Assembly (NCBI GenBank): GCA_036258315.1
Contig: DATADX010000029.1
Span: 32,769 to 96,768 of the forward strand
DNA length: 64,000 bases
Origin: Solirubrobacterales bacterium
GTDB lineage: Bacteria; Actinomycetota; Thermoleophilia; Solirubrobacterales; 70-9
Direction of reading: 5' to 3'
Shown here: in pieces, positions 1-64,000 of the stretch
Layout: each line of letters starts with the position of its first letter
How positions within the stretch are numbered: position 1 is the first letter of the stretch
Notes under the pieces: generated by a model
Told to the model about the DNA's origin: nothing
The model's input: only the letters and a program-made list of their open reading frames with translations
Database searches by the model: none
Made by a program: the position numbers and the translations under genes

Positions 1-790
1 CTCGCAGGCGCTTCACGAACGCGACTCGGAGGTTCTGGCCGTAGAGGTCGCCGTCGAAATCGAGCAGGTAGGCCTCGACGAGGAGCCCGCGCCCGGTCTC
101 GAAGGTCGGCCGGACGCCGACGTTGACCGCGGCGGGATGACCGTTGGCGAACCCCGCGTACACGCCGTGCCCGGGGATCACGAGGGAGTCGTCGGGGACG
201 ACGTTCGCCGTCGGAAAGCCGAGCTCGCGGCCGACCCGGTCACCGGTCACGACGTTGCCCTCGAGCATGAACGGCGCCCCGAGGCACACCATCGCCTGCT
301 CGACGTCGCCCGCCCCGACGAGGGCGCGGATCCTGCTCGAGGAGACCGTCTCGCCGGCGACCTCGACGAGCGGCACGACGCGGGTCTCGAACTCGTCGCG
401 AGAGGCGAGCATCTCGGGGTCGCCCTTTGCCTTGGCGCCGAACCGGAAGTTCTCACCGACCGACACCTTCGTCGCCCCGAGCCTCCCGATCAGGACGTCC
501 TCGATGAACTGCTCGGCCGTCAGCTTCGAGAACTGGCGGTCGAACGGGATCACGACCAGCTCGTCGACGCCGAGGCCGTCGATCACGTCGCGCTTCACCT
601 TGAAGGGCATGATCAGCTTCGGGGCCGCCTCGGCGTGGATCACCTGGAGCGGGTGCGGGTCGAAGGTGAGCACGGTGTCGGCGTCGTCGATCACCGCCTG
701 GTGGCCGACGTGAACCCCGTCGAAGGTCCCGATTGCGACGTGCCGCTCGCGCGGCTCGGCGTCGGGAAGTCTTGTCACCTGGATGCTCAT
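1..790 (-). CDS. ribF: Bifunctional riboflavin kinase / FAD synthetase, 3' end cut by window edge
   Basis: Not in the ORF track because it has no stop in the window. Manual translation from ATG at 790 gives MSIQVTRLPDAEPRERHVAIGTFDGVHVGHQAVI...GENFRFG...VVTGDRVGRELGFPTANV, typical of RibF. ATGA overlap with the truB stop, and canonical truB-ribF synteny. Confidence 0.85.
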   Translation of the reverse strand, partial: MSIQVTRLPDAEPRERHVAIGTFDGVHVGHQAVIDDADTVLTFDPHPLQVIHAEAAPKLIMPFKVKRDVIDGLGVDELVVIPFDRQFSKLTAEQFIEDVLIGRLGATKVSVGENFRFGAKAKGDPEMLASRDEFETRVVPLVEVAGETVSSSRIRALVGAGDVEQAMVCLGAPFMLEGNVVTGDRVGRELGFPTANVVPDDSLVIPGHGVYAGFANGHPAAVNVGVRPTFETGRGLLVEAYLLDFDGDLYGQNLRVAFVKRLR

Positions 791-1572
791 CCGAGGACGA
801 CCTCTGGCCGCAGATTCTCACCATCTCGGCGCGCGACTGCGATCAGGCGGCCGTCGAGGGTGAGCCGAGCGTGCGTCGCGCCCTCCGGCACCCGGCTGGC
901 GAGCGCGGCGCCGTGCCCGACGCGCTCGGCCTCGGCCGGCTCGAGGCGGCGCTCGGGGAGGAAGCAGGTCAGCTCCTCGACCGTGATCTCGCGATCGCCC
1001 CCGGCCGGGACCTGGAACGGGCCGATCGCCGTCCGGCGGAGCGACTCGCAGTAGGCATCGTCCAGGGTCTCGATCAGGGTGCGGATGTAAGTCCCCGACG
1101 CGCACTCGACCTCGAACCGGGCGGAGGTCGCGTCGTGGTCGAGGAGCTCGGCGCGGTGCACGGTGACCGTCCGCGCCGGCGTCTCGACGGTCTCGCCGCG
1201 GTGCGCCCGCCGGTAGAGGCGCTCGCCCTCGACCTTGACGGCCGAGGTGATCGGGACCCGCTGCTCGACCTCCCCGGTCGGCAGCTCCAGTCTCTCGGGG
1301 ATCCGCCCCGTCTCGGTCAGCTCGCCATCGGGATCGCCGGTGGTCGAGCGCCAGCCGAGCCGCGCGGTGGCGACATAGGTCTTCGGCAAGGCCAGCAGGA
1401 AGCGCTGCAGGCGCGTCGCCCGGCCGAGCAGCACGATCAGGAGCCCGGTCGCGAACGGGTCGAGCGTGCCGGCGTGGCCGGCCTTCACTCCCCCGCGCTC
1501 GCGGCGTACGCGGGCGACGACGTCGTGTGAGGTGACACCGGCGGGCTTGTCCACCAGCAGCGCCCCGGTCAA
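787..1572 (-). CDS. truB: tRNA pseudouridine(55) synthase TruB
   Basis: Motifs LLVDKPAGVTSHDVV and GHAGTLDPFATGLL. The track ORF extends to 1674 but overlaps nrnA. An in-frame TTG at 1572 lies 5 nt after the nrnA stop and gives the usual N-terminus. The start is inferred. Confidence 0.88.
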   Translation of the reverse strand: MTGALLVDKPAGVTSHDVVARVRRERGGVKAGHAGTLDPFATGLLIVLLGRATRLQRFLLALPKTYVATARLGWRSTTGDPDGELTETGRIPERLELPTGEVEQRVPITSAVKVEGERLYRRAHRGETVETPARTVTVHRAELLDHDATSARFEVECASGTYIRTLIETLDDAYCESLRRTAIGPFQVPAGGDREITVEELTCFLPERRLEPAEAERVGHGAALASRVPEGATHARLTLDGRLIAVARRDGENLRPEVVLG

Positions 1573-1576
1573 GCGG

Positions 1577-2566
1577 CTAGCCGGCTCGGGAAAGCTCCGC
1601 GCGAAGGAACGCGAGGATCCGCTCGTAGTCGAGGTCGGTCCCGAATCCAGCGGCGCGGCGGTGGCCTCCCCCACCCTGCTTGCGGGCGATCTCGGACACG
1701 TCGACGCTTCCGTCGGTCGAGCGCAGGCTCACCTTGCGGGCGGTGCGGCTTCCCTGCTGGTCGCGGACGACGGCGGCGATCAGGGCCCCGTCGATCGTGC
1801 GGACGTGATCGATGATCCCCTCGGTCAGCACCTCTCCCCCGCCCGTCGCGGCGTAGTCGGCGGCGGAGATGTACGTGATCGCGAGCGCGCCCTGCCCGTG
1901 CAGCTCGATCTTCTCGAGGGCGCGGGCGAGCAGCTTCAGCTTCTCGATCGGCGCGTGCTCGTAGAGGCGCCGGTAGACGTCGTTGACCTGCACCCCCGCC
2001 TCGAGCAGCGCCGCGGCCATCCGGTGTGAGCGGGCGTCGGTGTTCTCGTACATGAACTTGCCCGTGTCGGTGACGAGGCCCACGTAGAGGGCGTTGGCGA
2101 CCTCGGGCGTCAGGTCGACGCCGAGCAGGCCGGTCAGCTCGTAGACGATCTCGGCGGTGCACGAGGCCTCGACGTCGACGAGGTTGACGTCGCCGAACCG
2201 GGTGTTGTCGTGGTGGTGGTCGATGTTGATCACGCGGGTGCCGTTCGAGAGCCAATCGACGGGCATCCGGTCGATGTTGCCGCAGTCGAGGAAGATCACG
2301 GTGCGATCGGCGAGGTCGGCCGGCGGCTCGTGGAACACCTCCTCGAGCGGCAGGAACCGGTACTCGACCGGGAGCGGGAACTCCTTCGCGCCGAGGAACA
2401 TGATCGAGTCCTTGCCGAGCGCGCCGAGGATCTGGTGCATCGCCAGCAGCGAGCCGAGCGCGTCGCCGTCGGGGTTCTCGTGCGTCGTCAGGAGGAAGCG
2501 CTCGCCGCTGCGAAGCTCCTCCACGACCTCCTGGAGGTCGGTGGGCGTCACCTGCGTCGAGCTCAC
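1577..2566 (-). CDS. nrnA: DHH/DHHA1 phosphoesterase, NrnA-type oligoribonuclease / pAp phosphatase
   Basis: Motifs HENPDGDALGS, DCG, NIDHH, and GGGH near the C-terminus. GTGA overlap with the rbfA stop. Confidence 0.85.
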   Translation of the reverse strand: MSSTQVTPTDLQEVVEELRSGERFLLTTHENPDGDALGSLLAMHQILGALGKDSIMFLGAKEFPLPVEYRFLPLEEVFHEPPADLADRTVIFLDCGNIDRMPVDWLSNGTRVINIDHHHDNTRFGDVNLVDVEASCTAEIVYELTGLLGVDLTPEVANALYVGLVTDTGKFMYENTDARSHRMAAALLEAGVQVNDVYRRLYEHAPIEKLKLLARALEKIELHGQGALAITYISAADYAATGGGEVLTEGIIDHVRTIDGALIAAVVRDQQGSRTARKVSLRSTDGSVDVSEIARKQGGGGHRRAAGFGTDLDYERILAFLRAELSRAG

Positions 2567-2904
2567 CGGTCGAGCAGGCGAGAGATGCGGGCGCCGCGGT
2601 CCACACTCTCGTCATAGTGGAAGGTCAAGGTCGGAATCCGCTTGATGCGCATCTCGCTCGCGATCTTGCCTTGAAGAAACCCATGAGAGGACCCGAGCCC
2701 GGCGAGCGTCTCATCGCGCTCGGCTGCTGAGCCGAGCACGCTCACGTATACGCGCGCGGTGCGCAGGTCGGGAGAGGTGTCTACGTCGGTCACGGTCACG
2801 AATCCGATTCGAGGATCCTTCAACTCGGTCGCTATCGCGGCAGCGAGGACCTCGCGAATCGCCTCGTTGACGCGCCGCATCCGGGCGGTTGGCATCTCGC
2901 CCAT
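2563..2904 (-). CDS. rbfA: Ribosome-binding factor A
   Basis: 113 aa. RMRRVNEAIREVLA...DPRIGFVTVTDV..SPDLRTARVYVSVLG matches the RbfA pattern. infB-rbfA synteny. Confidence 0.9.
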   Translation of the reverse strand: MGEMPTARMRRVNEAIREVLAAAIATELKDPRIGFVTVTDVDTSPDLRTARVYVSVLGSAAERDETLAGLGSSHGFLQGKIASEMRIKRIPTLTFHYDESVDRGARISRLLDR

Positions 2905-2955
2905 GACCCTAACAGCCAGCAGTAAATGAGAATCAGGGCGCGTTGCAGCGATCCG

Positions 2956-3252
2956 CTAGCCGCGGATGTCCTCCAGGCTGAGCAGATCGCGCTCGAACGC
3001 GCAGCCATCGGGGCAGCGGCTCTCGATGAAGCGCTGCACGGCATCCGCACGGTCTCCCACCTCGGGCCCGCCGACGAGCGCGCAGACGAGCGTTGAGCGC
3101 TGCCACTTGTCGTGTCCCTCGGTCTCCGCGACCGATGCTCCGAAGCGATCGCGAATCCCGTCCTTGAGCGACTTCAGCAGCTTGCGCTTCCCCTTCAGGT
3201 CCTGGACCTCACCGAAATGAAGCCGCGCCTCGAGGACGCAGACGAAGGTCAC
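2956..3252 (-). CDS. DUF503 (YlxP-like) small protein
   Basis: 98 aa. Sits between infB and rbfA, where ylxP-type DUF503 genes normally lie. The N-terminus (LEARLHFGEVQDLKGKRK) is typical. Confidence 0.7.
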   Translation of the reverse strand: MTFVCVLEARLHFGEVQDLKGKRKLLKSLKDGIRDRFGASVAETEGHDKWQRSTLVCALVGGPEVGDRADAVQRFIESRCPDGCAFERDLLSLEDIRG

Positions 3253-3256
3253 GCCG

Positions 3257-5554
3257 CTACTCGAGCGTCTTCTCGACCTGCTTGACCTCGAACAGCTCGA
3301 GCACGTCGCCTTCCTTCACGTCGGCGAAGCCCTCGAGCACGATCCCGCACTCCTGGCCCTCCTCCACCTCGGCGACGTCGTCCTTGAAGCGCCGCAGCGA
3401 GCCGACCCGGCCCGACCAGATGATCGTGCCGTCGCGCACGAGGCGGACCTGCGCGCCGCGGGTCACCTTGCCGTCTGTGACCAGGCAGCCCGCGATCGTG
3501 CCGACGCGGGAAGCCTTGAAGGTCTGCTTGACCTCGGCCTGGCCGAGGGTCTCCTCGACCTCCTCGGGCTCGAGCATGCCCTCCATCGCCGCCCGGAGAT
3601 CCTCGGTGACCTTGTAGATCACGGTGTAGGTACGGATGTCGACCCCCTCGCGGTCGGCGGCGCGGCGAGCCTCGACGAGCGGGCGCACGTTGAAGCCGAT
3701 GATCACCGCGTCCGAGGCCGAGGCGAGCATCACGTCGGACTCGTTGATACCGCCGGTCTGGGCGTGGATCACGTTGACCGCGATCTGGTCCTGGGGCACC
3801 TTGGCGATCTCGTCCTCGAGCGCCTCGAGCGAGCCGGCGACGTCCGCCTTGAGCACGATGTTGAGCTCCTGGAGCTGCCCCTCGCGCGCCTTCTCGAAGA
3901 CCTCCTCCAGGGTGACCTTGCGGGTCTGGCGGCGCGCCAGCGCCTCCGACTTCAGGCGGGTCTCCCGCTCCTGGGCGAGCTGCCGGGCGCGGCGCTCGTT
4001 CTCGACCACCTGCACGTGCTCGCCGGCCTCGCAGACGCCGTCGAACCCGAGCACCTCGACCGGCATTCCGGGGGTCGCCTCCTGGACCCGCTCGCCGCGG
4101 TGATCGAGCATCGCCCGGACCTTGCCCCATACGGCGCCGGCGACGACGGCGTCACCGACCTTGAGGGTGCCCCGCTGGACGAGCACGCCGGTGACCGGGC
4201 CGCGCCCCGGGTCGAGTTGGGACTCGATCACGGCGCCGGAGGCGGGGGCGTTCGGGTTGGCGGCGAGCTCCTCCAGATCGGTGACGAGCACGATCATCTC
4301 GAGCAGGTTGTCGAGCCCGTCCTTGGTCTTCGCGGAGACGTCGGCGTAGACGGTGTGGCCTCCCCACTCCTCGGGGTTGAGGTCGTGGTTGGCGAGCTCG
4401 GTGCGGACGCGATTCGGGTCGGCTCCCTCCTTGTCGACCTTGTTGACGGCGACCAGCATCGGCACGTCGGCGGCGCGGGCGTGGTCGATCGCCTCGACGG
4501 TCTGCGGCATCACGCCGTCGTCGGCGGCGACGACGATCACGGCGACGTCGGTGACCGACGCGCCGCGCGCCCGCATCGCCGTGAACGCCTCGTGGCCTGG
4601 GGTGTCGAGGAAGGTGAGCGTCCTGCCGTCGTGGCGGACCTGGTAGGCGCCGATGTGCTGGGTGATCCCGCCGGCCTCTCCGGCCGCCACCTCGGTCTGG
4701 CGGATCGCGTCCAGCAGCGAGGTCTTGCCGTGGTCGACGTGTCCCATCACGGTGACGACGGGCGGGCGCTCCTTCAGGTCCTTCGGGTCGTCCTCGATCG
4801 CGGGCGCCTCGATCTCCTCCTCCGCAGCGGTGACGATCTCGACCTTGCGGTCGAACCTCTTCGCGATCGCCTCGATCGAGTCGTCGGTGAGGGTCTGGGT
4901 CAGGGTCGCCATCTGGCCGCCCTCCATCAGCGCCTTGATCAGCTCGGAGGCGCCGAGCCCGAGTGACTCGGCCACCTCGCGGACGGTCGCTCCGGAGTTG
5001 ACCTTGATCGTCGGCGCCTCCTCCGGGGCCTCCTGCGAGCGGTCGACCGGCTCTTCGAGGAGCGGCCTGCGGCGGCGTCCGCCCCTTCGACGGGGCGGGC
5101 GCGGCGGCGGCTGATTCTTGTTCATCTGCTCGCGGCGTGCGGCCTGCGAGTCGATCACGACGCGGCGCCTCTTCTTCCCACCGGCCTTGGCCTCGCCGGA
5201 GGCGGCCTTGGCCTGCAACGGCCGCACGGGAGCCTGCGGCTCTCCGTCGCTCTTCGCGGCTGCAGCGGGGGCGGCCGTCGGCGCCGCCGCGGCCTTCGGC
5301 TTCGGAGCCTGCTTCGGCTTCGCGGCGGGCTTCGGCTTCGCGGCGGGCTTCGGCTCCTCCCTGGTCGCCGCCTTCGGCCTCTCCTTGGTGGCCGTGCCGC
5401 CGCCGGAGCCCTTCAGGGCGGCCAGTGCGTCCGACTCCTCGACACTCGACTGGGCGGCCTTCGCCTCGATGCCGGCCGACTTCAGCGCGGCGAGGACTTC
5501 CTTGCTCGTCAGGCCCTGGGCCTTCGCTATCTCGTGAACTCGCTTCTTCGCCAA
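3257..5554 (-). CDS. infB: Translation initiation factor IF-2
   Basis: 765 aa. GTPase motifs [14 protein letters not shown] and NKVD. Ala/Pro/Lys-rich N-terminal linker. Follows nusA. Confidence 0.97.
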
Positions 5555-5563
5555 CTTCGCCGT

Positions 5564-7318
5564 TTACTCCCCGGCCGTCCGCTCGTCGGCGGCCTTGACG
5601 GTCTCGGGCTCGTCGGAGCTCTGCGCCTCTGGCGCACCGCCGTCCTGCGGGCTCTCCTGGTCGGATCCTTCTCCGCTCGTCTCGGCCTCGGCGTCGTCGT
5701 CCTCCGACTCCTCGGCCGCCTTCTCGCCAGCCTCTGCCTCGGCCTCTGCCTCGGCGGGCTCTTCGGCCTCCGCTGCCTCGGCCTCGTCCTCAACGACCTC
5801 CTCCGCCGCGGCCTCGGCGGCTTCCTCGGCCTCCTCGCCCTCGCCGGACTCCTCCGCCTCGGCCTCCTCCTCGACCGCCTCGGCGGCGGCCGCGTCGAAC
5901 TGGCTCTCGGCCCTGTCGACGATCGCCGCGACGTCGTCCTCGGGCGCATCGGGGGCTGCGAGCTTCTCGACCTCGTCGTCGCCGAGCGGGGAGAGGACGG
6001 CCACCTGGTTGGTGTCGAACCGGGCCAGCGCCTGATGCTGGGGCAGGCCGCAGTAGTGCGAGCCCTCGAGCGCCGCGTTCGGGCAGCGGCGCCCCGTCGT
6101 CAGCACCGCCATGCAGCGGCCGTCGGCGGCGGTCTCCTCACCCTCGTACTCGATGTCCTGCTCCTGCTGGGCGAAGTCCGTCTCGGAGGTGATGTCGACC
6201 TTCCAGCCGGTCAGCCGAGCCGCCAGCCGCGCGTTCTGGCCGTCGCGCCCGATCGCCAGCGAGAGCTGGTCGTCGGGGACGATCACGGTTGCCTCCTTGG
6301 TCTCGTCGTCGACGAGCACCTCCCGCACGCGGGCGGGAGAGAGCGCCTTGGCGACGAACCGGGCGGGCTCCTCGTTGAAGGGAATGATGTCGATCTTCTC
6401 GCCGCGGAGCTCGGAAACGACCATCCGCACCCGCGAGCCGCGGGGGCCGACGCAGGCGCCGACCGGGTCCACCCCGTCGGCATGAGAGATGACGGCGATC
6501 TTCGAGCGCCAGCCCGGCTCGCGGGCGACGCCGGTGATCTCGACCAGCTTGTCGGCGATCTCGGGCACCTCGAGCTCGAACAGCTTCTTGATCAGCTCGG
6601 GGTTGCGGCGTGAGACGACGATGCTCGGGCCCTTGGTGTCAGCGGATACGTCGGTGATCACGGCCTTCACCCGCATCCCGTGGTCGTAGCGCTCGTTGTA
6701 GACCTGCTCGGATCGAGGCAGCAGCGCCTCGACCCGCTCGCGCAGCTGCACGAGGGTGTAGCGGTTGTCGGACTGCTGGATGATCCCGGTGATCAGCTCG
6801 CCGACGCGGTCCTTGTACTCCTCGTACATCATCCCGCGCTCGGCCTCGCGGATCCGCTGCAGGATCACCTGCTTGGCCGTCTGGGCGGCGATCCGCCCGA
6901 AGTCCTCTGGCGTGACGTCGCGCGTCTCGATCTGATCGAGGTGGGGCTGCAGGCGCTCGGGCTCGACCTCGGGCTCCTCGCTCTCGCGGCGCTCGCCCGT
7001 CTCGGGATCGACGCTGGGTCCGCTCTGCTGGATCTCGGGCACCGGCTCGCCGGCGGCCTCGGCCGCCTCGGCCGCCTGGAGCTGCTCCTCGAACTGCTCG
7101 TCGAGCAGCCGCTGCTCGAGCTCCTCGGGGACGATCAGCTCGAAGACGCGGAAGTCCGCGGTGTTGTGGTCCAGCTCGACCTTGGCGTACTTCGCCGAGT
7201 TCGGGGTCTTCTTGTACGCGGAGAGGAGCGCATCGGAGAGCGCGTCCATCAGAGTGTCAGCGGCGATTCCCTTCTCCTGCTCCAGCGCCCTGACGGCGTC
7301 CACTATGTCCTGAGTCAC
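5564..7318 (-). CDS. nusA: Transcription termination/antitermination factor NusA with atypical insert and long acidic C-terminal tail
   Basis: 584 aa with an S1 region and two KH regions (GACVGPRGSRV, LAIGRDGQNARLAARLTGW). It also has an acidic insert after the N-terminal domain, a Cys/His cluster and an approximately 140-aa Glu/Ala tail. GTGA overlap with rimP. Confidence 0.95.
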   Translation of the reverse strand: MTQDIVDAVRALEQEKGIAADTLMDALSDALLSAYKKTPNSAKYAKVELDHNTADFRVFELIVPEELEQRLLDEQFEEQLQAAEAAEAAGEPVPEIQQSGPSVDPETGERRESEEPEVEPERLQPHLDQIETRDVTPEDFGRIAAQTAKQVILQRIREAERGMMYEEYKDRVGELITGIIQQSDNRYTLVQLRERVEALLPRSEQVYNERYDHGMRVKAVITDVSADTKGPSIVVSRRNPELIKKLFELEVPEIADKLVEITGVAREPGWRSKIAVISHADGVDPVGACVGPRGSRVRMVVSELRGEKIDIIPFNEEPARFVAKALSPARVREVLVDDETKEATVIVPDDQLSLAIGRDGQNARLAARLTGWKVDITSETDFAQQEQDIEYEGEETAADGRCMAVLTTGRRCPNAALEGSHYCGLPQHQALARFDTNQVAVLSPLGDDEVEKLAAPDAPEDDVAAIVDRAESQFDAAAAEAVEEEAEAEESGEGEEAEEAAEAAAEEVVEDEAEAAEAEEPAEAEAEAEAGEKAAEESEDDDAEAETSGEGSDQESPQDGGAPEAQSSDEPETVKAADERTAGE

Positions 7319-7764
7319 GCAGCCACCTCCTTTGCGTCGGGTAGTAGGTTCGAGCGGCGCACCGCGGCGAGCGGAATCGACACCGGTCCGTCCCCCGAGT
7401 CGACGCTGACCGTCTCGTCGTCGGCGCCGGCCAGGCGTCCGGTGAAGCTCTTGTGGCCGGCGACCTCCTCCGAGGTGCGGACCCGGACGCGGTGCCCGAT
7501 GAAGCGGCGGAAGTGCTCCGGCTTCGTCAGCGGGCGCTCAGGGCCGGGCGAGGAGACCTCCAGCGCCCAATCCTCGTTCACGTCCCGGAGATGGCCCGTG
7601 ACGGTCTCGCACAGCGCGAGATCGACGCCCCCCTCGCGGTCGATCGTGATCCGGAGGCGCTCAGCCGCGACCTGCTCGAGCGCGAGCAGCTCGACGTCCG
7701 GCTGGTTCTCGCGCAGCCGCCCCTCGATCGTCTCCTCAAGCCGGTTCAGCTCTCTGTCGCTCAT
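7315..7764 (-). CDS. rimP: Ribosome maturation factor RimP
   Basis: Motif EVSSPGPERPL. The internal ATG at 7764 is preceded by GGAGAGAAGG. The upstream part of the track ORF (to 7869) runs through a promoter/terminator region and was discarded. Confidence 0.85.
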   Translation of the reverse strand: MSDRELNRLEETIEGRLRENQPDVELLALEQVAAERLRITIDREGGVDLALCETVTGHLRDVNEDWALEVSSPGPERPLTKPEHFRRFIGHRVRVRTSEEVAGHKSFTGRLAGADDETVSVDSGDGPVSIPLAAVRRSNLLPDAKEVAA

Positions 7765-7794
7765 CCTTCTCTCCGTGAACCGGGGTCGGTGCCC

Positions 7795-7816
7795 AAAAAA
7801 AGGCGGGCAACCGCCC
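7795..7816 (-). terminator. Intrinsic terminator-like hairpin in the rimP-nusA-infB leader (candidate attenuator)
   Basis: The minus strand reads GGGCGG-TTG-CCCGCC followed by TTTTTTT. It lies 30 nt upstream of the rimP ATG and downstream of a candidate promoter. Confidence 0.6.
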
Positions 7817-7858
7817 ACCTTTCGACACGCATCCGGTGTGAAAAAGGTTCCGGCAGCG

Positions 7859-7886
7859 AGTATAGCCACGCCTGTTGCTTGCGCAA
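7859..7886 (-). promoter_or_regulatory. Candidate sigma-70-type promoter of the rimP-nusA-infB operon
   Basis: The minus strand reads TTGCGC-N16-TATACT in a locally AT-richer stretch. Identified by eye only. Confidence 0.4.
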
Positions 7887-7899
7887 GGCGAGCGAAAGA

Positions 7900-7928
7900 G
7901 GCGGGCCGCGCCTCGCGCGCGACCCGCC
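7900..7928 (-). terminator. GC-rich hairpin after the lipoprotein gene
   Basis: The minus strand reads GGCGGGTCGCGCG-CGAG-GCGCGGCCCGCC followed by TCTTTC, 20 nt after the stop at 7948. Confidence 0.45.
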
Positions 7929-7947
7929 GTTCCGCTCCAGGCCGGCG

Positions 7948-9333
7948 CTAGCCGGCCTGCTGAATCCCGGCGGTCAGGTCGCGGAGCTGCTGCGCCGTCT
8001 CGGCTGCGGCGCCGAGATCCTCGTCCCCCACGGCGCCGTTCAGCTCCTCGAGCAGCGTGTTGACCTCGACCCGGTCGGGTTCGGCGATCGTGTGCTGAAT
8101 CCGATCCCGCAGGTAGTCGATGGTGAAGAAATCGCCATTGACCAGAGCGGGGTCGCCCGCCTTCGCGTCGAGCCCGAGCTGTGCGAGCCAGAGTTGGAAG
8201 CGCGCGAAATCGACCTCGGTCGCTGGACGGTGACGGAGCTGCAGGTCGTAGGCCGACTGGGCGACGTCGATCGCCGCCTGGCTCGCCTTCGCCTGTTCGC
8301 CCGCATCGACCGCGCGGCGGAGCCTGCGGAGCGACGCGCTCATCAGCGGTTCGATGTTGTCCGGCACCTGACCGGCCTGGACCGTCTTCCAGGCGTCGCC
8401 CATCCGCGCGATTGTGCCCTTGGCCGAGCTGCCGAGCTGCCCGGCGCCGTAGATCCGCTCGGCTCCGGCCGCCAGCGCCTCGAGCTCGGCGGGGGTCGGC
8501 CCGTCGAGCCGGTCGGTTGGCACGGCCAGGGAGATCGCCTCGACGTCGCCCGCGCCACCGGTGAGGAACTCCCCGTAGCCGGGACCGAACGTCTTCGTCT
8601 CGCGGGCGCTGTCGAGCAGGTGGAGCTCCCGGATCTCGAGCCCGCCCTCGACGGGGCCGAGCGGCCCTTGGAGCGTCTTGTCGACCGCCTTCACCGTCAC
8701 CTCCTCGAACACGAACCCGGGGATGTTCTCGGGCCGGTACACCTGTCCGACCTGCGGATCCGCAGGCATGATCATCGCCGCCGGGCCATCCTTGCTTGCG
8801 ATCCAGGTCCCGTGCGTGTCGACGATGACGCCGTCTCTGAAGTTGAAGACGTCCTCGCCGAAGTACCACACGGCCCCGCTGTCGTCCTGGGCGTAGAAGT
8901 CATACGCCACCTCGTGCAGGCGCCCGCTCAGGAACGCGACGTACTGCGAGACGAGCACCTCCACCCGCTGTCCCTCCCACTCGATGATCCTGGTCTCGGG
9001 GAGCAGCGTCACCTCGGTCCTGAACGGCTCGCCATCGACCTGGCCGAGAAGCAGGACCGATTCCTGCTTCGAGACGGGGAAGAGCGAATTCGTGACCTCG
9101 GTCGGATTCGAGAAGGTCGGAACCTCCAGGTCTACTCTCCTGCTCTCGGGCGCGACCCGCGGATCGTCGACGGCCGGTTGCGGGATCGTTCCCGATCGTG
9201 TCTCAGCAGTCCCGTTCCCATCGCCGCCGCAGCCGGCCTGGACGAGCCCAGCGCAGAGCGCCAGCAGCAGCGCGAGGCCGACGGTGGTCTTGCCGGTCGA
9301 TCTCACCCGTGAAAAGAACGTTCGTGAACGCAT
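7948..9333 (-). CDS. Hypothetical lipoprotein
   Basis: Signal peptide with lipobox LVQAGC. The second ATG (9333) is preferred because GGAGGTG lies 6 nt upstream. No domain recognised by eye. Confidence 0.65.
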   Translation of the reverse strand: MRSRTFFSRVRSTGKTTVGLALLLALCAGLVQAGCGGDGNGTAETRSGTIPQPAVDDPRVAPESRRVDLEVPTFSNPTEVTNSLFPVSKQESVLLLGQVDGEPFRTEVTLLPETRIIEWEGQRVEVLVSQYVAFLSGRLHEVAYDFYAQDDSGAVWYFGEDVFNFRDGVIVDTHGTWIASKDGPAAMIMPADPQVGQVYRPENIPGFVFEEVTVKAVDKTLQGPLGPVEGGLEIRELHLLDSARETKTFGPGYGEFLTGGAGDVEAISLAVPTDRLDGPTPAELEALAAGAERIYGAGQLGSSAKGTIARMGDAWKTVQAGQVPDNIEPLMSASLRRLRRAVDAGEQAKASQAAIDVAQSAYDLQLRHRPATEVDFARFQLWLAQLGLDAKAGDPALVNGDFFTIDYLRDRIQHTIAEPDRVEVNTLLEELNGAVGDEDLGAAAETAQQLRDLTAGIQQAG

Positions 9334-9460
9334 TTCGATCACCTCCATCGACCCCCTCGGGGGCCGCCGGGATTTGTGCGGACGCCGCGAACCTATGTAG
9401 GGCCGATTAGGGCCCGGTGAGGCCCCGATGAGAGGCGGATGAGCATCGCCGCGCGCGCTG

Positions 9461-9880
9461 CTATGACTCGAGCATCAGGGTGACCGGCCCGTCGTTGATC
9501 AGGGCAACCCCCATGCAGGCGCCGAACACGCCCCGCTTCGCCCCGAGCCGCTCGCAGAAGCGCTCGTAGAGCGGTTCGGCGATCTCGGCGGGAGCGGCGT
9601 CGACGTAGCTCGGCCGGTTGCCCCTGCGGGTGTCGCCGTAGAGCGTGAACTGGCTCACGCACAGGACCTCGCGCTCGTCTCCGAGCGGCTCGTTCATCCG
9701 GCCCTCGGCGTCGTCGAAGATCCGCAGCGCCCGCACCTTGTTCGCGAGGCGGTCGGCCTCGTCCGGGCCATCCTCGCGGCTCACGCCGAGCAGCACCAGC
9801 AGCCCGGGGCCGATCTGGGCGACGCGGTCACCCTCGACGTCGACGGCGGCCTGGCTGACCCGCTGGACGAGGGCCCTCAT
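9461..9880 (-). CDS. dtd: D-aminoacyl-tRNA deacylase
   Basis: 139 aa. MRALVQRV...GLLVLLGV...[17 protein letters not shown] matches Dtd. Confidence 0.9.
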
Positions 9881-9894
9881 CGCCTCAGCGAGGG

Positions 9895-10272
9895 CTACGC
9901 CAAGCGCTCGCGGTAGATCCGGTAGTCGCGGCGGTCGGGGCGCAGGTTCGAGGCCAGCGCAAGGTGGTGGCGGGCGCGCCTCGTCTGACCCGTCTTGCTG
10001 AGCGCGCGGCCGAGGCAGAAGTGCGCGTAGTCGTTGACCGGATGGGTCTCGACGACCGCCTCGAACTCCTGGGCCGCCCCCTCGTAGTCATGGGTGCGGA
10101 AGTAGACGCGGCCGAGGGCCTCGCGGACCGAGCTCTTCTCGGGGGCCTGGCGAGCGGCCTCCTCGAGCGGCGCCTTCGCGTGCTCGAAGTCGCCGTCCTC
10201 GAGCAGCTCGATGCCCCTCCTGTAGAGGCTGTAGAGCGACTCATCGCGGTTCGGGCCCTCGCTTTCGCTCAC
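9895..10272 (-). CDS. TPR-repeat protein
   Basis: 125 aa with two to three 34-residue helical repeats ([49 protein letters not shown]). Confidence 0.65.
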
Positions 10273-10303
10273 GGGACCCCAGTGTACGAGGGTCGTAGAG
10301 GAG

Positions 10304-11599
10304 CTAGTCCGAGGCGCGATCGGGTGCGGAGCGACCGCGCAGGACCTCGACGCGGTCGAGGATCGCGTCGGCGACCTGCTCCTTGGCCGCGAGCGGGACC
10401 GCGTGCTCGCCCTCGCGCTCTACGATCACGACCTCGTTCTCGCGCGACTCGAACCCGATCTCAGCGCGGGAGACGTCGTTGAGGACGATCGCGTCGGCGC
10501 CCTTTCGGGCGAGCTTCTCGCGGGCCCGATCGAGGCCTGCCAGCCCCGCACGCGAAGCGGAGGAGGTGGCCCCTGTGTCGGGGGTCTCGGCGGCGAATCC
10601 GACGATCGTCTGGCCCTCGCGCCGGCGCGCGGCGAGCGCCGCGAGGATGTCGTCGGTCGCCTCGAGATCGAGCTCGATCATGCCCGAGCTCTCCCGGGAG
10701 AGCTTCGAGTCAGCCGCGACGGCGGGCCGGAAGTCCGCGGGCGCGGCAGCCATCAGGAGCACGTCGGCGTGGTCGAACTCCGCTTCGAGCGCGGCCCTGA
10801 GCTGGTCGGCGGTCTCGACGTTCACGCGGCGCACCTCGGGGGGCGCCGGCAGCACCACGTTGGCGGCGACGAGCGTCACCTCGGCGCCGCGCCGGGCGGC
10901 GCGTTCGGCGAGAGCCAGGCCCATCCGGCCGCTGGAGCGGTTCCCGATGAAGCGAACCGGATCGATCGGCTCGCGGGTTCCGCCGGCGGAGACCAGGACG
11001 CGGAGCCCGTCCCAGGGGCCGGTCGGGCCGGGGACGAGCGACTCGACCGCATCGAGCAGGCGGCGCGGCTCGGGCAGGCGACCGACGCCGTGCTCGCCGC
11101 GCGAGGCGAGGGCGCCCTCCTCCGGCTCGATCACGGCGATGCCGCGCTCGCGCAGGGTCGCGAGGTTGGCCTGGGTGGCCGGATCGCGGTACATGCGGTC
11201 GTTCATCGCCGGGGCGACCAGCCGCGGCGCCGCGCAGGCGAGGAAGGAGGTGGTCACCATCGAGTCCGCGATCCCGGCCGCCAGCTTCGCGATCGTGTTG
11301 GCCGACGCGGGGGCGATCAGGTAGGCGTCCGCGTTCGCGACGACCTCGAGGTGGCCGATCGGATCGTGGGCCGGCTCGGGGTCGCCGGGGAACGCTCCGC
11401 GGGCGGGATCGCGCTCGAACTCGTCGCTCAGCACCGGCGCCCCGACGATGCCTTCGAACGAGGCCGCGCCGACGAAGCGCGTCGCGGCGGGGGTCAGCAG
11501 CACGCGCACGGCGTTCCCTTCGCGGGTCGCAAGGCGCGCCAACTCGACCGCCTTGTAGGCCGCGATGCCTCCAGTCACTCCGAGCAGGATCCGGGCCAT
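10304..11599 (-). CDS. coaBC: Bifunctional phosphopantothenoylcysteine decarboxylase / phosphopantothenate-cysteine ligase
   Basis: MARILLGVTGGIAAYKAVEL flavoprotein N-terminus and a CoaB half (GTREPIDPVRFIGNRSSGRMG). The start is moved to the internal ATG at 11599 to avoid overlap with rpoZ. Confidence 0.92.
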   Translation of the reverse strand: MARILLGVTGGIAAYKAVELARLATREGNAVRVLLTPAATRFVGAASFEGIVGAPVLSDEFERDPARGAFPGDPEPAHDPIGHLEVVANADAYLIAPASANTIAKLAAGIADSMVTTSFLACAAPRLVAPAMNDRMYRDPATQANLATLRERGIAVIEPEEGALASRGEHGVGRLPEPRRLLDAVESLVPGPTGPWDGLRVLVSAGGTREPIDPVRFIGNRSSGRMGLALAERAARRGAEVTLVAANVVLPAPPEVRRVNVETADQLRAALEAEFDHADVLLMAAAPADFRPAVAADSKLSRESSGMIELDLEATDDILAALAARRREGQTIVGFAAETPDTGATSSASRAGLAGLDRAREKLARKGADAIVLNDVSRAEIGFESRENEVVIVEREGEHAVPLAAKEQVADAILDRVEVLRGRSAPDRASD

Positions 11600-11615
11600 C
11601 CGGCCCCTCCTTCGA

Positions 11616-11846
11616 CTAGGCCTTGTACTCGAACTTGAGCTTGCCGGCGACGACTTCCTCGAGCGCGATCGTGAGGTAGTTGCCGCTGGGAACATCGACC
11701 ATCGGCGGCGTGTACTCACCGTACGCGCCCTCGGAGAGCGAGTGATAGTAGGCGTTGACCTGACGGGCGCGCTTGGCGGCGATCACGACCGCCGCGTAGT
11801 GCGAATGCGTCTGATCGAGGAGCTTGTCGACTCGGGGCTTGATCAT
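11616..11846 (-). CDS. rpoZ: DNA-directed RNA polymerase subunit omega
   Basis: 76 aa. YAAVVIAAKRARQV motif. gmk-rpoZ synteny. Confidence 0.85.
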   Translation of the reverse strand: MIKPRVDKLLDQTHSHYAAVVIAAKRARQVNAYYHSLSEGAYGEYTPPMVDVPSGNYLTIALEEVVAGKLKFEYKA

Positions 11847-11858
11847 CGGGGGAGCATT

Positions 11859-12422
11859 CTAGGGGAGCGCGCTGCGGACCAGTTGGGCGAGCTTGCCGGC
11901 GGCTTCCTGCACGTCATCGTTCACGACCACGTGCGGGAACTCCGATTGCGAGGCGAGCTCCGATTCCGCGGTCGCGAGGCGGCGCTCGATCGCCTCGGGC
12001 GAGTCGGTCCCGCGGCCGAGCAGCCGCTCGCGCAGCGCCGCCGGGTCCGGCGGCGCGATGAAGATCTGGATCGCCTCCGGCATCGCCTCGCGGACCTGCC
12101 TCGCGCCCTGGACCTCGATCTCGAGGACGACGGAGCGGCCGCGGTCGAGGCGCCGCTCGACCTCGTCGCGAAGCGTCCCGTAGCGGTGCTCGGAATAGTC
12201 CGCGTGCTCGAGAAAATCGCCCGCCGCGATCCTGCGCGCGAACTCCTCACCGCTCAGGAAGTGGTACTCGCGCCCGTCCCTCTCCCCCGGCCGCGGCTCC
12301 CGCGTCGTCGCCGACACCGACAGCTCCAGGTCTGACACCTCCTCCTGCAGCTTCTTGATCAGCGTCCCCTTGCCGACGCCGGAGGGACCGGTGATCACGA
12401 ACACCTTGCCGCGGTCCGCCAT
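11859..12422 (-). CDS. gmk: Guanylate kinase
   Basis: P-loop GPSGVGKGT and motifs TTREPRPGERDGREYHF. Confidence 0.92.
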   Translation of the reverse strand: MADRGKVFVITGPSGVGKGTLIKKLQEEVSDLELSVSATTREPRPGERDGREYHFLSGEEFARRIAAGDFLEHADYSEHRYGTLRDEVERRLDRGRSVVLEIEVQGARQVREAMPEAIQIFIAPPDPAALRERLLGRGTDSPEAIERRLATAESELASQSEFPHVVVNDDVQEAAGKLAQLVRSALP

Positions 12423-12478
12423 GGGTGGGACAACCCTATTGGCAGGGCCCGAGCGAAAAGCGCGCGCGGCGTCGAGGG

Positions 12479-12811
12479 TTACCTACGAAGCTGAGCTACA
12501 AGCTCGGCGCGTTGCCGCTCGGAGAGACCGCCGATCGTCTTGGAGGGCGAGATGCGGCACTGGTTGAGGATGCGGTTGGTCTTCACACGCCCGTACTTGG
12601 GCACGGCGAGCAGCATGTCCAGCACCTTCGCGGTCTGGACGTACTCGGGTGGGTCCAGCAGCAACGTCTGAATCCTGACCTTCCCGCCCTTCAGGTCGCG
12701 CTTCAGCCGGGCCCGCCGAGACCGGATGTTGTTCGCCCTCTTCAGGGCTTCCATCCTCTGGTCCAGTGATCTCTCCGGTGCGGCTTTGGAGGTCTGGACC
12801 GGGGCCTTCAC
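12479..12811 (-). CDS. mihF: Actinobacterial-type integration host factor
   Basis: 110 aa. Sits upstream of gmk as in actinobacteria. C-terminal GGLSERQRAEL helix-hairpin-helix-like segment. Confidence 0.78.
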   Translation of the reverse strand: MKAPVQTSKAAPERSLDQRMEALKRANNIRSRRARLKRDLKGGKVRIQTLLLDPPEYVQTAKVLDMLLAVPKYGRVKTNRILNQCRISPSKTIGGLSERQRAELVAQLRR

Positions 12812-12866
12812 GGGGCGGCAGTATATCCGCGCCTCAACAACTCCGAAACAGTATCTCGTGCTTTCC

Positions 12867-12893
12867 GAGAAAAACTTCCTTTCTAAGCGGAAG
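12867..12893 (-). terminator. Weak hairpin plus T-tract at the pyrD stop
   Basis: The minus strand reads CTTCC-GCTTAGAAA-GGAAG followed by TTTTTCTC and overlaps the pyrD stop codon. The stem is short, so this is tentative. Confidence 0.3.
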
Positions 12894-13752
12894 CAGCCTC
12901 CAGCCCACCCGCCAGCTCGGCGGCGATTCGCGCTGCCACCATCGGGTCACGGAAGTTCTCCGTCCCGACCGCGACCACCCGCGCCCCCGCCCAGAGGAGC
13001 TCGGCCGCGTCCCGCCCCGTCGAAACGCCGCCCATTCCCACGATCGGAACCGAGACCGCGGAGGCGACCTCACGGACCTGGTGCAGGGCGATCGCCCGCA
13101 CCGCCGGGCCCGACAGCCCGCCGCTCCCGCCCCCGAGCCACGACTCGCCGGTGCCCGGATCGGTCGCGGAAGCCCGCAGGGTGTTGATCAGCGAGACGGC
13201 GTCGGCGCCGCCCCGCTCGGCGGCCTGCGCGACCGGGGCGGGGTCGGCGTTCGGCGTCAGCTTCACGATCAGGGGCTTCGCCGTCAGCGGCCGCAACCGG
13301 CCCAGCAGCCCCTCGGTCTCCTCGGGAGACTCCCCGACGACCAGCCCCGACTTCACGTTCGGGCAGGAGACGTTGAGCTCGAGCGCCGCGACCTCGTTCC
13401 GCTCGCCGACGCGCTCGACGAGGCGCCCGAACTCGTCCTGGCTCGTCGCCATCACCGACACGATCAGCGGCACCGGCAGCTCGGCGAGCTGGGGCAGGTC
13501 GGCCGCCAGGAACCCCTCGAGCCCCTTGTTGGGAAGCCCGATCGAGTTGATCAGCCCAGCGGGCGTCTCCCAGAGGCGAGGTGGCGGATTGCCGGCGCGC
13601 GGCTCGGGGGTGATGGTCTTCGAGACGAACGCCGAGAACGGGAACCGGTCGAGCAGCTCGTCCCCGAAGGCCCGCCGCGCCGCGACCGCGTCGAAGGTCC
13701 CGGAGCCGTTGATGACCGGATGCTCCAGTTCGATCCCGCAAAGGTCGATCAC
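12883..13752 (-). CDS. pyrD: Dihydroorotate dehydrogenase B, catalytic subunit
   Basis: GIELEHPVINGSGTF, NSIGLPN, ELNVSCPN and GMGGV motifs. GTG start at 13752 forms a GTGA overlap with the pyrK stop. The upstream part of the track ORF was discarded. Confidence 0.9.
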   Translation of the reverse strand: MIDLCGIELEHPVINGSGTFDAVAARRAFGDELLDRFPFSAFVSKTITPEPRAGNPPPRLWETPAGLINSIGLPNKGLEGFLAADLPQLAELPVPLIVSVMATSQDEFGRLVERVGERNEVAALELNVSCPNVKSGLVVGESPEETEGLLGRLRPLTAKPLIVKLTPNADPAPVAQAAERGGADAVSLINTLRASATDPGTGESWLGGGSGGLSGPAVRAIALHQVREVASAVSVPIVGMGGVSTGRDAAELLWAGARVVAVGTENFRDPMVAARIAAELAGGLEAASA

Positions 13753-14620
13753 AGCGCCTCGATCTCCTCGCCGCGCACGACCGGGCCGTCGACGCAGAGC
13801 CGCATGTAGCCGCCCCCCGCGCGCGGCACCGCGCAGCCGAAGCAGGCCCCGTAACCGCATGCCATCGGGGCCTCCATCGCGAGCTCGCAGGTGACGCCGC
13901 GCTCGGCGCACAGGCGCCGGACGGCCTCGAGCATCGCCGGCGGGCCGCAGGCGTAGACGGGGGCACTGGCGGCGTCGTCGCCCTCGAGCAGGACGGCGAG
14001 CAAATCGGTCACGTAGCCCCGATGCCCCTGGTGGCCGTCCTCGGTCGCGATCCGAACCTCCGAGCAGCGGAACAGATCGAGGCCGCCGGACCGGCCTCGG
14101 TCGCGATACCCGAGCAGGACCCGGGTCGGAACCCCGGCCGCGGCCAGGCGCCGCCGCCACAGCGCCAGCGGCGCGACCCCGATCCCGCCGCCGACCAGGA
14201 TCCCCCCCGCGGCTCCGGAAACCAGCTCGCCGGGGGCCGAGAAGGGCCGGCCGAGCGGGCCCGTCGCCCAGAGCCCCTCCCCCGCCTCGAGCGCGCAGAG
14301 CCGCGCGGTGCCCGGCCCGACGCCGTGGACAAGGAAGTCGAGCCGCACGCCGTCGGGCCCGCGGTCGCAGTCCGCGACCGAGAAGGCGCGCGCAAGGTAG
14401 GGGCGCCCGTCCGCCCCGCCCCAGCCGGACTCGGTGGCGAGCATGTAGAACTGCCCCGCCGCCGGCTCGGGCCCGCTTTCATCGCTGACCGAGAAGATCC
14501 GGTAGCCGCCGGACTCGACGTTCCCGGTCACCCTGCAGAGCCGGCGCCCGAACGGTGCCTTGGGCCTCGACTCGGGAGCACCACCCGATACCCCCGGACG
14601 CGGAGGCGAACTCCGCTCCA

Positions 14621-14621
<1 letters not shown>
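13749..14621 (-). CDS. pyrK: Dihydroorotate dehydrogenase electron-transfer subunit
   Basis: This is the last 290 codons of the 1417-aa track ORF. C-terminal 2Fe-2S cluster motif CGYGACFGCAV...C. ATG at 14621 overlaps the carB TGA. Confidence 0.85.
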
Positions 14622-17799
<3,178 letters not shown>

Positions 17800-17800
<1 letters not shown>

Positions 17801-18228
17801 CAGATCGCCACCTCCTCGCCCTTTGTGATCGCGTCCGCGACGCGCTGGGCGGCCTCGATGTCGAAAGAGCCCCACGCCCAGGCGACGCGACCGCCACGCA
17901 GGCGGGAAATCGCCAGAAGGGGGGAATCGATCGCCGCGCCGCTGTTTGCTCCCTTTCCGTGGATCCAGACCGAGCTGCGAACCACGTCAGGAGCGAGCTC
18001 AACGGCCTCCTCGAGATCAGCGCTGATCTCGTCGAACGCGGCGAGGAGATCGGTGACGTGCTCCTCGAACTGCCTGCGACCGATCACCCGCCCACCCGCC
18101 ACCTCCGTGACAGGCGAGTGCCACTCGAGGTCCTCGGTGAAGAAGTCGTCGTAGCGCGAGACGAGCTCGCGGAGGTCTCGGTCGTTCCACAGGCGCCAGA
18201 ACTCACGCGTCAGCTCGACGTTGGTCAT
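17800..18228 (-). CDS. SnoaL/NTF2-like small protein inserted between carA and carB
   Basis: 142 aa. N-terminus [33 protein letters not shown] is typical of NTF2-like (SnoaL) folds. It overlaps the carA stop and the carB start. Confidence 0.6.
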
Positions 18229-19343
18229 CGCGCGACCTCCGCCAACTCCAGGAAGCGATCGAACAGGTAACGCGCGTCGTGCGGGCCTGGCCCGGCCTCG
18301 GGGTGGTACTGGACGGTGCAGCCGGGGACCTCCTTGAGGGCGAGGCCCTCGACCGTGCGGTCGTAGAGATTGAGATGCGAGAGCTCGGCCTCGCCGAAGT
18401 CGGTCCGCCAGCGAACCGGCTCGTCGCCCTCGATCGTGCCCTCCCCCCCGGGCCCGGAGACGGCGAAGCCGTGGTTCTGCGAGGTGATGTCGATCCGGCC
18501 CGTCTCCAGGTCCTTGACCGGGTGGTTGGCGCCCCGGTGGCCGAACGAGAGCTTGAAGGTCTCGAGCCCGACGGCGCGGCAGAGCAGCTGGTGGCCGAGG
18601 CAGATCCCGACGACGGGCACCTTGCCGACGACGCCGCGCACGTTCTCGACGACGTAGTCGAGGGCGCCGGGATCGCCGGGGCCGTTCGCGAGGAAGACGA
18701 GATCGGGACTGCGGCCGAGCAGCTGCGCTGCGGAGCTATCGCACGGCAGCAGCGTCACCCGGCAGCCGCGCTCCCGAAGCTGCCGGATGATCGATAGCTT
18801 GATCCCGGTGTCGATCGCGACCACGTGAGGGCCGTCACCTTCGAGCTCGATCGGGTCGCGGGGGCCCACCTCCCTGGCGAGGTCGGCGCCCGCCATCGAG
18901 GGCTCGGCGGCGACGATCTCACGGGCCTCGGACTCGACCAGCTCGACGGGGAAGATGCCCCCTCGCATCGCGCCACGGTCGCGGATGTGGCGGACGAGCG
19001 TCCTCGTGTCGACTCCCGTGATCGCGGGCACGCCGCAGTCGGCGAGCCAGTCGAGCCAGCCGCCCTCGGCCGTGGCCGCGTCCTCGCTGTTCTTCGCCTC
19101 GCGCATCACGACGCCCCGGGCCTGGACGCGGTCGGACTCCATCGCGTCGGCCGAGACGCCGTAGTTGCCGATCAGCGGGTAGGTGAAGGTGATTATCTGG
19201 CCCGCGTAGGAAGGATCCGTGACCGCCTCCTGATAACCGGTCATCGCGGTGTTGAAGACGACCTCGCCGGTCACCTGCCCGGGATCGCCGCAGAGCTCGC
19301 CGTCGAGCCGCATCCCGTCCTCCAGCAGGACGTAGCCGTTCAT
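18225..19343 (-). CDS. carA: Carbamoyl-phosphate synthase small (glutaminase) subunit
   Basis: 372 aa. GICLGHQLL catalytic Cys motif and HRGANHPV. Confidence 0.95.
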   Translation of the reverse strand: MNGYVLLEDGMRLDGELCGDPGQVTGEVVFNTAMTGYQEAVTDPSYAGQIITFTYPLIGNYGVSADAMESDRVQARGVVMREAKNSEDAATAEGGWLDWLADCGVPAITGVDTRTLVRHIRDRGAMRGGIFPVELVESEAREIVAAEPSMAGADLAREVGPRDPIELEGDGPHVVAIDTGIKLSIIRQLRERGCRVTLLPCDSSAAQLLGRSPDLVFLANGPGDPGALDYVVENVRGVVGKVPVVGICLGHQLLCRAVGLETFKLSFGHRGANHPVKDLETGRIDITSQNHGFAVSGPGGEGTIEGDEPVRWRTDFGEAELSHLNLYDRTVEGLALKEVPGCTVQYHPEAGPGPHDARYLFDRFLELAEVAR

Positions 19344-19927
19344 GCCGGGGTCCTCCTCGCCTCGGCGCCCGGGTTCGGCGCGTACTCGAGGATCAGCTTC
19401 TGGATCGCCTTGAACTCGTCGCTGCCGGCGCGGCCGACGAGCTCGAACAGCGCCGTCTCGACGCTGGTGACGACGGCGCCGGCCTGCTCCATCTTGTGGA
19501 GGCCGACACGCCGCGAGTCCGGGAAGCGGGAGCCGACCGCGTCCTCGGCGACGTGCACCTCGGCGCCGTCCGCGAGCAGGTCGAGGACCGTCTGGTTGAC
19601 GCAGACGTGGGTCTCGATGCCGCAGACGAGCGCCTGGTCGCGGCCGCCGAGGTCGAAGCCGTCGGCCTCGGCCGCGGAGAAGACGACCTTCTCGATCGGG
19701 TCGAAGTCCTCGGGCAGCAGCTCGGCGATCTCGGGGACGGTCCCGCCGAGGCCCTGCGGATACTGCTCCGTGACGACGATCGGAAGGTCAAGCGCCTGCG
19801 CGCCACCGACCAGTGTCGCCGCCGCCCGCGTGACCCGCTCGAAGTCGGGGAGCGCCTTGCGAAAGGCGTCCTGGACGTCGACCACGACCAGCGCGGCGCG
19901 CCCGGCCTCCAGCTTGCCGGCGCTCAT
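19340..19927 (-). CDS. Isochorismatase-family (cysteine) hydrolase inserted between pyrC and carA
   Basis: 195 aa from MSAGKLEAGRAALVVVDVQDAF. Candidate Asp/Lys/Cys triad (VDVQ, EKVVF, VCGIETHVCV). ATGA overlaps on both sides. Confidence 0.78.
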   Translation of the reverse strand: MSAGKLEAGRAALVVVDVQDAFRKALPDFERVTRAAATLVGGAQALDLPIVVTEQYPQGLGGTVPEIAELLPEDFDPIEKVVFSAAEADGFDLGGRDQALVCGIETHVCVNQTVLDLLADGAEVHVAEDAVGSRFPDSRRVGLHKMEQAGAVVTSVETALFELVGRAGSDEFKAIQKLILEYAPNPGAEARRTPA

Positions 19928-21309
19928 CCCGCGACCCCCATCGCAAAGCTGCGCTGCCTGAAGGCGACCCGCCCGTCCGCGACCGTCATCAGCACCCGGC
20001 CGGTCAGCCGGCGGCCGGCGAAGCAGCTGTTCCCGGAGCGGGACTCGTAGCCCTCCTCGCCGACCACCCACTCGAGAGACGGATCGACCAGCGCGAGGTT
20101 CGCCCGCGCCCCCGCCTCGATTCGCGGGGCGTCGATCCCGAACGGCTCGCCGCCACACGTAAGCTTCTCGACCAGCAGATCGAGCGCGATCGTGCCCGGG
20201 AGGACGAGCTCGGTGTGGAGCACCCCGAACGCCGTCTCGAGACCGGTCACCCCCATCGCGGCCTGCTCGAAGGGAACCTCCTTCTCCTCGATCGCGTGGG
20301 GGGCGTGGTCGGTGGCGATGCAGTCGATCGTTCCGTCCCGGAGGGCATCGACGAGCGCCTGGCGGTCGTCCTCGGAACGCAGCGGCGGGTTCATCTTGAA
20401 CCGGGCGTCAAGGCTGCGGACCGCCTCGTCGGTGAGCGTCAGGTGGTGCGGGGTCGCCTCGCAGGTGACCCGGCCGCCGGCCGCCTTGGCGGCGGCGATC
20501 GCGTCCACCGAGGCGCGCGCCGACAGGTGCTGGACGTGGACCCGTGCCCCCTCATAAAGGGCGAGGGCGCAGTCGCGCGCGATCGTCGTCGACTCCGAGA
20601 CTGCCGGGATCTCGGCCATGCCGAGCATCGCCGAGACCTCGCCCTCGTGCATCACCCCGTCGCCCGACAGGTCGGGGTCCTCCTCGTGGAGGGCGATGAC
20701 CCCGCCGGCAAGCCGCTGGTACTGGAGCGCGCGGCGCAGCACGCGGGCGCTCCGGATCGGCAGCCCGTCGTCGGAGAACCCGATCGCACCGGCGTCTCGG
20801 AGCTCGGCCATCTCGGTGAGCTCCTCGCCGGCCATCCCGCGGGTGACGGTGCCGACAAACCCGACCGGAACCGAGGCCTCGCTGGCCGCCCGCTCCCGGA
20901 CCGAGCCCAGCACCGCCGCCGAGTCGATCGGAGGCGAGGTGTTCGCCATCGCGATCACGGCGCAGTAGCCGCCCGCGGCGGCCGCGCGCGTGCCCGTCTC
21001 GAGGTCCTCCTTGTGCTCCTGACCGGGGACGCGCATGTGGACGTGGGGGTCGACGAAGGCCGGGAGCGCCAGGAGGCCCTCGCCGTCGACGATCTCGGCG
21101 CCGTCGACCTCGGGGGCGCCGTCGACCTCGGGGGCGCCGCCGGGCTCGGCCAGCTCGGCGATCTCACCATCGCGCACGACCAGGTCGCGGGTCGCGTCCA
21201 GTCCCGTCCGGGGGTCGAAGAGCCGGGCGCCCCGCACGATCAGCGCGGCGGGCCTGGCCCCCCGCGAGACCAGCCGGCGCGGCTCGGCGTTCGCAGCGGA
21301 ACCGTTCAT
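19924..21309 (-). CDS. pyrC: Dihydroorotase
   Basis: FVDPHVHMRVPG metal-binding motif and DHAPH. ATG at 21309 overlaps the pyrB stop (ATGA). The upstream part of the track ORF was discarded. Confidence 0.9.
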   Translation of the reverse strand: MNGSAANAEPRRLVSRGARPAALIVRGARLFDPRTGLDATRDLVVRDGEIAELAEPGGAPEVDGAPEVDGAEIVDGEGLLALPAFVDPHVHMRVPGQEHKEDLETGTRAAAAGGYCAVIAMANTSPPIDSAAVLGSVRERAASEASVPVGFVGTVTRGMAGEELTEMAELRDAGAIGFSDDGLPIRSARVLRRALQYQRLAGGVIALHEEDPDLSGDGVMHEGEVSAMLGMAEIPAVSESTTIARDCALALYEGARVHVQHLSARASVDAIAAAKAAGGRVTCEATPHHLTLTDEAVRSLDARFKMNPPLRSEDDRQALVDALRDGTIDCIATDHAPHAIEEKEVPFEQAAMGVTGLETAFGVLHTELVLPGTIALDLLVEKLTCGGEPFGIDAPRIEAGARANLALVDPSLEWVVGEEGYESRSGNSCFAGRRLTGRVLMTVADGRVAFRQRSFAMGVAG

Positions 21310-22268
21310 GCCGGCTGCCCGATCCGGGGCGGCTCGGCGGACGCGGGGCCCCGGTCGGGGCCGCCCCGGTCGCTGCCGGCCATCAGCTCGTAGAGGATCC
21401 CCATCCGGACCACCAGGCCGCTCTCGACCTGGGCGGTGATCAGCGACTGGGGCGAGTCGATCACCTCGGGGGCCAGCTCCACCCCGCGGTTGACCGGCCC
21501 CGGGTGCATCAGCAGCTGGCGGGGGGCGAGCCGTCGCGAGTCGATCTGATAGCGAGCCGCGTACTCGCGCAGCGAGGGGACGAAGCTCTCGCTCATCCGC
21601 TCGCGCTGCATCCGCAGCGCGTAGACGACGTCGGCCTCGCCGAGCCCGTCTAGCTCGTAGGTGACCTCGGCGCCGCTGGAGCGCTGGATGTCGCGGGGGA
21701 TCAGCGTCGGAGGGCCGCACAGCGTCACCTGGGCGCCCATCAACTCGAAGGCCTGCAGGCAGGAGCGCGCGACGCGGCTGTGCAGGACGTCGCCGACGAT
21801 CCAGATCCGCTTCCCGTCGAGCGAACCGAGCCGCTGGCGGAGCGTGAACACGTCGAGCAGCGCCTGGCTCGGATGCTCGTGCTTGCCGTCGCCGGCGTTG
21901 ACCACCGATGCCTCGGTCCAGCGGGCGACGAGGTCGGCGGCCCCGGCGTAGGGCGAGCGGATCACGATGATCGCGGGGTCGTAGGCGGACAGCGTCGCGA
22001 TCGTGTCCTTGAGGCTCTCGCCCTTGTCGACCGATGACCCCTGGGCCTTGATCGAGACCACGTCGGCGGAGAGGCGCTTCGCCGCGAGCTCGAACGAGGA
22101 GCTCGTCCGCGTGCTCGACTCGTAGAAGAGGTTCACGATCGTGCGCCCGCGCAGCGTCGGCACCTTCTTGATGTCGCGCTTGCCGACCTCCGCGAAGCTC
22201 TCGGCGCGGTCGAGGATGCGCTCGATCTCCTCGCGGGAGACCGAGGAGACGCTCAGCAGGTGCTTCAT
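21306..22268 (-). CDS. pyrB: Aspartate carbamoyltransferase catalytic subunit
   Basis: 320 aa. ESSTRT, HPSQ and HPGP motifs. Confidence 0.95.
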   Translation of the reverse strand: MKHLLSVSSVSREEIERILDRAESFAEVGKRDIKKVPTLRGRTIVNLFYESSTRTSSSFELAAKRLSADVVSIKAQGSSVDKGESLKDTIATLSAYDPAIIVIRSPYAGAADLVARWTEASVVNAGDGKHEHPSQALLDVFTLRQRLGSLDGKRIWIVGDVLHSRVARSCLQAFELMGAQVTLCGPPTLIPRDIQRSSGAEVTYELDGLGEADVVYALRMQRERMSESFVPSLREYAARYQIDSRRLAPRQLLMHPGPVNRGVELAPEVIDSPQSLITAQVESGLVVRMGILYELMAGSDRGGPDRGPASAEPPRIGQPA

Positions 22269-22843
22269 CGCTCCTCCTCTCGGCTGGCTGCCGCTCTCTC
22301 CCCCGCCGGTGTGATCGCGACCTCGTCGCGGCCGTCCGTCTCCTCGAGGCGGACGTTGACCCGCTCGCCCGGGGCAGTCGGCAGGTTCTTGCCGACGTAG
22401 TCGGGTCGGATCGGAAGCTCGCGGTGGCCGCGGTCGGCGAGCACGGCGAGCTGGACCCGGTCGGGCCGCCCGTAGTCGAACAGGGCGTCGATCCCGGCGC
22501 GCGCGGTGCGGCCCGTGTAGAGCACGTCGTCGACGAGGATCACGGTGCGGCCCTCGAGCTCGAAGTCGAGATGCGAATCGTGGACGACCGGAGCGGCGAG
22601 GTCACTGCGGTGGCGCCCGACGTCGTCGCGGTAGAAGCTGATGTCGATGTCTCCGAGCGGGACGGCGGTGCCGCTCAGCTCGCCGACCAGCGCATGGAGG
22701 CGCTTCGACAGCACCGCCCCCCTGGTGTGGATTCCGACGAGGGCGATCCCATCGCCGTCATCGTTCTTCTCGACGATCTCGTGCGCGATCCGGACCAGCG
22801 TCCGCCGCAGATCGTCGTGGTCGAGCACGACCCTGTCGCTCAT
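22265..22843 (-). CDS. pyrR: Bifunctional pyr operon regulator / uracil phosphoribosyltransferase PyrR
   Basis: 192 aa. PRTase motif VILVDDVLYTGRT. First gene of the pyr operon. Confidence 0.92.
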   Translation of the reverse strand: MSDRVVLDHDDLRRTLVRIAHEIVEKNDDGDGIALVGIHTRGAVLSKRLHALVGELSGTAVPLGDIDISFYRDDVGRHRSDLAAPVVHDSHLDFELEGRTVILVDDVLYTGRTARAGIDALFDYGRPDRVQLAVLADRGHRELPIRPDYVGKNLPTAPGERVNVRLEETDGRDEVAITPAGERAAASREEER

Positions 22844-22849
22844 CTTCGG

Positions 22850-22885
22850 CTCCTTCCCGGCCTCTCCGGACCGTGGTTAAAGGTG
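22850..22885 (-). promoter_or_regulatory. PyrR-binding RNA loop in the pyrR leader
   Basis: The minus strand reads CCUUUAACCACGGUCCGGAGAGGCCGGGAAGGAG directly before the ATG. It resembles the remembered PyrR binding loop core UCCAGAGAGG flanked by UUUAA and AAGG, and it overlaps the SD. Confidence 0.55.
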
Positions 22886-22934
22886 CCGCGCCAGCGTAGC
22901 AGCGCCCCTGGCGGCAGCCTGCGACGATCCGATC

Positions 22935-23804
22935 GTGAAGCCGCAGATTGCGGACGCGATCGAGCAGCATCGCGGCGCCGGGCGGGAGTTCGAGGCCGGC
23001 GGCATCCGCAGCTTCGTCCGCGAGCAGGGCGACGGCGAGCCGGTGGTACTGATGCACGGGATCCCGGTCAGCTCGTTCCTCTATCGCAAGGTGCTGCCGC
23101 TGCTCGCCGAGCGCGGGCTCCGCGGCGTCGCCTTCGACCTCCCCGGGCTCGGCCTGGCGGCGAAGCCCGATCACGTCGACTACACCTGGTCGGGGCTCGG
23201 CCGCTGGACCGGCGCCGCGCTCGACGCGCTCGGGATCGAGCGCTGCCACCTCGTCCTCCACGACATCGGCGGGCCGATCGCGCTCGAGTGGGCGCTCCGC
23301 GACCGCGAGCGGGTCCTGTCGCTGACCGTGCTCGACACGCTGATCGACGTCGAGGGCTTCCGGCGCGTCTGGACGATGGACCTCGCCGCCGCGCCCCTGA
23401 TCGGGCCCGCCTGGGTCGCGGCGACGCGCCCACCCGTCGCCCGGTGGCTCTTCTATATGCAGGGGATCGCGGACCGCTCCGCCACGCCGGCGTACGAGGT
23501 CGACGCGCACCTGGCGCTGCTCCACCGCGACGGCGGTGACCGCAGCTTCCGGAGGATCGTGCGCGGCTTCGAGCGCACGGCCGAGAAGCAGCGGTTCTAC
23601 ACCGAGGGGCTGCGCGAGGCCGGCTGGCCGGCGACGATCCTGTGGGGCCGGCGCGACCCGGCGCTGGGCGGCGAGCACCGCCGCGCGTTCGAGCGCGCGC
23701 TCGGGATCGAGGCCGGCCTCGTCGACGCCAAGCACTTCCTCCCGGAGGACCAAGCACCGGCGGTCGCTGAGGCGATCGCCGGGATCGCGCGCCGCTCGGG
23801 TTAG
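22935..23804 (+). CDS. Alpha/beta-fold hydrolase (haloalkane dehalogenase / epoxide hydrolase-like)
   Basis: 289 aa. HGIPVSSFLYR oxyanion region and the nucleophile elbow LVLHDIGG. Confidence 0.78.
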   Translation: MKPQIADAIEQHRGAGREFEAGGIRSFVREQGDGEPVVLMHGIPVSSFLYRKVLPLLAERGLRGVAFDLPGLGLAAKPDHVDYTWSGLGRWTGAALDALGIERCHLVLHDIGGPIALEWALRDRERVLSLTVLDTLIDVEGFRRVWTMDLAAAPLIGPAWVAATRPPVARWLFYMQGIADRSATPAYEVDAHLALLHRDGGDRSFRRIVRGFERTAEKQRFYTEGLREAGWPATILWGRRDPALGGEHRRAFERALGIEAGLVDAKHFLPEDQAPAVAEAIAGIARRSG

Positions 23805-24799
23805 TCTCCCTCGCCGGCCGGGGCGGGCTCGAGCGCGGGGCTCTCCTGCTCCTCGGTGGCGCCGCCGACGCGCAGGCGGGGCTCGCCGCGCTCGGGGAAC
23901 GGGATCTCGACGAGGTCGAAATCGCGGACCGCGTAGACGTTCTCGAACGCGTCGCGCGCTTCCTCGAGCACGGAGGCGACGTGGTAGCGCGAGGAGATGT
24001 GGACCAGCGCGAGCATCTCGACCTCCGCCGCGCTCGCCAGCTCGGCGGCCTGCCGCGCGGTCGAGTGGCCCGTCTCGGCGGCGCGCGCGAGCTCCTCGTC
24101 CGAGAAGGTCGCGTCGTGGACGAGGAGCTGGGCGCGGTGGGCCGCGACGCGAGTCATCTCGGACGGAGCGGTATCGCCGCTGATCACGATCTTCCGCCCC
24201 TGGCGGGCCTCCCCCATCACCTGCTCGGGGCGGACCTCGCCCTCGGCTCCGGGGACCGGCTCGCCGCGCTGGAGCCGGCCGAAGTGGCGCGGGTCGGTGA
24301 CCCCGAGCGCCCGTGCGACCTCGGTGTCGAAGCGCCCGGGCCGCTCCCCCTCCACGAACGCGTAGCCGTTCGCCGGCACCAGGTGCTCGACCTCGAAGGC
24401 GCGCAGCTCGAAGCCCTGCTCGTCGTGGGCCAGCGCCTCTCCCCCGTTCAGCTCGACCAGCTCGACCTCGTAGCGGATCCTGCCGAATATGCGGCGCAGC
24501 GCGTCGAACATCCCGTGCAGGCCCGGCGGACCGGCGATCCGCAGCGGCGCCCGGCGCTCCATCAGGTCGTAGGTCTTGAGCAGCCCCGGGAGGCCGAGGT
24601 AGTGATCGGCGTGATAGTGGCTGATCAGGATCTCGTCGACCTGGACGAGCCCCGTCGAGAGCATCATCTGCCGCTGCGCCCCCTCGCCGCAGTCGACCAG
24701 GATCCGGCTTCCGCCCGCCCGGATCAGCACGCACGCGGTCGCCCTCCGCGCGGTCGGCACGGAGCCGCCGGTGCCGTAGAAGACGACCGAGAGGTCCAT
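23801..24799 (-). CDS. rnz: Ribonuclease Z-like metallo-beta-lactamase
   Basis: 332 aa. ISHYHADH motif and N-terminus VFYGTGGSVPT...LVDCGEG, typical of RNase Z. Confidence 0.78.
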   Translation of the reverse strand: MDLSVVFYGTGGSVPTARRATACVLIRAGGSRILVDCGEGAQRQMMLSTGLVQVDEILISHYHADHYLGLPGLLKTYDLMERRAPLRIAGPPGLHGMFDALRRIFGRIRYEVELVELNGGEALAHDEQGFELRAFEVEHLVPANGYAFVEGERPGRFDTEVARALGVTDPRHFGRLQRGEPVPGAEGEVRPEQVMGEARQGRKIVISGDTAPSEMTRVAAHRAQLLVHDATFSDEELARAAETGHSTARQAAELASAAEVEMLALVHISSRYHVASVLEEARDAFENVYAVRDFDLVEIPFPERGEPRLRVGGATEEQESPALEPAPAGEGD

Positions 24800-24844
24800 C
24801 GCGAGCCCTAGCCTAGAAGCGATCCCGACCTACACTGGTCGCCC

Positions 24845-24917
<73 letters not shown>

Positions 24918-24920
24918 CTC

Positions 24921-25907
24921 CTAGCTCCGACCCGAAACGGAGGCCGCCTCCGGGCGAGCCTCGGGGTGCTCCCGGTACCACTCGTAGGTGCGCTCGAGAC
25001 CGGCGCGAAGGCCGACCTCGGGCCGCCAGCCCGTCACCGCGCGGATCTTGGTCGACTCGAGGTACTGCCGGTCGATCTCGCCGCTCGGGTTGCCCTCGCC
25101 CTGGAAGTCGGGCTCGATGTCGGTGCCGGAGATCTCGCAGATCGTCTCGACCACCTCGCGGACCGAGTTCGGCTTGCCCCAGCCGGCGTTGAAGGCCTCG
25201 CCCCTCGCGTCACCCTCCGCCACGGCGCGGGCGAGAGCGAGGTAGGCGCGGGCGACGTCCTCGACGTACAGGAAGTCGCGCTCGGGGCTTCCGTCGGAGC
25301 GGATCTCCGGGCGGCGGCCGTCGAGGAGCGCGGTGGTCGTCTCGGGAATCAGCCGCGAGAAGTTGAGGTCTCCGCCGCCGTAGATATTGGCGAACCGGGT
25401 GACGGCGACCGGGAGCTCGAAGCTGTGCCAATAGCTGCGCGCGATCAGGTCGGCCGCCGCCTTGGAGACGTCATACGGATAGACCGGCTGCAGGGCTGCG
25501 TCCTCCGCGTAGGGAAGCCGCTCGTGGGGGCCGTAGGCCTTGTCCGAGGAGGCGACGACGACGGCGCCGACGCCCGCGCTTCGGCACGCCTCGAGCAGGG
25601 TCCAGGTGCCCTCGATGTTGGTGCGGAAGGTCGGCAGCGGCGATGCGTTGGCGGCGCCGACGATCGCCTGCGCGGCGAGGTGAAAGACGGTGTCGACGTG
25701 ATGCCCGCGGATCGCCGCCTCGACCCGTCCGGGTTCGCAGAGGTCGCCCGCCTCCGCGGCCACGTCGGATTCGACCCCCAGCAGCGTCAGCCCCGAGGGG
25801 CGCTCGTCGCCGCGGTCGAAGCTGATCACCGCGGCGCCCTCCGCGAGCAGCAGCTTCGCGAGCCAGGACCCGGCGAAGCCGCGGGCCCCCGTGACGAGCG
25901 CCCTCAC
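24921..25907 (-). CDS. NAD-dependent sugar 4,6-dehydratase/epimerase (CDP-glucose 4,6-dehydratase-like)
   Basis: VTGARGFAGSWL Rossmann motif and YDVSK catalytic motif. GTG at 25907 overlaps the rfbF stop (GTGA). Substrate is inferred only from the cytidylyltransferase neighbour. Confidence 0.78.
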   Translation of the reverse strand: MRALVTGARGFAGSWLAKLLLAEGAAVISFDRGDERPSGLTLLGVESDVAAEAGDLCEPGRVEAAIRGHHVDTVFHLAAQAIVGAANASPLPTFRTNIEGTWTLLEACRSAGVGAVVVASSDKAYGPHERLPYAEDAALQPVYPYDVSKAAADLIARSYWHSFELPVAVTRFANIYGGGDLNFSRLIPETTTALLDGRRPEIRSDGSPERDFLYVEDVARAYLALARAVAEGDARGEAFNAGWGKPNSVREVVETICEISGTDIEPDFQGEGNPSGEIDRQYLESTKIRAVTGWRPEVGLRAGLERTYEWYREHPEARPEAASVSGRS

Positions 25908-26641
25908 GCGATCGACTCTTCCGCCCAGACCCGCCACGGCGGATCGCCCGCGGCCCAGAGGTCGTTGAGAAGGATCGCGTCCTTGTAGGTGTCCATGCAG
26001 TCCCAGAAGCCCGTGTGCCGGTAGGCGTTGAGCTCCCCGTCCGCCGCGAGCCTCTCGAGCGGCCCGCGCTCGAGCACGCTGTCTTCCTCGAGATAGGCGA
26101 GTGAGCCCGGCTCGAAGCAGAAGAAGCCGCCGTTGATCCATCTCTCGAGCCGCGGTTTCTCGGAAAAGCCCCGCACCCTGCCGTCGTCGCCGAGCTCGGC
26201 GAGCCCGAACTGGAGGATCGGCCGCACGACCGTCATCGTCGCGAGCGATCTCGAGCGATGGTGGGCGTCGAGCAGCGCGTCTAGGTCGAGGTCGGCGACT
26301 CCGTCGGCATAGGTCGCGCAGAACGTCTCGCCCTCGAGCCGGTCCTCGATCAGCTTCAGCCTCCCGCCCGTTGGGGTGTCCGGACCGGTCGGCACGCAGC
26401 TCACCTCGACCCCCACCGGCCAGGGCGTGTCGGCGACCCAGCGCTCGATCTGCTCGCCCATCGGCCCCGTGCACAGCTCGAAGCGCCCGAATCCCTGGGC
26501 GGCATAGATCGAGATCACGTGCCAGAGGATCGGGCGCCCGCCGATCTCGACGAGCGCCTTCGGAATCGACTCGGTGTGCTCGCGCAGGCGCGTCCCGCGG
26601 CCGCCGCAGAGGATCGCGACCGGTGTCGTTCGCATCGTCAT
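25904..26641 (-). CDS. rfbF: Glucose-1-phosphate cytidylyltransferase-like nucleotidyltransferase
   Basis: 245 aa. VAILCGGRGTRLRE...PKALVEIGGRPILWH and C-terminal GFWDCMDTYKD match the RfbF pattern. Confidence 0.82.
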   Translation of the reverse strand: MTMRTTPVAILCGGRGTRLREHTESIPKALVEIGGRPILWHVISIYAAQGFGRFELCTGPMGEQIERWVADTPWPVGVEVSCVPTGPDTPTGGRLKLIEDRLEGETFCATYADGVADLDLDALLDAHHRSRSLATMTVVRPILQFGLAELGDDGRVRGFSEKPRLERWINGGFFCFEPGSLAYLEEDSVLERGPLERLAADGELNAYRHTGFWDCMDTYKDAILLNDLWAAGDPPWRVWAEESIA

Positions 26642-26651
26642 GGCGGGAACC

Positions 26652-29138
26652 CTAGTCGGGTCTGCAGAGCCGGCGATCCAGCACCGTCAGGTGCGAGACC
26701 CGCTTCTTGCCGGTCCGGAAGCGCGCCCGGAGCACCCGCTTGCGCACCGACCAGGCCTTGTTTCTCAGCGTCTCGCCGTTGAGGCGAACCGCGCAGGGCC
26801 GCAGCCGCTTCTTCAGGGTCTCGAGCGATGCCTCGAGGTCGATCCTGTGGCGCGGCGCGCGCTTCACGATCAGTCGCCAGCGCCCGCGCTTCTCCCGCGA
26901 GACGAGCTCGCCGTTCTCGCGGAACAGCGAGTTCGTCCGCCCGCGCGGGAAGGCGAGCAGGTGCAGCTCGCGCGAGACGCTCTCCAGCCCCACGGTCGCG
27001 TTGTCGGAGCCGTAGGAAGCCAGCGTGTCGACGGTCGCGGGCAGCAGCGCCAGCACCGCGCCCGCCCGAACCAGCATCGGCAGCTCCCCGAGCGGCGCCG
27101 GGATCGCGACATCGCGGCCGCCGGCCAGGGTCGGGGCGCGCCGCAGGCGCAGCCCGCCGCCCTGCTCGTCGTAGGTGACCGCGCGCCAGAAGTCGACCCA
27201 GCGGCCGGCGGGGAGGTACACCGAGCGGCTCGTCTGCCCAGGGCCATGGACCGGCGCCGCGAGCAGGTCGCGGCCGAACATGAACTCGTCCTCCTGCGCG
27301 ACCGCGCTCGGATCGCCCGGGTGCGTGAGGGCGAGGTGACGCATCATCGGCATCCCGGTGCTGCGGTACTCGGCGTCGGCCGCGACCAGGTACGGGTAGA
27401 GCTGGGTGCGGAGCTTCGCGTAGCGTCGCCACACCGGGAGGATCTCGGGGTCGTGGATCTGAGGGCGCGGGGTCGGGTTGAGGTCCACCCCGTTCGCCTC
27501 GGTTCGCATCACCCCGGACACGGCGCCGAGCTCGATCCAGCGGATCAGCATCTCGGGGGTGAGGCGGTCGTCGAACAGCGAGAAGAAGCCGCCGATGTCC
27601 GAGCCCCACCGCGAGATCCCCGAGGTCCCGAGCGAGAGCGCCTGCTTGATCGCCGAGTCGATCCCGTCGAAGCCCCAGTCGGTGGTCGGGTCGCCCCCCC
27701 AGACGACCTGCGCGCACGGGTGCACCCCGGTCCACCCCGAGCGGATGAACGCGACCGGCGGCGGGGAGACGGTCCGCGCGTAGTCCCAGCTCGCGCAGTG
27801 GTAGAGCGCCGGGTAGAGGTTGTGCATCTGGGTGCCGGGGGCGCCGCTCGCGGACTGGGCGTCCAGCGGCGTGTACTCGCCGAAGTCCTCCATCCAGCCG
27901 TCGTATCCGTGACTCACCGCCTCCGAGAGCAGGCCGGCGAAGAACGCGCGCCCCGGCTGCGCCGAGAAGTCGAACTGCGAAACGGAGAACGGCGTCGTCG
28001 GGCTGGCGGCGTACTGATAGACGTAGGGCTCTGCGAGGGCGTTGGTGTTGAGCGCCCCGGCCGCCGAGGCCTGGCCGTAGGCGGGCGAGTAGCTGGTGCA
28101 GATCATCGGGTTGAAGTAGGTGGTGATCGCATAGCCGGCCTCGTGGAACTCGGCGGTCCGCTGCCGCTGCTGGTCCTCGATTCCCCGCTGGTCGCCGCAC
28201 GGCAGGTAGTGCAGGTAGGTGTTGACTGCGGACCCCGGGACGTCACCGGCGCGCAGCGACCGCGCCTGTCCGGGCTGGTCCGAGCCGGTCGGCTGGTACC
28301 AGGGGCCGAACACCCACGGCCCCGCCGGGGCCGGCTGGCGTCCGGTGATCGACGTCAACCGGCGCACCGCGTCAGCCGGCGCGGGACCGGCGAGAAAGCG
28401 GAGGCTCAGGGAGGTCGCCTCGGCCTCGACGCTCCACGCCCCGACGTCCGGGTTGGCGAGCCGGAAGTAGCTGCGCTCGGCGTTGTCGAGCAGCACGCCG
28501 TAGCCCGCGGTGGAGAGCAGCCAGGGCATCGGAAAGTACGTCGCGTCGTCGCGCGGGCTCCAGCCCTGCGGCGGCACGATGAACGAGATCACCGCCCGCT
28601 CGTCGGCCTCGTAGGGTCCGTCGGAGACGTAGTTCTCCACCTCGTTTCCGCGCTGGTCCACCGCGTTCGACCGCTCCCCGAAGCCGAGGTAGCGCTCGCC
28701 GGGCCGCGTGTCGAACCCGATCCCGATCGCCGTGACGCCGGTGGTGCCGCCGGTCACCGAGGCCGACAGGCGGACGATCCCGTCGCCGCCGGGCGCGAGC
28801 CGGATGTGGATCCCATGCGCGGGGTCGGTCGTCTCCAGGTCGGCCTCGTAGGCTCCTCCGGAAGAACCGCCCGAGGCGACGCGGGTGGCGTGGAACCAGC
28901 CGGCCGCGGTGCGGAAGCCCAGCGTCCCGCTCGGCCCAGGGCCGAGCCCCGCGTTCTCCGCGAGGACCGTCGCGCCGGCGGAGTCCGCGAGGCGCAGGTG
29001 CCACGGATCGGACGAGACCTCGGCGCGCAGCGGCCCGGCCGTGACCTGGGCCGCGGCCGGAGTCGCGAGCGTGGCCCCCAACCCGGAAAGGGCCGCGACG
29101 ATGCCGATCGGAAGGAGCCGGAGCCGGTGCGCGGTCAC
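26652..29138 (-). CDS. Secreted glycoside hydrolase family 31
   Basis: 828 aa. Signal peptide ending AAAQ. GH31-type catalytic region DGWMEDFGEY and WGGD. GTG start overlaps the stop of the sulfur-carrier ORF (GTGA). Confidence 0.82.
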   Translation of the reverse strand: MTAHRLRLLPIGIVAALSGLGATLATPAAAQVTAGPLRAEVSSDPWHLRLADSAGATVLAENAGLGPGPSGTLGFRTAAGWFHATRVASGGSSGGAYEADLETTDPAHGIHIRLAPGGDGIVRLSASVTGGTTGVTAIGIGFDTRPGERYLGFGERSNAVDQRGNEVENYVSDGPYEADERAVISFIVPPQGWSPRDDATYFPMPWLLSTAGYGVLLDNAERSYFRLANPDVGAWSVEAEATSLSLRFLAGPAPADAVRRLTSITGRQPAPAGPWVFGPWYQPTGSDQPGQARSLRAGDVPGSAVNTYLHYLPCGDQRGIEDQQRQRTAEFHEAGYAITTYFNPMICTSYSPAYGQASAAGALNTNALAEPYVYQYAASPTTPFSVSQFDFSAQPGRAFFAGLLSEAVSHGYDGWMEDFGEYTPLDAQSASGAPGTQMHNLYPALYHCASWDYARTVSPPPVAFIRSGWTGVHPCAQVVWGGDPTTDWGFDGIDSAIKQALSLGTSGISRWGSDIGGFFSLFDDRLTPEMLIRWIELGAVSGVMRTEANGVDLNPTPRPQIHDPEILPVWRRYAKLRTQLYPYLVAADAEYRSTGMPMMRHLALTHPGDPSAVAQEDEFMFGRDLLAAPVHGPGQTSRSVYLPAGRWVDFWRAVTYDEQGGGLRLRRAPTLAGGRDVAIPAPLGELPMLVRAGAVLALLPATVDTLASYGSDNATVGLESVSRELHLLAFPRGRTNSLFRENGELVSREKRGRWRLIVKRAPRHRIDLEASLETLKKRLRPCAVRLNGETLRNKAWSVRKRVLRARFRTGKKRVSHLTVLDRRLCRPD

Positions 29139-29410
29139 GCCCCGCCGGCCACGGCGGGGAGAATCGTGACCTCGTCACCATCGTTGACGCTGGTCTCGAG
29201 GCCATCCTGGAAGCGGATGTCCTCACCGGATACGTAGACGTTCACGAACCGCCGCAGATCCCCGTCCTGGGTGATTCGATCGCGAAGTCCGTCGTGCTGG
29301 TCGAAGACGGCGTCGAGCGCCTCGCCGACCGTCGAGCCCTCGACCTCGAGCTCTCCCTCCCCGCCGGTCGCGGCCCTGAGCTGCGCTGGAATCTTGACCG
29401 TGATCGACAT
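29135..29410 (-). CDS. MoaD/ThiS-family sulfur-carrier protein ending in Gly-Gly-Ala
   Basis: 91 aa. Beta-grasp-like pattern (VKIPAQLR...GSTVGEALD...VNVYVSGEDI...DGDEVTILPAVAGGA). Lies 15 nt downstream of the ThrC paralog. Confidence 0.75.
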   Translation of the reverse strand: MSITVKIPAQLRAATGGEGELEVEGSTVGEALDAVFDQHDGLRDRITQDGDLRRFVNVYVSGEDIRFQDGLETSVNDGDEVTILPAVAGGA

Positions 29411-29425
29411 CGGCGGGGATCTTAG

Positions 29426-30664
29426 TCAGACGGCGCTCGCCGGCGCCGTGCTGAGCTCCCGCTCGAAGGCGGCCAGGGTCGGCTCGATCTCCTGCATCCG
29501 GAAGGACTCGCGCGCCGCGTCGAGGGTCTTCAGACCCTCGCCGGTGACGTAGACGACGACCCGCTCGTCCGCTCCGATCGCCCCCTGCTCGGCGAGCTTC
29601 GCGAGCACGCCGACCGTCACCCCGCCCGCGGTCTCGGTGAAGATCCCGGTCGTCTCCGCGAGCAGCCTGATCCCGGCGCGGATCTCGTCGTCGCTGACCG
29701 ACTCGATCACGCCGCCCGTCCGGCGCGCGAGGTCGAGCGCGTAGGGGCCGTCGGCGGGGTCGCCGATCGCAAGGCTCTTCGCGATTGTGTCGGGCTTCTG
29801 CGGCTTGCAGACGTCGACGCCGTCGGCGAACGCCGTTGCGACCGGCGAGCAACCCTCGGCCTGAGCGCCGCAGAAGGTCGGGAGCTTCCCCTCGACCAGC
29901 CCGAGCTCGAGCCAATCCTCGATCGCGCGCCCGAGCCTGGTGAACAGCGACCCGGAGGCGATCGGCGAGACGATCCGGTCCGGGAGCTTCCACCCGAGCT
30001 GCTCGATCGTCTCGAAGGCGAGGGTCTTGGAGCCCTCGGCGTAGTACGGGCGAAGGTTGACGTTCAGGAACGCCCACGGCCGGGTCTGCGACAGCTCGGT
30101 GCAGAGCCGGTTGACGTCGTCGTAGTTCCCCTTGACGCCGACCAGGTTGGTCCCGTAGATGCCCGTCGCGAGCAGCTTCTGCTCCTCGAGGTCCGCCGGG
30201 ACGAACACGTACGAGTCGAGGCCGGCGGCGGCGGCGTGCGCGGCGACGGCGTTGGCGAGGTTGCCCGTAGAGGCGCACGCGACGGTCCCGAAGCCGAGCT
30301 CCTTCGCCTTCGCCACGGCCACCGCGACGACGCGGTCCTTGAACGAATGGGTGGGATTGGCGGCGTCGTTCTTGACCCACACCTCCCCCAGCCCGAGCCG
30401 CTCCGCGAGCCGGTCGGCGCGGATCAGGGGAGTGAGGCCGGGCTCGAGCGGGTCACCGGGGCGCCCCTCTGCGAACGGGAGGAAGTCCGAGTAGCGCCAG
30501 ATCCCGCGCGAGCCCGCCTGGATCTTGCGCCTCGCCTCGGCGGGGTCGAGATCGGAGTGGTCGTAGCGGACCTCGAGCGGGCCGAAGCAGCTCTCGCAGA
30601 AGAACGCGGCACCTAGCTCGTACCGGGAGGAGCACTCCTTGCAATTCAGAGATTCGACAGCCAT
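29426..30664 (-). CDS. Threonine-synthase-family PLP enzyme with N-terminal zinc ribbon (ThrC paralog, MetM-like candidate)
   Basis: 412 aa from MAVESLNCKECSSRYELGAAFFCESCFG (CxxC-x11-CxxC). PLP-lysine motif THSFKDR. ATG at 30664 is preceded by GAGGAG. The upstream part of the track ORF was discarded. Confidence 0.85.
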   Translation of the reverse strand: MAVESLNCKECSSRYELGAAFFCESCFGPLEVRYDHSDLDPAEARRKIQAGSRGIWRYSDFLPFAEGRPGDPLEPGLTPLIRADRLAERLGLGEVWVKNDAANPTHSFKDRVVAVAVAKAKELGFGTVACASTGNLANAVAAHAAAAGLDSYVFVPADLEEQKLLATGIYGTNLVGVKGNYDDVNRLCTELSQTRPWAFLNVNLRPYYAEGSKTLAFETIEQLGWKLPDRIVSPIASGSLFTRLGRAIEDWLELGLVEGKLPTFCGAQAEGCSPVATAFADGVDVCKPQKPDTIAKSLAIGDPADGPYALDLARRTGGVIESVSDDEIRAGIRLLAETTGIFTETAGGVTVGVLAKLAEQGAIGADERVVVYVTGEGLKTLDAARESFRMQEIEPTLAAFERELSTAPASAV

Positions 30665-30679
30665 CGAGCTCCTCTGACG

Positions 30680-30710
30680 AAAAAACCTCCGCCTGGTCTG
30701 TGGGCGGAGG
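30680..30710 (-). terminator. Riboswitch expression-platform terminator
   Basis: The minus strand reads CCTCCGCC-CACAGACCA-GGCGGAGG followed by TTTTTT, 16 nt upstream of the ATG. Confidence 0.7.
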
Positions 30711-30728
30711 TTCCGAGGAAACTCTTCC

Positions 30729-30840
30729 CACATCTTCCAGGCCTTCTCGAACCTGCTGGATTTGGCACCTCTCCTCGGACTCAGGTCCGAGGTGGTTGCC
30801 GGGGCTTCGTCGGGCCAGTCCCTCCACCCCTCTTGATGTG
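30729..30840 (-). promoter_or_regulatory. SAM-I (S-box) riboswitch aptamer
   Basis: The minus strand reads CACAUCAAGAGGGGUGGAGGGACUGGCCCGACGAAGCCCCGGCAACC-(P3 hairpin ACCUCGGAC/GUCCGAGG)-GGUGCCAAAUCCAGCAGG...CCUGGAAGAUGUG. It matches the S-box core blocks (AUCAAGAG, GGUGGAGGGACUGGCCCGAUGAA, GGCAACC, GCUAAUUCCAGCAG) with P1 CACAUC/GAUGUG. Confidence 0.85.
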
Positions 30841-30859
30841 GTGCAGCTATGTGGGGCGG

Positions 30860-30868
30860 AATATAGCA
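30860..30868 (-). promoter_or_regulatory. Candidate extended -10 promoter for the riboswitch transcript
   Basis: The minus strand reads TGCTATATT about 20 nt upstream of P1. No convincing -35 element. Confidence 0.35.
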
Positions 30869-30938
30869 ACGCGGTCTCCGGGCTCGCGTAGAGTTCGGCC
30901 GGCGATGGACGACGCGACGACAACCGCGGAGCCGGCAG

Positions 30939-31943
30939 ATGCCGAACCTCCCTCGCCCGAGACTGCGCCGAGGTGCGCGCGGCGGGCAGCTCGTCGCGCC
31001 CGACCAGGCTGAGTCCCGCGCCCCGCACGTCGAGGAGATCGCCGCCGAGGGTCTGCGCTGGGTGAAGCTCGACCAGCCCGGCGCTCCCGAGGAGGCCTGG
31101 CTGGAGGAGAACTTCGACTTCCACGCTCTCGACCTCGAGGACGTCCTCTCGCGCAACCAGCGCCCGAAGATCGACAAGTACGAGGACTACCTGTTCATCG
31201 TCCTCCAGTTCCCGATCTTCGACAGCACCCGGGGCCGCCTCGGCGCCGGCGAGCTCGACGTGTTCGTCGGCCCCGGCTTCCTCGTCACGATCCCGAACCA
31301 GCCGTTGCAGCCGGTCGACTACCTGTTCGAGCGCTGCCGCTCCAAGGAGGAGCTCCGCGACCAGCTCTTCTCGCGTGGCTCGGGATATCTGCTCTACCGG
31401 CTGGTCGACGACTGCTTCGACTACTGCTTCCCGATGCTGCGCAAGATCGGCAACAAGCTCGACGCGCTCGAGGAGGAGATCTTCGAGGGCCGCTCGGAGG
31501 AGATCGTGCGCGACATCTCCAACGCCAAGCAGGAGATCATCAACTTCCGCAAGGTGATCCGCCCGCAGCGCCCGGTGCTGCGCGATCTCGAGCGCGTCAA
31601 GGAGCGCTACCTCGCCCCCGAGATCGACCTCGAGATCTACTTCGACGACATCGTCGACGCCCACGAGCGCATTTGGGACATCCTCGAGAACTACAAGGAG
31701 GTGATCGAGGCGCTCGAGGGGACGAACGAGTCGGTGATCTCACACCGCGTCAACGACATCCTCCGCGTCCTCACCTCGATCAGCGTGATCGTCCTGCCGC
31801 TCACCCTGCTCGCGAGCCTCTGGGGCATGAACGTCGGCGTCCCCGGCGAGGGCGACGAGGGCGCCTTCTGGGCGATCGTCGGGGGGATGGTCGCGCTGAT
31901 GATCGGGATGATCGCCTTCTTCCGGCGGCGCCGCTGGCTCTAG
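30939..31943 (+). CDS. corA: CorA-family magnesium/cobalt transporter
   Basis: 334 aa. C-terminal WGMNVGVP (GMN motif) between two TM helices. The true start may lie further downstream. Confidence 0.85.
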   Translation: MPNLPRPRLRRGARGGQLVAPDQAESRAPHVEEIAAEGLRWVKLDQPGAPEEAWLEENFDFHALDLEDVLSRNQRPKIDKYEDYLFIVLQFPIFDSTRGRLGAGELDVFVGPGFLVTIPNQPLQPVDYLFERCRSKEELRDQLFSRGSGYLLYRLVDDCFDYCFPMLRKIGNKLDALEEEIFEGRSEEIVRDISNAKQEIINFRKVIRPQRPVLRDLERVKERYLAPEIDLEIYFDDIVDAHERIWDILENYKEVIEALEGTNESVISHRVNDILRVLTSISVIVLPLTLLASLWGMNVGVPGEGDEGAFWAIVGGMVALMIGMIAFFRRRRWL

Positions 31944-32052
31944 CGGCCACCAGGCCGCTCCACTTCGGAGCGAAGGGCGCAGCCCGAAGCGACTTATGTG
32001 GGGCGGCCGCTCGTGGCCGCGACCTGATGGCGAAGCTGTGCTGCCCCCTACG

Positions 32053-32559
32053 ATGACTCCCGTGGCCGATCAGCGGATCTGGGCGCCGTGGCGCCTCAAG
32101 TACGTGAAGGGCGCCAGCGACGACGCCGGCGAAGCGTGCATCTTCTGCGTCAAGCCGGGTGAGGACGAGGAGCGCGACGAGGAGAACCTGATCGTCCACC
32201 GCGGCGAGCGCTGCTTCGTGATCCTGAACAAGTTCCCGTACACGAACGGCCATCTGATGGTCGCCCCGTACGCGCACCTCGCGACGCTCCCGGAGCTCGA
32301 GCCGGACACGGTCGCCGAGCTGATGGCGCTCTCCCAGCGCGCGATGAGGGTGATCGAGGACGTCTACTCCCCGCACGGCTACAACGTCGGCTTCAACCAG
32401 GGCCGCGTCGCCGGCGCGGGCGTCGAGCACCACATCCACATGCACGTCGTGCCCCGCTGGGGCGGCGACACCAACTTCATGCCGGTGCTCGCCGACACCC
32501 GCGTGATGCCGCAGACGCTCGAGCAGAGCTACGCGGCCCTCGCCGGCTCGTTCGACTGA
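32053..32559 (+). CDS. HIT-family nucleotide hydrolase/phosphorylase (Ap4A phosphorylase-like)
   Basis: 168 aa from MTPVADQRIWAPWRLKYV. CIFC and histidine triad HHIHMHVVPR. Confidence 0.78.
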   Translation: MTPVADQRIWAPWRLKYVKGASDDAGEACIFCVKPGEDEERDEENLIVHRGERCFVILNKFPYTNGHLMVAPYAHLATLPELEPDTVAELMALSQRAMRVIEDVYSPHGYNVGFNQGRVAGAGVEHHIHMHVVPRWGGDTNFMPVLADTRVMPQTLEQSYAALAGSFD

Positions 32560-32605
32560 CGGCGGCCTGCCGCCTCGCCCTCCGGCTCCGTAACCTCCCG
32601 CTGCG

Positions 32606-33988
32606 ATGGCGATCACCTCTCCCCCGGCCTCCATCTTCAAGGCCTACGACATCCGCGGAATCTACGGCGAGGAGATGGATGGCGAGACCGCCTTCCTGAT
32701 CGGCCGCGCCTTCGCGCGGGTGCTCGGCGACCGGCGCGGGAAGTCGACCGACAGCCTCGGGGTCGGGCTGGGGCGCGACATGCGGCTCACCTCGCCGGAG
32801 ATGGGCGGCCGCTTCGCCGAGGGCCTGATGGAGGAGGGCTGCCACGTGATGGACGCGGGCGAGATCGCGACCGAGGTCATCTACTACCTGGTCGGCTCGC
32901 GGAGCCTAGACGGCGGCGCGATGATCACGGCCTCGCACAACCCGAAGCCGTACACCGGCGTCAAGCTGGTCCGCGAGGGAGCCCTCCCCCTCTCCGGCGA
33001 CGCGGGGATCGGCGACGTTCGGGACATGGTCGAGAACGGCCTCCCGGAGAAGGGCCCCGGCGGCGGCACGATCGAGGTCGTCGACGTGGTCAGGGAGTTC
33101 CAGGAGGGCGCTCTCGCGATGATCCGCGGCGGCGCCTCGGTGAAGCCGATGCGGGTCGTCGTCGACGGCGGCAACGGAATGGCTGGGCCGACGGTCGGCC
33201 CCCTGCTGCGGCACCTGAAGCTCGACCTCGTCGAGCTCTACTTCGAGCCCGACGGCAACTTTCCCGACCACGAGCCCAACCCGCTCCTCGAGGAGAACCG
33301 GAAGCTGATCACGGAGACGGTCGTCAACGAGGGCGCCGCCCTCGGGATCGCCTGGGACGGCGACGCCGACCGCTGCTTCTTCATCGACAGCGAGGGCACC
33401 TTCGTCGACGGCGACTTCCTCACGGCGCTGCTCGCCGAGTCGCTGCTCACCAAGAAGGGAGGCGGCGACATCCTCTACGACGTCCGCGCGAGTCGCGCGG
33501 TCCCCGACACCGTCAGGGCGGCGGGCGGGACCTCGGAGATGAACCGCGTCGGGCACGCCTTCTTCAAGGCGCGGATGCGCGAGACCGGCGCGATCTTCGG
33601 CGGCGAGGTCTCCGGCCACTACTACTTCCACGACTTCTTCAACGCCGATTCGGGGACTATCCCCGCCCTCCTGGTCCTCGAGCTTCTCTCCGAGAAGGAG
33701 ACGACGATGGTCGAGTTGATGAAGGGCTTCCGCTCGAAGTACTTCATCTCGGGCGAGATCAACTCCGAGGTCACCGATCAGGAGGGGAAGATGGAGGAGA
33801 TCGCGGAGCAGTACTCCGACGGCGAGATCACCCGCCTGGACGGGCTCTCCCTCGACTATCCCGATTGGCACTTCAACGTGCGGCCGTCGAACACCGAGCC
33901 GCTGCTGAGGCTGAACCTCGAGTCGCTGATCTCCCCCGAGCACATGGCCGAGAAGCGGGACGAGGTCCTCGCCCTGATCCGGGCGTGA
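32606..33988 (+). CDS. Phosphomannomutase / phosphoglucomutase
   Basis: 460 aa. Active-site ITASHNP, metal loop AWDGDADR, and GGEVSGHYYF. Confidence 0.9.
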   Translation: MAITSPPASIFKAYDIRGIYGEEMDGETAFLIGRAFARVLGDRRGKSTDSLGVGLGRDMRLTSPEMGGRFAEGLMEEGCHVMDAGEIATEVIYYLVGSRSLDGGAMITASHNPKPYTGVKLVREGALPLSGDAGIGDVRDMVENGLPEKGPGGGTIEVVDVVREFQEGALAMIRGGASVKPMRVVVDGGNGMAGPTVGPLLRHLKLDLVELYFEPDGNFPDHEPNPLLEENRKLITETVVNEGAALGIAWDGDADRCFFIDSEGTFVDGDFLTALLAESLLTKKGGGDILYDVRASRAVPDTVRAAGGTSEMNRVGHAFFKARMRETGAIFGGEVSGHYYFHDFFNADSGTIPALLVLELLSEKETTMVELMKGFRSKYFISGEINSEVTDQEGKMEEIAEQYSDGEITRLDGLSLDYPDWHFNVRPSNTEPLLRLNLESLISPEHMAEKRDEVLALIRA

Positions 33989-35055
33989 GCGAGGAGGCCG
34001 ACGCCGCCACCTGGCAACGCCTGGTCGCCGCCGGGATCCAGACGCTCCGGATTCCGACGCCGTTCCAGGTCGGTCGCGTCAACTGCTATCTGGTCGAGGA
34101 CGAGCCGCTGACGCTCGTCGACGCCGGACCGAACTCGGGGAAGACCCTGGACGAGCTCGAGCATCAGCTCGGGGCGCTCGGGCACCGGATCGAGGACATC
34201 GAGCTGGTGGTGATCACCCATCAGCACATCGACCACCTCGGGCTCGTCGACATCGTCGCCAAGCGCTCGGGCGCGGACGTCGCCGCGATCGACCTGCTCG
34301 TCGACTACGTGAGGAACTTCGGCGACGACGCCGAGCGCGACGACGAGGACGCCGCCGCGCTGATGCTGCGCCACGGGATCTCCGTGGAGGTCGTGCGGGC
34401 GCTTCGCCAGGTGACGGGCAGCTTCCGCGCCTGGGGCTCGAAGGCGGAGATCACCCGCCCGCTCGAGGACGGCGGGACGCTGAAGCTGCGCGACCGCGAG
34501 CTCGAGGTTCAGCTCCGCCCCGGGCACAGCCCGTCCGACACCGTCTTCTGGGACGAGCGCCGCGCGATCCTGATCGCCGGCGATCACCTGATCAAGCACA
34601 TCTCCTCCAACCCTCTCGTGTCGCGGCCGCTCGACGGCAGCGGCGAGCGGCCGCAGGCCCTCGTCAACTACATCGAGTCGCTGCAGAGGACCCGGTTGCT
34701 GCCGACCGAGGTGGTGCTCGCCGGGCACGGCGAGCCGATCACCGACCACGCGGCGCTGATCGAGGAGCGCCTGCAGCTCCACCAGCGCCGCGCCGAGAAG
34801 CTCTATGGGCTGATCGCCGCGGCGCCGCGCACCGGCCACGAGCTCGCCCAGGCGCTGTGGGGGGACGTCGCGGTCACCCAGGCCTTCCTGACGCTCTCTG
34901 AGGTGATCGGGCACGTCGACCTGCTCGTCAACGCCGGGCACGTGCGCGAGGTCGAGCAGCGCGAGGTGATCCGCTACGAGGCGACTAGCGACCGCGGCAA
35001 GGACGAGCTCGGTGACCTGATTCCGGGCGGTAACCCGGCGCGAGCGGCGGGTTAG
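33985..35055 (+). CDS. Metallo-beta-lactamase-fold hydrolase
   Basis: ITHQHIDHLG motif. GTG at 33985 forms a GTGA overlap with the PMM stop. The earlier part of the track ORF is out of context. Confidence 0.72.
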   Translation: MSEEADAATWQRLVAAGIQTLRIPTPFQVGRVNCYLVEDEPLTLVDAGPNSGKTLDELEHQLGALGHRIEDIELVVITHQHIDHLGLVDIVAKRSGADVAAIDLLVDYVRNFGDDAERDDEDAAALMLRHGISVEVVRALRQVTGSFRAWGSKAEITRPLEDGGTLKLRDRELEVQLRPGHSPSDTVFWDERRAILIAGDHLIKHISSNPLVSRPLDGSGERPQALVNYIESLQRTRLLPTEVVLAGHGEPITDHAALIEERLQLHQRRAEKLYGLIAAAPRTGHELAQALWGDVAVTQAFLTLSEVIGHVDLLVNAGHVREVEQREVIRYEATSDRGKDELGDLIPGGNPARAAG

Positions 35056-35063
35056 ACGAAATC

Positions 35064-36074
35064 GTGTCGCCGACGATCGCCCCTGCCCGCGTCCCATCCC
35101 CCGCGGCGCCCGCCCAGCCGCTCGCGCCCGACGCGGCCAGGAAGCGGATGCTGATCATCGTCAACCCCTATGCGACGACCGTGTCGGACCGGCTCAAGAA
35201 CCTCGTGGTCTACGCCCTTCAGGCGCGCTACGACGTCGAGGCCGTCGACACCGAAGCCTCCGAGCACGCGATCGAGATCGGGCGCGAGGCTCGGGACGGC
35301 GCCTACGACATCGTCGTCGCGTTCGGCGGAGACGGGACCCTCAACGAGGTCGCGAACGGCCTCGCCGGGACGGACGTCCCGGTTTCGGTCCTACCCGGCG
35401 GTTCCACCAACGTCGTCGCTCGCACGCTTGGGATCCCGAACGACGTCGTCGACGCGACCGAGCACCTGATCGGGATCGCCGACGACTTTCGTCCCCGCAG
35501 GATCGATCTCGGGCGAATCGACGGGCGGCGCTTCGTGTTCGCCTGCGGGATGGGCCTGGACGCCGCCGTCGTTCGCCGCGTGGATGCCCACCCGAAGCTG
35601 AAGGCGCGCGCCGGTCCCTGGTACTTCACGTGGGCGGCGATCTCGGCGTTCTACCGCCAGTACCTGCGCGACCCGGTTCGGATGTCGGTCGAGCTCGAGG
35701 GGACCCGCTATGAGGGGATCACGACGGTGCTTCAGAACTCGGACCCGTACAGCTACTTCGGCGACCGCCCGATCCGGATCTGCGACGGGGCCGCTCTGGA
35801 CAACGGCACGCTCTCGCTCGCGGTCCTCCGTCGCGCCGCCCAGCGCGACATGCCGACGGTCGCCGCCCGGGTGTTCAGCGAGCAGCACGGCCCCTCGCAT
35901 CACCGCCAGATCGATCACGCCGAGGGCGTCACCGACGCGCTCGTCGGCTCGGTCTCGGACGACCGCGACGGGGTCCGGCGACGCTTCCCGGTCCAGGTCG
36001 ACGGCGACTACATCGGCGACTTCGCCGAGCTCAGGGTCGGGGTCGACCCCGGCGCGCTGACCGTGGTCGCTTAG
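35064..36074 (+). CDS. Diacylglycerol-kinase-family lipid kinase
   Basis: 336 aa. LIIVNP...VVAFGGDGTLNEVANGL...PGGSTN catalytic-domain motifs. Confidence 0.8.
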   Translation: MSPTIAPARVPSPAAPAQPLAPDAARKRMLIIVNPYATTVSDRLKNLVVYALQARYDVEAVDTEASEHAIEIGREARDGAYDIVVAFGGDGTLNEVANGLAGTDVPVSVLPGGSTNVVARTLGIPNDVVDATEHLIGIADDFRPRRIDLGRIDGRRFVFACGMGLDAAVVRRVDAHPKLKARAGPWYFTWAAISAFYRQYLRDPVRMSVELEGTRYEGITTVLQNSDPYSYFGDRPIRICDGAALDNGTLSLAVLRRAAQRDMPTVAARVFSEQHGPSHHRQIDHAEGVTDALVGSVSDDRDGVRRRFPVQVDGDYIGDFAELRVGVDPGALTVVA

Positions 36075-36088
36075 CCAAGGCCGGCCGG

Positions 36089-36526
36089 ATGGCGGGCCCC
36101 GGCAGCTGCGCATTCTGCGCGATCGCGAACGGCGAGACGGCTGCCGAGGTCGTGCTCGAGGACGAGTTGACACTCGCCTTCCTCGACAACCGCCCCCTCT
36201 TCCACGGCCACAGCCTGCTGATCCCGCGCGCCCACCACGAGACCCTCGCGGAGCTGCCCGACGAGCTGGTCGGGCCGCTGTTCGCGAACGCACGCCTCCT
36301 CTCGCGCGCGATCCCCGAGGCGATGGGGAAGCCGGGCTCGCTCGTCGCGCTCAACAACGTCGTCAGCCAGAGCGTCCCGCACCTGCACGTCCACGTCGTC
36401 CCCCGGGTGAAGAAAGACGGTCTGCGCGGCTTCTTCTGGCCGCGGACGAAGTACGAGAGCGACGAGCGGATGTCGGACGTCGCGGCGCAGGTGCGCCAGG
36501 CCGTCGCGGCTAGTCGGTCGGCGTGA
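36089..36526 (+). CDS. HIT-family (Hint-like) protein
   Basis: 145 aa. CAFCAI and histidine triad PHLHVHVVPR. Confidence 0.85.
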   Translation: MAGPGSCAFCAIANGETAAEVVLEDELTLAFLDNRPLFHGHSLLIPRAHHETLAELPDELVGPLFANARLLSRAIPEAMGKPGSLVALNNVVSQSVPHLHVHVVPRVKKDGLRGFFWPRTKYESDERMSDVAAQVRQAVAASRSA

Positions 36527-38777
36527 CGCGGTAGGCGTCGAAGACCGACTCGACGTTGCGGAGCCGCGAGACGCACTGCTTGAGCTGCTCGGTGTCGCCG
36601 ACCTCGACGACGAACCGGTTCTTGACCATCGGGTGCTTGGTCGCGCACTTGGCCTCGAGGATGTTGATGCCGGCCTCGGCGAAGGTGCGCGAGAGGTCCT
36701 CGAGCAGGCGGGTGCGGTCCCACGCGTCGACCTGGAGCTCGACCCGGTAGGAGCTCTCGTTGTCCCCGTCCCAGTGGACGTCGGTGATCCGCTCCGGGGC
36801 CTTCCTGAGCGCCTTCAGGTTGCGGCAGTCCTCGCGGTGCACCGTGATCCCGCGCCCGAGCGAGACGTAGCCGACGATGTCGTCGCCCGGAACCGGGCGG
36901 CAGCACTTGGCGAGGCGGACGGCGACGTCGTCGACGCCCTTCACCTTGATCCCAAAGCTGGTCGCCTCCTTCGTGCGGCGTGCGGCGTCGGCGCCCTTGA
37001 TCAGGCCCTCGGTGGGCTCCTCCTCGACGGCCTCGCCCCGCTTCAGCCGCTGCATCAGCTTGTTGGCGACGACCTTGGTCGAGATCTTCGACTGGCCGAG
37101 GGCGATGTAGAAGTCGTCGGCCTTGCGGAAGCCCATCTCCCGCATCACGTCGGCGAGCAGGGGCGAGCCCGACACCTTGTGCTGAGGCAGGCCGCGCTTC
37201 TTGAGCGCCCCCATCAGCGCTTCGCGCCCGCGGCGCTCGGCGTCGTCGCGTCCTTCGCGCTGGAACCAGGCGCGGATCTTGTTGCGGGCGCGCGAGGTGC
37301 GGACGAGCTTCAGCCAGTCGCGCGAGGGTCCGCGGCCCTGCTTCGCGGTAAGCACCTCGACGATGTCGCCGCTGCGCAGCTGGTAGTGGAGCGGGACGAT
37401 CTTGCCGTTCACCTTCGCTCCGACGCAGCGGTGGCCGACGTCGGTATGGACCGAGTAGGCGAAGTCGAGCGGCGTCGAGCCCGCCGACAGGTTCTTCACC
37501 TCGCCCTTCGGCGTGAACACGAACACCTCGTCCTCGAACAGGTCGACCTTCAGCGCCTGCAGGAACTCGGCCGGGTCGGCCTCCTTCTCCTGTTCGAGCA
37601 GCTGGCGCAGCCAGGTCATCTTCTCCCTGCCGGGCGCGCCGTCGCCGGGGCCCTCCTTGTAGAGGACGTGGGCCGCGATCCCGTACTCGGCGAGGTCGTG
37701 CATCTCCGGGGTCCGGATCTGGATCTCCAGGGGCCGGCCCTCGGGCCCGATCACCGTCGTGTGCAGGGCCTGGTACATGTTCGCCTTCGGCATCGCGATG
37801 AAGTCCTTGAAGCGACCGGGAAGCGGCTTCCAGAGCGAGTGGATGATCCCGATCGCCCCATAGCAGTCCTTCACCGAGCCGACCAGCACCCGCATCGCCG
37901 TCAGGTCGAAGATCTCGTTGAACTCCCGCCCCTTGCGAGTCATCTTCGTGTAGATCGAGTAGAAGTGCTTGGCCCGGCCCGAGATCTCGGCCTCGATCTC
38001 GACCACCTTCAGCTCTTTGGACAGGAACTTGCCGGCGTCGGTGACGTAGCGCTCCCGCTCGGTGCGCTGCTGGGCGACGAGCTCCTTGATCTCGTCGTAC
38101 TTGCGCGGGTGCAGGGTCGAGAAGGCGAGGTCCTCGAGCTCCCATTTGATCGCGTGGATCCCGAGCCGGTGTGCGAGCGGGGCGAAGATCTCGAGGGTCT
38201 CGCGGGCCTTCTCGTGCTGCTTCTGCTTCGGCAGCGCCTCGAGCGTGCGCATGTTGTGGAGACGGTCGGCCAGCTTGATCAGGATCACCCTGACGTCGGT
38301 GGCCATCGCGACCATCATCTTCCGGTAGTTCTCCGCCTGGCGCTCGTCGCGGCTCTTGAACGTGATCCCGGTCAGCTTGGTGACGCCGTCGACCAGCGAC
38401 GCGATCTCGTCGCCGAAGCGCTCGCGGACCTGCTCGATGCTGGCGCTCGTGTCCTCGACGGTGTCGTGGAGCAGGGCCGCGCAGAGCGTCGCGGTGTCGA
38501 GGCGGAGGCCCGCGCAGATCCGAGCGACGCCGAGCGGGTGCGTGATGAAGTCCTCGCCGGACTTGCGCTCCTGCCCCGCGTGGCTCTCGCACGAGAACGC
38601 GAAGGCGCGCTCGATCTCCTCGCGGTCGCCGGACTCCGCCGGAGCGGCAGCGTGCTCCTGCACAACCGCGAACAGGTCGCCGAGCAGCGCGCGCTGGTCG
38701 GCGGACAGCTCCGCGGTGATCGCGTCGGCCTTCGGTGTCTTGGCGGCGCCGTTGGACGGCGCCTCTCCGACCTTCAG
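36510..38777 (-). CDS. relA: Bifunctional (p)ppGpp synthetase/hydrolase Rel
   Basis: HD domain (HDTVEDT), synthetase domain (YSIYTKM, YQALHTTV), and TGS and ACT regions. The start is uncertain. CTG at 38777 would give a CTGA overlap with the recJ stop, and GTG at 38663 is the alternative. The upstream part of the track ORF overlaps recJ and was discarded. Confidence 0.88.
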   Translation of the reverse strand: MKVGEAPSNGAAKTPKADAITAELSADQRALLGDLFAVVQEHAAAPAESGDREEIERAFAFSCESHAGQERKSGEDFITHPLGVARICAGLRLDTATLCAALLHDTVEDTSASIEQVRERFGDEIASLVDGVTKLTGITFKSRDERQAENYRKMMVAMATDVRVILIKLADRLHNMRTLEALPKQKQHEKARETLEIFAPLAHRLGIHAIKWELEDLAFSTLHPRKYDEIKELVAQQRTERERYVTDAGKFLSKELKVVEIEAEISGRAKHFYSIYTKMTRKGREFNEIFDLTAMRVLVGSVKDCYGAIGIIHSLWKPLPGRFKDFIAMPKANMYQALHTTVIGPEGRPLEIQIRTPEMHDLAEYGIAAHVLYKEGPGDGAPGREKMTWLRQLLEQEKEADPAEFLQALKVDLFEDEVFVFTPKGEVKNLSAGSTPLDFAYSVHTDVGHRCVGAKVNGKIVPLHYQLRSGDIVEVLTAKQGRGPSRDWLKLVRTSRARNKIRAWFQREGRDDAERRGREALMGALKKRGLPQHKVSGSPLLADVMREMGFRKADDFYIALGQSKISTKVVANKLMQRLKRGEAVEEEPTEGLIKGADAARRTKEATSFGIKVKGVDDVAVRLAKCCRPVPGDDIVGYVSLGRGITVHREDCRNLKALRKAPERITDVHWDGDNESSYRVELQVDAWDRTRLLEDLSRTFAEAGINILEAKCATKHPMVKNRFVVEVGDTEQLKQCVSRLRNVESVFDAYRVTPTD

Positions 38778-41380
38778 CCGCTCGGTGTCGCTCTTGCTCG
38801 CAGGTATCGGATTGCCTCCTGATGCCGGGCGACGCAGGCGCCATAGGCGCGCGACCGCTCCAACTCGGTGTCCTCCGAGGATAAGACCCTGAGCACCGGA
38901 GCGGCGCGATCGGGGCGCCATTCGCACAGGCGGAGCTCGGCGAGAGCGGCGATGCACCGGGCGGCGACCTCGGGGGTGCGGGCATGCTCCCCCGGTCCGG
39001 CGAGGATCGCGCGTAGCCGCCCGCCCTCCGCCTCGCCCCCCGCTTTCGCGAGCAGCCGCCAGACCTGGGTGATCGCGCCGCGCGGCTGCCACTCGAAGCC
39101 GAGGCAGCGCTCGGCCAGCTCGACCTCGCTCGGACCCCAGGCCAGGTGCACATATCCGGCGCCCGACCGCGCCAGTCGCTCGATGGATTCGAACGGGGGC
39201 GGGTCGACCATCACGACGTGGCGAAAGCGGGTTGCCGCGGTCGCCCGGCGGGCCAGCGCGCCCCAGTCCGCAAGCACGAGCCCCGGCGCGGCGGGCGAGC
39301 GGTCGTCGACGGCCCCGAGGGCGTCGAGGCCCGGCTCGCCGCAGCGCGCGCAGGCGATCAGCGGCGCCACGGCGCCGAACCGGCGCGGGTCGGCCGCCGA
39401 CGCGGCAAGCGCGCGGCGACGCGATGCGTCGGCGCAGAGCGCCAGGACCGACTCGCCGCTCGAGACCAGCTCGACCAGCGCAGCGATCGCGGCGCCGCGG
39501 CGACGGTCGACCGGCTCGCGCGAGGGCACGTCCGCGGGGCGGCGCCCGAGCGCCACGGGCCAGCCCTCGTCGGCGCGGGCGAGCTCGGCCTCGAGGCGGG
39601 CCCACCACTCCTCGTCCGAGCAGGGGCAGCTGGCGGCCGCGCAGGCGGACTCGGCCTCCTCGCCCGCCTCGGCCGCGATCGGGTAGACCTCACGCAGCAC
39701 CACCCGGGGCTGGACCGCGCCGTTCCAGCGGTCGACCTCGAGCCGGACCGAGAGGTCGAGCGGCTCACCCTCGCGTCGGGAGAGTTCGCCGTTCATGCCG
39801 AAGGCGACGCCCGCGGCCCGGCCGCTGCCGCTCTCGAGGTCGAAGCGCGAATGCTTGCCCGCCTCGCCGAGCGGCCTGATCGTGCGCAGGCGCCCGGACG
39901 GGACGACCAGGCGGGGGTCAGGGTTGCCCTGCCCGAACGGACCGAGCCGCTCGAGCTGCTCCGCCAGCTCCATCCCGATCCCCTCGCGCCCCACCCCGAC
40001 CAGCGCGTCGACGTTCTCGGTCCGGACCAGTTGCTCGGCCGGGATCCGCTCGCGGGCGACGGCGACGAACGCCTCGCGGAAGGACTCGATGCGATCGCGC
40101 TCGAGCTCCAGCCCGGCGGCGGCCCGGTGGCCGCCGTGCCGAACCAGGTGCGCGGCGCATTCGTCGAGCGCCGCGATCAGATCGAAGCCGGGGATGCTCC
40201 GCGCGGACCCCCGCGCCCTGTCACCCTCGGCCGAGAGCAGGACCACCGGCCGCCAATGCCGTTCGGCGAGCCGCGAGGCCGAGATCCCGACCACCCCTGG
40301 GTGCCAGCCCTCCCCGACGATCACGAGCGCGGGCGCGTCCGCGAGCTCGGCCGGGAGCTCGCGGCGCGCGGCCTCGGCGGCGTCGGCCACCTCGCGCTCG
40401 GTCGCGCGCCGCTCGGCGTTGGCGCGCTCGAGCTCCGCCGCGATCGCGGACGCGCGGGCCGCATCGTCCCCCAGCATCAGCTCGACGCCGGCGTCGGCGC
40501 GGTAGAGGCGCCCGGCGGCGTTGATCCGGGGGGCGAGCCGGAAGCCGAGCCCCCCCTCGTCGACGCTCTCGGGGTCGACCTGGGCGGCCGCCATCAGCGC
40601 CCGCAGCCCGGGCCGAGGCGAGGAGCGGATCAGCGCCAGTCCCTGGCGGACCAGCCTGCGGTTCTCGCCGATCAACGGGACCAGGTCGGCGACCGTCGCC
40701 AGGGCGACGAGGTCGAGCTCGTCGCGGGCGCCGTCGAGCTCGCCGGCGCCGGCGCGGCGGAGCGCCACCGAGAGCTTGTGCGCGACCCCGGCGGCGCACA
40801 GCCCCGAGAACGGGTAGCCCGACACGACCGGATGCAGGATCGGGCAGCCGGGCAGCGCTTCGGGAGGCTCGTGGTGGTCGGTGACGATCACCTCGATCCC
40901 CGCCTCTCGCGCCGCGGCCACCTCCGCTACAGCGGTGATTCCGCAGTCGACCGTGATCACCAGCTCGGTGCGGCGGCGGCTCAGCTCCTCGACCGAGGCC
41001 ATCGACAGCCCGTAGCCCTCCCCGAGCCGGTCCGGGATCAGCCAGTCGCACTCGGCCCCCAGCCGCCGCAGCGTCGCCACCAGGATCGCGGTGGAGGTCA
41101 CGCCGTCGACGTCGTAGTCGCCGTGGACGGTCACGCGGGCCCCCCGGCGCGCGTGCGAGAGGATCAGCTCGCAGACCCGCTCCATCCCGTCGAACTGCAT
41201 CGGATCGTGGTCGTCGCGCGCCTCGAGGAAGGCGCGGGCCTCCTCCACCGTCCGGTATCCCCGGCGCACGAGCGTGACGGCGATCGGCTCCGCGAGCTCC
41301 AGCGCCGACGCGATCCGGCGCACCGCCGCATAGTCGTAGGGATCGGCGCGAAAGACGCTGGCAGGGGCTGTCGAGGCCAC
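38774..41380 (-). CDS. recJ: Single-stranded-DNA-specific exonuclease RecJ with long C-terminal extension
   Basis: 868 aa. DHH motifs (VHGDYDVDGVTS, DCG, VTDHH) and DHHA1 (GGHRAAAG). About 290 extra C-terminal residues. Confidence 0.85.
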   Translation of the reverse strand: MASTAPASVFRADPYDYAAVRRIASALELAEPIAVTLVRRGYRTVEEARAFLEARDDHDPMQFDGMERVCELILSHARRGARVTVHGDYDVDGVTSTAILVATLRRLGAECDWLIPDRLGEGYGLSMASVEELSRRRTELVITVDCGITAVAEVAAAREAGIEVIVTDHHEPPEALPGCPILHPVVSGYPFSGLCAAGVAHKLSVALRRAGAGELDGARDELDLVALATVADLVPLIGENRRLVRQGLALIRSSPRPGLRALMAAAQVDPESVDEGGLGFRLAPRINAAGRLYRADAGVELMLGDDAARASAIAAELERANAERRATEREVADAAEAARRELPAELADAPALVIVGEGWHPGVVGISASRLAERHWRPVVLLSAEGDRARGSARSIPGFDLIAALDECAAHLVRHGGHRAAAGLELERDRIESFREAFVAVARERIPAEQLVRTENVDALVGVGREGIGMELAEQLERLGPFGQGNPDPRLVVPSGRLRTIRPLGEAGKHSRFDLESGSGRAAGVAFGMNGELSRREGEPLDLSVRLEVDRWNGAVQPRVVLREVYPIAAEAGEEAESACAAASCPCSDEEWWARLEAELARADEGWPVALGRRPADVPSREPVDRRRGAAIAALVELVSSGESVLALCADASRRRALAASAADPRRFGAVAPLIACARCGEPGLDALGAVDDRSPAAPGLVLADWGALARRATAATRFRHVVMVDPPPFESIERLARSGAGYVHLAWGPSEVELAERCLGFEWQPRGAITQVWRLLAKAGGEAEGGRLRAILAGPGEHARTPEVAARCIAALAELRLCEWRPDRAAPVLRVLSSEDTELERSRAYGACVARHQEAIRYLRARATPSG

Positions 41381-41431
41381 CGCGCCAAGTTAGGTTCGGC
41401 CCCCGACGGAACCGGCGCGCCCCCTCCCTGC

Positions 41432-41698
41432 CTAGGCCTCGCGCTCCTCCTCGCGCAGCCCGAGGTAGTAGGCGATCGCGAGCGCGATCAGCGCGCCGGG
41501 GACGGCGTAAAGGGCCGTCGCGAGGTCGGTGTCGCTGATGCTCCTTCCAGACGCGATCTGGGCGCCTGCGCCGGTAACCATCGCCCCACTCGCGGCGGCG
41601 ACGAAGGCGCCGACGATGCCTCCGAGGAAGCGGTCGGGCGCGAACACGGTGAAGTGCCAGAGGGCGACGCCCATCGTGAACCAGACGAGCGCGGCCAC
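41432..41698 (-). CDS. GlsB/YeaQ/YmgE-family small membrane protein
   Basis: 88 aa with three hydrophobic Gly/Ala-rich helices. GTG start overlaps the secDF stop by 1 nt. Confidence 0.6.
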   Translation of the reverse strand: MAALVWFTMGVALWHFTVFAPDRFLGGIVGAFVAAASGAMVTGAGAQIASGRSISDTDLATALYAVPGALIALAIAYYLGLREEEREA

Positions 41699-44682
41699 TA
41701 CCTGGGCCTCCCGTGCTTGCGCTTGCGCCGCCCGCCCTTGCCGCCGCGTCCCTCGCGGACCCGGCGCAGCGCCGCGGCGCTCGCCTCGCTCAGCTCCGGC
41801 TTCTCGCCGAGGCCGTCGCCCTTGCCGTCGTCCTCGCGTTCGCCCTGCGCCTGCTCCCCGGTCTCGGCCGCGGGCCGCCGGGGCTCGGGCTCCGCCTCGG
41901 GCGCGGGCGCGACCGGAGCCGGCGGCTCGGGGAGCACTCCTGGGACCGAGGACTTAACGGGCGCCGGCGGCTGGGGCTCGGGGGCCCGTGCCTGCTCCGG
42001 GGCGGGCTCGCCGGCCTCGGCCGGCTCCGCCTCGTCGGCGGCCTCGGGGTGCCCCTCGACCCGCGCGATCACGTTCTCCTCGGGGAACGCCGGCACGTAG
42101 CCCATCTGCTCCTCGATCCGCTCACGGCGGCGGCGGTAGGCGGGTTCGCGCTCCTTCCAGGCCGTCAGCACGGGCGCCGCGATGAAGATCGACGAGTAGG
42201 TACCGGAGGCGATCCCGACCATCATCGCGAAGGCGAAGTCCTGCAGCGTGGTGCTGCCGAAGATGTAGAGGACCGTGACGAGGAAGACGCTCGACAGTCC
42301 CGTGATCAAGGACCTGGTCAGGACCTCGCTCATCGAGCGGTTCACGATCTGGGAGAAGGTCGCCCGCGGCAGCCGCGGCACGTTCTCGCGTATTCGGTCG
42401 AACACGATCACGGTGTCGTAGAGCGAGTAGCCCAGAATCGTGAGGAAGGCCGCGACGGTCCCCGACGTCACCTCCCTCTCGGCCAGGGAGTAGACGCCCC
42501 CCGTGATCAGGATGTCGTGGATCACGGCGATGATCACCGGCACCGCGTACTTGGGCTCGAACCGGAACGCGATGTACGCGCAGATCACGAGCAGCGAGAA
42601 GATGATCGCGTAGACCGCGCTGCGGGCCACCTGCTCGCCGAAGGTCGGCCCGACGCTGGTCGAGTCGAACCCGTTCTCGACGAGCCCGAAGTTGCTCTCG
42701 AGCGCCGGCTGCACCTCGCGGACCTGCTCGGGCTCGATGTCGGCCTCGATCTGGAAGACGTTCTGGCCGAGCTCGTCGTTCTGCGCCTCGGTGATCTCGG
42801 CGTCCTGGATTCCGGCTCCCTCGAGGACGCTGCGGACGTCCTCGACGCTCGCCTCCTCGGCGAGCCCCGCGGTGATCCGGCTGCCGGACTGGAAGTCGAG
42901 CCCGAGGTTGAACTGGAGCGTCGCAAACGAGATCGCGCTGATCAGCAGGATCGCGCCGGAGAACGAGAAGAAGTACTTGCTCATTCCCGTGAAGTCGAAG
43001 TGCCACCGCACCCGCTCCTCGCCGGCCCCGAGCAGGCTGGGCGAGCTCATGAACCGGGCGCCGCCGAAGAGCCCCAGGAAGGCCTGGGTGAAGACGACCG
43101 CGGTGAACAGGGAGGCGATCGTGCCGACGCCGAGGGTGAAGGCGAATCCCTTCACGCTCGCGGTCGAGAGCACGAACAGGATGAACGCCGTGATCAGGGT
43201 GATCACGTTCGCGTCGATGATCGTCGCGATCCCCTTCCGATAGCCGGTCGCGATCGCTGATCGCATCGATTTGCCTGCCCTCGCCTCCTCCTTTATTCGC
43301 TCGAAGATGACGACGTTCGAGTCGGCCGCCACCCCGATCGTCAGGATCAGGCCCGCGATGCCGGGCAGCGTCAGCGTGATCGGGATCAGCTCGATCAGGG
43401 CGTAGAAGAAGATCCCGTAGAGCAGCAAGCCGAGCGCCGCCACGACGCCGAGGAACCGGTAGTAGGCGATCAGGAAGAGAAGGACCACGATCACCCCAGC
43501 GAGACCCGCCTTCAGCCCCTGGTCCAGCGCCTGCTCGCCGAGCGTCGCCGAGACGGTCGACTGGGAGATCAGCTTCAGCTCGATCGGGAGCGCGCCGATC
43601 TTCAGGAACTCGGCCAGGTCCTGGGCCTCCTGGATGTTGAAGCTGCCCTCGATCTGGGCGCCTGTGCGGCCGTCGATCCCGGCCGGGTTCTCGACGAAGT
43701 TGATGATCGGGCGCGAGACGATCTCGTTGTCGAGGACGACCGCGAAGTGGCCGGAGTACTGGGAGGCGGCCGCGGCGTTGCCCGAGATCCCCGGCGGCGC
43801 ATTCTGGAGCCCGCGCTCGGCGATCCCCTTCGTGACGTCCTCGAACGCCAGCCGCCCCTCGTCGGTGAACTCGAAGGTGACGTTGGGCTGGTTGGTGGTG
43901 GGATCGGTCTGCTGCTCGGGGTTGCGGATGTCGTCCCCGGACAGCGCCGGGACGTCCTTGATCACGTAGAAGCCGAGGTTGTCGGTCTGCTCGTTCTCCT
44001 TCTCTTCCGTGTCGGGGTTGTCCTCGGGAGGCTCCTGGCGGACGACGACGGTGCCCTGCGGGACTGTGAGGATCTCCTGGCGGGCCTCCGGGGGCACGTC
44101 CTCGGGCGCCAGGTCGGCGAACAGGTCGTCCCGGGTGGACTCGGGGCCGGAGATCGGCTGCTTCGTCTGCGAGTCGAACAGGTAGAAGGTCGGGCCGGCG
44201 GTCGTGCACTTGTCGTCCACGCAGGAGGGCTGCTGCTGGGAGGCGAGCACGACCGCGTCGTAGAGACGCGGGAACGGCGACTCGGCGGCGCGGTCCGCGG
44301 GCACGTTCGGGTTCGGGATGACGTTCGGCTCCCAGTCGTAGAAGAAGAGCTGGGCGGTGTCGCCGACCTGGTCGATCGCGCGCTGCGCGTTCTGGACGTC
44401 GGGGAGGCCGACCCGGACCGAGTCCGTCCCGAGGCGCGAGATCTCCGGCTCGGAGACCCCGAGGGAGTCGGTGCGCTCGCGGATGATCTCGATCGAGCGG
44501 TCGATGTCGTCCCCGTCGATCTCGGGGTTCTGCGGAGTCGGCCGGCCCTGATAGATCAGCTCGGTGCCGCCGCTCAGGTCGAGGCCGAGCTTCGTGTCCT
44601 TGGTGCTGATCACCCACAGCGAGGCGAGCACCAATCCGGCCACGAACAGCAGCACGAAGAGGTTTCTGCGGCGATTCGCCAC
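41698..44682 (-). CDS. secDF: Fused protein-export membrane protein SecDF with low-complexity C-terminal tail
   Basis: 994 aa. SecD start (LGLDLSGGTELIY) and periplasmic domain, 12 TM segments, SecF region (LGLDFQSGSR). Ends in an approximately 150-aa Pro/Glu/Ala tail with a basic end. Confidence 0.9.
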   Translation of the reverse strand: MANRRRNLFVLLFVAGLVLASLWVISTKDTKLGLDLSGGTELIYQGRPTPQNPEIDGDDIDRSIEIIRERTDSLGVSEPEISRLGTDSVRVGLPDVQNAQRAIDQVGDTAQLFFYDWEPNVIPNPNVPADRAAESPFPRLYDAVVLASQQQPSCVDDKCTTAGPTFYLFDSQTKQPISGPESTRDDLFADLAPEDVPPEARQEILTVPQGTVVVRQEPPEDNPDTEEKENEQTDNLGFYVIKDVPALSGDDIRNPEQQTDPTTNQPNVTFEFTDEGRLAFEDVTKGIAERGLQNAPPGISGNAAAASQYSGHFAVVLDNEIVSRPIINFVENPAGIDGRTGAQIEGSFNIQEAQDLAEFLKIGALPIELKLISQSTVSATLGEQALDQGLKAGLAGVIVVLLFLIAYYRFLGVVAALGLLLYGIFFYALIELIPITLTLPGIAGLILTIGVAADSNVVIFERIKEEARAGKSMRSAIATGYRKGIATIIDANVITLITAFILFVLSTASVKGFAFTLGVGTIASLFTAVVFTQAFLGLFGGARFMSSPSLLGAGEERVRWHFDFTGMSKYFFSFSGAILLISAISFATLQFNLGLDFQSGSRITAGLAEEASVEDVRSVLEGAGIQDAEITEAQNDELGQNVFQIEADIEPEQVREVQPALESNFGLVENGFDSTSVGPTFGEQVARSAVYAIIFSLLVICAYIAFRFEPKYAVPVIIAVIHDILITGGVYSLAEREVTSGTVAAFLTILGYSLYDTVIVFDRIRENVPRLPRATFSQIVNRSMSEVLTRSLITGLSSVFLVTVLYIFGSTTLQDFAFAMMVGIASGTYSSIFIAAPVLTAWKEREPAYRRRRERIEEQMGYVPAFPEENVIARVEGHPEAADEAEPAEAGEPAPEQARAPEPQPPAPVKSSVPGVLPEPPAPVAPAPEAEPEPRRPAAETGEQAQGEREDDGKGDGLGEKPELSEASAAALRRVREGRGGKGGRRKRKHGRPR

Positions 44683-44688
44683 GAGGGA

Positions 44689-45240
44689 TTAGCCCTCGGG
44701 GGTGAGCACGAGCAGCAGCCCGCCGTCGTCGTCGTAGGCGGGGAACACGTCGGCGACAGCCTCGGTCGGCAGGTCGCCCTCTGCGCGCACGGCGACCTTC
44801 TTGCCGAGCGAGCGAACGCCCCACTCGAGGGTCGTCTCGATCGGATCGGTGTCGCCGTCGCCGTCGATGTCGGCGGTCTCGCCGCCGTCGCCCTTGTCGA
44901 TCCACCTGAGGCCGAGCACGTCGCGGACCGGGCGTCCGATCGCGTCCTCGTCCTTGAGCCCGGTCAGCTCGAAGGCGTTCTTCCCGAGGTCGAGCAGGCG
45001 GCCCTGAGCGTCGCAGGTGAAGAAGGCGGCGCCAGGCGCGGGGTAGTAGTCGTCGAGGAGCTCGAAGAGGAAGCCGAAGCCGCACTTCGAGCAACCCTTC
45101 GGCCGGCCGCTGAAGCCGGCGGTCCGCTCGCTACTCAGTTCCCTGTTCCCGCAGTTCGGGCAGATGAAAAAAGGCACTGGCAAAAGGCTAGCTGAGGGCC
45201 TAAACGTAGGTTGACGGCTTCGCCGTCGAGTCGCGGCCAC
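44689..45240 (-). CDS. Hypothetical zinc-ribbon plus PAS-like protein
   Basis: CPNC-x20-CSKC followed by a segment resembling a PAS core (FFTCDAQGRLLDLGKNAFELTGLKDEDAIGRPVRDVLG). Fills the ruvB-secDF gap. The start is uncertain (GTG at 45240 or an internal GTG). Confidence 0.5.
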   Translation of the reverse strand: MAATRRRSRQPTFRPSASLLPVPFFICPNCGNRELSSERTAGFSGRPKGCSKCGFGFLFELLDDYYPAPGAAFFTCDAQGRLLDLGKNAFELTGLKDEDAIGRPVRDVLGLRWIDKGDGGETADIDGDGDTDPIETTLEWGVRSLGKKVAVRAEGDLPTEAVADVFPAYDDDGGLLLVLTPEG

Positions 45241-45255
45241 AGCGCCGGGCGGCCT

Positions 45256-46323
45256 CTAGAAGAGGCTCGCATGGGCCTCGGGGACCGGGAGGCCGAGGTG
45301 CTCGTAGGCCCGTTCGGTCAGCACCCGACCCCGCGGTGTCCGCTTGATCAGACCCTGCTGGAGCAGGTAGGGCTCGAAGACGTCCTCGATCGTGTCCGCC
45401 TCCTCCCCGATCGCGACGGCGAGCGTCGAGAGGCCGACGGGACCGCCCCCGAACTTGGACGCGATCATGTCGAGGAACTGGCGGTCGTGGCGGTCGAGCC
45501 CCGCCGCGTCGACCTCGAGCAGCGCCAGCGCCTCCGCGGCGATCTCGCCGCTGATCTCCCCCGTCCCCTTCACCTCGGCGTAGTCGCGGACCCTGCGCAG
45601 CAGCCGGTTTGCGACGCGCGGCGTGCCGCGCGCTCGCAAGGCGATCGTCTCCGCGCCCTCGCCTGCGATCTCGACCGCGAGGATCCCGGCCGAGCGCAGC
45701 ACGATCCGCTTCAGGTCGCCGGCGTCGTAGTGCTCGAGCCGGTGGCAAACGCCGAACCGGTCTCGCAGCGGCGTCGTCAGCAGCCCGGTCCGGGTCGTCG
45801 CCCCGATCAGCGTAAACGGGGGCAGCTCCAGGGTCACCGTGCGCGCTCCGGCGCCCTGTCCGAGGACGACCGGAAGCCGTCGGTCCTCCATCGCGGGATA
45901 GAGCGTCTCCTCGACGGCGCGGCCGAGCCGGTGGATCTCGTCGATGAAGAAGACGCTGCCGGGCTCGAGCGCGGTCAGGAAGGCCGCGATGTCGGCCTTG
46001 CGCTCGAGCGCCGGCCCCGCCGTCTGCACCAGCGGCGCCCCCAGCTCGGCGGCGATGATGTGGGCGAGCGAGGTCTTGCCGAGCCCCGGCGGGCCGGCGA
46101 GCAGCACATGGTCGAGCGCCTCGGAGCGGCGCCGCGCCGCCTCGATGAAGATCCCCAGCTGCTCGGTCACCTGGGCCTGGTTGACGAAGTCGTCGAGCGT
46201 CGGGGGGCGCAGCGAGCGGTCGAAGTCGTCCTCGACGCGGGCGGCGCGGGCGTCGTGGATAGCGATCTCCTCGTCGCCGTCGAGGCCCGGCGTGCGGATT
46301 CCCTCTCCCGGCTCCGTCCCCAT
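45256..46323 (-). CDS. ruvB: Holliday junction branch migration helicase RuvB
   Basis: 355 aa. Walker [10 protein letters not shown], Walker B FIDEIH. Confidence 0.95.
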
Positions 46324-46925
46324 CAGGCGGCCTTCGCGCCGGCGGCGTGGCGGAGCGCGGCCTGAACGATCTCCTCGGGTGTCTCCCCGCTCGCGTTCGC
46401 GAGCAGGCGCTCGGCCTCGACCGGCGTGTAGCCGAGGTTGAGGAGGCCCTCGCGCGCCATCGACCGCGGGTCCTCCTCCCCGCCCTCCGAGATCACGATC
46501 GCGTCGGCGTCGCCCTCGATCTCACCGGCCACCTTCTCGCGCAGCTCGACGATGATCCGCTCCGCGGTCCGCTTGCCGATCCCCGGGACGGCCTGGAACC
46601 GCTTCGCGTCGCCCGCCGCGATCGCAAGCAGGAGGTCCCTGACCGGTCCCCCGGAGAGGACGGCGAGCCCGACCTTGGGCCCGACCCCGCCGACCGAGAT
46701 CAGCTTCAGGAACAGGTCGCGCTCCTCCTCGCTCGCGAAGCCGTACAGGCTGAGCGCGTCGTCGCGGGCGACGAGATGGGCATGCAGCGTCGTCCTCTTG
46801 CCGCGCGCGGGGACCGACTTCAGCGTCTCGGCGGAGACGGCGAGGCTGTAGCCGACGCCGCCCGCCTCGATCACGACGTGGTCGGCCCGGCGCACCAGCA
46901 CCTCTCCTGACACGGAGGCGATCAT
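46323..46925 (-). CDS. ruvA: Holliday junction DNA helicase RuvA
   Basis: 200 aa. [10 protein letters not shown]-terminus and HhH motifs ([25 protein letters not shown]). Confidence 0.9.
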
Positions 46926-46961
46926 CCCCGTTGATTCTGCGCGCCGGCTCGGATGCCTTCG

Positions 46962-47507
46962 TCAGCCTGCGAGCCTGTGCGCCGCCGCCTGCGCGGTGCC
47001 GACGGCCGGCCGCCCGAGCGCCGCGACCGACTCGCGTATCGCCGCTCCCCCGGCGTGGCAGATCGCGACCGCGAACGCGTCCGCTGCATGGTCGGGGCGC
47101 GGCGGCTCGGGCAGCCCGAGCAGGCTCGCGACCATCTCCTGCACCTGGGCCTTGTCGGCCGAGCCGGAGCCGCAGACCGCCTTCTTGACGGCCTGCGGCG
47201 TGTAGTCGAAGCACGGCACCGCCTTCTGGGCCGCGGCAAGCATCGCCACTCCGCGCGCCTGGCCGACGCTCAGCGCCGAACCGACGTTGCGGCCGAAGAA
47301 CAGGTCCTCGAGCGCCATCGCCTTCGGCTCGTGCCAGGCGATCAGCTGCCGCAGCGAGTGATGGATCCGCTCCAGGCGCTCCTCGGCGGGCAGATCGGGT
47401 CCGGTCTCGATCACCCCGCCGTCCAGCGCGACCATTCGGCTGCCGATCGTGCGAACCACGCCGAATCCCGTGTTCGCAGCGCCCGGGTCTATCCCGATCA
47501 CGATCAC
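46962..47507 (-). CDS. ruvC: Crossover junction endodeoxyribonuclease RuvC
   Basis: 181 aa. IGIDPG...GFGVV N-terminus and the catalytic DAADAFAVA region. Confidence 0.9.
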   Translation of the reverse strand: MIVIGIDPGAANTGFGVVRTIGSRMVALDGGVIETGPDLPAEERLERIHHSLRQLIAWHEPKAMALEDLFFGRNVGSALSVGQARGVAMLAAAQKAVPCFDYTPQAVKKAVCGSGSADKAQVQEMVASLLGLPEPPRPDHAADAFAVAICHAGGAAIRESVAALGRPAVGTAQAAAHRLAG

Positions 47508-47565
47508 GCACCCTTGTTCTAGCTCGCGATCCGGATGTCCTCCGAACGAATGTCGAGGTCGGCGG

Positions 47566-48318
47566 CTAGCTCGCCGCGGCGCGCTCGAGGACCTCCTCGG
47601 GCACGTCGAAGTTCGCGTGGACCGAGTCGACGTCGTCCTGCTCCTCGAGCGCGTCCATCAGGCGCAGCAACGGGCGGGCGTCGGACTCCGAGATCTCGAC
47701 CGTGCTCTGCGGCTCCATCGAGAGCGCGGCGGACTCGATCTCGACTCCGGCCTGCTCGAGCGCGGCGCGAACGGCGGCGAGATCGCCGGCCGCGGTGGTC
47801 ACCTTGAGGACGTCGCCGTCGGTGGCGACGTCCTCGGCGCCGGCGTCGATCGCGCCCATCAGGTCGTCCTCGCCGTAGCGCTCGCCGTCGACGAGGATCA
47901 CGCCGCGCTTCTCGAACTGCCACGCGACCGAGTTGGGCTCGCCGAGGCTGCCCCCGTGGCGCTCGAACGCGTGACGCACCTCCGCGCCGGTCCGGTTGCG
48001 GTTGTCGGTCAGCGCCTCGACCAGGATCGCGGCGCCCCCGGGCCCGTAGCCCTCGTAGGTGACCGACTCGATCGCCTCGGCGTCCCCGCCCTCGCCGGTG
48101 CCACGGTCGATCGCACGCTGGATGTTGTCCTTCGGCATCGAGGCATCGCGGGCCTTCTGCACGGCCAGCCCCAGCGCCGGGTTGGCATCGATGTTGCCGC
48201 CGCCTTCGCGCGCGGCGACCGTGATCGCGCGAGCGAGCTTGGTGAAGAGCTTCCCGCGCTTGGCGTCGGCGGCGCCCTTCTTGTGCTTGATCGATGACCA
48301 CTTCGAGTGACCGGACAT
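47566..48318 (-). CDS. YebC/PmpR-family protein
   Basis: 250 aa. MSGHSKWSSIKHKKGAADAKRGKLFTK is diagnostic of the family. Sits upstream of ruvCAB as usual. Confidence 0.92.
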   Translation of the reverse strand: MSGHSKWSSIKHKKGAADAKRGKLFTKLARAITVAAREGGGNIDANPALGLAVQKARDASMPKDNIQRAIDRGTGEGGDAEAIESVTYEGYGPGGAAILVEALTDNRNRTGAEVRHAFERHGGSLGEPNSVAWQFEKRGVILVDGERYGEDDLMGAIDAGAEDVATDGDVLKVTTAAGDLAAVRAALEQAGVEIESAALSMEPQSTVEISESDARPLLRLMDALEEQDDVDSVHANFDVPEEVLERAAAS

Positions 48319-48347
48319 CGACCTGATTCTAGGAGCCGTGCCGGGAC

Positions 48348-48387
48348 GAGACGGGGCGCCCCGGAGGGGCGCCCCGCTGACCGTCTC
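48348..48387 (-). terminator. Strong GC hairpin between the P-domain gene and yebC
   Basis: GAGACGG...CCGTCTC encloses two copies of the self-complementary decamer GGGGCGCCCC separated by GGA. No T-tract. Confidence 0.35.
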
Positions 48388-48400
48388 CTGTCCGTTGCGC

Positions 48401-49033
48401 CTACTTGCGCGGCGGGTTCGTCGCCGAGATCACGAGCTTGAAGCAATCCAGCGTGCCCGACGCACTCGCGGCGTCGTCGTCCTCGACCAGCAGCGACCAG
48501 GTCGCGTTCGTTGCCTTCTTGTTGCCGAGGCCGTTGAGCAGATCGAGGCTCTCGAACGGCGCGAAGCTGCCTGCGAACGGCGCCGTCAGGCCCGGCGTGT
48601 CGATCCGGGTCGGGGTGTCGCTGTCGAACAGGGTGAACTGACCGGCGCAGCCGGCGAAGCTGCCGCCGTAGTTGTTGCCGGCGCCGCCGACGTCGTGCGA
48701 GAGGCTGATCACCCCGCGCGGCGTGGCCAGGTAGAACTCGAGGTCCTTCGCCATCGGGTGGGTTGCCCGGACCCCGACGTTGACGTCCCTGATCCTGCCG
48801 CGCGGATTCAGCCCCTTGACCGCGACCGGCGAGCGGACCAGCTGGGTCGCCTGCCCGGCGCCGTCCGGAATCGTCACCGCCGTGCCGCCCGTCGGGCTGC
48901 CGACCCCGTTCAGATACGTCTTGGTGACGACCTTCTTCTTCGCCTGCGCGGGCGCAACGGCCACCGCGAGGGAGCCGGCGAGAGCGACGGCCATCAGCAG
49001 CCCGGCCACCCTGCGCAGCTTCGAATAACGCAT
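48401..49033 (-). CDS. Secreted stand-alone proprotein-convertase P-domain-like protein
   Basis: 210 aa with a signal peptide ending AQA. RIRDVNVGVRATHPMAKDLEFYLATPRGV resembles the P-domain core. The call is by pattern memory only. Confidence 0.55.
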   Translation of the reverse strand: MRYSKLRRVAGLLMAVALAGSLAVAVAPAQAKKKVVTKTYLNGVGSPTGGTAVTIPDGAGQATQLVRSPVAVKGLNPRGRIRDVNVGVRATHPMAKDLEFYLATPRGVISLSHDVGGAGNNYGGSFAGCAGQFTLFDSDTPTRIDTPGLTAPFAGSFAPFESLDLLNGLGNKKATNATWSLLVEDDDAASASGTLDCFKLVISATNPPRK

Positions 49034-49090
49034 CGAACCCTCCTTGTCTCGAGCGGGCGCGACTCCCCGGCGCGCACCGCCTTTGGCCTC

Positions 49091-50050
49091 CTAACCCGCC
49101 CCGGATGCGCGTGTTTCGCTCCCCCGCACCACTGCGGCGAGCGTCCGGGCCACCTGATCGGGCTCGAACCTGATCTGTTCGTGCGTGAATCGGAGCGTCG
49201 TCATGCCCGCCCGCGCGTGCGCCTGATCGCGCTCGCGGTCCCGCGCCTGCTGCGCCGGAGTCCGGTGGTAGCGCAAGCCGTCTGTTTCGACCACCAGGCC
49301 GAGGGCGGGCCAGTGGAAGTCGACCTTGAACCCGTTCAGGTATCTGCCCGTTTCGGGCATGGGCAGCCCGGCCCGCCGCACGAGCCGCAGGAATCTGCGC
49401 TCGAGCTCCGAGTCGGTGAGCCGGAATGTGCGGCGGTCGAGGACGGCGCGGAGGGCCGCCACCCCGCGCTGACCGCGGTACCCCTCCAGCGCGGCGGAGA
49501 GCGAGCCAGGATCGATCAGGTCCCGCTTGTCGGCCGCGTTCACGGCCGCCTCGATCTCCGCCGGCCGTAGCCGGACGCTGACGTCGATCAGAGTCCGCGC
49601 CGGCATCGTGACCGGAATGCCGTCGCTCAAGGTCCGTTCGACATCCGCCAGCGCGCGCCGATGGACGTGGACGCCGTCAAGGCGGGGTCGAACGCTCCGC
49701 GGCACCGAGACATCGATGGTCGCCTCGGCGGGCGCCCGCGTCCGCGTCGGGACGATGCCCCAGAGCGCCGCTGCACTCGCGTGGCTCAGGAGCGCCCCGG
49801 GCCCGCAAGCGAGCACGGCAGCCATCCACCCCCCGCGGCGGGTCAGCTCGGGCCTTCCAACGACGTAGACGGAGCGGCGTATCCGGTGCAGGCGCCCCTT
49901 CGCGACGCGATGCTTGATCGCCTGCGGGTGAAGGCCGAGCTCGAGCAGCTGCGCCCGGGAGACCACACCGTGCTGGCGCCGGGCGATCGCCCACACCGAC
50001 GCCGCCGAAACGGCGCGCCGAGGCGCCGAGTGGACGCGCGGGGATGCCAT
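49091..50050 (-). CDS. DUF559 / Vsr-like endonuclease-fold protein with AbiEi-like N-terminal HTH
   Basis: 319 aa. N-terminus HGVVSRAQLLELGL..IKHRVAKGRLHRI. C-terminus SELERRFLRL...VDFHWP...VVETDGLRYHRT. Confidence 0.68.
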   Translation of the reverse strand: MASPRVHSAPRRAVSAASVWAIARRQHGVVSRAQLLELGLHPQAIKHRVAKGRLHRIRRSVYVVGRPELTRRGGWMAAVLACGPGALLSHASAAALWGIVPTRTRAPAEATIDVSVPRSVRPRLDGVHVHRRALADVERTLSDGIPVTMPARTLIDVSVRLRPAEIEAAVNAADKRDLIDPGSLSAALEGYRGQRGVAALRAVLDRRTFRLTDSELERRFLRLVRRAGLPMPETGRYLNGFKVDFHWPALGLVVETDGLRYHRTPAQQARDRERDQAHARAGMTTLRFTHEQIRFEPDQVARTLAAVVRGSETRASGAG

Positions 50051-50086
50051 GGGCTACCCAAGCGTCCAGTGGCGAGGATTCACCCC

Positions 50087-51193
50087 TCAGACGGTGAAGC
50101 GCCCGTCGTGCTGCAGCGTTTTCCCGTCGACCTCGATCCGGCCGCCGCGGCGGAGGTCGCAGATCATGTCCCAGTGGATCGCCGACTCGTTGACGCCGCC
50201 CGTCTCGGGGTAGCTGCGGCCGACGGCGAGGTGGACGGTGCCGCCGATCTTCTCGTCGAGAAGGATCTCGCCGGTGCCCTCGGTGATTTCGTAGTTGGTT
50301 CCGATCCCGAGCTCGCCGAGGCGGCGCGCGCCCTCGTCGGTATCGAGCATCTGGATCAGGAAGTCCTCCCCCTTCTCGGCCGACGCGTCGACGACCCTGC
50401 CCGACTCGAAGCGGAACCGGACGCCTGACACGTCGCGGCCGGCGTAGGTCGCGGGCAGGTGATAGCTGATCTCGCCCTCGGCGGAGTCCTCGACCGGGCC
50501 AGTGAAGAACTCCCCGTCCGGCATGTTGTGCTTGCCGTCGGCGGCGATGAAGTGCCTGCCCTCGATCCCCAGCGTCAGGTCGGTGCCCTCGCCGCTGATC
50601 CGGACCTCCGAGCGCCCCTCGATCCAGTCCCGCAGCCGGGTGGTTTCGCCCGCCTGACGCCCCCAGGCGCCGACCGGGTCGTCTTCGGCGGCGAGGCAGG
50701 CGCCGAAGTAGAAGTCCTCGTAGTCGTCGAGGCTCATCGAGGCCTCGGATGCGTAAGCGTGCGTCGGGAACAGGGTCAGCGCCCAGCGGTACGACCCCTC
50801 CGCGCTGCGCTCCATCATCCGTTTCATCAGGTGCTGGCGGGCGGCCTGGACGCGGGTCTGGCGCTCGGGCGGCACCTTCGAGAGAGCGCGGGTGTTCTGG
50901 CTCGCCATCACCGCGATGCGGACGTCCGCGTTCTCGACGATCCACTCGGAGGTCGGCGAGACCCAGTCGAGCTGGCGGTCGCTGGCGTGCTCGAAGAAGG
51001 CTGACTGCTGCCCGTCGAGCGCCATCTGCATGATCGGGTTTCCGCCCGCCTTCAGGACCTCCTCGTAGACGGCCTGCAGGAGCGGCTCAGCGGCCGAGCC
51101 GCCCTCGATCGTGCAGACGTCGCCCTCCTTCACCCCTGTCGAGTGCTCGACCAGGATCCGGGCCAGATTCGTCACCCGCAGGTCCCTCATCAC
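50087..51193 (-). CDS. M29-family aminopeptidase (AmpS/PepS-like)
   Basis: 368 aa. N-terminus LARILVEHSTGVKEGD and C-terminus HLAVG...IHWDMI match the aminopeptidase T/S family. Confidence 0.85.
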   Translation of the reverse strand: MMRDLRVTNLARILVEHSTGVKEGDVCTIEGGSAAEPLLQAVYEEVLKAGGNPIMQMALDGQQSAFFEHASDRQLDWVSPTSEWIVENADVRIAVMASQNTRALSKVPPERQTRVQAARQHLMKRMMERSAEGSYRWALTLFPTHAYASEASMSLDDYEDFYFGACLAAEDDPVGAWGRQAGETTRLRDWIEGRSEVRISGEGTDLTLGIEGRHFIAADGKHNMPDGEFFTGPVEDSAEGEISYHLPATYAGRDVSGVRFRFESGRVVDASAEKGEDFLIQMLDTDEGARRLGELGIGTNYEITEGTGEILLDEKIGGTVHLAVGRSYPETGGVNESAIHWDMICDLRRGGRIEVDGKTLQHDGRFTV

Positions 51194-51888
51194 AGGTCTC
51201 CCAAGGAGCCCGGTTCTGTGGAACCGTCACCCCGCACCCCCGGACGCGCCGCGGAGGATGTGGCGGGATTGGTGCCGGAGGAGGTGGCGGGATTGGTGCC
51301 GGAGGAAGTGCGGGTTGATGGGGAAGCCGTCGTGCACATCGCCATGAACCTCGCATGGAGACGCTCGTCGTCGGTGAGCTCGGCGTGGAAGGCGACGGCG
51401 AGGATGTCCCCGTCGCGGACCGCCACCGGGTGGCCGTCGATCTCGGCGAGGATCTCGACGCCCTCGCCCGCCTCCTCGATCCAAGGGGCGCGGATGAACA
51501 CCGCGCGCAGCGGCTCGTCCCCGAGCCCCTCGATCCGCAGGTCCTGCTCGAAGCTGTGCAGCTGACGCCCGAACGCGTTGCGCCGGCAGGTGTAGTCGGC
51601 GAGAGCGAGGTGGTTGCGGTCGCAGACGATCATCCCGGCGCAGCTTCCCAGGATCGGCCTCCCCTTCGCGACGTGGTCCCTGACCGCCTGGTCGAGACCG
51701 TCGCGGGCCATCCCCTTGCTGATCGTGGTCGACTCGCCGCCGGGGATGACGAGGCCGTCGAGGTCCTCGAGCTGAGCCGGGGCTCGCACGTCCCGCACCT
51801 CCGCGCCGAGGGCCTCGAGCATCCGGCGGTGCGCGTCGAAGTCGCCCTGCACCGCCAGCACGCCGATCTGTAGCGGCTGCCTGCTCAA
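51190..51888 (-). CDS. pdxT: Pyridoxal 5'-phosphate synthase glutaminase subunit PdxT with Ser/Thr/Pro-rich C-terminal tail
   Basis: [20 protein letters not shown], and FHAELTDD motifs. TTG at 51888 forms a TTGA overlap with the pdxS stop. About 45 extra residues run to 51190, overlapping the aminopeptidase ATG. Confidence 0.82.
51253..51324. repeat. 24-bp tandem repeat, about 2.5 copies, inside the pdxT tail
   Basis: GGAGGATGTGGCGGGATTGGTGCC, then GGAGGAGGTGGCGGGATTGGTGCC, then a degenerate third unit. It encodes SSGTNPAT twice on the minus strand. Confidence 0.9.
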
Positions 51889-52772
51889 GCGCCGCGGCCC
51901 TGCAGGAGACCGCCGTCGGCGGCCAGCGCCTCGATCTCGAGCCCGGGCATCGCATCGCCCAGCTCCATCGAGGCCTTGGCGACGCGCGCGGGGTCCTCGT
52001 AATGCGTCGTCGCCTCGACGATCGCGCGCGCGCGGCGCTCGGGATCCTCGCTCTTGAAGATCCCCGAGCCGACGAAGTTGCCCTCGGCGCCGAGCTGCAT
52101 CATCAGCGCGGCGTCGGCGGGGGTCGCGATCCCGCCCGCGCAGAAGAGCGGCACGGGCAGGCGCCCGCGCTCCGCGACGTCCTGGACGACCTGGAGCGGC
52201 GCTGACAGCTCCTTGGCCGCCGCCGCGAGCTGCTCGGGCCGCAGCGAGGCGAGCCGCTTGATCCCGTCGGTCACCTCGCGCATGTGGCGAACGGCCTCGA
52301 CGATGTTGCCGGTCCCGGCCTCGCCCTTGGAGCGGATCATCGCGGCGCCCTCGCCGATCCGCCGCAGCGCCTCGCCGAGGTTGGTCGCGCCGCAAACGAA
52401 CGGGGTGTCGAATGCGAGCTTGTCGATGTGGTTGGCCTCGTCGGCAGGGGTTAGCACCTCGGACTCGTCGATGAAGTCGACCTCGAGCGCTTCGAGCACC
52501 TGGGCCTCGGCGAAGTGGCCGATCCGCGTCTTGGCCATCACCGGGATCGAGACGGCCGCCTGAATCTCCCTGATCCTGGCCGGGTTGGACATCCGCGCGA
52601 CGCCGCCCTCGGCGCGGATGTCGGCCGGGACCCGCTCCAGCGCCATCACGGCCACCGCCCCCGCCTCGAAGGCGATCGTCGCCTGCTCGGCGTCGGTGAC
52701 GTCCATGATCACCCCGCCCTTCAGCATCTCGGCGAGGCCCGTCTTGACGCGGAATGTCGCTCGCTCGGCCAT
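51885..52772 (-). CDS. pdxS: Pyridoxal 5'-phosphate synthase lyase subunit PdxS
   Basis: 295 aa. [19 protein letters not shown] and the rest are highly characteristic of PdxS. Confidence 0.95.
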
Positions 52773-52778
52773 CGAGCG

Positions 52779-52807
52779 CCAATAGTAGAAGCACGGCCGT
52801 CAATCAA
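52779..52807 (-). promoter_or_regulatory. Very tentative promoter abutting the pdxS ATG (possible leaderless or short-leader mRNA)
   Basis: The minus strand reads TTGATT-N17-TATTGG (or TACTAT) ending 6-9 nt before the ATG. No SD is visible upstream of pdxS. Confidence 0.2.
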
Positions 52808-52957
52808 TGGGCGTCGCGGCCGCTACGGATAAGAGTCCGTCTCCCTGTTTGCCTCGTTGAACAGCGGGGACGCTTAAGGGACAGCACATGGGGCCGATTC
52901 CCCCCGGCCCCGGCAGCAAGGTTCAGGTCCGGATCGCCCCCCGGGCCTGTTCCGGTT

Positions 52958-53070
52958 GGGCCATCAGGCGCAGCCCTACCCCTTCGGGTCCTGCCTTCGG
53001 ATCATTCGGGCGTCGGGCCATCAGGCGCACCCTACCTTTCGGGTCCTGCCTTCGGATCATTCGGGCGTCG
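52958..53070. repeat. Two tandem copies of a 56-57-bp unit in the rpiR-pdxS intergenic region
   Basis: GGGCCATCAGGCGCAGCCCTACCCCTTCGGGTCCTGCCTTCGGATCATTCGGGCGTC is followed immediately by a near-identical copy. The copies differ at about three positions, including a 1-nt indel. Confidence 0.9.
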
Positions 53071-53072
53071 GG

Positions 53073-53939
53073 CTACTTCAGCTTGAAGGCGCGGATCCGG
53101 TCCCGGTGCGCCGCCTCGTCGCGTGCGTAGACGCCGTGGGCGAGCGCCTGGACCAGGCCCATCAGCGCCGCGTTGGAGCGGATGTAGCTGGGGCCGTTCG
53201 ACGAGTAGTAGAGGACCAGCTCGGCGTGCTCGGCGACGTCCGAGAGGGTCGCGTCGGTGATCGCCAGCGTCCGGGCGCGGCGGTGGCGGGCGAGCTTCAG
53301 CGCTCGCAGGACGAGCGGATTGGCCCGTCCGGCGGTGAGCGCGACGAGCAGCGTGTCGTCGTCCATCCGCGAAAGCTTCTGGATGCTGTCCTGGTTCGGG
53401 GAGGAGACGATCTCGGCCCGGATGTCGAGCAGTCCGAGCAGGTGGCGGAGGTAGCTCGCGAAGAAGGCCATCTGGTCGGTGCCGACGATCAGCACCCGTC
53501 GCGAGGTCGCGATCGCGGAGACCGACGCCTCCACCTGTTCGCGGGTCAGGCTGCGCGCCGTCTCCTCGATGTTGGCGTAGTCCGCGCCCAGCGAGGCCTC
53601 GAACTCGGAGTGGTCGAAGTTGAACAGCGCCGCGGCGCCCGAGCCGTTGCCCTGGCCGGCGCCCTCGGCGACCTTGAGGCGGTATTCCTCGATCGCGGAC
53701 TGCTGGAGCTCGGGGTAGCCCTCGAAGCCGAGCGCTTGCGAGAACCGGACCACGGTCGAGGAGGAGGTGTTCGCCCTGCGCGCCAGCTCCTCGGCCGTCT
53801 GGAAGGCAGCCTCGTCGAGATGGTCGACGATGTAGCGGGCCACGTCCTTCTGCGAGCGCGAGAAGTCGTCGAAGCGCTCGGTGATGTAGTCGGAGAGGCT
53901 CTTGCGAGCCGCACGGGTCTTGGTCGCGGTCCGTGCCAC
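53073..53939 (-). CDS. RpiR-family transcriptional regulator (HTH plus SIS domain)
   Basis: LSRSQKDVARYIVDH...ELARRANTSSSTVVRFSQALGFEGY HTH, then SIS (RVLIVGTD). GTG at 53939 is chosen as the start, with ATG at 54038 as the alternative. Confidence 0.78.
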   Translation of the reverse strand: MARTATKTRAARKSLSDYITERFDDFSRSQKDVARYIVDHLDEAAFQTAEELARRANTSSSTVVRFSQALGFEGYPELQQSAIEEYRLKVAEGAGQGNGSGAAALFNFDHSEFEASLGADYANIEETARSLTREQVEASVSAIATSRRVLIVGTDQMAFFASYLRHLLGLLDIRAEIVSSPNQDSIQKLSRMDDDTLLVALTAGRANPLVLRALKLARHRRARTLAITDATLSDVAEHAELVLYYSSNGPSYIRSNAALMGLVQALAHGVYARDEAAHRDRIRAFKLK

Positions 53940-54036
53940 GGCGGCTGATTTCGCCCCCTGAGCGGGTTTCCCTTCAATGTGCTTGGATCGCGTCCCCGTG
54001 ACGGTCGAGCGAGAGCTGCAGAAGCTGAACCGGAAC

Positions 54037-54396
54037 ATGATCGCCTTCGACCTCGCCCTCGGGACGGGGGCGCTGCTCGCGCCGACGCAGACGCTGCGGG
54101 TACTCGGCCACGACGAGCCGAGCGACGACGCCGAGTGGCTGTTCCGCCGCTGCGGGCCGATCTGGCTCAGCTTCGCCGCCGCCCACCTGGTCGCCCGCCG
54201 GCGGGGCCGTCCGCGCGACTGGTGGGCGCTGTCCTGGCTGCGCGGGACCGAGCTCCTCACCGACGTCGTCTGGTCCCGCTCCCCCGCCTTCTCGCGCCCC
54301 GGGGCGCGCGCCGGGATGGTGCTGGCCGGCGTCGGCAACCTCGTGATGACGCTCGGCTTCGCCCACCTCGCGCGGAACGGCGGAACGAAGCGCTAG
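54037..54396 (+). CDS. Hypothetical small membrane protein
   Basis: 119 aa from an internal ATG with 3-4 hydrophobic segments. No recognised motif. Confidence 0.4.
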   Translation: MIAFDLALGTGALLAPTQTLRVLGHDEPSDDAEWLFRRCGPIWLSFAAAHLVARRRGRPRDWWALSWLRGTELLTDVVWSRSPAFSRPGARAGMVLAGVGNLVMTLGFAHLARNGGTKR

Positions 54397-54881
54397 CCGC
54401 TCGCCGCTTCCGCCGGCGGCGCGCTGCAGGCCTCGAAGCCGACCGTCTCGGCAAGCTTGCGGCGCTTGGCCGCCGCGCCGTTCAGCTCCTCGAGAGCAGC
54501 GGTGTAGGCGCCGGCGTCGTGGTCCGCGGCCGCATCGCGTCCCTGCTCGAGCTTGTCGATGGCGGCCGCCCGTGCCGCGAGGTAGCGCTCGTACGACGCG
54601 CGCAACTCGTCGGGGGGGCTCAACGCGCGCAGCCGGTCGAGGGTTCCGTTCTCGACGTCGAGCAGCTCTTCGGCCTCATCCCGGGCCTCGCTCGCGTTGG
54701 AGGGTGAGTCCGCGAGGGCCTCCGCGAACTGCTGTTGGCCTTCGCGGCAGATCTCGTCCCCCTCCGCGACGATGTCCTCGGCGCTAAGCTTCTCGGTCTC
54801 GCCGTCGCCGCCGCCACAGCCGCCCAGCACGGCGATCAGCGACGCGCACAGCAGCGCCGGGATCGTTCGCTCGCGGCCCAT
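54393..54881 (-). CDS. Hypothetical lipoprotein
   Basis: 162 aa. Signal peptide with lipobox VLGGC, then a helical Ala/Glu-rich body. This is the only credible part of the 510-aa track ORF. Confidence 0.55.
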   Translation of the reverse strand: MGRERTIPALLCASLIAVLGGCGGGDGETEKLSAEDIVAEGDEICREGQQQFAEALADSPSNASEARDEAEELLDVENGTLDRLRALSPPDELRASYERYLAARAAAIDKLEQGRDAAADHDAGAYTAALEELNGAAAKRRKLAETVGFEACSAPPAEAASG

Positions 54882-54908
54882 CGGGCAGCAGGCTAGCCTG
54901 AGATCGAG

Positions 54909-56072
54909 ATGAACAACCGTGCGTCGCCGCTGTCGCTGCGCGAGGCCCGGCCCCCGCTGGCCCTCGGTCTCGCCGCCGCCCTCGGCTCGGTCGCAGTGAT
55001 CACGGCGCTTATCTATCCGCTCCGCGAGGTCGCGCCGGCGGTCTCGACCGGCGTCCTCTACCTGCTCGCGGTGCTGGTCGTCTCGACCTACTGGGGACTG
55101 TGGCTCGGGCTGCTGACGGGCCTCGCGAGCGCGCTCGCGTTCAACTTCTTCCACATCCCCCCGACCGGCGAGCTCGGGATCGCGCACGGCGAGAACTGGA
55201 TCGCGCTCGGGACCTTCTTCGTAACGGCGCTGATCGCCGGGGCGCTGGGGGAGCTCGCGCGCGTGCGCGCAGCCGAGGCGGAGGAGAGCGGCCGCGAGGC
55301 GCGGGAGGCACTGCAGCGACTGCTCGCCGCCAACGCCGAGCGCGACGCGCTCGAGGCCGAGGCGATCGAGGCGCGGGTGCTGCGCAGGAGCGACGAGCTG
55401 AAGACGGCTCTGCTGCGGTCGGTCTCGCACGACCTGCGAACGCCGCTGACGGCGATCGTCGCCGCCGGCGAGGCGCTCGGCTCCCCCGCGCTCCGCGACG
55501 ACGACAGGACGGCGCTGGCCGAGGCGATCACACTCGAGGGCCGCCGGCTGACCCGTCTCGTCGAGAACCTGATCGACCTCTCGCGCCTCGAGGCTGGAGC
55601 CGCGGAGCCGCGTCGCGACTGGGTCTCGCTCGAGGAGCTCGCGCGCTCCGCCGCCGTCCAGGCCTGCGGCGCGGACGGCTTCCGGCTCTCGATCGACTCC
55701 GACGTGCCCCTGATCCGCGCCGATGCCGCTCAGATCGAGCGGGCGCTCTTCAACGTGATCGAGAACGCCCGCCTCCACAGCGGCGGTGAGCTGGTCACGA
55801 TCCGTGCCCGGCCCGTCCAGGACCGTCTCGTGGTCCGGATCGTCGATCGCGGTCCCGGCATCCCGGAGGACCAGCTCGAGCGGGTCTTCGACGCCTTCAA
55901 CCGAGGCGCGCAGCACGACGGCCATCCCGGCTCCGGCCTCGGGCTCGCGATCGCGCGCGGGTTCGTCGAGGCGAACGGCGGGAAGATCTGGGCCGAGGCG
56001 CTGCCGGGACAGGGTACGAGCGTCGTGATCGAGCTGCCGCTCGAGGAGGTCCCCGCCGAGGTGGTCCGGTGA
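54909..56072 (+). CDS. kdpD: KdpD-type sensor histidine kinase, membrane plus kinase half only
   Basis: 387 aa. Four-helix membrane module like the KdpD TM region, H-box SHDLRTPL, N-box NVIENA, G-box GSGLGLAI. It lacks the N-terminal KdpD/Usp sensor domains. Confidence 0.82.
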   Translation: MNNRASPLSLREARPPLALGLAAALGSVAVITALIYPLREVAPAVSTGVLYLLAVLVVSTYWGLWLGLLTGLASALAFNFFHIPPTGELGIAHGENWIALGTFFVTALIAGALGELARVRAAEAEESGREAREALQRLLAANAERDALEAEAIEARVLRRSDELKTALLRSVSHDLRTPLTAIVAAGEALGSPALRDDDRTALAEAITLEGRRLTRLVENLIDLSRLEAGAAEPRRDWVSLEELARSAAVQACGADGFRLSIDSDVPLIRADAAQIERALFNVIENARLHSGGELVTIRARPVQDRLVVRIVDRGPGIPEDQLERVFDAFNRGAQHDGHPGSGLGLAIARGFVEANGGKIWAEALPGQGTSVVIELPLEEVPAEVVR

Positions 56073-56761
56073 GCGTCGAGCCCCACCGCGCCCGTGTGCT
56101 CATCTGCGATGACGAGCCCCAGATCCTGCGCGCGCTCAAAGTCGTCCTCCGCGAGGCGAACTTCGAGGTCGATGCCACCGAGACGGCCGGGCAGGCGCTC
56201 GACCACGCCTCGGTCCGCCCGCCCGACGCCGCGATCATCGACCTCCTGCTGCCGGACGGGGACGGGATCGAGGTCTGCCGGTCGCTGCGGGAGTGGACCC
56301 GGATCCCGATCATCGTCCTCTCTGCGATCGGCGACGAAGACGAGAAGGTGCGCGCGCTCGAGGCGGGCGCCGACGACTACGTCGTGAAGCCGTTCGGGCC
56401 GCGCGAACTGGTGGCGCGGGTCGAGGCCGCCCTGCGCCGGGCCGAGCCCGAGGCCGAGGAGCCCCGCGTCAGCTCCGACGGGATCGTCGTCGACCTCGCG
56501 GCGCGGATCGTCAGCCGCGACGGCGAGGAGGTTCACCTTACCCCGATCGAGTTCGACCTCCTCCGCGTCCTGGTCCGCAACCGCGGCCGCCTGATGACCC
56601 ACCGCACCCTGCTCACCGAGGTGTGGGGACCGGGGTACGCGGACGACACCCAGGTCCTGCGCACGCACATCGCCAACCTGCGGCGCAAGATCGAGCCGCG
56701 CGAGTCCGGCCAGAGCCTGATCCGCACCGACCCCGGCGTCGGCTACCGGTTCGCCGGATAA
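56069..56761 (+). CDS. kdpE: OmpR-family response regulator KdpE
   Basis: 230 aa. Receiver domain (DD...D...K) and winged-helix C-terminus (LTPIEFDLL...GVGYRF). 4-nt overlap with the kinase gene. Confidence 0.88.
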   Translation: MSVEPHRARVLICDDEPQILRALKVVLREANFEVDATETAGQALDHASVRPPDAAIIDLLLPDGDGIEVCRSLREWTRIPIIVLSAIGDEDEKVRALEAGADDYVVKPFGPRELVARVEAALRRAEPEAEEPRVSSDGIVVDLAARIVSRDGEEVHLTPIEFDLLRVLVRNRGRLMTHRTLLTEVWGPGYADDTQVLRTHIANLRRKIEPRESGQSLIRTDPGVGYRFAG

Positions 56762-56921
56762 CCCGAGCGGAGCCTCAGCAGCCCCCACGCCGGCGTCGCA
56801 ACCCCGCATCCCCGCAGGGCGAAGCGCGAGGAGATGCAGGTGATGAGGCCTTCACGAAATCTTGATGCTGGACACCTGAAGCCCCACGAGGCCTTGACGG
56901 GGAGACGGCGATCCTCTCCGC

Positions 56922-57002
56922 ATGGACCTCGTCTCGATTGCGCTCGCGCTGGCCGCGTTCGTGGCCTTCTACGTCGCGATCACCGGGCTCGATCGCGTAT
57001 GA
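56922..57002 (+). CDS. Candidate 26-codon hydrophobic sORF overlapping the kdpF start
   Basis: ATG at 56922 gives MDLVSIALALAAFVAFYVAITGLDRV, then TGA. ATGA overlap with the kdpF ATG at 56999. No clear SD, so this is tentative. Confidence 0.35.
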   Translation: MDLVSIALALAAFVAFYVAITGLDRV

Positions 57003-57088
57003 GCGCTGTCGACGCGGTGATGCTGGCCGTCTCGATCCTGGTCCTCGCGTATCTCACCTACGCGCTGCTGCGCGGTGAGAACCTCTGA
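56999..57088 (+). CDS. kdpF: Potassium-transporting ATPase subunit F
   Basis: 29 aa. MSAVDAVMLAVSILVLAYLTYALLRGENL is a single TM with a YL.YALLR..E C-terminus typical of KdpF. TGATG junction with kdpA. Confidence 0.7.
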   Translation: MSAVDAVMLAVSILVLAYLTYALLRGENL

Positions 57089-58881
57089 TGACCTTCCAGG
57101 GCTGGGTCCAGATCGCGATCTTCTTCATCGTCCTGACGGCGCTGACGCCCGTGCTCGGCGCGTACATGGCGCGCGTCTACACCGGTCGGCCGATCCTTCT
57201 CGAGCGAGCCTTCGGGCCGGTCGAGCGGCTCGTCTATCGCCTGATCGGTCCCTCGAGTCGCGTCGAGCAGGACTGGAAGGCTTACGGGCGCACGACGATC
57301 GTCTTCAGCGCCGTCTTCTTCGTGATCCTGTACGTGATCCTCCGTACCCAGGGGATCCAGCCGTTCAACCCCGAGGGCTTCGACTCGGCGCCCTGGGACG
57401 TCACCTTCAACACCACCTCGTCGTTCGTGACCAACACGAACTGGCAGTACTACGGCGGCGAGACGACGATGTCGTACTTCTCGCAGATGGCGGGGCTCGC
57501 GGTACAGAACTTCGTCTCGGCGGCGGTCGGGATGGCCGTCCTCGCCGCCGTGATTCGCGGGTTCGTCAGCCGCGGCAGCGCCGAGCTCGGCAACTTCTGG
57601 CGCGACGTCACCCGCACCTTGCTCTACATCCTCCTCCCCCTCGCCTTCATCGGCGCGCTGATCCTCGTCTCCCAGGGAGTGGTCCAGACGCTGTCCGGAT
57701 CGGCCAGCTTCCAGACGCTGACGGGCGTCGACCAGACCCTCGCCCTGGGCCCGGCCGCCTCGCAGATCTCGATCAAGCAGCTCGGCACCAACGGCGGCGG
57801 CTTCTTCAACGTCAACAGCGCCTTCCCGTTCGAGAACCCGACCCAGTTCTCGAACTTCGTCGAGCTTCTCTTCATCCTCCTGATCCCGGCCGCGCTGACG
57901 GCGACATTCGGGCGGATGGCGGGCAACCGCCGCCAGGGCTGGGCCCTCTACGCCGCGATGGCGCTGATGCTCGTGGTCTCGATCGGCGTCGCCTACGCGG
58001 CCGAGCAGAACGGCTCTCCGGCCCAGGAGAACGCCGGGATCGAGGCCAGCGCCGGATCCACCGACGTCGACGTGCAGGACTCCGGCGCGCAGACCGGCGG
58101 CAACCTCGAGGGCAAGGAGCAGCGCAACGGGATCGTCGCCAGCGCCGAGTGGAGCAGTGTCACCACCGCGGCATCGAACGGCTCGGTCAACTCCGCGCTC
58201 GACTCCTACACGGGGATCGGCGGCCTCGCCCCGATGTTCAACATGATGACCGGCGAGGTGATCTTCGGCGGGGTCGGCTCGGGCCTCTACGGGATGCTCC
58301 TGTTCGTCCTTCTCGCAGTCTTCATCGCGGGGCTGATGGTCGGCCGGACCCCCGAGTACCTCGGCAAGAAGATCGAGGCGCGCGAGGTGAAGCTGGTGAT
58401 GATCGGGACGATCGTCGTGCCGCTGCTGGTCCTCGTCGCCACCGCGATAGCGATCTCGAGCAAGTACGGGGACCCGTCCATCTACAACCCCGGCCCGCAG
58501 GGCTTCTCCGAGACTCTCTATGCCTACACCTCCCAGGGCAACAACAACGGCTCGGCCTTCGCCGGCTACACCGGCTTCGTACAGCCGAACGCGCCCGGCA
58601 ACACCGGGTCCTACGGGATCAGCTTCGCCGACCTGCTCGGCGGCCTCTCGATGCTGTTCGCGCGCTTCGTGCCGCTCATCGCGGCGCTCGCGGTGGCCGG
58701 CTCGCTGTCGGTGAAGCGGATCTCGCCGGTCGGCCCGGGCACGTTCCGCACCGACACGCCGACCTTCGTGCTGCTCCTGATCTTCGTCGTCCTGCTCGTC
58801 GCGGCGCTGACCTTCTTCCCCGCCGTCCTGCTCGGCCCAGTCGTGCAGGGCCTGACCGATTCCCTCGTCTTCCCCAAGTGA
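57088..58881 (+). CDS. kdpA: Potassium-transporting ATPase subunit A
   Basis: 597 aa polytopic protein with selectivity-filter-like segments (TNTNWQ, GTNGGGF). Confidence 0.95.
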   Translation: MTFQGWVQIAIFFIVLTALTPVLGAYMARVYTGRPILLERAFGPVERLVYRLIGPSSRVEQDWKAYGRTTIVFSAVFFVILYVILRTQGIQPFNPEGFDSAPWDVTFNTTSSFVTNTNWQYYGGETTMSYFSQMAGLAVQNFVSAAVGMAVLAAVIRGFVSRGSAELGNFWRDVTRTLLYILLPLAFIGALILVSQGVVQTLSGSASFQTLTGVDQTLALGPAASQISIKQLGTNGGGFFNVNSAFPFENPTQFSNFVELLFILLIPAALTATFGRMAGNRRQGWALYAAMALMLVVSIGVAYAAEQNGSPAQENAGIEASAGSTDVDVQDSGAQTGGNLEGKEQRNGIVASAEWSSVTTAASNGSVNSALDSYTGIGGLAPMFNMMTGEVIFGGVGSGLYGMLLFVLLAVFIAGLMVGRTPEYLGKKIEAREVKLVMIGTIVVPLLVLVATAIAISSKYGDPSIYNPGPQGFSETLYAYTSQGNNNGSAFAGYTGFVQPNAPGNTGSYGISFADLLGGLSMLFARFVPLIAALAVAGSLSVKRISPVGPGTFRTDTPTFVLLLIFVVLLVAALTFFPAVLLGPVVQGLTDSLVFPK

Positions 58882-58884
58882 GCC

Positions 58885-59529
58885 ATGCGTAGAGACCTGA
58901 CTGCATCCATCGTCGCCGCCGTCGTCTTCACCGTCCTGTGCGGCCTCGCCTACCCGCTGTTCACCACCGGGGTGGCGCAGGTCCTGTTCAGCGACAAGGC
59001 CGACGGTAGTCGCGTCGAGCGCGACGGGGAGATCGTCGGCTCGAGCCTGATCGCGCAGAACTTCATGACGCGCGAGGAGATCCCGGAGGCCGAGCGCGGC
59101 AAGTTCGGCAAGAAGCAGGTCAAGACCCCGGACCCGAGCTACTTCCAGCCTCGGCCCTCAGTGACCGGCTACTCGGCCAACGTCACCTTCTTCAACAACC
59201 TTGGGCCGAACAACAAGGAGCTGTCGCAGATGTTCCGCGGCTTCCTCGACGCGTACCTCGAGCTGGAGGAGCCCTTCACCCCGGGCCTCGGCGAGGGCGA
59301 CGTGCCCGTCGACGCGGTCACGACCTCGGCCTCGGGCGTCGATCCGCACATCTCGGTTGCGAATGCGCGCATCCAGGCGAACCGCGTCGCCGAGGTCCGG
59401 GGCCTGGATCCCGATCGGGTCAACGAGCTGATCGACGACAACACCGACAACCGCGATCTGGGAGTGCTGGGCGAGAGCGGAGTGAACGTGCTCGAGCTCA
59501 ACCTGGCGCTCGATGAGGAGGGCCAGTGA
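58885..59529 (+). CDS. kdpC: Potassium-transporting ATPase subunit C
   Basis: 214 aa. N-terminal TM, GLAYPL, FQPRPS and [18 protein letters not shown] motifs. Confidence 0.9.
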
Positions 59530-61628
59530 GCACGCACGACACCGTCGTCGGCAAGGCGGAGGCGCGCACCCAGCGCGGCAGCTCGTCGATCTTCAATCGC
59601 GCGCTGCTCAAGCCCGCGCTGATCTCGAGCTTCACCAAGCTCGACCCGCGCCATCAATTCCACAACCCGGTCATGTTCGTGGTCGAGATCGGCGCGGCGA
59701 TCACCACGATCGGCTGGCTGATCCAGGTATTCAGCGGCGAGCCGCTCGGCGGCGGAAACGAGCCCGCCTGGTTCACCTTCACCGTCGCGAGCTGGCTCTG
59801 GCTCACCGTCATCTTCGCGAACCTCGCGGAGGCGCTCGCGGAGGGCCGCGGCAAGGCCCAGGCCGACGCGCTCCGCGCCACGCGCACCGAGACCGTCGCG
59901 AAGCTGCGCGATGGCGGCGACAAGCCCGCCTCCGAGCTGGCCCCTGGCGACGTCGTGGTCGTCGAGGCCGGAGAGGTCATCCCCGGCGACGGAACCGTGA
60001 TCGAGGGTATCGCCTCGGTCGACGAGTCGGCGATCACCGGCGAGTCCGCCCCCGTGATCCGGGAGGCCGGCGGCGACCGCAGCGCGGTCACCGGCGGCAC
60101 GCGCGTTCTCTCGGACCGGATCGTCGTCCAGATCACCCAGGAGCCCGGCAAGAGCTTCCTCGACCGGATGATCGCCTTGGTCGAAGGTGCGGAGCGCCGC
60201 AAGACGCCGAACGAGATCGCGCTCAACATCCTGCTCGCCGGGCTGACGATCATCTTCCTGATCGCTGTCGTCACCCTGGATCCGTTCGCCGAGTTCTCGG
60301 GCACCGACGCGTCCGTCACGACGCTGATCGCGCTGCTGGTCGCCCTGATTCCGACCACGATCGGGGCGCTCCTGTCCGCGATCGGGATCGCGGGCATGGA
60401 CCGGCTCGTGCGCCGTAACGTGCTCGCGCTCTCGGGCCGAGCCGTCGAGGCCTCCGGCGACGTCGACGTGCTGCTGCTGGACAAGACCGGGACGATCACC
60501 CTCGGCAACCGCGAGGCGACGGAGTTCATCTCGATGCCCGGTGTCGATACGGCGGACCTTGCCGAGGTCGCTCAGATCTCCTCCCTGGCCGACGAGACCC
60601 CGGAGGGCCGCTCGATCGTCGTGCTCGCGAAGCAGTTCGGCATCCGCGAGCACGAGTTCGCCGCGCACGAGGCCAACTTCATCCCCTTCTCCGCACAGAC
60701 GCGGATGAGCGGCGTCGACGTGAACGGCCGCCGCCTGCGCAAGGGCGCGGGCGACGCGATCCGCGCCTGGGTGGAGTCCGAGGGCGGGCGGGCCCCCAAC
60801 GAGCTCCAGGGCGCCCTGGACCGGGTCGGCAGCGAGGGCGGCACTCCGCTCGCCGTCGCGCGCGATAGCCAGGTGCTCGGGGTGATCTACCTCAAGGACG
60901 TGGTCAAGGAGGGCATGCGCGCTCGTTTCGACCAGCTGCGCGCAATGGGCATCCGCACGGTGATGGTCACGGGCGACAACCGGCTGACCGCCGCGAAGAT
61001 CGCGGACGAGTCAGGGGTCGACGACTTCCTCGCCGAGGCGACGCCGGAGCGCAAGCTCGAGCTGATTCGCCACGAGCAGGCCGATGGGCGCCTGATCGCG
61101 ATGACCGGAGACGGCACGAACGATGCGCCCGCGTTGGCCCAGGCGGACGTCGGCGTGACCATGAACACGGGCACCCAGGCCGCCCGCGAGGCTGGAAACA
61201 TGGTCGATCTCGATTCGAATCCGACGAAGCTGATCGAGATCGTCGAGGTGGGCAAGCAGCTGCTGATCACCCGCGGCGCGCTGACGACGTTCTCGATCGC
61301 CAACGACGTCGCCAAGTACTTCGCGATCCTGCCGGCGATCTTCGCCGCGACCTACGCGGCGGCTGGAGAGGAAACCGGCCCGCTCGACAAGCTCAACATC
61401 ATGGACTTGGGCACGCCACAGTCGGCGATCATCTCGGCGATCATCTTCAACGCGCTGCTCATCCCGCTGCTGGTGCCCCTCGCCCTGCGCGGTGTCCGCT
61501 ACCGGCCCCTGGGAGCGACGGCACTGCTCCGGCGTAACCTCTGGATCTATGGCCTCGGCGGGATCATCGTGCCGTTCATCGGCATCAAGCTGATCGATCT
61601 GGTGGTCCATGGCGTCTTCGGTGCCTGA
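59526..61628 (+). CDS. kdpB: Potassium-transporting P-type ATPase subunit B
   Basis: 700 aa. DKTGTIT, MVTGDN and [10 protein letters not shown] motifs. GTG start forms a GTGA overlap with kdpC. Confidence 0.95.
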
Positions 61629-62787
61629 GACAAGCACTGCCTCGGGGGCCGAGAGACAGAGCGGACGCCACAAGATCTTCCTGGGCATGGCGGCGGGGGT
61701 GGGAAAGACGTACCGGATGCTGCAGGAGGGCCACGCGCAGCAGGAGGCCGGCCGCGATGTGGCGATCGGCTACCTCGAGACCCATCGTCGCGAGGAGACG
61801 GCGACGGTAGCCGAGGGGCTCGAGCTGATTCCGCGCCGGCGCGTCACCTACCGCGACACCGAGCTCGAGGACATGGACCTCCCCGCGGTGATCGCGAGGA
61901 AGCCGCAGCTGGCGCTGATCGACGAGATCGCGCATACCAACGCTCCGGGCCTCGAGCACAGGAAGCGCTTCGAGGACGTCGAGGACGTGCTGGCCGCCGG
62001 GATCGACGTGTTCTCTACCGTCAACGTTCAGCACCTGGAGAGCCTCAATGACCAGGTGGCCGAGCTGACGGGAGTGCGGGTGCGCGAGACGATGCCCGAC
62101 TCGGTCCTGGGCGCCGCGGACGAGGTGGTGCTGATCGACCTCACCCCGGAGGCCCTGCTCGAGCGGCTGCGCGCCGGCAAGATCTACCCTGGCGAGACGC
62201 GGATCGAGGCGGCGCTGCAGAACTTCTTCAAGATCGAGAACCTGGCGGCGCTGCGCGAGATCGCGTTGCGCCAGGTGGCCCAGGAGGTCGTGGCGAAGCG
62301 GCTCACCCGGGAGGTCGTCGGCGGCCGCGAGGACCGCGTGCTCGACACCGCCGCGACCCAGGCGGTCGGCGAGCGGCTCCTGGCGATGGTCAAGCCCGAC
62401 AGGCGCGGCCAGCGGATCGTCCGCCGCGCGTGGCGCTCGGCGCAGCGGCTGGGCGGCGAGCTCGACCTGCTCTGGGTGCGGCCGCCGGCGACGCACCCCG
62501 AGGACGAGAGCGACGACGTCGACGCGCTGCGCAGGCTGTCGTCGGTGCTCGGCGCCAACCTGATCATCGAGGAGGGCGACGACGTCGTCGAGGTCGCGAA
62601 GCGGGTCGCGGCCGAGCGCGGCACCACCTACGTGCTGATCGGGACCCCGCGCCGGCGCGGCATTCTGTCCTGGTTCGCCGACCCGCTCCCCGTCCGGCTC
62701 GTCAAGGAGCTGCCGGGGATCGACGTCCGGATCATCGCGGACCGGGCCCTGCGCGAGAACGGCGAGGAGAGCTGGGACGGCGAATGA
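61609..62787 (+). CDS. Stand-alone KdpD N-terminal sensor domain plus Usp domain, no kinase
   Basis: 392 aa. [18 protein letters not shown]-loop, [12 protein letters not shown], then a Usp-like segment. Overlaps the kdpB end by 20 nt. Confidence 0.85.
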
Positions 62788-63329
62788 CCGTCGCGGTGAT
62801 AGCGATCGTGCTCGCGCTCGCGATCGGCGGGGGCGCCTACTGGTTCCTGCGCATCCGGGAGCGGCCGGCGACCGCCGTGCCGGGAGCGCGGCGGATCCTC
62901 TTCCCCTTCGTCGGGTCCGAGCTCTCGAAGTCCTCCCTCGATGCCGCTCTGCGCCTCGCGCGCGCCGAGGACGCCACCCTGGTCGCCGCCTACCTCGCGG
63001 AGGTGCCGCTGACGCTGCCGCTGGACACCGCTCTGCCGCGCCAGTCTGAGCAAGCTCTCCCGATCCTCGAGGCGATCGAGCAGCGCGCCGCCCGTAGCGG
63101 GGTCGTCCTCGACACCCGGATCGAGCGCGGCCGCACGACCCGCCACGCGCTGGCGGAGCTGCTCGAGCACGCGCGCTTCGACCGCATTGTCGCTCCGGCC
63201 GCGACGGCGGACTCCGACGGGTTCAGCCCCGAGGACATCGCCTGGCTGCTCGAGCATGCCGGCGGGGAGATCGTCGTCTTCCGTCCCGACGGGACGCGGA
63301 CGCTGACCCCATCGGGAGCGCCTGCTTGA
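62784..63329 (+). CDS. Membrane-anchored Usp-like protein
   Basis: 181 aa. N-terminal TM (VAVIAIVLALAIGGGAYWFL) followed by a Usp-like fold pattern (ILFPFVGSE...ALRLA...LVAAYL). ATGA overlap with the preceding gene. Confidence 0.55.
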   Translation: MTVAVIAIVLALAIGGGAYWFLRIRERPATAVPGARRILFPFVGSELSKSSLDAALRLARAEDATLVAAYLAEVPLTLPLDTALPRQSEQALPILEAIEQRAARSGVVLDTRIERGRTTRHALAELLEHARFDRIVAPAATADSDGFSPEDIAWLLEHAGGEIVVFRPDGTRTLTPSGAPA

Positions 63330-63575
63330 ATACTCGGACCGGAGAAAGGAGGTGGTCCTAACTTGAGTTCGATGCTTTTCGGGACACCGGAGGTGCAGGG
63401 CCCCTAGGCCCGGGCACTGGGAGGCGAGCGGGCCTCCCATGACGTGTCCGAGGGCCGCAGGCGCCGCGCGGGCGCTGGGCGGAATCCAACCCGGGCACCG
63501 ACGGGCGACAGGAGATGGGAGCTGTCCCGCCCCATCGCCAATCCCGAGCCCGTACACCGCGCTATACGGCAGCAA

Positions 63576-63608
63576 CCGAAGGGCCGCCCCGTTGGGGCGG
63601 CCCTTCGG
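63576..63608. terminator. Perfect 15-bp GC hairpin, possible factor-independent terminator without T-tract
   Basis: CCGAAGGGCCGCCCC-GTT-GGGGCGGCCCTTCGG, about 250 nt after the last kdp-locus gene and 85 nt before the next ORF. Confidence 0.45.
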
Positions 63609-63692
63609 GTCTCAGAGATCGAGCCGAGGCCCTTGGACGGCCAGCGGTGAGCAAGGAACCAGCCTGCGAGGGACTGTAGGGTCCGTCGCGAC

Positions 63693-64000
63693 ATGGATGC
63701 CGGAGGGACATCCTGGACGGGGAGAGTGCAGATCGCGGCACTCGCGTTCGTGGGGCTCGCAGCCCTGGCGCTGGCCGCTCCGCCGGCGACCCCGGCCGCC
63801 CAGCCCACCGTCTGGCTCTGCAAGCCCGGGGCCGATCCCAACCCCTGCTACTCGAGCCTGCAGACGACCGTGATCGATCCGGACGGCGGCTCCCGCGTCG
63901 CCGAGGTCCGCATCGCGCGCAGGCCGAAGATCGACTGTTTCTACGTCTACCCGACCGTCAGCGAAGATCCGGGGCCGAACTCCGACCTGATCGCAGACCC
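63693..64000 (+). CDS. Secreted protein, 5' part only (DUF3089-like alpha/beta hydrolase candidate)
   Basis: Manual translation gives MDAGGTSWTGRVQIAALAFVGLAALALAAPPATPAAQPTVWLCKPG...KIDCFYVYPTVS. It has a signal peptide and a CFYVYPT motif recalled from DUF3089. It runs off the window. Confidence 0.5.
   Translation, partial: MDAGGTSWTGRVQIAALAFVGLAALALAAPPATPAAQPTVWLCKPGADPNPCYSSLQTTVIDPDGGSRVAEVRIARRPKIDCFYVYPTVSEDPGPNSDLIAD

Follow-up and report, generated by a model that had tools for sequence, protein, structure and literature searches.

In Streptomyces albulus, the threonine synthase (ThrC) homologue MetM and the sulfur carrier protein MetO turn O-phosphohomoserine into homocysteine. 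In that organism a SAM riboswitch lies ahead of metM, and annotations frequently mistake MetM for threonine synthase. The pathway was described in 2024 (Hasebe et al., Appl Environ Microbiol 90:e01247-24, PMC11497804). GapMind 2026 represents the pathway from O-phosphohomoserine as MetO, Mec, MoeZ, and MetM. A cyanobacterial homologue ~52% identical to S. albulus MetM is reported to have threonine synthase and deaminase activity and not to be fully MetM-like – implying that function may vary within the wider MetM clade. Two other systems pair a protein thiocarboxylate with a PLP enzyme. In Mycobacterium tuberculosis CysO-CysM (with Mec+ and MoeZ), a thiocarboxylated beta-grasp carrier serves a fold-type-II enzyme of the CysK/CysM family whose substrate is an O-phospho amino acid. 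In Wolinella succinogenes HcyS-MetY (with HcyD and HcyF; Krishnamoorthy & Begley 2011), a fold type I O-acetylhomoserine sulfhydrylase uses a protein thiocarboxylate to convert O-acetylhomoserine into homocysteine.

We analyzed a 64-kb window, the whole stretch of DNA considered here, which is part of a 109,689-bp contig from a metagenome-assembled genome (MAG) of a Solirubrobacterales bacterium (class Thermoleophilia). On the minus strand of this window, a SAM-I riboswitch is followed by a metM-like gene (ORF1) and then a metO-like gene (ORF2). We consider it very likely that these elements form a two-gene methionine-supply operon, metM-metO, that is repressed by SAM at the level of transcription and makes homocysteine. 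The features of the locus, none of which is attributable to chance, are as follows:

30727-30842, minus strand: SAM-I (S-box) aptamer with helices P1-P4 (Rfam RF00162)
30691-30742, minus strand: alternative antiterminator helix (partial-leader fold)
30680-30712, minus strand: intrinsic terminator, a stem-loop plus U6 (minimum-free-energy fold of the full leader)
30669-30674, minus strand: Shine-Dalgarno sequence GAGGAG, 4 nt before the ATG (read from the sequence)
30664, minus strand: ATG start codon of ORF1 (read from the sequence)
29426-30664, minus strand: ORF1, metM-like gene, 412 aa (read from the sequence and profile matches)
29411-29425, minus strand: spacer of 15 nt between ORF1 and ORF2
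29135-29410, minus strand: ORF2, metO-like gene, 91 aa (read from the sequence and profile matches)

Our analysis establishes that the RNA element and its alternative folds are present, that the two genes are paired, and that the locus is orthologous to actinomycete riboswitch-metM(-metO) loci. A preliminary description had recognized a minus-strand S-box aptamer with the P1 helix CACAUC/GAUGUG and had proposed a covariance-model search. P1 indeed has this sequence, and the Rfam model RF00162 matches the leader along its entire length (model positions 1-108 of 108) at 88.3 bits (E 1.2e-19; gathering score 44.4). Among 47 homologous leaders, 13 pairs have changed on both sides and 96.9% of cells are paired; 0 of 500 shuffles reach the observed value and slid controls are 43-50% paired, though fitting the alignment to the model biases it slightly towards the structure.

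Downstream of the aptamer, the 8-bp/U6 terminator, the Shine-Dalgarno sequence and the ATG all lie where the preliminary description had put them. The terminator consists of a 5' arm CCUCCGCC (30710-30703), a 9-nt loop, a 3' arm GGCGGAGG (30693-30686) and U6 (30685-30680), with a stem of eight G-C-rich pairs, or ten if A-U pairs are counted. When the whole leader is folded, the hairpin is part of the minimum-free-energy structure (z = -4.1), and a relative (L001) has a matching hairpin in which the stem changes are compensatory (CCUCUGCC/GGCAGAGG), followed by a U7 run. No sigma-70 consensus promoter emerged from a simple promoter/terminator scan, which missed the terminator only because it allows loops of at most 8 nt. 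When 30672-30745 is folded with the 5' half of the aptamer left out, an antiterminator forms at -30.7 kcal/mol, pairing GCCUGG (30742-30737) with CCAGGC (30696-30691) and UGUGGG (30732-30727, the 3' strand of P1) with CCCACA (30704-30699). In these folds the antiterminator helix is mutually exclusive with P1/P4 and with the terminator stem.

The leader is a SAM-I riboswitch with a terminator/antiterminator platform, and we predict that SAM binding makes it end transcription. When SAM is low, the 3' halves of P4 and P1 would pair with the 5' arm and loop of the terminator, and the resulting antiterminator would let RNA polymerase proceed into metM-metO. At high SAM, the ligand would lock P1-P4, the hairpin of 8-10 bp followed by U6 would form, and transcription would end ahead of the ATG. 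This platform differs from that of actinomycete metM leaders, which lack a U-run and have an in-frame AUG ~18 nt past the aptamer.

A tblastn search returned ORF1 homologues (52-58% identity) in 80 actinomycete genomes, a set that includes 11 Streptomyces and does not include S. albulus. A custom covariance model detected a SAM-I aptamer directly upstream of the enzyme gene in 79 of the 80 loci with upstream DNA (81 were fetched), and the Rfam model itself found the aptamer in all 12 homologous loci tested. Of the 80 actinomycete loci, 41, all 11 from Streptomyces among them, have a carrier ORF with a GG or GGC end immediately 3' of the enzyme gene, and so does L001. Three Solirubrobacterales relatives keep the enzyme and carrier genes as a unit despite differing downstream genes.

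The preliminary description had also pointed to a 91-aa beta-grasp protein that begins 15 nt after the first ORF and ends in AVAGGA. ORF2 indeed matches Pfam ThiS (62.7 bits) along with NCBIfam SAMP1 and moaD_arch (57.5 bits for the latter), indicating a beta-grasp ThiS/MoaD fold. Among solved chains it comes closest to 4n6e_B and to CysO of M. tuberculosis (3dwg_C, 48% identical), and its identity to the carriers from genes beside Streptomyces metM-like genes is 48-53%. We found it impossible to separate MetO from CysO by sequence, as identities are 48-66% in all directions. The C-terminus of ORF2 is Gly-Gly followed by one extra Ala, whereas Streptomyces carriers end in GG or GG-Cys. In a set of 120 close homologues, GG is the C-terminus of 80, and ~30 have tails of 1-3 aa after it (R, S, A, C, G, T, and others). 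Wolinella HcyS also starts out with a single additional Ala at its C-terminus, which a metalloprotease trims off, and the AVAGG-A end of ORF2 would need similar processing. A JAMM/Mec-type peptidase may remove the terminal Ala.

The enzyme could instead make homocysteine from O-phosphohomoserine with free sulfide, leaving the adjacent carrier dispensable or an alternative donor; in keeping with this, the 5 kb around the enzyme gene is devoid of a carrier gene at 39 of the 80 riboswitch-metM loci of actinomycetes (in Micromonosporaceae, Geodermatophilaceae, Jatrophihabitans, and others). We regard this as quite unlikely. The carrier gene lies 10-23 nt behind the enzyme gene in all four genomes of this lineage, the present one included, and loci without an adjacent carrier may draw on a CysO-type carrier from elsewhere that is 55-66% identical to the metM-adjacent ones. 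In addition, the 2024 S. albulus study reportedly used the MetO thiocarboxylate as the sulfur donor of MetM.

For ORF1, the preliminary description had proposed a threonine-synthase-fold enzyme with a THSFKDR motif and an N-terminal CxxC-x11-CxxC ribbon, and profile matches and motifs bear this out: ORF1 matches Pfam PALP (240.8 bits) and contains the PLP-lysine motif NPTHSFKDR and a Cys4 zinc ribbon (C8xxC11-x11-C23xxC26). It also scores 273.7 bits against TIGR00260 thrC (cut-off 167.1), a match that cannot discriminate MetM from ThrC since a Streptomyces metM orthologue scores 270.8 bits and shows the same NCBIfam pattern. The label 'zinc-ribbon ThrC paralog' in the preliminary description holds insofar as the ribbon is present, but we rejected the ribbon as a hallmark of MetM because it also occurs in PRK08197-type proteins bearing ThrC-like motifs. 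ORF1 falls below the cut-off of that family (NF006050/PRK08197; 278 bits versus 303), of which true members (P0360, P0372, P0385 and P0389) score 360-372 bits and have ThrC-like motifs.

ORF1 is 54-56% identical to the riboswitch-linked Streptomyces homologues versus 34-38% to solved ThrCs, the latter values covering residues 55-400. A PDB search with ORF1 returned no solved MetM, and the closest chains were canonical ThrCs aligned from residue 55 on. Comparison with five solved ThrCs identified eight motif differences common to ORF1 and the Streptomyces homologues: NPTH rather than NPTG, KDRVV rather than KDRGM, STGNL rather than STGNT, NVNLRPYYAEGSKT rather than NSVNPxRxEGQKT, ASGS rather than GNAGN, SLAIGNPADGPY rather than AIRIGNPASW, ETAGGVT rather than EPASAAS, and GLKT rather than GLKD. 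ORF1 thus lacks the ThrC active-site motifs NPTGSFKDRG, STGNT, NSVNPxRxEGQKT, and GNAGN, and carries NPTHSFKDRV, STGNL, NVNLRPYYAEGSKT, and ASGS in their place. In work on the Thermus structures, STGNT and NSVNPxRxEGQKT are reported to contain the phosphate-binding residues of ThrC. In a phylogeny of the kind that the preliminary description had called for, ORF1 groups with the riboswitch-linked actinomycete homologues in a MetM-type clade with shared motifs, apart from canonical ThrC (200/200 neighbor-joining bootstraps). Its placement as sister to the actinomycete homologues is recovered in only 50/100 bootstraps. The published identity of Bacillus subtilis ThrC to MetM is 33%, in agreement with the 35% obtained here.

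These data make it very improbable that ORF1 is a genuine threonine synthase, the second or only one of this organism, placed behind a SAM riboswitch beside a carrier that serves, for example, molybdopterin or cysteine synthesis. Such a reading has on its side the TIGR00260 score, the in vitro ThrC activity of the cyanobacterial homologue and the public names, all of which read 'threonine synthase'. The preliminary description had predicted this mis-annotation, and the carriers are likewise named 'ubiquitin-like small modifier protein 1' or 'MoaD family protein'. A Streptomyces metM orthologue nonetheless shows the same profile pattern, the active-site motifs are unlike those of all five solved ThrCs, and the MetM-type clade is separate. 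SAM repression of threonine synthesis would also lack regulatory sense, yet the S-box is kept in nearly every homologous locus, and a hom/thrB context is absent from the 64-kb window.

S-boxes control some cysteine-related genes in Firmicutes. A role for the pair like that of CysO/CysM or of cysteate synthase, itself derived from ThrC, with O-phosphoserine as substrate and cysteine or a different thio-amino acid as product, would fit such regulation, the CysO-type relatives of the carrier and the ability of ThrC-family enzymes to use O-phosphoserine. It is extremely improbable given that ORF1 matches the cysteate synthase model at full length but weakly (79.7 bits, cut-off 324.9) and cysKM at 41.9 bits (cut-off 344), both far below the cut-offs, and shares its level of identity and all signature motifs with Streptomyces orthologues of an O-phosphohomoserine-using enzyme.

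In the metM-metO reading, ORF1, a fold-type-II PLP enzyme of the ThrC superfamily, is probably an O-phosphohomoserine-dependent homocysteine synthase and, by way of the other Streptomyces loci, the likely orthologue of the characterized S. albulus MetM. The chemistry at this locus may follow the scheme of Hasebe et al. 2024 as other authors describe it. MetO would first lose the Ala beyond Gly-Gly; a MoeZ-type E1/rhodanese, with its gene in another part of the genome, would then adenylate and thiocarboxylate it. MetM would bind O-phospho-L-homoserine, the substrate of ThrC, on PLP and eliminate the phosphate; the MetO thiocarboxylate would attack C-gamma, whereas ThrC adds water at C-beta. Homocysteine and regenerated MetO would be the products.

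The 64-kb window contains no moeZ, mec/JAMM, thrC, thrB, or hom, and moeZ and mec were not found beside Streptomyces metM either, so that activating enzymes do not adjoin the pair in either lineage. A gene for a secreted GH31 glycosidase follows metO, with a GTG start overlapping the metO stop codon (GTGA), and NDP-sugar genes are located behind it. We largely rejected these genes as operon members, as they are absent after metO in two relatives (L082 and L083). It is unlikely that the SAM-controlled transcript runs past metO into the GH31 and NDP-sugar genes or, alternatively, that the GG-Ala pro-form of the carrier is a proteolytic checkpoint on homocysteine synthesis. Were the read-through real, SAM levels would also gate envelope or glycan metabolism.

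The locus thus has the layout of Streptomyces MetM/MetO: a SAM-I riboswitch, a Cys4-ribbon ThrC-homologous PLP enzyme with identical signature motifs, and a CysO-like carrier immediately 3'. It differs from the Streptomyces system in its host, a member of the Thermoleophilia, and in minor ways in its terminator-type platform and the extra Ala of its carrier. With CysO-CysM it would share a thiocarboxylated beta-grasp carrier that feeds a fold-type-II PLP enzyme on an O-phospho amino acid, but the enzyme here is of the ThrC family, is under S-box control and would convert O-phosphohomoserine to homocysteine. With HcyS-MetY it would share homocysteine formation from a protein thiocarboxylate, though through a fold-type-II ThrC homologue that probably acts on O-phosphohomoserine. 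Canonical ThrCs (TIGR00260; 2zsj, 6cgq, 1uim, 2d1f) have the same fold, the PLP-lysine motif SFKDR and the presumed substrate of ORF1 – and differ in lacking the zinc ribbon and S-box control, in the eight conserved motifs, and in belonging to a separate clade.

Homology, riboswitch linkage, and the literature thus favor the SAM-repressed MetM/MetO-type module of the preliminary description, though its novelty was overstated and we infer the enzyme activity. Since the pathway was already published in 2024, the locus is not novel as a system; the evidence supports a new member of the MetM/MetO system in a Solirubrobacterales MAG, with no new biology. NCBIfam release 20 still labels MetM-type proteins as threonine synthase and their carriers as ubiquitin-like small modifier or MoaD proteins, so metabolic reconstructions of such MAGs would wrongly predict methionine auxotrophy. 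Used alongside the near-universal S-box, the motif set NPTH-SFKDRVV, STGNL, NVNLRPYYAEGSKT, ASGS, and GLKT could distinguish MetM from ThrC and could seed a dedicated family model. In taxonomic range, the finding adds the class Thermoleophilia to the MetM/MetO route, which draws O-phosphohomoserine from the threonine branch and turns it into homocysteine.

We found that the Rfam SAM-I model RF00162 matches the region upstream of the two genes over its full length (88.3 bits, with gathering set at 44.4; E 1.2e-19), in agreement with the S-box aptamer proposed in the preliminary description. The terminator, Shine-Dalgarno sequence and start codon described there are likewise all present in the sequence, at 30710-30664. 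The locus comprises the following features.

30727-30842, minus strand: SAM-I aptamer
30710-30703, minus strand: 5' arm of the terminator hairpin, CCUCCGCC, followed by a 9-nt loop
30693-30686, minus strand: 3' arm of the hairpin, GGCGGAGG
30685-30680, minus strand: U6 tract directly 3' of the hairpin
30674-30669, minus strand: Shine-Dalgarno sequence GAGGAG, between the U6 tract and the start codon
30664, minus strand: ATG start of ORF1
29426-30664, minus strand: ORF1, metM-like, 412 aa (Pfam PALP, 240.8 bits; TIGR00260 thrC, 273.7 bits)
29135-29410, minus strand: ORF2, metO-like, 91 aa (Pfam ThiS, 62.7 bits; NCBIfam SAMP1, 77.1 bits)
26652-29138, minus strand: GH31 glycosidase, secreted (signal-peptide-like N-terminus), with a GTG start
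24921-29138, minus strand, the same as metMO: block of GH31, NDP-sugar transferase and epimerase genes

Aptamer and terminator both form in the fold of the complete leader (-87.8 kcal/mol, z = -4.1). Omitting the 5' half of the aptamer from the fold yields an alternative helix at -30.7 kcal/mol, in which GCCUGG (the P4 3' strand) and UGUGGG (the P1 3' strand) pair with CCAGGC and CCCACA – parts of the terminator's 3' arm and of its loop and 5' arm, respectively. Because this predicted helix is a classical antiterminator, the modelled leader reads as a transcriptional OFF switch. The hairpin is missing from the output of a simple terminator scan solely because that scan allows loops of no more than 8 nt.

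The gene pair is organized as had been described. ORF1 encodes a fold-type-II PLP enzyme (Pfam PALP, TIGR00260) with an NPTHSFKDR lysine motif and an N-terminal C8xxC11-x11-C23xxC26 ribbon; after a 15-nt spacer, ORF2 encodes a protein assigned to the ThiS/MoaD fold that ends in AVAGGA. The nearest solved structures to the latter are CysO-type carriers (4n6e_B, 93.9 bits; Mycobacterium tuberculosis CysO 3dwg_C, 78.7 bits), and sequence comparison does not separate it from CysO. Both proteins are present in public databases, with a Solirubrobacterales MAG as the source, and their names bear out the predicted mis-annotation: the enzyme (HEX2359045.1) is a "threonine synthase", the carrier (HEX2359044.1) a "ubiquitin-like small modifier protein 1", and JGI copies of the carrier go by "MoaD family protein" or "molybdopterin synthase sulfur carrier subunit".

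We compared the enzyme with solved canonical threonine synthases (ThrCs) from Aquifex (2zsj), Bacillus subtilis (6cgq), Thermus (1uim), M. tuberculosis (2d1f) and Arabidopsis (1e5x). These are 29-38% identical to it and alignable only from residue 55. Identity to B. subtilis ThrC is 35%, and a 2026 preprint gives 33% between that protein and MetM. Eight motifs are common to the window enzyme and every riboswitch-linked actinomycete homologue and absent from the solved ThrCs.

Motifs of the window enzyme and its actinomycete homologues, with the solved ThrC counterparts
Motif 1: NPTH; NPTG in solved ThrCs
Motif 2: KDRVV; KDRGM in solved ThrCs
Motif 3: STGNL; STGNT in solved ThrCs
Motif 4: NVNLRPYYAEGSKT; NSVNPxRxEGQKT in solved ThrCs
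Motif 5: ASGS; GNAGN in solved ThrCs
Motif 6: SLAIGNPADGPY; AIRIGNPASW in solved ThrCs
Motif 7: ETAGGVT; EPASAAS in solved ThrCs
Motif 8: GLKT; GLKD in solved ThrCs

Several of these positions are reported from the Thermus structures to touch substrate phosphate or PLP in ThrC, making an altered reaction outcome relative to ThrC plausible. In neighbour-joining trees, proteins with an RPYYxEG motif, the window protein included, form a clade distinct from canonical ThrC in 200 of 200 bootstraps, though the window protein is the exact sister of the actinomycete group in only 50 of 100. The clade also stands apart from a second zinc-ribbon group (P0360, P0372, P0385 and P0389) that clears the cut-off of the NCBIfam "threonine synthase" model PRK08197. 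Members of this group carry ThrC-like motifs – NPTGSFKDR or a close variant, NPYxxEGxKT and GLKD – with P0372 deviating at the last two. Judged from these sequences, the zinc ribbon is not specific to MetM-type enzymes, because PRK08197-type proteins with ThrC-like motifs also bear it.

Searching single representatives of 50%-identity clusters returned many full-length matches with an N-terminal ribbon; we aligned these homologues and, with the alignment, scanned a single genome for each GTDB species. The scan returned 80 actinomycete loci, including 11 from Streptomyces and 2 from Kitasatospora; by tblastn, all 80 homologues share 52-58% identity with the window enzyme. The Rfam SAM-I aptamer lies directly upstream in 12/12 loci tested. 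With our own covariance model, built from aptamers that Rfam found upstream of homologues, we identified a same-strand upstream aptamer in 79 of the 80 loci for which upstream DNA was fetched; the sole locus without one at E <= 0.001 is L077 (a MAG of Actinomycetota, gene 5001-6218). Helix covariation across 47 leaders is strong: 13 pairs changed on both sides and 96.9% of cells are paired, a result reached by 0 of 500 shuffles, with slid controls 43-50% paired.

Of the 80 actinomycete loci, 41, among them every Streptomyces locus, have a carrier ORF after the enzyme gene; these carriers are 44-53% identical to the window carrier and end in GG, some in GGC. In the other 39 (L002-L034, L036, L041, L046, L052, L057 and L067), tblastn detects no carrier gene within ~5 kb, nor is there a credible short carrier-like ORF with a GG end; for a few of them the sequence stops shortly past the enzyme gene. 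They include Micromonosporaceae, Geodermatophilaceae, Jatrophihabitans and Frankiaceae; such genomes may have the carrier gene at another locus, or their enzymes may take sulfide directly.

The window carrier terminates in GG-Ala, versus GG or GGC in Streptomyces. Among 120 close homologues (P0121-P0240), 80 have no residue after GG and ~30 have 1-3 variable residues; even between homologues >85% identical the tail may be R, S, A, C, G, T or 2-3 residues. The tail is thus not conserved, and presumably must be trimmed ahead of adenylation. In Wolinella, HcyD removes the tail of HcyS-Ala.

Pfam scans of plausible ORFs across the whole 64 kb place the pair among housekeeping genes only. One flank holds truB, infB, nusA, rimP, coaBC, gmk, pyr/car genes and pyrR and, continuing towards the pair, genes for an RNase-Z-like MBL protein, tRNA-Arg, an epimerase, an NDP-sugar transferase and the GH31 glycosidase; the other holds a divergent corA, HIT, PGM, MBL, DAGK, relA and recJ, then secDF, ruvCAB, yebC, pdxS and kdp genes. 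The same scans found no thrB, hom, thrC, metX/Y/B, moeZ/ThiF or JAMM peptidase genes in the window. The metM-like locus of S. griseoincarnatus, flanked by otsB, otsA and a GT2 gene and by a chaperonin and an OYE reductase gene, likewise has no hom-thrC-thrB operon and no activating enzymes among its neighbours.

In three Solirubrobacterales relatives (L001, L082 and L083), corA and the riboswitch-PALP-ThiS genes are kept as a unit. The GTG start of the GH31 gene overlaps the metO stop codon (GTGA, 29135-29138), and the GH31/NDP-sugar transferase/epimerase block may be co-transcribed with metMO. We rejected the block as part of the conserved module: only the window and L001 (11517-15734) have it behind the carrier, whereas L082 and L083 lack it, and so it looks like a lineage-specific insertion.

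Elsewhere in the window, tRNA-Arg(ccg) at 24845-24918 is backed by both ARAGORN and Rfam. An ARAGORN call of tRNA-Ala(cgc) at 20426-20500 (plus strand), antisense within a dihydroorotase-like ORF (19924-21720), falls below the gathering score of the Rfam tRNA model and is probably a spurious call within GC-rich coding DNA. Three minus-strand ORFs with coding-like GC3 – 7948-9348 (466 aa), 44689-45240 (183 aa) and 48401-49033 (210 aa) – match no Pfam family at E <= 1e-5. A further ORF, 49091-50050, carries both an AbiEi_4 and a DUF559 domain.

The MetM/MetO system is not new: it was published in 2024 (Hasebe et al.), and the pathway-annotation tool GapMind 2026 already includes it, listing MetO, Mec (for MetO), MoeZ and MetM as steps from O-phosphohomoserine and crediting that work. 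In S. albulus, metM has a SAM riboswitch upstream and metO is a sulfur-carrier gene, and a cyanobacterial homologue is reported as a threonine synthase/deaminase, not fully MetM (mSystems 2025). At the sequence level, the window locus shows the defining metM/metO architecture and groups with Streptomyces orthologues, an assignment that would make the preliminary description's homocysteine-synthesis module right; the observation is confirmed and its interpretation supported.

The window differs from Streptomyces loci in its host, a member of Thermoleophilia, in its GG-Ala carrier end, and in its hairpin-U6 terminator, matched by a U7 version in L001 with compensatory stem changes. Actinomycete leaders, unlike the window's, lack a U-run and have an in-frame AUG ~18 nt past the aptamer, suggesting a different read-out, translational or Rho-dependent. 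In Streptomyces and several other genera, though not all, GAGGAG overlaps the P1 3' end (L073 4927-4946 and equivalent stretches), and a CCUCC-type stretch lies just 5' of the AUG.

Against NCBIfam, the Streptomyces orthologue and the window protein score alike: both exceed the TIGR00260 cut-off and fall short of that of PRK08197. The public "threonine synthase" names arise because NCBIfam release 20 holds no model separating MetM from ThrC and none specific to MetM, so that naming proceeds via TIGR00260. The significance of the locus is mainly for annotation.
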